A DNA stretch of 64,000 nucleotides from the human T2T-CHM13v2.0 reference genome, Homo sapiens: assembly GCF_009914755.1 (NCBI RefSeq), contig NC_060940.1; one strand, written 5' to 3'. A program made the position numbers and the translations under genes. Below the pieces are notes generated by a model, which saw only the letters and a program-made list of their open reading frames with translations, did not search any database and was not told the origin of the DNA. Position 1 is the stretch's first letter. Each line of letters opens with the position of its first letter. Of the stretch, positions 1 to 64,000 are shown in pieces.

Positions 1-3000
1 TTCTGCTATTGATTTTCAGTTTTATATCAGTGCAATCAGAAAAAAAAACTTGATATAATTTTAATCTTTATACATTTGAAAAGACTTACTGCTTTTTACT
101 TTTGGTTTAACATGTGATCTGTCCTGGAGAATATTTCATGTATTCTTAGAAGACTGTATTCTCATATTGTTGGATGGGATGTTATATGTACATTTAGTCT
201 ATAGTGTTATAGTAGTGCACTGCTTTCTTAATTTTGTGCCTGAATGATCTATCCATTTTAAGTAGGGTACTAATGTTCTCTTTTGTTGTATTTCTGTATA
301 TTTCTCCTTCCAGTTCTGTTAATGTATGCTTTATATATTTAAGTATTCCAGTGTTGGGTGCATATATCTATTTAATTGCTCTATCCTCTAGACAAATTAA
401 CCTCTCTATTATTATATAGTTAACTCCTTTGTCTCTTGTGACAGATTTTGTCAGACAGCCTGTTTTGTCTAATGTAAGTATAGCTACCCCTGCCTGCACT
501 CTTTTGTTTATCATTTGTATGGAATATCCTTTCCAGTTCTTTCACTGTTAGCTTATGTTTGTCCTTAAATCAAAAGTGAGTCTCTTGTAAGCAACCTGTC
601 ACTGGATTTTTAAAAATTCATTCAGCCACTGTCTGTTTTAAATCCATTTTGTGCTGCTATATCAGAATATTCACAGGGTATTTTATAATGAAATGGGTGA
701 TTTATAAGGAATACAAATTAATTTAGCCTGTGATTCTGGAGGCAGGGAAGGCAGAGAGCATGACACTGGCATCTGGTGAAGACCTTTTTGCTGCATAATA
801 ACATGGCCAAAGGCACGAGGGGGAGAGAGCTCCCTTTTATAACAAACGCACACTTGTGATAATTAACCCACTGCTGTGATAAGGACATTAATACATTCAT
901 GCAGGCAGAGCTCTCATGGCCTAATCACTTCTTAAAAGTCCCACTTCTTAATTCTATCACAGTGGCTATTAAATTTTAACCTAAATTTTGGAAGTGACAT
1001 TCAGTCTTTATCAATGTCTGTTTATTGGATAATTTAATCTCTTTATATGTAATTATTGATAGGTAACTATTATAAGTTTGTTTTCTATTTTATACTTTGT
1101 TTCTTTTTTCCTCTTATGCTTTGGTCATGTTAATTTTTTGTCTTGTTTTTGTTGTTTTTATATACTTTGATTACTTTCTTTTTTTCTTGTATCTACTACA
1201 GTTTTTTTTTCTCTAGTGGTTATAAGACTTACATAAAACATCATATAACAGCCTAGTTTAAGATGATAATTATCCAACTTTTATGCATAGAAAAACTCTA
1301 TGCTTTTCCTCCCCTTCACACATTTTATACTATATATGTCACATTTTAAAACTTTTTATATTTTGTATTCATTAACAAATTATCATAGCTATACTTTTAA
1401 AAAATAGTTTTGTTTTATAGTTCTTATACTAGAATTAAAAGTGACTTATGTACCACCATTACAATATTCGAGTATTCTGAATTTCACTATTTACCATTTC
1501 CAGTGATGTTTGTAGTTTTAATGTTTTCATATTTAGTTAGCATTTCATCACTTCAACTTGAGTAATTCCCTTTAGTCGTTTAGCATTTCTAGACAGGTCT
1601 AGTGGTGATGAATTCCTTTAACTTTTTTTTTTGGTGGGGGGGTCTTGAAATGTCTTCATCTCTCTTTTATTTCTAAAAGATGCTTTGTTGTGTATAGCCT
1701 ACTTAGTTGTCTTTTTTGTTTGTTTGTTTGTTTAATTTTCCTTCTTTCAGCACTTTTAATATATGGTATCACTCCCATTTGGCCTGTAAGGTTTCTGCTA
1801 AAAAATCTACTGATAACATTATAAAGTTTCCCTTGTATGTGAAGAATCTCTTATTTCATGCTGCTTTCATGATTCTTGCTTTGTCTTTGAATTTTGACAG
1901 TTTAATTATGATATGCCCCAGGGGAATCTTCATTAGGTTCTTCTTGCCATGGGTATTTTGAGCTTTATGAAACTTCTTGTTCATATCCTTTTCCAGATTT
2001 GGGGAGTTTTAAGACATTATATCTTTAATCTTTTTTCTTCTTTCTTTCTTCTTCTGAAAATCCTAAAATATGTATATTTGTTCACTTTATGATATACTAT
2101 ACAGGCTATATGCTTCCTTCATGCTTTCATATTTTTTTCTAATTGATTACTTTCAAATGACCTGTCTTTAAGTTTGCTGATTTTTTTCTTCTTTCATGAT
2201 TGAGTCTCTTGTTAAAACTGTTAGATTTTTTCAGTTCTTTCATTGTTCGCTTTAGTTCCAAGATTTCTATCTGGTTCCTTTTAATGGTTTCTATTTCTCT
2301 GTTAAAACTCTCATTTTGTTCAAGTATTGTATTATAAAACTTTTTAGTTATCTATCTGTGTTCTTTTGCATCTCATTGAAATTCTTTAAGATGATTATTT
2401 TGAATTCTTTGTCAGCCAACTTTCAGATCTCCATTTCTTTGGAGATGATTACTATGGCTTTTTAATTTCCTTTGGTGGTGGTAGTTTGCCTGATTCTTTA
2501 TAATCTGTGTAGGCTTATGTTTATGTCCCTGAATGTGAAGGAGCAAACCTCTCTTCCAGTCATTATAGACAGTTTTGGGAAATAAATACTTTCTTCTTTC
2601 AGATCCTGAGCTGATGAGATTTTGACTAAGATTGCACCTGAGTGTGTTGGAGCCATGTCACATGACTGCTACTGGGTCTGCAGTGGGTTTTATGGTTGAC
2701 AGACCTACTAGCAGGGCATAGATAGTCATGGATCCCGTCTCTTCTCTGGGAAGACAACTTCTTCAGGATCTTGAGCATTGGGGCTGGTTCTAAGATAAGG
2801 AATTGTAGTTGTTTCTGCAGAATGGGGGTGCTGATAGAATAGATGTGGACAGGTGTGGCTCCTGTGGAGTCTCTGGGAGTGGTTTCATCCAGTCATTGAA
2901 CAAGTCACTGATGGACATGACTGACCCCTGGTCACAGCTGAGAGGGTCTGGAACTGATTCATAGGGGTGCTGCAGGATATGGGCCCTGGGCCCATGGCTT

Positions 3001-3730
3001 GTCTCCTTCCAGGTTTCTCATTGAGCAGAACTGCTCCCAGACCCTGGCTGACAGAAAGTAGAGCCAAACTTACAGGGCTACTTTAAGATTCACAGTGAGA
3101 CTAATGTCAGCAAGTCTAGCTCCAGGGGCACAGATGTGTGTGCTTTCAGGCAGGTCCCAGGTTGAGCAAAACTCCTGACCTGTGGCTGCATGAAACTGGA
3201 GCAAAGTTTCAGTGCCACTTCAGGATTCCCATTTGGGTCAGTGTTGACAGTTCTACATCCAGGGGCACAGATGGATATTTTTTCCTGAGGGTCTCTGTGT
3301 GGACAGGATTTTTTCCAGACCATGACTGAGAGTTGACAGAGATAGATTTTGCCTTATTCAGGGAGCACAGACAAGACCAGGATCTTCAGGCCTGTCACCT
3401 GAATCTCAAGTGGGAATGAATCCTCCTGGATTCTTGGAAGATTTTTTGAGTGGCAGGACCAAGACCAAGTGAGCCATAGCTAAATCTACAGTCAGATATA
3501 GCAATTTTTTTGTTTTGTGTCCAGAACCATGATCAATAAGCCTACCCTTCGGTTAAGGACTTGTCCTCAAATTGTCCTCCTTGATCTTGGGCTCCAGCTG
3601 GGTGTCAGAAATTGTGACCTGGATTGCAAAGCTCCCATAAAGGCAGTTGTGTTTGGCATGGCTGCCACATTATGTTGTGAGAAATATGCATGGGGGCCTC
3701 CTATTCTGTCATCTTGCTTATGTTTCTAAT
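1..3730 (-). mobile_element. Ancient L1M LINE fragment (ORF2 start, ORF1 and 5' region), antisense, interrupted by a MaLR LTR
   Basis: T-rich + strand with antisense L1 motifs (gtgttgggtgcatatatctattta; ggcctgtaaggtttctgctaaaaaatctactgata; ctttcaaatgacctgtctttaagtttgctga). Boundaries approximate. Confidence 0.7.
634..1013 (-). mobile_element. MaLR solo LTR (MSTC/MSTD/MLT1A-like)
   Basis: TG...CA termini, about 380 bp, MaLR motifs ccattttgtgctgctata, ttctggaggcagggaag, ggcagagctctcatggcctaatcac; imperfect 5-bp TSD ctgtc/atgtc. Confidence 0.8.
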
Positions 3731-5629
3731 CTTGCATGTTTCCCTTTCTGAAATATATATCAAATTTGTCTGATTTTTAGATTCAAAAGTTCTGAAATAA
3801 AATGCTGAAATGTACGCATTGTATAAGATGTAAATTAGATTACTAGTGGGTACCACATATTTATTAATATGTTTGATTATAAGTTTAAGTTTACTGCAAG
3901 CAAAAAAGAATTGTTAAGATTTATATATTTTTTTAGCCTGTATTTAAATGATGTATAATGTAATCCCAAATACTGACTTTACATTTCAGTAATTCTCACC
4001 GTATTTTGCAACATTTATGTTGTTCCTGTATTTGGAAATAGAAAGCTTTTATTTTTAGCTTCTAAAGACTTTATTATAGCCATTATATTTTATGTAAGAA
4101 TAGCACCAATATATTGATAACATGATAAAGAAGTCTTCCTAGTGTCTTTTGAATATTTACTCATTAAAATTTTCTCATTAGAGCTAATTATTAATGATTG
4201 TAATGCATTTCCTGTGACATTTTACTGCCATTCATTGAATGGCATTGATTCAAAATGCCTGTTCTTCATGGGTGTACACAGTTGATAGTTGTAAATATCT
4301 AAAGCATTATTTTTTAATAGAATATCTATGATGTATTTATTATTTTATGCACTAAAATTTCTCTTATTCTTGTTATTGATTCCATATGATTGTGTTTCTT
4401 TTTTTTCAGATAGGTTTCCTTAGATCAGTTAATTGTATTTTTGCTTTTCAACCTTGATATTATGAATTGGATGATAATTTTCAACTCTGTACACTTTAAG
4501 ACAATATGATGTTTAGATATGAATTAGCTATATGCCTGTTGCTTATAAAATACTACGTGTTATTCATCTGTATAAATATTGCCTCTACTTTGTTCATGAC
4601 TTATCTTGTATATTTTTTTTTCTTAGCTGTTAATGATTGCTTTATTCTGTCTAGATGAGTAGTTAAGGAAATAATCTTAAATTCACAATCTATTGTTTGG
4701 ATCTATATAATTATGTGAGAGGAACACTTTTGTTCTTTGAAGGTGATTTTTGAAACATTTTATAACTATCTCTTTTAGGTAGTCACATTTTTAATGGTGA
4801 AAACATAATTGTCATCTCAAACATTTTTAAGTGTACAGTTTATTAGTGTTAAGTATAGTCATATTGTTTTACAAGAGGTTTGTAGATCATTTTTATTTTA
4901 CAGAAGTCAAAGTGAATACCCATTAAACAACAAATTGTCCTTTCCACACTTCTCTCCAGCTCCTGAAGAGCACCATTCTGCCTAATGTTTCTATGAGTTT
5001 GGCTACTGTAGATACTTTATGTAAGTGTAATTAAACAGTGTCTCTTTCTTTTTGACTATCTTATTTCACCTGACATAATGTCCTCAAGGTTTGTCCTTAT
5101 TAATACTTGTCAAAATGTCTCTGATTTTTAAGGCTCAGTAATGTTCTGTTGTGTATGTGTGCCACATTTGTTTAATCTGCTCATCCATAAAGGAACATTT
5201 TGATTGCTTCCAGGTATTGTCTTTTGGGAGTAATGCTGCAGGGTACATGGGTGTGCAAACATCTATTCCGCGTTCTGTTTTGAATATGCTTGGAATATTT
5301 TGGATACACGGATGTAGTACCATGTGTATGTTCTTGCTTTTTGTTGCCTCATCCTTTGATATTATATCCAAAAAATCATTGCCAAGACCAATTTTCATGA
5401 ACAAGCTTTCCACTTCTGTATTTTTCTAGGAGTTTTATATTTATAGGTTTTATGTTTAAGTTTTAGTTTGCTTTTTAAATTGATACAATGTTAATTGTAC
5501 ATATTTACGGAGTACAATTATATATATGTGTGTGTGTTGTATAATGATCATATCAGGATGTTTAGTGCATTACCTCATGTATTTGGTAATTCTTAGTGGT
5601 GAGAACATTCAAAAGTCTCTCTTCTAACT

Positions 5630-5944
5630 TTTTTTTTTTTTTTTAGCTTTTATTGTTTGTAGAGACAGGATCTCACTCTGTTACCCAGGCTGAAGTGCAG
5701 TGGCACAATTGTAGTTCACCATAGCTTCAAACTCTTGGGCTGAAGTGATCCTCCTGCCTCAGCTCCCCAAGTCGTTAGGACTACAGGCATATGCCACCGT
5801 GCCTGGCTAATTTTAAAAAATTTTTGCAGAGATAGGGTCTCACTACATTGTCCAGGCTGGCCTTGAACTCCTGACCTTAAGTGGTGCTCCTGCGTCCGCC
5901 TCCCAAAGTACAGGGATTATAGGCATGTTACACTGTGACTGGCC
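5630..5944 (-). mobile_element. AluJ-like SINE
   Basis: Poly-T, then gagacaggatctcactctgttacccaggc...cctcccaaagtacagggattataggc; diverged. Confidence 0.9.
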
Positions 5945-6097
5945 TTTTATAGCTATTTTGTAATATGCAATACCCTTCTATTAACCATTGTTACTGTACT
6001 GTGTAATAGAACACCAGAACTTACTTCTCCTATGTAATTGTAACTTTATACCTGTTAACCAACCTCTTTCTATTCCTCCCCCTTCAGTCTCTGGTAA

Positions 6098-6443
<346 letters not shown>

Positions 6444-7896
6444 CCTGCCTGCCCTTTCTTTTCTCTTTTCTTTTCTTTCTCTCTCTTTCTTTCTTTTTTT
6501 CTTTCTTTCTTTTCAGGTTACTCATTTGAGTAAGATCATGAAGGGTTTATCTTTCTGTATATGGCTTATTCACTTAACATGATATCTCATGGTTCATCCA
6601 TGTTATTGCAAAGGACAGGATTTTATTCTTTTTTAATGGCTGAATAGTAATTCATTGTGCATTTACACCACATTTTCTTTATCCATTTATCTCTTGGTGT
6701 ACATTTGGATTGATTTCATATCTTGGCTGTTATAAAGAGTGCTGCAGTAAACATGGGAATGCAGCTATGTTTTTGACACGTTGATTTCCTTTCTTTTGGA
6801 TATATACCCAATAGTGGAATTGCTGAATCATATGACAGCTGTATTTTTAATTTTTCAGGAACCTCCATACTCTTTTATAGTGGCCATACTACTTTACAAT
6901 CCCATCAACAGTATATATGTGTTCCTTTTTCTTCACATCCTCACCAATACTTGTTTTAGTTATATTTTTTGTCTTTTTGATTATAGTCATTTTAACTGGA
7001 GTGTGGTGGTATCTCATTGTGGTTTGTATTTGCATTCCCTTGATGATTAGTGAAGTTGAGCATCTGTTTATGCACCTTTTGGCCATTTGTATGTCTTCTT
7101 TTCACTAATGTCTATGAAGGTCTGTGGCACATTTTTAAATTGGATTGTATGTTTGTTTTATTTTGAGATTTCAAATTTCTTATATACTCAATATTAACCT
7201 CTTGTCATATGTATAGTTTGCAAATGTTTTCTCCCATTGTCTAGGTTGTCTCTTCACTCTGTTATTTCATTTCATATGCAAAAGTCTTTTAGGTTGATGT
7301 AATCTCATTTGCCTATTTTTGCTTAGGTTGCCTTTGCTTTGAAGTCGGAATTTCCAAGTCCGATGTTGTAAAGTATTTGCCCTGTTTTCATCTAATAGTT
7401 TCATAGTTTAGGGCATTACATTTAAGTCTATAATCCATTTTGAGTTGGTTTTTGTATATGATGAGGGTTAGGGGTCTAGTCTTATTCTTCTGTATATGGA
7501 TATTCAATTTTTCCTGCACCGTTTATTAAAGAGATTGTCTTTTCCCCAAAGTGTGTTCTTGGCATCTTTGTTGAAAATCAGTCAGCTTTAGGAGCATGAA
7601 TTTATTTATGGACTCATTGGGCATATTGGTCTATGTGTTTGTTTTAATGCCAGTATAATGCTGTTTGGGATACTGTAGCTTTGTAGTAAATTTTGAAGTC
7701 AGGTAGTGTGATGCCTTGAGCCTGCTTTGTTCCTTTTGCTCAGGATTGCTTTGGCTATTCAGGGTATTTTGTGGTTCCATGTACATTTAGTTTTTTTTTT
7801 TTTTCTATTTTTGTGAAGAATGTCATTGGTATTCTGATAGAAATTGCGTTAAATCTATAGGTCACTTTGGGTAACATGCCCATTTTAATAATATTC

Positions 7897-8317
<421 letters not shown>

Positions 8318-11073
8318 TAAGTTTATTGCTGGGTATGTTAATTTTTTATAGTTATTTGTATACACAGAAAAAGTATTTGACAAAATTTAACTTTCTTTAT
8401 AGTGAAAACTCTAAGCAAATTATGTATAGAAGGTATGTATCTCAACACAGTAAATATGACAAACCAGTGTTAATACATCAAACAGGGAAAAGATGAAAGC
8501 TTTTTCTCTGAGATCTGTAACATGATAAGGATACCAATTTTCACCACTCCTATTCAACATAGTACTAGAAGTTCTAGCCAGAGCAATTAGTCAAGAGAAA
8601 GAAATAAAAGGCATCCAAATTGGAATGGAAAAATGAAATCGTCCTTGTTTACAGACAATATGACCTTGTTTATAATAAAAACATAAACATGACACAAAAA
8701 ACCTGTTAGAACTAATGAACAAGTTCTGTAAAGTCGCAGGATACAAAATCAACATAGAAATTTCAGTGGCATCTCTGTGTGCTGATAGAAAACCATCTGA
8801 AAAAGAAAATAAAAAATGTGAGTTACAGTAGCTACAAAAAATAAGTCAGTCCATTTTGAGTTCATGTTTGTAAATGTGCAAGGTAAGGTCCAACTTTATT
8901 TTTTCCCTTGTGGATTTCCAATATGCCCAATCCTATTTGTTGAAGAGACTGTCCCTTTTCTCATTGTGAATTCTTGGAACCCTTGTTGAATATAAGTTTA
9001 CTATATACATGAGTGTTTATTTCTGGACTCTCCAATCTGTTTCATCTTTTATTTATCTTTATGTCAGTAGCAGACTGTTTTGAGTACAATAGCTATGTAG
9101 TATATTTTGAAATCAGAAAGTATGATGCCTCTTTGTTTTTCTTTCCCAAGATTGTTTATCCATCTGTGGAAGATTATTTATCCATCTGTGGTCTCTTGAG
9201 ATTCCGTAGACATTTTAGACTATGTTAATACTTGTGCAAAAAGTTCCATTAATATTTTGATGGAGAGTACATTGAATCTGTAGATCACTTTAGGTAGTAT
9301 TGACATCTTAACAGTATTGTCTTCAAAATCTTGAACAAAAGTGTGTTTGAGAGTTTATTTAATTTCCACATATTCATGGACATGCCATTTTTCTTTCTGT
9401 TTTTAATTTCTAGTTTTATTCTGTTGTAGTAAGAAGTGATGCTTTGTGTGATTGTCATCTGCTTAAATTTGGTAAAAGTTTTTTTGCAGCTTAACAGGTT
9501 GTCTATTGGTGATCATGTGCCATATATGGTTATGGATATTGTGTATTCTGCTGTTGAATGGTTAGTTCTGTATATGACTATTAGGTCTAATGGTCTATAG
9601 TGTTGTTCAGGTCCTCTGTTTCCTTATTGATCTTTTGTCTCTTATTCTTTCCATTACTGAAAGTGGAGTATGGAAGTCTCCTACTACTATTGTACTGCTG
9701 GCTACTTATTGCTTCAATTCTGTAAAAGTTTGCTAGTTGCTGCATATATTTGAGAGGTGTGATGTTAGGTGCATATATGTTAATATTTATTATAGCTTCC
9801 TAGACAGTGAACCCGTTTATAATTATATAATGCTCTTTCTTGTCTCTTGTAACATGTTTTGATGTAACATGTATTTTAACTAATATGACAGTATTTTACT
9901 TTGCACACTATTTTTTTTCCATTCTTTCATGTTCAGCTCATATGTGTTCTTAGATCTAAAGTTGGTTTTCCCTAGAAAGCATGGAGTTAGATCTTGTTTC
10001 TTGAATTTATTCAGCCAAATTATGTCTTTTGAATTTATTCATTTATGTATAAAGTAATTACTGAAAGGTATGACTCACCATTGCATTTTGTTCAATTTTT
10101 TGTTTTGGGTTTTGTATCTATTTTGGTCCCGTTTTCTTCTCTTGCTATCTTCCTTAGTGTTCTGTTGATTTTTGTAATGACATGTTTTAATTCCTTTCCC
10201 ACTTCTCTCTGTGTATCTATTATAGGTACTTGCTTTGTGGTTACCATAGATATTATGTAAAACATCTTAAAGTTACAACAATTTACCTCAAGCTGCTAAC
10301 CTTAATTGCATACAAAAATCCTGCCTCTTTATGAACTCTCCATTGTATTTTATTGATATCACAAATTATATCACTTTATACTGTGAATCCATTAGCACAG
10401 ATTTGTGGTTATTTTAAAGTATTTGACTTTTCAAATCTATAGCAGAATTAAAAGTATTCTATGCACCATCATTATAATACAGAATATTTTACTTGTGTAT
10501 ATAATTACTGTTACCAGAACACTTTATATTTTTATATAATTTTGTGTTACTACTCACCATCATTTTATTTTTCAATGTGAAGAACTGCCTCTATTTAGCA
10601 GTTCTTTTAGAACAGATCTAGTGGATATGAATTCATTCAGCTTTTGTGGATTTTGAATATTCCTTATTTCAAAATTGTTAAAGGATAGTTTTGGCAGAAA
10701 ACATTTTCTTGATTGGTAGTTGTCATTATTCAGCACTTTGAATATATCATTCTTCAACTTTCTGACCTGTGAGATTTTTTGCTGAGACATCTGCTGGTCA
10801 TCCTAGGAATGGGCCTTGCATATGCCAAGTCACATTTTTTTTTTTCTGGCTTCTAAATTCTCTTTGTTCGTAACTTTTGAATCTCTGATTATAATGTGTC
10901 TTGTTGTGGATCTCTTTATGTTGCTACTAATTAGAGTTGGTAGAGTTTCATTAAATTTTAGGCCATTTTCTCCCTCAAATTTGGAAAATTCTCAGCCATC
11001 ATTTCTTAAAATAAAGTTTCTACTCTTTCCTCTGTCTTTGCATTTTAGAATTCCCATTATGAGTAAATTGGCC

Positions 11074-11601
11074 TATTGGGAACAGGCCCCCAAATCTGGC
11101 CATAAACTGGTCCCAAAACTGACCATAAACAAAATCTCGGCAGCACTGTGACATGTTCGTGATGGCCATAACGCCCATGCTGAAGGTTGTGGGTTTACCG
11201 GAATGAGGGCAAGGAACACCTGGCCCACCCAGGGTGGAAAGCCGCTTAAAGGCATTCTTAAACCACAAACAGTAGCATGAGCCATCTGTGCCTTCAGGAC
11301 ATGCTCCTGCTACAGATAACTAGCCAGAGCCCATCCCTTTATTTTGGCCCATCCCTTTATTTTGGCCCATCCCTTTGTTTCCTGTAAGGAATACTTTTAG
11401 TTAGTCTATAATCTATAGAAACAATGCTTATCACTGGCTTGCTGTCAATAAATATGTGGGTAAATCTCTGTTCGGGGGCTCTTAGCTCTGAAGGCTGTGA
11501 GACCCCTGATTTCCCACTCCACATGCTATATTTCTGTGTGTGTGTCTTTAATTCCTCTAGCGCTGCTGGGTTAGGTCTCCACGACCGAGCTGGTCTCAGC
11601 A
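11074..11601 (+). mobile_element. MER9 (HERV-K HML-3) solo LTR
   Basis: Starts t(a)ttgggaacaggcccccaaatctggccataaac, has AATAAA near 11447, ends gagctggtctcagca; perfect 6-bp TSD ttggcc (11068-11073 / 11602-11607), typical of betaretroviral integration. Confidence 0.92.
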
Positions 11602-11906
11602 TTGGCCTACTTGATAGTACCCCATTAGTCCCTTAGACACTCTGTTTTTTTATTTTTGCTGTCCTGACCATATACTTTCAAATAACCTGTTATCAAGCTT
11701 GTTGGGTTATTTTTCTGCTAGATCAAGTCTGCTGTTGAACCCTCTAGTGAATCCTTAAATTTAGTTATTTTTCAGCTCCATACTTTGTGTTTTTATAGTT
11801 TTAATCTCTGTTCATAACCTCATTTTCTTCATGCATTTTTGTCTTCTTTTGTTAATTTGTCTGTGTTCTCCTTTAACTGGTTAAGCATCTTTAAAATAGA
11901 TATTTT

Positions 11907-12178
11907 GCTAGGCAGAGTGGTGTGTGCATGTAATCCCAGCTACTTTGGAGGCTAAGGCAGGAGGATCACTTGAGGCCAGCCTGGGCAGTATTGCAAGACC
12001 CTGCGTCTAAGATTTTTTTTTTTTTTTAATTAGTTGTTGTGGCATGTGCCTGTAGTCCCAGTGACTCAGGAGGCTGTGTCAGGAGGATTGCTTTACCCCA
12101 GGAATTTGAGGCTAGGCTACATTGAGCTATGATTGTACCAGTGTACTCCAGTCTGAGTGACAGAGTAAGACCCCATTT
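11907..12178 (+). mobile_element. AluJ-like SINE whose A-tail has been displaced to about 23951 by later L1 insertions
   Basis: Diverged Alu dimer ending gagtaagaccccattt with no adjacent A-tail. Confidence 0.8.
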
Positions 12179-13540
12179 TTTTCTGTTTCTTTTTTCTCTT
12201 AATATACTTTTGACTTTTATTTTAGATTCAAGGTGTACATGTGTTGGTTCATTACATGGGTATATTGCATTACACTGGTTTGATGTCTGAATGATCCCAT
12301 CATCCAGATAATGAGCATAGTGCCTAATAGATAGTTTTTCAGCCCTTGCTTCCTTCCTTTACTGCCCCCATGAGTCCCCATTGTCTCTTTTCCCCATCTT
12401 TATGTCCATATGTACCTAATGTTTAGTTCCCACTTATAAGAACATGGTCTTTGGTTTTCTGTTCCTGTGTGTTAATTTACTTAGGATAACAGCTGCATCC
12501 ATGTTGTTGCAAAGGACATGATTTTATTTTTTTTATGGCTGCATAGTATTCCACGGTGTATATGTACCACATTTTCTTTAGCCAGTCCACCATTGATGGG
12601 CATCTAGGCTGATTCCATGTTTTTGCTATTGTGAATAGTGCTGTGATGAACATATGAGTGCATGTGACTTTTTGGTAGAACAATTCATTTTCCATTGGGT
12701 ATATACTGAGTAATAGAATTGTTGGGTCAAATGGTAGTTCTGAGTTCTTTCAGAAATCTCCAAACTGTTTTTCACAGTGACTGAGCTAATTTAATTACAT
12801 TCCCATCATCAGTGTATAAGTATTATCTTTACTGCTGGCACTTGCCAGCATCTGTTTTTTGACTTTTCAGTAATCACTATTCTGAGTGGTGTAAATAGTA
12901 TCTCAGTGTGGTTTTGATTTGCATTTTTCTGATGGGTAGTGATGTGTAACATTTTTTCGTATGCTTGATGGCTGCTTGTATGTCTTCTTTTGAGAAGTGT
13001 CTGCTCTTGCCCTTTGCCCACTTTTTAATGGGGTTATTTTTTTTCTTGTTAATTTAAATTTCATATGGATTCTGGAATTAGGCCTTTGTCAGGTAGATAG
13101 TTTGTGAATATCTTCTCCTGTTCTGTAGGTTATTGATTCTTTTCACAGTTTCTTTTGCTGTGCAGAAACTCTTTAATTAGGTCCCATTTGTCAATTTTTG
13201 TTTTTGTTACAATTGCTTTTGAGAATTTAGCCACAAATTCTTTGCCAAAGTCAATGTCTAGAATGGTATTTGCCAGATTTTCTTCTAGTATTTTTATTAA
13301 GTTTCTGAATTTAAATCTTTAATCATCTTGAGTTAATTTTTATATATGGTGAAATGTAGGCGTCTATGTTCATTCGTTTGCATGTGGTTAGTCAGTCATC
13401 CTAGAACCATTTATTAAATAGGGAGTCCTTTCACTATTGCTTATTTTTGTTGACTTTGTGGAACATCAGATGATTGTAAGTGTGTGCCTCTATTTATTTC
13501 TGGGTGCTCTATTCTGTTCCATCGGTCTGTGTGTCCTTTT

Positions 13541-21274
<7,734 letters not shown>

Positions 21275-22123
21275 TGTGTGTATTTTTATGCCAGTACCAT
21301 GCTGTTTTGGTGACTGTAGGCTTATAGTATAGTTTGAAGTTGGATAATGTGAAGCCTTTGGTTTTGTTCTTTTGTTTAGGATTGCTTTGGCTATTTGGAC
21401 TCTTACTTAGTTCCATATGAATTTTAGAATAGTTTTTTTCTAATTCTGTGAAAAATGACGTTGGTAGTTTGATAGGAATAGTGTGGAATCTCTGGATTGC
21501 TTTGGGCAGTATGGCCATTTTAATGATGTTGATTCTTTGAGCATGGAATGTTTTTCCAGTTGTTTGTGTTGTCTATCATTTTTTTCAACAGTGTTTTATA
21601 GTTCCTCTTGTAGAGATCTTTAACCTCATTGGTTAGATCTATTCCTAGGTATTCGGTTTTTTCTTTGTGTGTGTGGCTATTGTAAATGGAATTATGTTCT
21701 TGATTTGGCACTCAGCTTGCATGTTATTGGTGTATAGAAATGCTACTGAGTTTTGTACTTTGATTTTGTATCTTAAAACTTTACTGGAGTTCCTTATCAG
21801 TTTCAGGAGCCTTTTGGCACAGTCTTTCCAGGTGTAGAATCATATGAGCAGAGATGATGTTACTTTCTTCTTTTCCTCTTTGGATGCCTTTTATTTCATT
21901 CTCTTGACTGATCTTTCTGGCTAGTACTTCCATTACTATGTTGAATAGAAGTGGTGAGAGAGGGTGTTCTTCTCTCATTCTTGTTTTTAAGGGGAATGCC
22001 TCCAGCTTTTGCTTTGTCAGTGTGTTGGCTGTGGGTTTCTCATAGATGGCTCTCATTTAGAGGTATGTTTCTTCAATGCTTAGTTTGTTGAGGGGTTTTT
22101 TTTTTATCATTAAGGGATATTAA

Positions 22124-22435
<312 letters not shown>

Positions 22436-23965
22436 CTTTTAAATTTTGATTCTATATGGTGAATCACATTTTTAAATTTCTATATGTTAGACTAACCTTG
22501 CATTCTAGGAATAAAGCCTAGCTAATTGTGGTAAATTAACTTTGAGTATGCTGCTGGATTTGGCTTGCTACTATTTTGTTGAAGATTTTTGTGTCTATGT
22601 TCATTAGAGATATTGTCCTGTAGTTTTATTTGTTCATTGTGTCTTTGCCAGATTTTGGTAACAGAGTGATGTTGGCCTCATAGAATGAAAGGGGAGGAGT
22701 CCCTTCTTATATTTTGGAATAGTTTAGTAGAACTGATACCAGCTCTTCCTTGTACTTCTGATATAATTCAGCTGTGAATCCATCTTGTCCAGGGCTTTTT
22801 TGGTTGGTAAATTTTTTATTACTGATTCAGTATCAGAACTTGATACTGGTTTGTTCAGGGTTTCAGTTTCTTCCCTATTCAATCTTTGGAAATTTTGTGT
22901 TTCTAGGAATTTATCCATTTCCTCTAGATGTTCTAATTTATGTGCATAGAAGTCTCTGAGAATCTTTTGTATACCTGTGGGATCGATTGCAATGTCCCCT
23001 TTGTTGTTTCTGATTGTGCTTATCTGGATCTTCTGTTTTTCTTTGTTAACCTAGCTAGTGGTCTATCAATCTCGTTTACCCTTTCAAAGAACCAACTTTT
23101 GGTTTTGCTGATGCTTTGTATGGAATTTGGGGTCTCAATTAATTCAGTTATCTGATTTTAGTTATTTCTATTCTTCTACATTTGTGCTCAGCTTATTTTT
23201 CTTTTTCTAGTTTCTTTACAAGTGATGTTATATCATTAATTTGAGATCTGACTTCTTGAAATAGGCATTTCGTGTTATAAGCTTCTTTTAATGTGGCTTT
23301 AGCTGTGTCCCAAAGATTTTGGTATGTGTTTTCTCTGTTTTCACTTATTTCAAAGAACTTTTAAATTTCTGCCTTGATATCATTGTTTACTCAAAAGTTG
23401 TTGAGGAGCCAGTTGTTTAATTTCTATGCATTTCTGTGGTTTTGAGAGATCTTCTTGGTATTGTTTTCTGTTTTTATTCTATTTTAGTCCAAAAGTATGA
23501 CTGGTATGATTTTTTTCTTTTTAATTTATTGAGACTTGCTTTCTGGCTGAGTGTATAGGGTCAATCTTCAAGTATGTCCTGTGTGCATATGAAGGATGTA
23601 TGTGTTCTGTGGTTGATGGGTGGAATATTCTGTAGATGTCTATTAGGTCCAGTTGGTCTATTCTGTAGATGCCTATTAGGTTATGTGGAATTGATGTCTA
23701 AAATTTCTTTGTGAATTTTCTGCCTCAGGGATCTAATGATGTCCATGGGATGTTGAAATACCTCACTGTTATTATGTGACTAATTCTTTTCTCAGGACTA
23801 GAAGCACTTGTTTTATGAATCTCGGTGCTCCGAAGTTTGGTGCATAGGTGTTTAGCATGTGTAGGTATTCTTGTTGAATTGAACCCTTTATCATTATGGA
23901 ATACATCCTTGTGCTTTTGTATGGTTGTTGGGTTAATATTCTCATTTCTTAAAGAAGTCACAAAA

Positions 23966-24240
23966 TGCCAGGTTCAGTTGCTGGTTTCATCCCAGCACTT
24001 TGAGAATCTGAGGCTATAGTATTCCTTGAGGCCAGGAATTTTTGACCAGCCTAAATGACCTAGCAAGACCCTGGTTGTACAAAGAACTTAAAAAATTATT
24101 CAGATGTGATGGTGTGTTTTTGTAGTCATAGCCACTTGGGGAAGTGAGGTAGGGTGACTGCTTTAGGCCAGGAATTCGAGGTTCCAGTGAGCTATGATTG
24201 TACTCTGGCCTGGTGACAGTGCAAGACCTTGTCTATAAGA
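23966..24240 (+). mobile_element. AluJ-like SINE
   Basis: Diverged dimer (tcccagcactttgagaatctgagg...gtgagctatgattg...gcaagaccttgtct). Confidence 0.8.
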
Positions 24241-25143
24241 CAAAGATAGATATTTTAAATTATTTTAAAATTAGTTAATAGATTTCTACTTCTCTAGCTT
24301 CACTTGGATATTAATATGTTAGTTAATAGATTTCTGCTTCTTTAGATTCACTTTCATTTTGGTCCCTTTATTGAGCCATGTGTTTTGGTTACTTTGATGT
24401 CTTGTGATTTTGTTGATATTTTGATCAAGTAAGAGACAGCTACCTATTCCATCTATTATGGAATGAATTTGTACATGTGAAAACTGATACCCATCAGGTA
24501 CTCTAGTCATTCTGGGAGATTCTTCATACTGTTGTCAGGATGTTTCTTCTCTGGACTACTGTGTGTATTTTCCTATTAAAAAGGTTTGCTTTTTTCTTTT
24601 TCTCTTAGGAGCCTTTAATCTCCCCCTTTGTTGAGTGTCATAGGCACTACTGTCTCTCTGTTCTTGTAACAAGCATTCATGTTTGTTCTCAGTTGACCCG
24701 ACATATCATTTCAACTATATCACCATTTTCTTCAGCACCACATATTAAAGGAAGCAATGGCCAGTCTTTAGATAGCCCCAGAATAACCCAGAACTTTGGA
24801 CATATGTTTTGCTCCTTTTATTTTTCTTTCCTGAGAGCGAAACAGAATGCGAAAAATTTTTGTGTAACTGCACTGTGCTGTGGTGCACAAATACAACAAA
24901 CTTTCTTCCTTCTATATGTGACCATTCTTGGCTTTGTGTTCACCTAGGTGCTGCAAACTCACCTGGCTTTAGTCACCCTATTACATTTAAGTTCATATAT
25001 CAATTGAGAAAACAAAGGGGCCTCAAGTTTTTGATTCAACTATCATGGTGTTCTCAACGTGATATAATTTGTGTATTAGATTTATAAAGTATTTTCACCT
25101 GAATTTAGTAATTGGAATTTTGAAAACTTTTGGTATCTTTCAG

Positions 25144-25278
25144 ATATCTTTTCTCATGATACTCAAGGCCTCTTAAGAAAGAAGCTTATAGAAGCATCAT
25201 TCCAAAAAGTGATATTGGATGGATATGGGAGCTGTGGCCCTCAGAATTTAAACTTAAGGAAAGAGTGGGAAAGTGAGG
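25144..25278 (+). CDS. ZNF720: Internal coding exon of the KRAB-only protein ZNF720/KRBOX5 (DIFSHDTQGLLRKKLIEASFQKVILDGYGSCGPQNLNLRKEWESEG)
   Basis: Acceptor tatctttcag|AT (phase 1, as expected after a KRAB-B exon); 135-nt open frame; consensus donor GAGG|GTAAGT at 25279. The peptide matches my recollection of the ZNF720 C-terminus. Without splicing the frame runs to TAA at 25662-25664. Confidence 0.85.
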
Positions 25279-25645
25279 GTAAGTGTGAAGGTCACAATGG
25301 ATATTATGATGGACATACAAAATGTAAGACAACTACCTATAACAAAAACCTCACTGTTACAGGAGGTCAAAAACATGAAAAAACTCAATTTATGTCAGTT
25401 GCTTTTTCTAAACCATGTGTTTCTGTAAGTAAGTGTCAACATCAATTTTTGAAACTTACCTTTTCTTTTAAAGGAAATTTGGATAATCCGAATAGTGACT
25501 TAGTCCATGTTTCAAATAATCATTTAAACCAATTAAAATATAGAACTGGAGTAAATGTTCAGTCAAATATTTCTGAAAAGGAGAGATTTAAAAACGAGGA
25601 GGTGATTTCTAAATATGATCAATTTGATGGATCTTTGTTAAAAGT

Positions 25646-27097
25646 TTGTTTCACCAACAAATAACACCTCGTTCTGCCTGTGATCAATATAGAAAGGTCT
25701 TCATTCATTCATCATTGCTTAATCAATGTCAAGGAATAGATAATTTGGGAAAATATCACACACATAATAAAACTTTGACAGCCTTTAGGCAGGACTATAC
25801 CCTAAATAATTACCAGTATATTTGTGTTGCAGAGAAAAATCAGTACAATAAATCTGATACAACATTAAGCCAAGGCATAAGCCCCAGAAGACATCAGAAA
25901 ACTCATTTTCTACATAACCATTGCAAACGTAAAAAATGTGAGAAAGCCTTTCATGAATGCACCAACCATGTCCATCAGAGTATCTTTATTCAAGAGAAGT
26001 CTGCCAAATGTAATAAGTGTATAGAAACTTTTATCCAGTCATCAAAACATACTCAGCCTCAGAGAATCCATATTGGAGAAAAGTCACACAGATGTAATAA
26101 TGGTGAGAAAATCCTTAGTAAATTGTCAAGTCTAAGAAAACATAAGATAATCCATAATGAAGAGAAACCTTACAAATGTAAAGAATGTGACAAAGCCTTT
26201 AACCATCGTTCACACCTTACTCAACATCAAATAATTCATACTGGAGAGAAACCATACAAATGTAAAGAATGTGGCAAAGCCTTCAATTCTAGTTCATATT
26301 TTACTAGACATCAGAGAATTCACACTGGAGAAAAACTTTACAAATGTAAAGCGTGTAGCAAATGTTTTACTCATTCTTCAAATCTTCTTGTGCATCAGAG
26401 AATTCATACTGGAGAGAAACCTTACAAATGTAAAGAATGTGGTAAATCATTTAAAGTGTCTTCAGCCCTTACTCAGCATGAGAGAATTCATACTGGAGAG
26501 AAACCCTATAAATGTAAGGAATGCAGCAAAGCCTTTAACTGTAGGTCGTACCTAACTAAACATCAGAGAATTCATACCGGAGAAAAACTTTACAAATGTA
26601 AATCATGTAGCAAATCTTTTTCTCGTTCCTCAAGTCTTATTGTCCACCAGAGAATTCATACTGGAGAAAAACCCTATAAATGCAAAGAATGTGGCAAAGC
26701 CTTTAATTGTAGTTCACGCCTTACTCAACATCAAAGAATTCATACCGGAGAGAAACCCTACATATGTAAAGAATGTGGCAAAGCCTTTAACTGTAGTTCA
26801 TCCCTTACTAAACATCAGAGAATTCATACTGGAGTAAAACTTTACAAATGTAAAGCATGTAGCAAATCTTTCTCTCATTCCTCATGTCTTTCTGTGCATC
26901 AGATAACTCATACTGGAATGAAACCATATATATGTAAGGATTGTGGCATCTCCTTTAACCGGTCTTCAAACCTTAGACGACATCAGATGATTCATACTGG
27001 AGAGAAACCCTACAAATGTAAAGAATGTGGCAAATTATTTAATCGATGCTCAACCCTTACTCGACATAAAAGTATTCATACTAGAGAATTTCTATAG
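25646..27097 (+). pseudogene. ZNF720: C2H2 zinc-finger array frame-shifted from the KRAB frame: about 6 degenerate plus 11 intact fingers
   Basis: 483-codon open frame. 11 CxxC-x12-HxxxH fingers at exact 84-bp spacing (first Cys codon 26177, last finger starts 27017) with TGEKPY-type linkers. The frame is -1 relative to the exon start, and the first ATG is only in the finger 9/10 linker. Confidence 0.9.
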
Positions 27098-28510
27098 TTG
27101 TAGTAAATGTGAAAAGAGTTTTATCCAAAATTTAGAACTTAAAAATCACCATAGAGTTTATAGGGAAACCGACTTTACAGATTGAATAAATGGGAGGAAG
27201 TATTTAATCAGAACTCAAATCTGAATGTGTCAGGACTTACACAAAAAAGGACTAAAGCACAGATCCCCACTTTAAAATTAAATAAGAGTATTTGTTATGG
27301 AGGATTACTCTAAAGCCAAAGCAGTTACTTATTTTGTTATGTGTTTCAAATGAGCAAAAGCATTGATGTTTGGACAAGTAATTATTCAGTGAGCATGTTA
27401 TTTGTATTGAAAACATTTGAAATTTGTATAAAGCAAATCATAATTTAATTCTCAGATTAGTTGTTATACCTTAATGCCTAGTGTTTATATAAAAACATAT
27501 AGTCTATTTTTTCTGCATCAGAGCTGTAAGAGGTCGTTCTATAGTAGGTGAACATCATTAATATCAACTTATTTTCATGGAAATTTAATGGCAAATGTAA
27601 AATACATGAAGAAAATCTAAAAGAGGCTCTTTGTGTTTGAATCATTAAACAGTAATATGTGTAAACATATAGTACATATTTAGGGCATTAGTATTCTATA
27701 CTAAAGTAAAAGAGGAATATTCTGAATTTATTTATTACATCAATTGCTCCTTAAGTAGAAAAACACTGGTCAGTTATTTAAAATACTGGCATACCTTTAT
27801 AGTACAATGAAGTAGTAATCTTGAATATTATTTGATGTGTTAAAAATAAAAACATCTTCACAGATATCAGAGAAAAGTGAAAACTCATATCTGAAAGATT
27901 ATAAATATACTTTATATCAATTTTCCAGAGAACTTAAACTTCTAATAATATTGGTAATATTCTCATGGTTACTATTTTATATTCTTTCCTGCTTTTTGTA
28001 GCTACTGGTGTACTATGACAGTTATAATAAAGATTATATGGGGGTATACTTAAATGCCATACTTTTAAAATCCTGAATCATTGTTTATAAAGTTTTATTC
28101 AATATTTTTCTTTGCACATGCCCTTTTTCAGTCCAATTGAACACTTAGAGATTTTTCTTTGCTTTCACTTGCATTAAATGGAATATACAGATGTACTAAG
28201 ATAGAAAGAAAAAGGTGAAAGAGAACTATACAGGCAGAAATGCATGTGTGTGTACCTGTCTTCAAATGGAAAAGAAAATGATGGATCACAACAGGAAACT
28301 GGAGAACTGTTGATTTATTACAGTTCTCAAATTAGAAACCTCCCAAATTCTTAAAGCTAAATTAGCTTTTCATTGCACACTGAATTTTTCTCTGATAAAT
28401 CTAATGTCTTCTGGGTTCAGACTTTATCCCGTACAAATCCTTTTTTCTTGCCTGTGATTCATGTGAGAAGAATTATATAATTTTCTTATTTCAAAGCTTA
28501 TAAACTATTA

Positions 28511-28855
<345 letters not shown>

Positions 28856-29173
28856 TTATCTGTCATCTACCTATAGACATAACCCTACTGAGGAGGATGG
28901 GGATAAAAGGTCTGCATCTAAGTCACTTTGAAAAACAGTATTTTGATTGAATGCTGTAAGACTACACAAATGCTGTATTCTACTGAGTAATATTTTATTT
29001 TCCTACAAGGATATGCATTAGCAATTCTGAAACAGTTTTACATGTTATTATATAATATATGGAGGCTGTTTCTCAGTGTAGTTCACAAAAGTTAAATGGT
29101 GAATGCTAGCATGAATCTTGTGGTCCTAGCCCAAAGTTGGAAATATCAGGATGAACCCATGACTAATACATCT

Positions 29174-29220
29174 GGATGGATGGATGGATGAATAGATATA
29201 AAGATAGGTAGGTAGGTAGG

Positions 29221-29273
<53 letters not shown>

Positions 29274-29375
29274 GAAGCGATGTCTAAGATATCTGGAAGG
29301 ATGGATGGATGGATGGATGGATAGTTAGATAGATAGATAGATAGATAGATACATAGATAGACGATTCAGAGATAG
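29174..29375. repeat. Compound tetranucleotide microsatellite (GGAT)n/(AGGT)n/(AGAT)n
   Basis: 13 perfect AGAT units at 29222-29273, plus GGAT and AGGT runs. Confidence 0.97.
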
Positions 29376-29868
29376 ATAATGTTCCAAACTCTTGAGGGCC
29401 AAGAACTGGTGACATCTTGTATCAACACATCTAGGTCTACAATCTTGGTTTCTAAACAACATTCATTAAAAGGACCCAAGGGTTGAAGTTAGAAAATACA
29501 AGTTGAGCTAGAGTATCTTGTAAAGCCACAAAGAAAAAAGTGCTTAATAAAAATGATGGGGACTTTTCAAAGGGAGCCAACCTGAAAGACCTCCCAATGG
29601 TCCAAGCTCCAACAATATGAGCAATAAGTTATGATAGCTTTGGATTATGGCCCACAGAATAAAGTAATACTCATCTCTACTGTGTGAATAAAAGAGATTA
29701 AATAAGGAAAGAAGGAATGAAATCTACAATATTTAAAATACAGATCAATGTAGTTGGATAATGCAAAATAAATCAACACTAGAACATCACAGTAATAATT
29801 ACCATAGGGAAGATTCCCCGAGGAATTCAAAAATTTCAGGAAAAACTTAAACACTAAAGAGTGTATTT

Positions 29869-30172
<304 letters not shown>

Positions 30173-30734
30173 AAAGTGTATTTGCATATTTTAAGTATCT
30201 ACCATCTAATATTTATTAATACAATTTTTTCTTAATTTCTTAGACTTGTGACTATTTGAAACAAATTATAACACTGTATTGTAGGATTTATAATTTGTAG
30301 TTGTAAAATTTATAACACATGGAATAAGAAGATAAATGGAACTGTTCTGTAGCAAATTTTTCATGTTTTATATTTAAGACAGTATAGTATTAACTCTAAA
30401 AGTATGGTGGATATGTTAAAGATTCATATTGTATTCCCTGCAGCAACCACTAAAAAATGCAAAGAAGTGTAATGTAAATGCTAAAAAAGGAGATAATTAT
30501 AAAATATTTATTTGCACAATATTTATGTATCTTTTAGTCATAATAGCCCAAAACAGGAAACAACCAAAATGTCCATTAATAAGAAAATGAACTAATTGTA
30601 TAGCTTTTAGAACAAAATACAGCTCAGGAATATGAAAAACCAAGCACACATCCTGGATAAAATTCATAAACCTGCTCAATGAGAGAAAAGTTGGACACAA
30701 AATTGTACTTTATGTATTTTGTATTTTATTCCAG

Positions 30735-30754
30735 GCAAAATAATCCTATGGTGA
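30735..30754 (+). CDS. ZNF720: Coding part of the terminal exon of ZNF720 (G|GC AAA ATA ATC CTA TGG TGA = GKIILW*)
   Basis: Strong acceptor tttatgtattttgtattttattccag|G. Joining 25278 to 30735 gives ...EWESEGKIILW*, the C-terminus I recall for ZNF720. Confidence 0.8.
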
Positions 30755-31246
30755 AAAAAAATCAACAAGATAATCTCTGCATGAGAAAAAGGACCAAAGA
30801 CAAGTGAATTTTCTGAGGGTGATGAAAGTGTTGCTTCGAAAAGGGGTGAAGTTTATATGGGTCTATTTATTTGTCTAACATGTACAGTTAAGGTTTATGC
30901 CTTGCAATGTATGTACATCTTCACAAAAAAAATCTTAAAAAAATTAAATGGGTGGGGGTAGGGAAAGGGTTGAAGTATAGATGAAGCAGAAGTGGTACAT
31001 GATTAGTAGTTGAAGCTGGGGGCAGGTCTATATATTTTATTTTTATGTCTTTAATAGCATTTGTATAAATGTACAATATTCGTTTACAATGTTAGCTCAG
31101 GATCTTGTTTACCTTTGGACAGGGAGGGAGGGAGAAATTTATTTTCTGGGTAGGAGTAAAGCTGGTTCTATTCCTCAGTTATGTAAATTATCTGTTATAA
31201 TCCAAAAAGCTTTACATGAATGTTTCTGTATGTAATGTGGTATATC

Positions 31247-31260
31247 AATAAAAAATTAAA
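31247..31260 (+). terminator. Probable polyadenylation signals (AATAAA, ATTAAA) of the terminal exon
   Basis: AATAAA at 31247-31252 and ATTAAA at 31255-31260, about 500 nt after the stop codon, preceded by TGTA motifs. Confidence 0.55.
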
Positions 31261-31751
31261 TATTACATATTTGCACCAGAATCCTAACTCACTATCTCAG
31301 AATGTTAGCAGCATTTTCTTTTGTTGTAAAGTGGAACACAATCTCATGGCATTAGCAGATGGGTTTGAATATTCTAAAGTATCAACGTCCTAATCTCATG
31401 GGCACCTCTTGGGTCTTTCCATTTTTGCCTTCATTTGCTAAGTGGCATGCTTTTGATTTTTTGAGATGAAACTTTTTCCCAGCAAAGTCTTTTTCCCACA
31501 GTGATGCTCTGAAAGCCAGGACACCTAGCACAGGACCCTGGGCATAGTATGCACTCAGTACATGTGGAGCATGTTGATCAGGAACAAAAGGAGTAGCAAA
31601 GGTCAGTTCCTGCAAAGGTGAGTAGATAATACAGGTATGACTGAAAGGCTGCAACTCAGGAGTAAACATTTTACATTCATTCAAGAGACAATTTGCAACT
31701 AGTACACCAAAAAATTTTGGCTGAAAGCAGTACTTTGGGGGCTTGGCTAAA

Positions 31752-31902
31752 CTCTGTAATCACCTGGAGAACTTTAAACAATACTGATGTCTGGGCCCCA
31801 CTCCAGGGATTTTGATTTTATTGGTCTGTTGCAGTTTGGGTTTTGGGAATTGTAGGGCCTCCGCATGTGACTGTAATGTGGAGCCAGGGGTGAGACCCAC
31901 TG
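31752..31902. mobile_element. MER5A-like hAT-Charlie DNA transposon relic
   Basis: aatcacctggagaactttaaacaatactgatgtctgggccccactccag...gtgactgtaatgtggagccaggggtgagacccactg. Confidence 0.75.
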
Positions 31903-34900
31903 TTTCAGGGTGAGGGATGCATTAGCTGTGTGTGATTTCCATGTGTGCTGCAAGTATTTGCTCTGTGAACATTCCTGCATTTGGAGTCTTGGAAATTGCA
32001 TAAGGAAGAAGTGTCTCTCTACAGATCTATTTTTTATGTCACTTGCTTTTAGAGTAAGAGGTTATTTCAGGCACAGTAATTTGATTTAATCTGTTTTCAA
32101 ATACTAAATCTGAAAATACTAAAATGAAAAGAATTTGCAAATGTGAGAATTTGCAAACATGTGGAGTGTGTTCTTATGTGCTTTCCAGTTTCTCTGATGA
32201 TAAGAAATGAGTAATGTTGGGCCTTGATTTCCTAAACTCAGCCCTCAGTCACTTTCTCAAATTATTTGAAGACCTTCCAAGTTGCTTCAGAAGCATTGTC
32301 CAAAGGAGATTATTCCCAGTAGTGAAGAATAATAGATGGATGAGAATGTCTAAGGAATCCTACTTCTGTCGCAGAAGTGGCACTCTCCAGAACCTCAAGG
32401 GCCCATGGAGTTCATGGGCTTTGGAGTCAGGCAGAGTTGACCCTGAGTCCCATCCCAGCCTCTTAATAGACTAGTTACTTGACTTGGAACAGTTATGCAA
32501 GACAAAGCACAATGATACTGATTGCAGTAATGGGAACAATTCATTCCTCTCTGTATCCATGCCCTTTGCAATGCATGTTTTTAGCTACTCCCATGGAGGG
32601 AAAGATTCTGTTTTTCCAGTCCTTGGATCTGACTGGCCTTATTTGCTGTGGCCAATTCATACTTACTGTTCTAGTGAAACAATTAGGCATGTTTTGCTCC
32701 TCATTCTAGACTTTAATTAAAATTAAAATTTTATGATATTTTATTTCTACTGTATTTTGCTGTATTCATTCTGCTCAGTATTCTAGTTCACTGGTCCTCT
32801 TATCTCTGTTTAATTTAGTGGTGAACCTATACATTGTCTGGTAACTTAATTTTGTATTTTCGTATTCTATTGGGCTGTCGTTCAAATGTGGCTTTTAAAC
32901 TTCAGTTACTTGTTCTTTCTACAAAAATAAACATTGATTTTCTACTTTTCATTGTATTCATTTAAACATTTTAAATATAATTCCAATGTGCAAAACTGTT
33001 GCATATTTTTTCTTCAGAAATTTCTTCCTTGTTATGTCACTCAGTTTTTCCTTTGGTTCTCACTTTTGGGAGATACCATATTTGAGGTGTCTATAGTCAT
33101 ATTATTTCCAGTGTTTCTTTCATTTTCCCTGGGAACAAGATGAAAAACACACATAGATTTGACATCCTTGTGATGAGTCAGTATCTGAAGGGAGCATTTT
33201 TTTTCTTAGTTTGACTACTCTGGATCATTATCTTGATTTACTTCTGCTCCTGTGAAGTTCTTATATTTTCCTTTAACTCCATTCAGCAACTTAAAGGTTC
33301 TTGTAACTTCTTGAGGATTTTTTTAGTTGTCTATATTAAAATATTTAATAATATATAGCATTTTTCCTAAAAGCACAAATATCCACAGTGTACATGAGTA
33401 AAATATTTCAATAGACATTGTGCAGCATACAGCAGAATCTTATGAGATATCCCGTTTCTTCATTCAGAACATTCCTCTCGAATATACCATGTGGTAATAG
33501 TAATTTGTAAACAGTAGTTTTTTGATACTTAAAATTTTGTTTTTTGCACATTTCCGAAACGATATACTTCATGCCAATGAACAGAACTGATCTAGATACA
33601 GCCAGAATTACTGTTTCTCTATAATATTAAAATAATATTGATAAAATTATGTACCTGAATTCAGGTCTTTTGGCTTTAATCACTCTGCTTCCTTTTTAGC
33701 ATGTTTCTGAATTTACAAAAGAATCTGTTTGGATTTCTACTTGTTCTATAAACTAATTAAAAGAGACAAGGGAAATTTGTGTGTGGCTAGATAGTACTTG
33801 TTGGTTACAATTTATAATTTCTAGTGTCATTTTAGTTGCCTTGAAAATAGTGACCTCTTGAATTTCTGCTATCATAAAATTCATGTCATTGTTAGGCCTA
33901 CACTTTGCCATTCAGTTTTTTTCACCTCTGGTACTAGAATATAATGTGTATCTTCTCTTTACTGGTGAAAAATGCTACACATTTGTCTCTACCTAATTAG
34001 TGAAACTATATTTAGCATGTTTATGTTCATTTAGTTACTGTATACCAAAACATTTTATTTCTGTGATGGTCTTAATTTTACCTAACGGGATTGTAAATGG
34101 CTTAGTTTGTCATTTTTCATGAATTTCTGTATTATACATTTCAGGTATTAAGTCCACGTGTAATTGGCTTAGAATAATCCCTAACACATTGTAGGGGCTA
34201 ATACATACTAACCACTCTGCTTCCTCAAATTTCTATTTGTTCATACCATTCTGCATTTACTAAATTATTTTGTGTATGTTATTCACATTTATTTTTCTGT
34301 CCTCTCTAAATATTTATTAAAAAGAGAAGGTAGGCTAATGTGTCATGTTGATAAAATTCAATGTCAAATGGTATGCTTCATTGTTTTTCGTTAGATATAA
34401 TAGCTTTTTTGACTCAATGAAGTTTTAGTCATATTCTCAACCCTAAAACAGAGGAAGCTTTTCTATAGCTGATTGAAATTTATCATTTAAATTTAAAAAA
34501 TTATGGGTAAAGAATTTTACCCTTTAGCTTATGCTAGTAGTGTTGCAGGGTCTTTACTCATATTCCCCTTTTTGTTTTCTGAGCATATTTTTGAGAGTGG
34601 AATGGACACATTCTACTATGGCCTGCCCTTGGGGGTTATACGGGAGGCCTGTGGAATGTTGGATGTTCCATGTGTGAGAAAATTGTTGAAATTGTGAGCT
34701 GGCATAAGCCAGACCATTATCAGTTTTAATTTTTGTGAGCTGCCCCATAAATGCAAAAGCTAACAGAAGAGGTTTAGTAACATATCGGATGGAGTCTCCA
34801 GGAAGAGCATGTGCGCTAATTAGCTGAGAATTGGTATCAATGGATACAAGTACATATCTTAGTTTTCCACATTCGGGGATGTGTGTAACATCTGTTTGCC

Positions 34901-35965
34901 ATAACTGATTAGGTTCTAGTTTTCTAGGGTTAACACCTGTTGAAGGAGAGGACATGCCTGTGAGCTGGCAATCTGGGCATTGCAGGGTAATATGTTTAGC
35001 TAGTCTTTGAGTAAGTTGAAATTGTTTAGTTAACTTCCTCCAACTTTGGTGGAACAATTGATGTGATTTGGTGGCTTGGTCAAGCAGTGACATCATGACT
35101 TGCAGGTCATGACTGATTATTGCCATAAACCAGTGGGTCAGGCAGTGAGCTGTGGGCTCGAATATGTGTGATAAAAATAGGATGTGTACGTTGATCCAGC
35201 AATTGCTGAAGTCAAAGAAAATGTGCACACAGGGTGGGCTTGAGAGTAGACTTAATGAGGGCTGTTTCAAGGTTCTGCAATAGAGTAAGCAGAGTCAGTA
35301 ACAATATTCATGGGCTGAGCAGAAAAGGTCTCCAGGGCCACTATTATGGCTGCAACCTCAGCTCTCTGAGTGCTAGTAAATCCAGAACGAGTTAGGGAAT
35401 TATATGGTCTCCACCACACAGCCGCTTTTCCATTTTTACCAGAGCTGTCAGTAAAAAGCGTTAAAGTGTTAGTTATGGGGGGAGTGAACTACTTTTGTAG
35501 GCACAATTACTGGAGTATTAGATAAGAATTGAAGTAGTTTGTCAGCAGGAAGGGCATGCTCTATATGACCTGCATAATCAGAGAGTGCTATCTGAAGATC
35601 TAGAGATAGGGGCAATACTCCCTCGAATTGCTTTTTACTCAAAGGAATTCTTATGACATCAGGGTCATAACCTAGCAACTGATTGCGTCATCTATGGCAT
35701 GTATAGATGACTTTACTAACTAGCTGGATATAGGGAGATAGTGTTTTAGTCCCAGTATGTGAGCAAAAAATCCATTCTAGGAAGCATAGCCCTGGAGCTA
35801 TCCTGTTGGGGAATGTTTAGTAGGAAAAACAAACAATTTAACTGAATGTTTTGGGTCTATGCAATCTAGTTGCCTCTGAGAAATAGCTTGCTCTATTTCC
35901 TCAATTTCCCTTTTTGCTGCAGGAGTTAAATACCTGGGAGAGTCTAGGGCTGTATTGCCCTTTAG

Positions 35966-36544
<579 letters not shown>

Positions 36545-38777
36545 TAATAACAGTGGCCATTATTAGAAAGGGGTCTGCAGAGTGACCCCCCCATTGGGCT
36601 AATAGGTCCCATCCCCAAAGATTAACAGGGATGGGCATGACTAGAGGCTGTATAACTGCCTTTCTTCCCTCCAAATTGCAACATGTTAGGGGGCGTGTGC
36701 TCTACTTGGCTGTGTGCACTTCCCCGATGATGACAATTTTTTGTTTCTGAGTGACCCAAGCCCACGTTTCTGGCCAGTTTTGATCACTAATGATTGAAAT
36801 ATCCACCCCTGTGTCCAATAAGCCAGTAAAATTTTTATTTCCAATTTTTAAGGTAATCATGGGTCTCTAATCAGTGATTAATTGGTTCTCATATACTCCT
36901 GTGGCTCCCATGCTTCCAAAACTTCCCTTTCCCCTTTCCTTTCCCTGGCTGTTGGGGACCCAGTATGGTAAGAGTAGTAACTGAGCTATCTTTGATCCAG
37001 GAGGAAGAATATGCAGACCTTTACATTCCATCATAACTAATATCTCACCTTGATAATCACTATCAATTACCCTGGTGAGCACATTAATTCCTTTACTGGA
37101 TAGGCTTGATCGCCCTAGGACTACTCCCACTGTTCCCAGAGGCAGTGGGCCCCAGATCTTGGTTGCAACCCTTTTAGGGTCTTCTCCTTTTAGCACTAAT
37201 TCGTTGGGGCAGAGTAAGTCCAGTCCTGTGCTCCCAGTGGTAGCTGCTCTGAGAGAGAGGACTGTGGGCTTTCCATTGACCGAGGAAAGCTGCTGGCATT
37301 AAAATTTGGACCTGCATTGATTTGCCCAATGTTTCCCCTTTTTACATTGGGGGCATATAAAAGGGGGTTCTTTTCCTGAGTTACCTTGGTCTCTATTATT
37401 GGGGCATTCCCTCTTAATATGACCTGGCTTTCCACATAGAAAACAATTTGGGTTTTTCTCCCTTTTCACTTTAGGAGGCCTTAATGCCATAGCCAATATT
37501 TTGGCTTTGTGTGTTTCAGTCCCCACCAGTTTATATGCTTGTATAAGTTCCCTGACTGTGGCTGCCTTTCCTCTGATTGCCTGCATTGCTTGCTGGCAGT
37601 CGACGTTAGCATTTTCATAAGCCAGTTGCAGCAATAAGATATCAGCGGCCTGGGCATGACTAATTTATCTCTTAATTGCCTGGGTTAACTGATTGATAAA
37701 TTTAACAAATGGCTCCTGAGGCCCTTGTGGAACAATTATGAAAGATCCCTGTTGAACACTGCTTTCAGGAATTTGGTCTCAAGCCCTGAGAGCACACAAA
37801 GACATTTGTGCATAGGCCTGGGTATCAAAATGTAGTTGTACATTGGCATGGGGACCCCTACCCTGGAGCATAGCAGTTGTTATGTCTTGCCTGGCCAACT
37901 GATTCTGGTTGGCTTGTTGTTCACATAAGTCATCATATTCTGCCTTCCAGAGGAGGTATTGGCTGGGCTCTAAAGGTTTTTTAGCTAGCACTGACCAGTC
38001 CCATGGACTCATACAGAAGTTGTCTGCTATGGCTTCAATTCGTCCTTTCATAAATGGGCTAGCAGCTCCATTTTCTTTAGTGCTTTTTCTTATCTCTTTA
38101 TAAGCGTCAAAAGAAATGGGTTCAGTTACTTGATTGCCTGTTGATCTTGCATTACTGGGCAGGTTAAGAGCTCCCCTTCTAATGTCACTTGCCCAAGACA
38201 GGGTCCCATAGCTGTAGTGTATCCCTTGTCTTTTTCCAATTTATTGGAGGAGGGGTCTCAGGAAAAACCTCTGTTTCCTCTTTGGTATTTTTGCCTGTTA
38301 ATGGTGGGGCTGAGGGAGAAGGAGGTGGTGGTAAGGTAGGTGACAGTTCCTCCTCCCTTACCTTTTAGGCTCTTCTGTGTAGAGCAGGACCAAAGCAGCC
38401 CTAATTAAAGCACATAATGTTAGAGATGTTACTGGGACCCGTTGCCCTTGTTCATGATGTTGTTTAAGACTTTTACCCACTTGTTCCCAGAGCTGTATGT
38501 CTAGCATACCTTCTTCCGGGAACCATGGGTTATGGGAAACAACAGGTTGCGTTAGGTCCCTTAATTGAGCCTGCAAAACTGAGGCTTCACTAGCTTTAAG
38601 CAGCTGTTTCAATACTTTTATATACTGTTGCTGTTGAGCTGATAACTGTTGTCGCATGATGAAACCGTAGCCTAAACAATTCCCTCGAACTTGGAAATCC
38701 CAAGGGGGCACCAATGACTTACTGCGCAATCTCTTCACCTTCATTTTTGAGGTTTCTGTCATGATCCATTGTAGCGT

Positions 38778-38795
38778 TCCTCACATGGGGCACAA
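38778..38795 (-). promoter_or_regulatory. Retroviral primer-binding site complementary to tRNA-Met
   Basis: Minus strand TTGTGCCCCATGTGAGGA, 2 nt after the LTR CA; 16/18 match to TGGTGCCCCGTGTGAGGA. A Met PBS is characteristic of HML-5. Confidence 0.85.
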
Positions 38796-38797
38796 CC

Positions 38798-39285
38798 TGC
38801 CGAGTTTGTCCTTCAGACTGGCTGAGCGACGGATGAAAGAAGTATGCTGACACAGGTATTTTGCCTGACAGCGCAACTAGGGGAACTATACTCCTTAGAA
38901 CCACGATGAGAGTGCAGCTCAGCCAAGAGTGCTTATTGCCCTATAAGCCAGTGATGCTCACATTTATTTAGCACAGATTTAATGACAAAGGCTTGGAGCA
39001 AACACAATTTGTGGGTAATAAACATTGTCAAACCCACAAGTAGAGAGCAATCCTGTGCACGAATTATCAAAGGTTGGTTTCTGGAGACAGGAGTAAACAA
39101 ATTTATCTAGACAAGTTCATTTGCATTCCCTTGTTATCTACCCTTTGCTCTCAGGCTCCAGAGAAGGGAATTTGGCTGCCTTCAGCCAAATTTTATTTAG
39201 AAGCTTTTGCAAAATCTCCCAGCCTTCCAAGAAGGTTTTCATCTTTCCTTATAATTTTCCCCACCACCCTGACCAATCTTCTACA
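38798..39285 (-). mobile_element. 5' LTR of the HML-5 provirus (LTR22 family)
   Basis: 488 bp; minus strand starts TGTAGAAGATTGGTCAGGGTGGTGGG and ends ...CAAACTCGGCA, directly followed by the PBS. Confidence 0.9.
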
Positions 39286-42171
39286 CCACAGGGGGTAGGG
39301 GAAGGAAGGAAGGAATTAAGGGCACCAGAGAGAGAAAGTAAAAGGTAAAAGACAATATTTTAGTAAGGAAGTGACATTCCATAGCTTCAGTTGTATTCTT
39401 TTCCCAAGAGGTGAGTCGCTAACCACTTACTGGTTACACTAGGATGTGTATACTGGGAAATGGGGATCTTCGTGAACCATCATGGAGGCTGCTTACCACA
39501 GAGGCCAAGGTGAGACAAAAGGACCTGATTCTAAATAGAATGAGAAGACGTTGGAAGGTCTATAGCCTCAGGATGACATCGTCAAAATTTTATTTAATTT
39601 CAGTTCCCTTATGGTGGATCTTGGGAAATGAGACCAGGAGGGGAAGTGACTTTCCCAACATGCAACTTATAAAACCCAGGCATGTTTGAGTTGTTCCACC
39701 CATGTAATTCTTCCATCTCTTTTTATATTAGTTACATGTGATACCAACTCACGACCATTGTATTATTTCACATGCTCCTGATGAGTTCCCTTAGAATTAG
39801 GTAACTCCTGATGAGTTCTCTTAGAATTGGGTAACTAGCATGATCTCTATTGTGCAGGTTGGGAGACTGTGGAGCCCCCAAGAAGCACAATGACATATCT
39901 AGGATGACATAACTCATAAATTTATTAAAAGGAGGTTCTGACCTAGCTCTCCTCAACCTGTCATCCTGGCTTCACTGAGTCTTCTCAGAATCTGGGGGAG
40001 AGGGGTCTGTGTTTGCATAATTGTGTGCAGGTAATAAAATAACATGGAGCAGGAAGATGAGCAGTCAGCATCCTAGAGGAGCCTATGGGTAGGTCTTAGT
40101 AAAAGGATGAAACCTTGAAGAAGTGACCTCACTTCCTTGGTGAAAGACCCCAACAGAACTTAGAACTTTGGTAACCAGGCACTCATATTTCTGAAGACAG
40201 TCTCCTATCAAGTTTAGTTAGCCAGAGACTGTCAAGAGAGCAAGATGTTCTGCTGTATCCCAACTTTTCAAAGCTCTTGCTTCAGTGAGAGCCTTTTCTA
40301 AAGATGCAGAATTTGGCTTAGCTCTCAATCCCCAACCTCCATGCTTCAGGTCATTTGGCAAGAGGTACCCCAAAGTAACCACAGGGTAGCCCTTTCCAGA
40401 CCAATCCTCACTTGAGATCCCATCTGGACAACCTCATACCCTCTCCTCATCACCATATATGTGTGTAGGGGTGGGGAGCAGAAGGTGAGGTGAGGCTCTT
40501 CCTGGGAAGGAGCAGGTTGTTAGGTGCTGGAACTCTACTGCGTTCATACCCCAGGTCATGGCTGGCAGGATGGGAAGGTGAGTGTTGGGGATTAAGCTTA
40601 TTTACTCAGATTTGATTTTGAGACCTCAAGCTGTCATGTGGCTTTTGCCCTGGCTGGAGGTTCATGGAGATGCTCCTCTGTGCCTAATCTAGAATGCAGA
40701 ACTTTAATCAGAGTATCTCCTTGTGGGAACAGCCAAGCAGGCTACTAACACCTCTCAGTCAATTTGCTGGGTACTCTATTTGCAGAATTGCATGCAGGAG
40801 ATCAGTGAAGAGCTGTTTGATAGGTCCAATTGTATCTCCTTGGAAGAAAGATACTTGCGCCACATCACCAACCATGGTCACTGCTGGGCAAGCATGAGAG
40901 TGAGCACAAAAGGTTCATCACAGACAAGGACCTGAGATGACCAGGGTGGGCCCAGGGCCTAAACCTGAATATACAGACTTCCCTGGGCTCTGTCCTATAC
41001 TTTTGCCAATTTACTGGCCGATAGTCCCATTCCCAAAGGAAACTGGCCTCCATTAGTCCCCAGTGGCAACTTGGCTAGGTGCAAAGTCCCTGTTCACATA
41101 CTTCAGAAATATCAGAGAAAACACTTTTGCATTGTTTTTACTTTAAAATAGGCCATGAGTATCTTTGCATGTTGTTGCTGTTTTTATTGTTTTCACAACT
41201 TGCCCCAAGTATTCCATGTAGCAGGCAGCTCCACTATTCTTCCAGACCTCCAACTTAACCATCACTCTAAATTGGGTGGTTTATATAGGAAAGGGAGGGG
41301 TTTAGGCTATTCTAACATTTGTCTATAACTTTTAATCTTATAAAACATATCATCATAACCCTGCCAGGTCAGAACCTGTGCCCTCACTTGTCTTCATAAT
41401 ATTCCATGAGGGAGGCTGTTTCCCACAGTGGTGCAGCCTTTCCATGCTGGTGAAGATTGACATGATTCAATTCTGTGGTCATCTCAGATACACCGTAGTG
41501 GACATCCTGTGTGTGTTTTAATAGACTATCAGTTTGCTGGGGCTGCCATACCACATTACCAGATTATCACATGCTGGGTGGCTTTAGAAACAAAAATGTA
41601 CTCAATTATGGAGACTAAAAATCCTGTATCAAAGTGTCAGCTAGGGTGATTTGTCTGACTCAGTGGCTTCCATTTTTATATTTTCATGTTTTATATTTAA
41701 AACATTTTAAATTTGGTGAAGTATAGTTTTCCCTTTTTGATTGTCCTTTGGTGTAAAATCTAAAATATCATTGCCTAATGCAAGGTTGCAAAACTTTAAT
41801 ATTCCTCCTAAGAATTTTTTAGTTTCAGCACTTACATTTAAGTGTATGATCTTTTTAACTTTTGTTTGTTGGTTGATTGGCTTGTTTTTTGTTTTTTGAT
41901 GTGTGATTTGAGTTAGGAGTGCAGTGTCATTATTTTGCAGGCCAATATCCAATTTTCCAGTATCATTTGTTGAAAAGACTTTTCTTTCCTCAGAAATTTC
42001 TTGGCCCCTTTGTTAAAATCACTTTACCATAAATGCAAGTTTATTAATGAAACTTCCTATTTCATTGTTCTATATGAATCTATCCCTGTGCTACCACCAC
42101 AGGCTTATTTTTACTTTGTAGTGAATAAAAATTAGTTTTATTGAGTTTAAGTTATAGAATTTTGTTATTCC

Positions 42172-42471
<300 letters not shown>

Positions 42472-42808
42472 GAATTTTGTTATTCCTTTTAAGGATTGTG
42501 TTTATGTCTTTGGTTTACTTTGCATATATATGTGGATTTTGAGAAAGCTTGTCAATTTCTATAAAAACTATGGAAATATAGGAAAATTTGAGAAACTTTG
42601 TCAATTTCTATAAAAACTGTAGAAGCTATAGTTTAAATTTGAAGAGACTCCATTTAATTTGTAGGTCAATTTCTGGGGTATTGTATTCTTTACAATATTA
42701 TCATTTAATATTGGATTTTTTTCATTTATTCTGCTCTTGGATTTATTTTAGCATAAGATAATCTTCCAGTGTAAAGTCCTTGCATTTCTTTCGTTAAATT
42801 TATCCATG

Positions 42809-49505
<6,697 letters not shown>

Positions 49506-50435
49506 AAATTATCCATGAATATTTCTTTCTTTTTGATCTATTGTAAATAGAATTGTTTCCTTAATTCCATTTTCAGATTGTTGTTTGCTAGTATATAAAA
49601 ATACAATTCAATTTACATGTTGATCTTGTATCTTGTGACATGGATGAATTTCTTAGTTCTAGTGAGTTTTTAGTAAATTCCTGACAAATTTTTATGTGGA
49701 AGATTATGTTGTGTGCAATGAAACACGGTTCTACTTTTTTTATTCAATCTGGACAATTTTTACTTTCCAGTATAATTTCCCGAGGTGGAGTACAATGTTG
49801 GATAGAGTGCTAAAAGTGGAAATTATGGTCCTGTTCCCAAAGTTATCAGTCAAGTACTCAGTCTTTCACCATCAAGTATAATGCTAGTTGTAGGTTTTTA
49901 TAGATGGCTTTTAGCAGGACTCACTTTTTTGTCTATTAGTAGCATTCTGGTTTTTTTTTTTTTATCACAATGTATGTTAGATTTTTGTCAAATGTTTTTC
50001 TGTGTCTATCGAAATGTTCTTTTTGTCATGTATTCAAGTAATATTGTGTATTATCTTAATTGACTTTTAGATATTAAGCTAACATTGCATTTATGAAAAT
50101 AAAATCTCACTTGGCTATGGTATATAATCATGTTTATTATGTTCCTGGAATAAATTTCCTAGTATTTAATAAGGATTTCTGTGTCTGTAGTCATTACGGA
50201 TTTTTCTTTCTAGTCTTCTTGCAATGCTTTTTTCCAGCTTTGGTATCATGGCACTCCTGGCCTCATAGAGTAAATTGGGAAGTGTTGCTTCTATTTTTGG
50301 AAGTTACTTTGAAGAATTAGCATGAATATTTTATTAGATGTTGATAAGATTTATCATTTAAAGCTTTTGATTCAGAGATTTTCAATGTGGAAAGACTTTT
50401 AATTAATATTTTGTCTTCTGACATGACTTTATATA

Positions 50436-53347
50436 CAGTCATGTGTTATTTATCAATGGGGATATGTTCATAGATATGTGTTGTTAGGCATTTCATCATT
50501 TTGCAAACAGCATAGAGTGTACTTACACAAACCTAGATGGTAGACCCTATTGCACACCTAGGCTATATGGTATAGCTTGTTGCTCCTATGCTACAAGTCT
50601 GTGAAGCATGTTACTCTACTGAATGCTATAGGCAGTTGAAACACAATGGTAAATATTTATGTATCTGAAGATACCTAAACATAGAGGAGGTACAGCAAAA
50701 AATACAATATAAAAGATAAAAAATGGTACATCTGTATAGGGCACTTACGATGAATGGAGCTTATGGGGCTGGAAGTTGTATAGTAAATACATAAATTAAT
50801 AACATAGTCATTTATTATCATTATCAAGTATTATATACTGTACATAATTGTATGTGATATACATATATATGACTGACAGCACAGGGTTGTCTACCCCAAC
50901 TGATATGGTTTGGCTCTATGTCTCCACCCAAATCTCATCTTGTAGCTCCCATAATTCCTACATGTTGTGGGAGGGATGCAGTGGAGGATAACTGAATCAT
51001 GGGGTAGGTCTTCCCCGTACTGTTCTTGTAATAGTGAATAAGTCTCATGAGATCTGATGATTTTAAAAATGGGAGTTTCCCTGCACATGCTCTCTCTGTT
51101 TGCCAGCCACCATCCACATAAGATCTGACTTGCCCCCCCTTGCCTTCTGCCATGATTGTGAGGCCTCCTCAGCCATGTGGAACTGTAAGTCCATTAAACC
51201 TCATTCTCTTGTAAATTGCCAAGTCTTGAGTATGTCTTTATCAGCAGTGTGAAAATGGACTAATACAGTAAATTGGTACCAGGAGTGGGGCACTGCTGAA
51301 AAGACACCCAAAAATATAAAAGCGACTTTGGAACTGGGTAACAGGCAGAGGTTGGAACAATTTGGAGGGCTCAGAAGAAGACAGGAAAATGTGGGAAAGT
51401 TTGGAACTTCCTAGAGACTTATTGAATGGCTTTGCCCAAAATGCTGGTAGTGATATGGGCGATAAAGTCCAGGCTGAGGTGGTCTCACATGGAAATAAGG
51501 AACTTTTTGGAAACTGAAGCAAAGGTGACTCTTGTTATGTTTTACCAAAGGGACTGGTGACATTTTGCTCCTGCTGTAGAGATCTCTGGAACTTTAAATT
51601 TGAGAGAGATGAGTTAGGGTATCTGGTGGAAGACATTCCTAAGCAGCGAAGCATTCAAGATCTGACTTGGGTGCTTTTAAAGGCATTCAGTTTTATGAGG
51701 AAGGGGGACCATAAAAGCTTGGAAAATTGCAGCCTGAAAATGCAATAGAAAAGAAAATCCCATTTTCTGAGAAGAAATTCAAGCCAGCTGCAGAAATTTT
51801 CATAAGTAACAAGGAGGTGTATGTTAATCCCCAAGACAATGGAGAAAATATCTCCAGAGCATTTCAGAGGTATTCACGGCAGCTCCTCCCATCACAGGCC
51901 TGGAGGCCCAGGAAGAAAAAATGGTTTTGTAAGCTGGGCCCAAGGCTCCCCTACTGTGGGGAATCTAGGGAGTTGGTGCCCTGAGTCCCAGCCACTTGAA
52001 TGACTAAAAGGGGCCAAGGTATAGCTCAGACCATGGCTTCAGAGGTTGCAAGCCCCAATCCATGGCAGCTTCCACCTGGTGTTGAGCTGCAGGTGCACAG
52101 AAGTCAAGAATTGAGGTTTGAGAACCTCTGCCTAGATTTCAGAGGATGTATAGAAATGCCTGGATGTCCAGGCAGAAGTTTGCTGCAGGGATGTGGCCCT
52201 CATGGAGAACCTCTGCTACGGCAGTGCTGAAGGGGTCAGAGCCCCCACACTGAGTCCCTACTAGGGCCCACCTAGTGGAGCTGTGAGAAGAGGGCCACTG
52301 CCCTCCAGACCCCTGAATGGTAGAACCACTAACAGCTTGCACTCTTCACCTAGAAAAGCTGCAGACACTCAACACTAGCCTGTGAAAGCAGCTGGGAGGA
52401 AGGCTGTACCCTGCAAAGCCACAGGGGCAGAGCTGCCCAAGACCATGGAAACTCACTTCTTGCATCAGTATGACCTGAATGTGAGACATGGAGTCAAAAG
52501 AGATCATTTTCAAGCTTTAAAATTTGACTGCCCTGCTAGATTTTGAACTTGCATGGGACTGGCAGCCCCTTTGTTTTTGTCAATTTCTCACATTTTGAAT
52601 GACTGTATTTACTTGCCATTACTCCCATTGTATCTAGGAAATAACTAATTGGCTTTTGATTTTACAGGCTCATGGGCAGAAGGCGCTTGACTTGTCTAGG
52701 ATGAGACTTCGGACTTTTTAGTTAATGCTGAAATGAGTTAAGACTTTGGGGGACTGTTGGGAAAGCATGATTGGATTTGAAATGTGAAGACATGAGATTT
52801 GGGAGGGGCCAGGGGTGGAATGATATGGTTTGGCTCTGTGTTCCTACCCAAATCTCATCTTGTAGCTCCCATAATTCCCAGGAGTTGTGGGAGGGACCCA
52901 ATGGGAGATTACTGAATCATGGGGACAGGTCTTTCCCCTGCTGTTTTTGTGATAGTGAATGGTCTCATAAGATCTGATGGTTTGAAAAATGGGAGTTTTC
53001 CTGCACAAGTTCTCTCTGTGTCTGCTGTCATCCACATAAGATGTGACTTGCTCCTCTTTGCCTTCCACCATGATTGTGAGGCCTCCCCAGCCATGTGGAA
53101 CTGTAAGTCCATTAAATTTCTTTCTTTTGTGAATTTCCCAGTCTCTGGCATGTCTTTATCAGCAGCATGAAAATGGACTAATACACCAACATTACCAGAA
53201 ATGTGTGAGTAATGCATTGTGCTACAATGTTAAAATGGCTATATTACTAGTTGATAGGCATTTTTCAGCTCTATTATATTCTTATGGGACCATTGTCATA
53301 TATGTGGTACATTGTTTACTAAAACATTGTTATGCAGCACATGACTG
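50436..53347. mobile_element. Tigger3 (Golem/MER7-type) Tc1/mariner DNA transposon derivative, split by THE1
   Basis: Terminal inverted repeats cagtcatgtg...cacatgactg with TA on both sides; motif agagtgtacttacacaaacctagatggta. Confidence 0.88.
50901..53185 (+). mobile_element. Complete THE1 (THE1B-like) MaLR element: LTR 50901-51267, internal region, LTR 52821-53185
   Basis: Two direct LTRs tgatatggtttggct...ggactaataca; purine tract gggaggggccaggggtggaa before the 3' LTR; perfect 5-bp TSD ccaac. Confidence 0.95.
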
Positions 53348-54196
53348 TATTCTAGTTTTCATTTATATGACTTTATATCATCTACTTTTTAAGTTTACTT
53401 TCAAAATGTGTGCCTATCATAATTTTTATTTCTAATTTGTTTTATTCCATGCCAATGGATTTTCTGAGAATAATAATAAAGAATGAAACTTTATGCCCAT
53501 CAGTGAATGACCCAAAGCTTTCTCTGTTGTAGGATGGAGATTATTACTACAATTATCGTACCTAAATAGTCATATTTACTGTCTGTGACAAATACGTAAC
53601 TGAATATATAAGCTGTTTGTGAAATTTGACTTTGGATTTGTTGAAGAGGGTTCTCATAGAGACTACCTCATATTTTTTCACCTATATTAAGATAGAACAG
53701 AAACATAATTTTTAATAAGAACAAAAAAAATTATTGTAATTGAGGAATGGCATGAAAAAAGATTACTTGATGACTCAAAGTGATTAGCACTTACTTACCA
53801 CATACAGTGTTTTAGACACTGTACTAAGCTGTGGCACATTTATAGGCATAACACCCAAAGTTTAAAAATAAATAATTGAAAGATTCATTGGAAATGACAA
53901 ATTGGCATATTTTTAGTCATACCAGGTGACAGTAAGGCAATCATAAAAGTTGACTTTTGGTGTACAATTAATAAATGAATATAAAGAATGTTACATAATT
54001 TTGTTAGAAATTTGACTAAGTTGTCATAGAAATAAACCAGCAGCATTTCAACCAGTAAACAGAGGATGTGCATTTTTAAAAGGAAAATCTGACAAAGGTA
54101 TGCTTTAGGCCGGAAAATTGTTATTGAATTAACGATAGGAATGTAATGTCATATTTTCTGAACACTCTAAGTTACAATAGAAAGTATCTATTAAAA

Positions 54197-55203
54197 TGTA
54201 TTAGTCAATTCTCATGCTGCTATGAAGAAATTCCCAAGACTGGTTAATTTATAAAGGAAGGAGCTTTAATTGATTCAGTTCCACAAGGCTGGGGAGGCCT
54301 CATGATACTTAAAATCATAGTGGAAGAAAAAACAAACACGTCCTTCTACACATGATGGCAGGATAGAGAAGTGTGGAATGAAGGGGGGAAAGCTCCTTAC
54401 AAAACCATCAGATCTTGTGAGAACTCACTCTCTATCATGAGAAGAGCATGGAGGTAACCGACCCCATGATTCAATTACCTCCCACTGGGTCACTCCCACA
54501 ACACATGGGGATTATGGGAACTACAATCAAGATGAGATTTGGGTGGGGACACAGCCAAACCATATCATTATGCCCTTGGCCCCTCCCAAATCTCATGTCC
54601 TCACATTTCAAAACACAATCATGCCTTCCCAGCAGTCCCCCAAAGTTTTAACTCATTCCAGCATTAATGCAAAAGTCCAAGTCCAAAGTCTCATCTGGGA
54701 CAAGGCAAGTCCCTTTCACCCATGAGCCTGTAAATTCAAAAACAAGTTAGTTACTTCCTAGATACAGCGGGGGTACGGGCATTGGGTAAATACACCCATT
54801 TCAAGTGAATGAAATTGGCCAAAATGAAGAGGCTACAGGCCCCATGCAAGTCTGAAATCCAGCAGGGCAGTGAAATCTTAAAGCTCCAAAATGATCTCCT
54901 TTTACTCCGTGTCTCTCATCCAGGTCACACTAATGCAAGAGACGAGTTCCCATGGCTTTGGGCAGCTCCACCCCTTTGGCTTTGCAGGGTATAGCCCCCC
55001 CTCCTGGCTGCTTTCACAAGCCGTCATTGAGTGCCTGTGGCTTTTCCAGGTGTAGGGTGCAAGCTGTCCATGGATCTACCATTTCTGGGATCTTGAGGAT
55101 GGTGGCACTATTCTCACAGCTCCACTAGGCAATGCCCCAGTGGGCACTCTGTTTGAAGGCTCCGATTCCACATTTTCCTCCCGTATTGCCCTAGCAGAGG
55201 TTT
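54197..55203 (-). mobile_element. THE1C/D-like 3' LTR (54197-54567) plus truncated internal sequence
   Basis: tgtattagtc...agccaaaccatatca, then antisense THE1-int (ggccc ctcccaaatctcatgtcc) ending abruptly at an Alu tail. Confidence 0.88.
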
Positions 55204-60440
<5,237 letters not shown>

Positions 60441-60694
60441 AATAACATTTTAAGCATATAGAAAATATATCAAGTAATGTAATAAACCTGTCACCCAGCC
60501 TCCACAGGTACTAATCATGTGCCATTTTTGTTTCATCTATATTTCAACCCACTCCTCACGCCCCCAACTGTATTATTATTTGGGGGTTTTTTTGTGAAAC
60601 AATGTATATACATTAAAAAGTAGAATCTTAACTGTATCCTTTTGAGAAAACAATGTACCCACATAAACTTCCTCCTTCTAAGAATAAAATTCCC

Positions 60695-61166
<472 letters not shown>

Positions 61167-61613
61167 CTAGCCAAAGTGCTTGGATGCAACATGGAGCCAA
61201 TCAATAAATCCATCCCCCATGCTTTTCCTGGCCATGAGGTAATTGGCAGCCTAGTTCATGTCTTGATGGGAAGCTCTGCCATGTGGAAGGATCACATCTC
61301 AGGTTTCTTGACAACTGGATGACTTTTGAGAACAGATCTAGGACAGATCTATTCTTGGATTGTGGACAGGCATCAGCCTACTAACATCATATGGAACAGG
61401 TGACATCCAAATATGTTAAGAACCTCTGACAATGAAGAGTAAAACACAAACTCAATTTTAAAAGGCACGGGACCTATGAAAACATTTTATGGTAAAAGAA
61501 ATACAAATGGTCATTTCCCATATAAAGAGGCATCCAACCTCAGTGGTGGTCACAGGAAAATAAATTACAAAAAAAGAAGTTTTGTGTGACCATCAGTTAG
61601 GAAAATAGAATGC

Positions 61614-61775
61614 TAGCCAGGCATAGTGTCTCATGCCTGTAATCTCAGCACTTTGGGATGCTGAGGCATGAGGATCTCTTAAGCTCAGGAGTTTGAGGCT
61701 ACAATGAGCTATGATCATGCCCTCTAGCATGGTTAACAGAGAGTGAGACCCATTTCTAACTAAATAAATAAATGA
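61614..61775 (+). mobile_element. Monomeric Alu (FRAM-like, or deleted AluJ)
   Basis: Single arm gccaggcatagtgtctcatgcctgtaatctcagcac...gagtgagacccatttct with a (TAAA)n tail. Confidence 0.75.
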
Positions 61776-64000
61776 GTGAATGAACATACGTACATACATA
61801 TATACACACTGTTTTTTACAAGTGTATAGGGACTGTAAATGGCCTTTTAAGGCACAATTAACAAATATATATTGAGTTGAAAGAAACATGTTCTTGCACG
61901 CAGGATTCTACCTCCTGGAATGCATCTGATGACACTACTTGAAAATGTGCATAGAAATGCCCATGCTAGCATGTTGGTGGTGGACATATAAATAATAGAA
62001 AAACAAAACAAAACAAAAAGAAAGGTACATATATGTGAGGAATCTTTTTGATTACCCTGGGTTTTTAAGATAATGTTCATAGAAGCAAAGCAAGTCAAAT
62101 GAAGAACAACTGAGCAGGAAATGAGGGGGGAAAATACCCTCAGAGTAATAAGATTATCTCATTACACTTAAGTTTTGCTGATGCTTCAGGTTTCCTGGCT
62201 AAGTTATGCAGAAGCATCTCTCTCTGAAAACCTTCTTGCTGCAGAACAAACCATGTTTAGTGTCTGTATGTGTCTCAACTTCCCGTCTGCACCTGGGGGA
62301 TGGGAAAAAGGGCATGGTCCTTGCTTGTGTTTTGGAGTGAAAGAAACATTAAAGGTCTTGTAAACTTTACCAAGGATTCAACTTCCAACTTCCAACTACA
62401 GGCAGCCACTGTGTTTTTTTTTTTTAATGTATAATCAAGATGTACTTTGATTTGGACTCTATTGCTATTTGACCTGTATATGCAGTTTCAAGATAGCCCC
62501 ATACACCTGCCTGCAATGATCCTTCAGGAATAGAATGGGTTTCTGAGTTGAGGAACTTGGGAGTATACTGAGCCCTTTGTGTATTTTTATTAAGTTTCTC
62601 TATTTATGCCAGGAGAAGGCTGTGGACGAAAAGTAAAGGAGGGTATACTGGAATCCTGATGTCCAAAGATTCCAGTGTTCAAGGATTATTTGAACCCTTC
62701 AGATATCTCATTTTTGCTTTGTTCCTTCTGTCAGTCTTAGTAAAGGGTCCTGGAGTCAGAAGTTGCTGGGGCTTTCTTGGTTTCAGTGTCTACTTTTTAT
62801 TTAAGCCCATGGGTTTGGGAACAGGGTCCCACCACAGCACTTCACTGGGCACCTCCTGATCCTGGCCATGTGTCCTAAAGTCTGGCAGTTCTTGCATGTT
62901 CTCTGTGGGTTGAGGAGCAGGGAGGTCAATGAGTTAGCAGCAATCACAGGTGGCTTTCAGAGGTTCTTGTGAGGATATATTTTTGGATTTGGGTATTGGT
63001 TTTTCAGGACAGAAACAGACAAGTGGCCCATTAGGTGTCTGGAAATTCATAATGCAAAGTCATATCCACAACTTATTGTAAACAGAAACACAGAGAGAAA
63101 GAACCAGAGCATGCAAAGTTGATGATGATAATCCAGCTGAATGGGTCAGCTTAGATCATGGATGCTGAGCAGACTCTACAGATCATAGTGGGGCTCCCAG
63201 GGTGACTGAAGGGGAATGAGGTAGAGGGAGAGTTTCCCTCTTCAGCTGGACTTTTTGCTGCCTCAAAAATTCAGTTGATTGGGTTAGCTTTACATATGAT
63301 CTAATCAGTCCAATGCAGTCACATTTGATCTAATCATCTCCCCCACTTTCAAGCTAGGAAAGGATATTTTATTTGGTGTTTATTTTTTCTCTGCATTATT
63401 ATCTTATCACATATGCCTACATCTAATATAATGAACTATAATTTGATATTTGTCATTTCCAAGCATTTGAGAAATTATAACATCTGTGTGTACAATTTTA
63501 ACACTACATATAATTTTCTTCATGTGCAAAATATATATACACATGTCAATATGTGGTCTGTCTAATTCTGCATCTTGAAATCTGGGCAGGGTCTTAAATA
63601 CTTCTAGGTGGGTATTGGAGCACAAATCAGATAAGCATAAGTTCCTTGCATTCCTGTTCCTGTGCCCCCAGCTTTGAATTCCTGCTTATTAACACGATGA
63701 TGGGGCTCTGCAAGTCTCCCCTTATCTGTATCTAGGTCCCCAGGGCATTCACTGATGGAAAAATTTCTTACTGAGGTCATGATGAGTGGCAGGAGGGAGC
63801 AGTCTCTTCAGCCAATAGGACTGACCCATGTCCAGCTTAAGGGCTTAGAAAAGCAGGTTCACAAGAACAACCTGCACCTGATTCTGGGCATGTGAGAGAG
63901 AGCAAGCACCTTTCACTGGAGCTTCACCATAGGATGGGGAACTGAAGACCAGACTCCCACTGCCCCTCCATCCAATGCCCCATTGACCCACCTTTTTTCC

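What the first reader, a model, noticed from the sequence alone, without database searches (positions are those of the whole stretch)
25628..27097. Pristine 11-finger array orphaned by what looks like a single-base deletion
Seen: the KRAB frame closes at TAA 25662-25664 and the finger frame opens after TGA 25625-25627, confining the frameshift to 25628-25661. Adding one A to the AAAA run at 25640-25643 (TTA AAA AGT TTG TTT CAC) fuses both frames into one continuous ORF from 25144 to 27097. The 483 downstream codons have no stop and all 44 Cys/His ligands of the 11 fingers are intact. Inference: either a very recent, possibly lineage-specific or polymorphic gene inactivation, or continued selection on a still-translated array.
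Basis: partly seen in the sequence, partly recalled or inferred. Interest (0 to 1): 0.7.

Follow-up and report, generated by a model that had tools for sequence, protein, structure and literature searches.

The report
Splicing bypasses an ape gene frameshift
A one-letter deletion, which humans appear to share with gorillas, cuts the gene KRABD5 (ZNF720) off from its 11 DNA-binding zinc fingers, but a recorded splice skips the damaged stretch in frame, so cells likely still make a full gene-silencing protein that the main human KRAB zinc-finger survey never tested.

Summary
The anatomy is confirmed: stops at 25625-27 and 25662-64, a 489-codon stop-free frame, and 11 fingers with 44 of 44 ligands. 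(1) The lost base is in 25631-25636, most likely a C at 25633, not an A of the A4 run (baboon protein, paralogue, ZNF267). (2) It is not very recent. A gorilla model ends in the same frameshifted tail, while baboon is intact and two other monkey models read the ancestral frame. (3) The array need not be orphaned. A GT-AG intron at 25279-25832 removes the deletion and joins KRAB to all 11 fingers in frame (541 aa). A partial human protein record matches this junction 129 of 129, and RefSeq lists an exon starting at 25833. The fingers differ from baboon at 2 of 301 codons, with 1 change on the human side against about 6 expected if neutral since the gorilla split (P about 0.016; 0.04-0.4 under lower local rates). 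Best reading (0.55): a previously optional in-frame exitron became obligatory and keeps a minor full-length KRAB zinc-finger isoform under selection. No full-length transcript or protein was seen.

The parts
25144..25278 (+). 5' part of the ancestral last exon, used as an internal exon in the selected KRAB-only transcript and in the frame-restoring isoform; donor AGG|GTAAGT, phase 1. It follows the KRAB-A (127 nt) and KRAB-B (96 nt, ends in phase 1) exons, which lie before the window at -5987..-5861 and -5354..-5259
   Evidence: hub table; PF01352 83.5 bits on P0011; KRAB-only models of orangutan, green monkey, marmoset and capuchin leave the ancestral frame at about this point
25279..25832 (+). 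GT-AG intron inside the ancestral coding exon: 554 nt now, 555 nt (185 codons) before the deletion; contains both the deletion and the premature stop
   Evidence: junction recorded in human protein record P0011 (129 of 129 residues); both splice sites also present in the paralogue
25631..25636 (+). site of the 1-bp deletion (most likely one C of an ancestral CC at 25633)
25662..25664 (+). premature TAA reached when the intron is retained (248-aa KRAB + spacer, no fingers)
   Evidence: same tail in gorilla P0004
25817..25817 (+). competing acceptor 16 nt upstream; out of frame with all three donors tested
   Evidence: hub table
25833..27097 (+). frame-restoring last exon, coding part: about 115 codons of degenerate fingers, then the array and stop
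   Evidence: hub table (exon 25833-31265)
25847..25852 (+). AATAAA inside the coding frame, 9-11 nt before the end of partial record P0011; a possible early polyadenylation site
26177..27079 (+). 11 intact C2H2 fingers; positions -1,2,3,6: HSHQ SSYR HSNV VSAQ CSYK RSSV CSRQ CSSK HSCV RSNR RSTR
   Evidence: 299 of 301 codons give the same residue as in baboon
30735..30754 (+). alternative last exon, coding part, of the selected 126-aa KRAB-only isoform
   Evidence: hub table

Best explanation
KRABD5 (ZNF720/KRBOX5) is a primate KRAB zinc-finger gene with a 1-bp deletion in its last exon, likely dating from before the human-gorilla split, and a recorded in-frame splice (25278 to 25833) skips that deletion and likely yields a minor 541-aa KRAB plus 11-finger repressor that would keep the array under purifying selection. 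Shown: the deletion, the stop when the intron is retained, the frame arithmetic, the junction in one partial record, both splice sites in the paralogue, and near-identity of the fingers to baboon. Inferred: that the 555-nt intron was an optional in-frame exitron before the deletion and became obligatory after it; that junction-bearing transcripts run on through the fingers; that the protein is made, recruits TRIM28 and binds DNA (by family knowledge, probably a simian-age transposable element). The other products (126-aa selected isoform, 248-aa intron-retained form) are KRAB-only.
For: Of 13 exon combinations built from annotated borders, 2 give all 11 fingers: 25278 to 25833 (541 aa) and KRAB-B to 25833 (496 aa). 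Human NCBI record P0011 (ZNF720, partial; cluster of 10) equals the first product over 129 of 129 residues, 10 of them at and past the junction. RefSeq lists exons 25144-25278 and 25833-31265 (hub table). Both splice sites are unchanged in the paralogue, so they probably predate the deletion. Human and baboon differ at 2 of 301 finger codons against 29 of 343 spacer codons (Fisher P = 1e-6). One finger change is human-side, against 6.1 expected if neutral since the gorilla split (P = 0.016; joint with no stop or frameshift, 0.0035). The KRAB-less paralogue shows what decay looks like here: 10 of 168 codons changed in fingers 1-6, three of them Cys ligands, plus 2 stops and a frameshift elsewhere. 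ZNF267, the closest intact relative, lacks about 96 residues of the same spacer and binds THE1C (PMC10547255 Table S2), so a short spacer can work.
Against: No full-length human KRAB plus finger record was seen: none as its own cluster (2 hits each; it could hide in the 13-member baboon cluster, which I could not list). PMC10547255 found no suitable transcript with both domains. P0011 is a partial predicted translation and ends 9-11 nt after an AATAAA (25847), so it could be an early-polyadenylated dead end. The hub table does not say which donor the 25833 exon joins; with donor 25323 the junction itself is a stop. The acceptor is modest (11 of 18 pyrimidines) and competes with an out-of-frame AG at 25817. 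The constraint test is small and rate-dependent: P = 0.04-0.10 with a locally scaled rate. Synonymous differences to the paralogue in fingers 1-6 are also low (3 against 9.6 expected, P = 0.014), and if the local rate is a third of the flanks, P rises to 0.4. The locus was picked for looking pristine. The human KRAB-A has G where orangutan, baboon, green monkey and marmoset have R. The divergence values used (1.75%, 1.37%, 3.1%) are recalled; the source paper was not held.
Confidence: 0.55

Rival explanations
1. The array has been dead since the deletion (at least 10.6 Ma). The gene survives only as a KRAB-only protein through the older donor at 25278, the 25833 junction is splicing noise, and the fingers look pristine because little time has passed at a low local mutation rate.
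For: The selected RefSeq isoform is KRAB-only, 126 aa (hub table). KRAB-only models exist across simians. An intact frame has P = 0.18-0.37 and intact ligands P = 0.42-0.61 under neutrality. Synonymous sites are also quiet (3 against 9.6). 'No transcript' in PMC10547255. P0011 stops next to an AATAAA.
Against: One amino-acid change against 4-6 expected. The paralogue's fingers 1-6 took 11 non-synonymous changes against 13.7 expected, so this sequence is not intrinsically slow to mutate. An in-frame bypass is recorded.
Confidence: 0.33
2. The stretch is conserved as DNA or RNA (for example a binding site on the zinc-finger exon or a 3' UTR element of the KRAB-only transcripts), or has been homogenised by gene conversion, and is not selected as protein.
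For: Deficit of synonymous differences in fingers 1-6; the array lies in the 3' UTR of annotated long last exons (hub table); patches where baboon matches the human paralogue rather than macaque suggest conversion between the copies.
Against: Conversion from the broken paralogue would import damage. Fingers 7-10 match baboon at 112 of 112 codons while differing from the paralogue at 32.
Confidence: 0.06
3. A very recent, human-specific or polymorphic inactivation.
For: The pyrimidine run may be slip-prone: a chr7 homologue is also one base short at this spot, so independent losses are possible. The gorilla evidence is one protein model, not DNA; it also lacks one residue elsewhere.
Against: The gorilla model reads the frameshifted tail residue for residue, while comparable macaque and snub-nosed monkey models read the ancestral frame at the same spot. 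This argues against the tail being forced by the gene-model pipeline.
Confidence: 0.03
4. The array is translated without splicing, by ribosomal frameshifting near 25633-25661 or by re-initiation.
For: The two frames overlap over 25628-25661.
Against: The finger frame has no ATG before 26918, after finger 9. No recoding signal was tested, and an ordinary splice suffices.
Confidence: 0.03

Closest known systems
ZNF267 (neighbouring KRAB zinc-finger gene, chr16; locus L004)
   Same: Closest intact human relative (74-77% DNA identity in the last exon, 83% around the KRAB exons); same exon layout; same age class, 43.2 My (PMC10547255 Table S1); short spacer.
   Different: Unbroken last exon (678-codon frame); the 25278-type donor is not conserved; its first two array fingers are degenerate and its DNA-contact residues differ, so its THE1C target cannot be transferred.
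Exitrons (Marquez et al. 2015, PMC4484396; passages and section 11 read)
   Same: An alternatively spliced internal region of a coding exon with canonical sites; 555 nt (a multiple of 3) and stop-free in the ancestral state; exitrons are reported in five KRAB zinc-finger genes.
   Different: In human the logic is reversed: retention now gives the stop and splicing restores the frame, so today's intron fails the exitron definition. It removes spacer, not fingers. The five genes are not named in what I read, and the supplement was not available.
KRAB-only genes and 'no transcript' KRAB zinc-finger genes (KRBOX4, ZNF738, ZNF781 and others; 15 rows in PMC10547255 Table S2)
   Same: KRAB and a finger array are neighbours in the genome, with no annotated transcript holding both; the selected isoform is KRAB-only.
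   Different: Here the array is intact and an in-frame junction to it is on record. The other 14 genes were not examined.
Baboon ZNF720 isoform X4 (P0001, 726 aa)
   Same: Orthologue with KRAB, spacer and the same 11 fingers (299 of 301 residues).
   Different: Continuous last exon, no frameshift; 185 residues longer than the predicted human spliced form.

Membership tests
KRAB zinc-finger protein (KZFP) | N-terminal KRAB-A (+B) box on separate exons | tested here: met
   PF01352 83.5 bits; exons with GT-AG borders; E = 3e-21 to the ZNF93 chain 7z36_D
KRAB zinc-finger protein (KZFP) | Tandem C2H2 array with TGEKPY-type linkers in one exon | tested here: met
   11 fingers, 44 of 44 ligands
KRAB zinc-finger protein (KZFP) | KRAB and fingers joined in one reading frame in a transcript | tested here: inconclusive
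   In-frame junction recorded in partial P0011 and computed to give 541 aa; no full-length record seen; 'no transcript' in PMC10547255
KRAB zinc-finger protein (KZFP) | Protein made, TRIM28 recruited, sequence-specific DNA binding | not testable with these tools
   No ChIP data set, 0 internal and 0 external, in PMC10547255 Table S2
Exitron (EIx3), ancestral state | Internal part of a coding exon, GT-AG, stop-free, length a multiple of 3 | tested here: met
   554 + 1 = 555 nt; the baboon protein reads through the whole stretch; both sites in the paralogue. Splicing of it in a monkey was not observed.
Exitron, present human state | Retention introduces no stop codon | tested here: not met
   Retention ends at TAA 25662; definition from PMC4484396. 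It works like an exitron but is not one now.
Pseudogenised (orphan) finger array | Neutral decay: dN/dS near 1, ligand losses, stops | tested here: inconclusive
   1 change against 6.1 expected (P 0.016), but P 0.04-0.4 under lower local rates; no ape DNA available
Human-specific gene loss | Lesion absent from other great apes | tested here: not met
   The gorilla model has the frameshifted tail; chimpanzee, orangutan and gibbon not seen

The most novel reading that the evidence does not exclude
Humans carry an overlooked, functional 541-aa KRAB zinc-finger repressor inside a gene named and annotated as KRAB-only. A frameshift fixed in an ape ancestor was tolerated because a pre-existing in-frame exitron already removed that stretch. 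The deletion made the exitron obligatory, turning one splice choice (25833 against 25817, 30735 or retention) into a switch between a DNA-binding repressor and finger-less KRAB proteins, and kept an array 99% identical to baboon's with an unknown target.
Probability: 0.4. Interest if true: 0.7.

Novelty: new variant of a known kind. Interest (0 to 1): 0.5.

Why it matters
[quoted passage not shown] This finding gives a specific open reading frame to clone and ChIP. It would be a clean, datable case of a frameshift neutralised by splicing that was already available, which gene-loss screens would score as a loss. It also means variants in 25833-27094, now treated as intronic or UTR of the selected transcript, could be coding. 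If the array is dead, the locus is an ordinary ape gene truncation.

Tried and rejected
A4/A5 site: rejected. Human-specific timing: rejected on the gorilla model. Re-initiation: no ATG before 26918. Acceptor 25817, donor 25323 and the 4904/4960-5020 cassette exons: no fingers in 11 of 13 combinations. One search aligned the paralogue in the wrong orientation and was discarded; one search is the correct one. The 50%-cluster protein search with 25634-26176 returned no orthologue among the best 150 (highest identity 44%). The ESM Atlas gave only generic zinc-finger clusters. Polarising spacer changes with the paralogue proved unreliable: three 'human-branch' calls (25146, 25482, 25488) are shared with other monkeys, so branch counts are used only for the fingers. 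A KRAB exon for the paralogue was not found in 70 kb around it or genome-wide (best other hit is ZNF267's, 83%). Literature: ZNF720 40 papers (listing; passages read in PMC9808595, PMC11331120, PMC7769010), KRBOX5 2, KRABD5 0; nothing I saw describes the frameshift or the bypass. Combined-term searches gave 1, 1, 0, 0, 1, 18 and 2 papers. Nowick 2011 (PMC3126818): abstract, passages and 8 small supplements, no ZNF720 in the supplements. Yoo 2025 (PMC12058530): passages, no ZNF720 or KRBOX5; supplement unreadable. Most subscription papers, and the supplements of PMC4484396 and PMC12058530, were not seen and could bear on novelty.

Full report
Observation. The upstream frame, which continues the KRAB exons, stops at TAA 25662-25664. 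A second frame opens after TGA 25625-25627 and runs 489 codons to 27097, with 11 C2H2 fingers at 26177-27079 and 44 of 44 zinc ligands. Pfam confirms the array and finds nothing in 25146-25661, which is spacer. The KRAB exons lie upstream of the window, at -5987..-5861 and -5354..-5259. The gene is KRABD5 by the hub's table; ZNF720 and KRBOX5 are the same gene. The finger frame has no ATG before 26918.

Where the base was lost. A baboon protein of 726 aa (P0001) has KRAB, spacer and the same 11 fingers in one frame. Placing an unknown base at each of 38 positions gives 18 of 18 agreement with baboon only after 25631-25636, and 16 of 18 in the A4 run. The human genome holds an inverted duplicate about 150 kb away, 94% identical here. 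It has the same A4 run and one more C at 25632/33, and ZNF267 has TCC at that place too. The lesion is most likely loss of one C at 25633.

When. The gorilla model G3SH29 (P0004) ends with the same frameshifted tail as human. Comparable pig-tailed macaque and snub-nosed monkey models end in the ancestral frame at that spot, which is a control against a tail forced by the annotation pipeline. The deletion therefore most likely arose after the split from Old World monkeys and before the African ape split, dated 10.6-10.9 Ma (PMC12058530, passages). I saw no ape DNA and no chimpanzee, orangutan or gibbon read-through of this site. The 28 members of the gorilla cluster and the 13 of the baboon cluster could not be listed. 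A chr7 homologue is also one base short there, so independent slips cannot be excluded.

The bypass. I built 13 exon combinations from the annotated borders. The selected transcript gives 126 aa and retention gives 248 aa, both without fingers. Two combinations give all 11 fingers: donor 25278 to acceptor 25833 (541 aa) and KRAB-B direct to 25833 (496 aa). The first is on record: human NCBI protein P0011 ('zinc finger protein 720, partial') matches it at 129 of 129 residues, across the junction. RefSeq lists an exon 25833-31265 (hub table), though the table does not say which donor it joins or whether it is called coding. The intron 25279-25832 is GT-AG and 554 nt long. Before the deletion it was 555 nt, 185 whole codons, so it would have been a frame-preserving exitron as defined in PMC4484396 (passages). 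Both splice sites are unchanged in the paralogue, and KRAB-only models of orangutan, green monkey, marmoset and capuchin leave the ancestral frame at about the same donor. I infer that the sites are older than the lesion. ZNF267 lacks about 96 residues of the same spacer and binds THE1C (PMC10547255 Table S2), so a shortened spacer can work. Against: P0011 is a partial predicted translation that ends 9-11 nt after an AATAAA at 25847; no full-length human record appeared; and the acceptor is modest and competes with an out-of-frame AG at 25817.

Is the array under selection? Human and baboon differ at 2 of 301 finger codons and 29 of 343 spacer codons (P = 1e-6). One finger change is human-side (R to S at 27071). 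I calibrated a neutral model on 32,038 aligned non-coding bases between the gene region and its duplicate (7.2% divergence). With a human branch of 0.875% (half of a recalled 1.75% human-gorilla divergence), 6.1 non-synonymous changes are expected in the fingers. P(1 or fewer) is 0.016, and 0.0035 jointly with no stop or frameshift in 25835-27094. The duplicate, which has no KRAB exons, decayed about as the model predicts: 11 non-synonymous changes in fingers 1-6 against 13.7 expected, three lost cysteines, two stops and a frameshift. Results against: scaling to that local rate gives P = 0.04-0.10. Synonymous differences in fingers 1-6 are also low (3 against 9.6; P = 0.014), and a local rate one third of the flanks would give P = 0.4. 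The locus was also chosen for looking pristine. The signal is suggestive, not decisive.

Mechanism. Most likely (0.55) the deletion fell inside an optional in-frame exitron. It killed the unspliced 726-aa form, left the spliced 541-aa form untouched and so was tolerated. The gene would now make KRAB-only proteins by default and a full repressor through the minor splice. By family knowledge (introduction of PMC10547255) that protein would recruit TRIM28 to a specific DNA target, often a transposable element; the target is unknown. The main rival (0.33) is that the array is dead and simply young. DNA- or RNA-level constraint (0.06), recent independent loss (0.03) and recoding (0.03) are less likely.

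What is known. The array's existence is known: PMC10547255 lists ZNF720 as a protein-coding KRAB zinc-finger gene aged 43.2 My with status 'no transcript', meaning no suitable transcript with both domains, and with no ChIP data (supplement rows and passages). Exitrons in KRAB zinc-finger genes are known. Nothing I saw in ten full-text searches (mostly listings) describes this frameshift, its age or the bypass. RefSeq or GENCODE may already carry a predicted full-length model that I could not see.

Verdict. New variant of a known kind; interest 0.5.

Noticed in passing
G000:C16:31974000-32016738 (- strand; L002, L009-L012, L017), matching window -1649..45592: An inverted duplicate of at least 47 kb, 88-93% identical by block, carrying the last exon but no KRAB exons; broken by a 1-bp deletion (window-equivalent 25446) and stops (25811, 26984). 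Probably the annotated ZNF720P1/KRBOX5P1 (name recalled).
   Followed up: partly
L002, window-equivalent 26681-27016: The paralogue's fingers 7-10 differ from KRABD5 at 17% of bases, against 3% for fingers 1-6, and its fingers 8-10 resemble copies of fingers 5-7, suggesting conversion or duplication within the array.
   Followed up: no
KRAB-A exon, window -5987..-5861: Human has G where orangutan, baboon, green monkey and marmoset have R, just after the MLENY motif; effect on repression unknown.
   Followed up: no
P0013, P0015 (macaque records): These differ from the baboon protein and macaque P0005 in the first spacer exon, and P0015 carries part of KRAB-B, hinting at a second copy in macaques that kept KRAB sequence.
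   Followed up: no
window 25146, 25482-25490: Baboon matches the human paralogue rather than human or other monkeys at these residues, possibly gene conversion between the copies.
   Followed up: no
L003 (G000:C7:66501875-66502609): A 75%-identical homologue is also one base short in the same pyrimidine run and keeps the GTAAGT donor.
   Followed up: no
G000 C13, C14, C15, C21, C22 (L005, L007, L008 and others): Two copies each of a 71-73% identical homologue of the spacer's 5' part near the starts of the five acrocentric chromosomes.
   Followed up: no
window 4904-5020 and 4960-5020: Both annotated cassette exons put a stop right after KRAB-B (82 and 83 aa), so they are poison-type or KRAB-only exons.
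   Followed up: partly
window 29192-29361: An (ATAG)n microsatellite of about 42 copies in the long 3' UTR or last intron.
   Followed up: no
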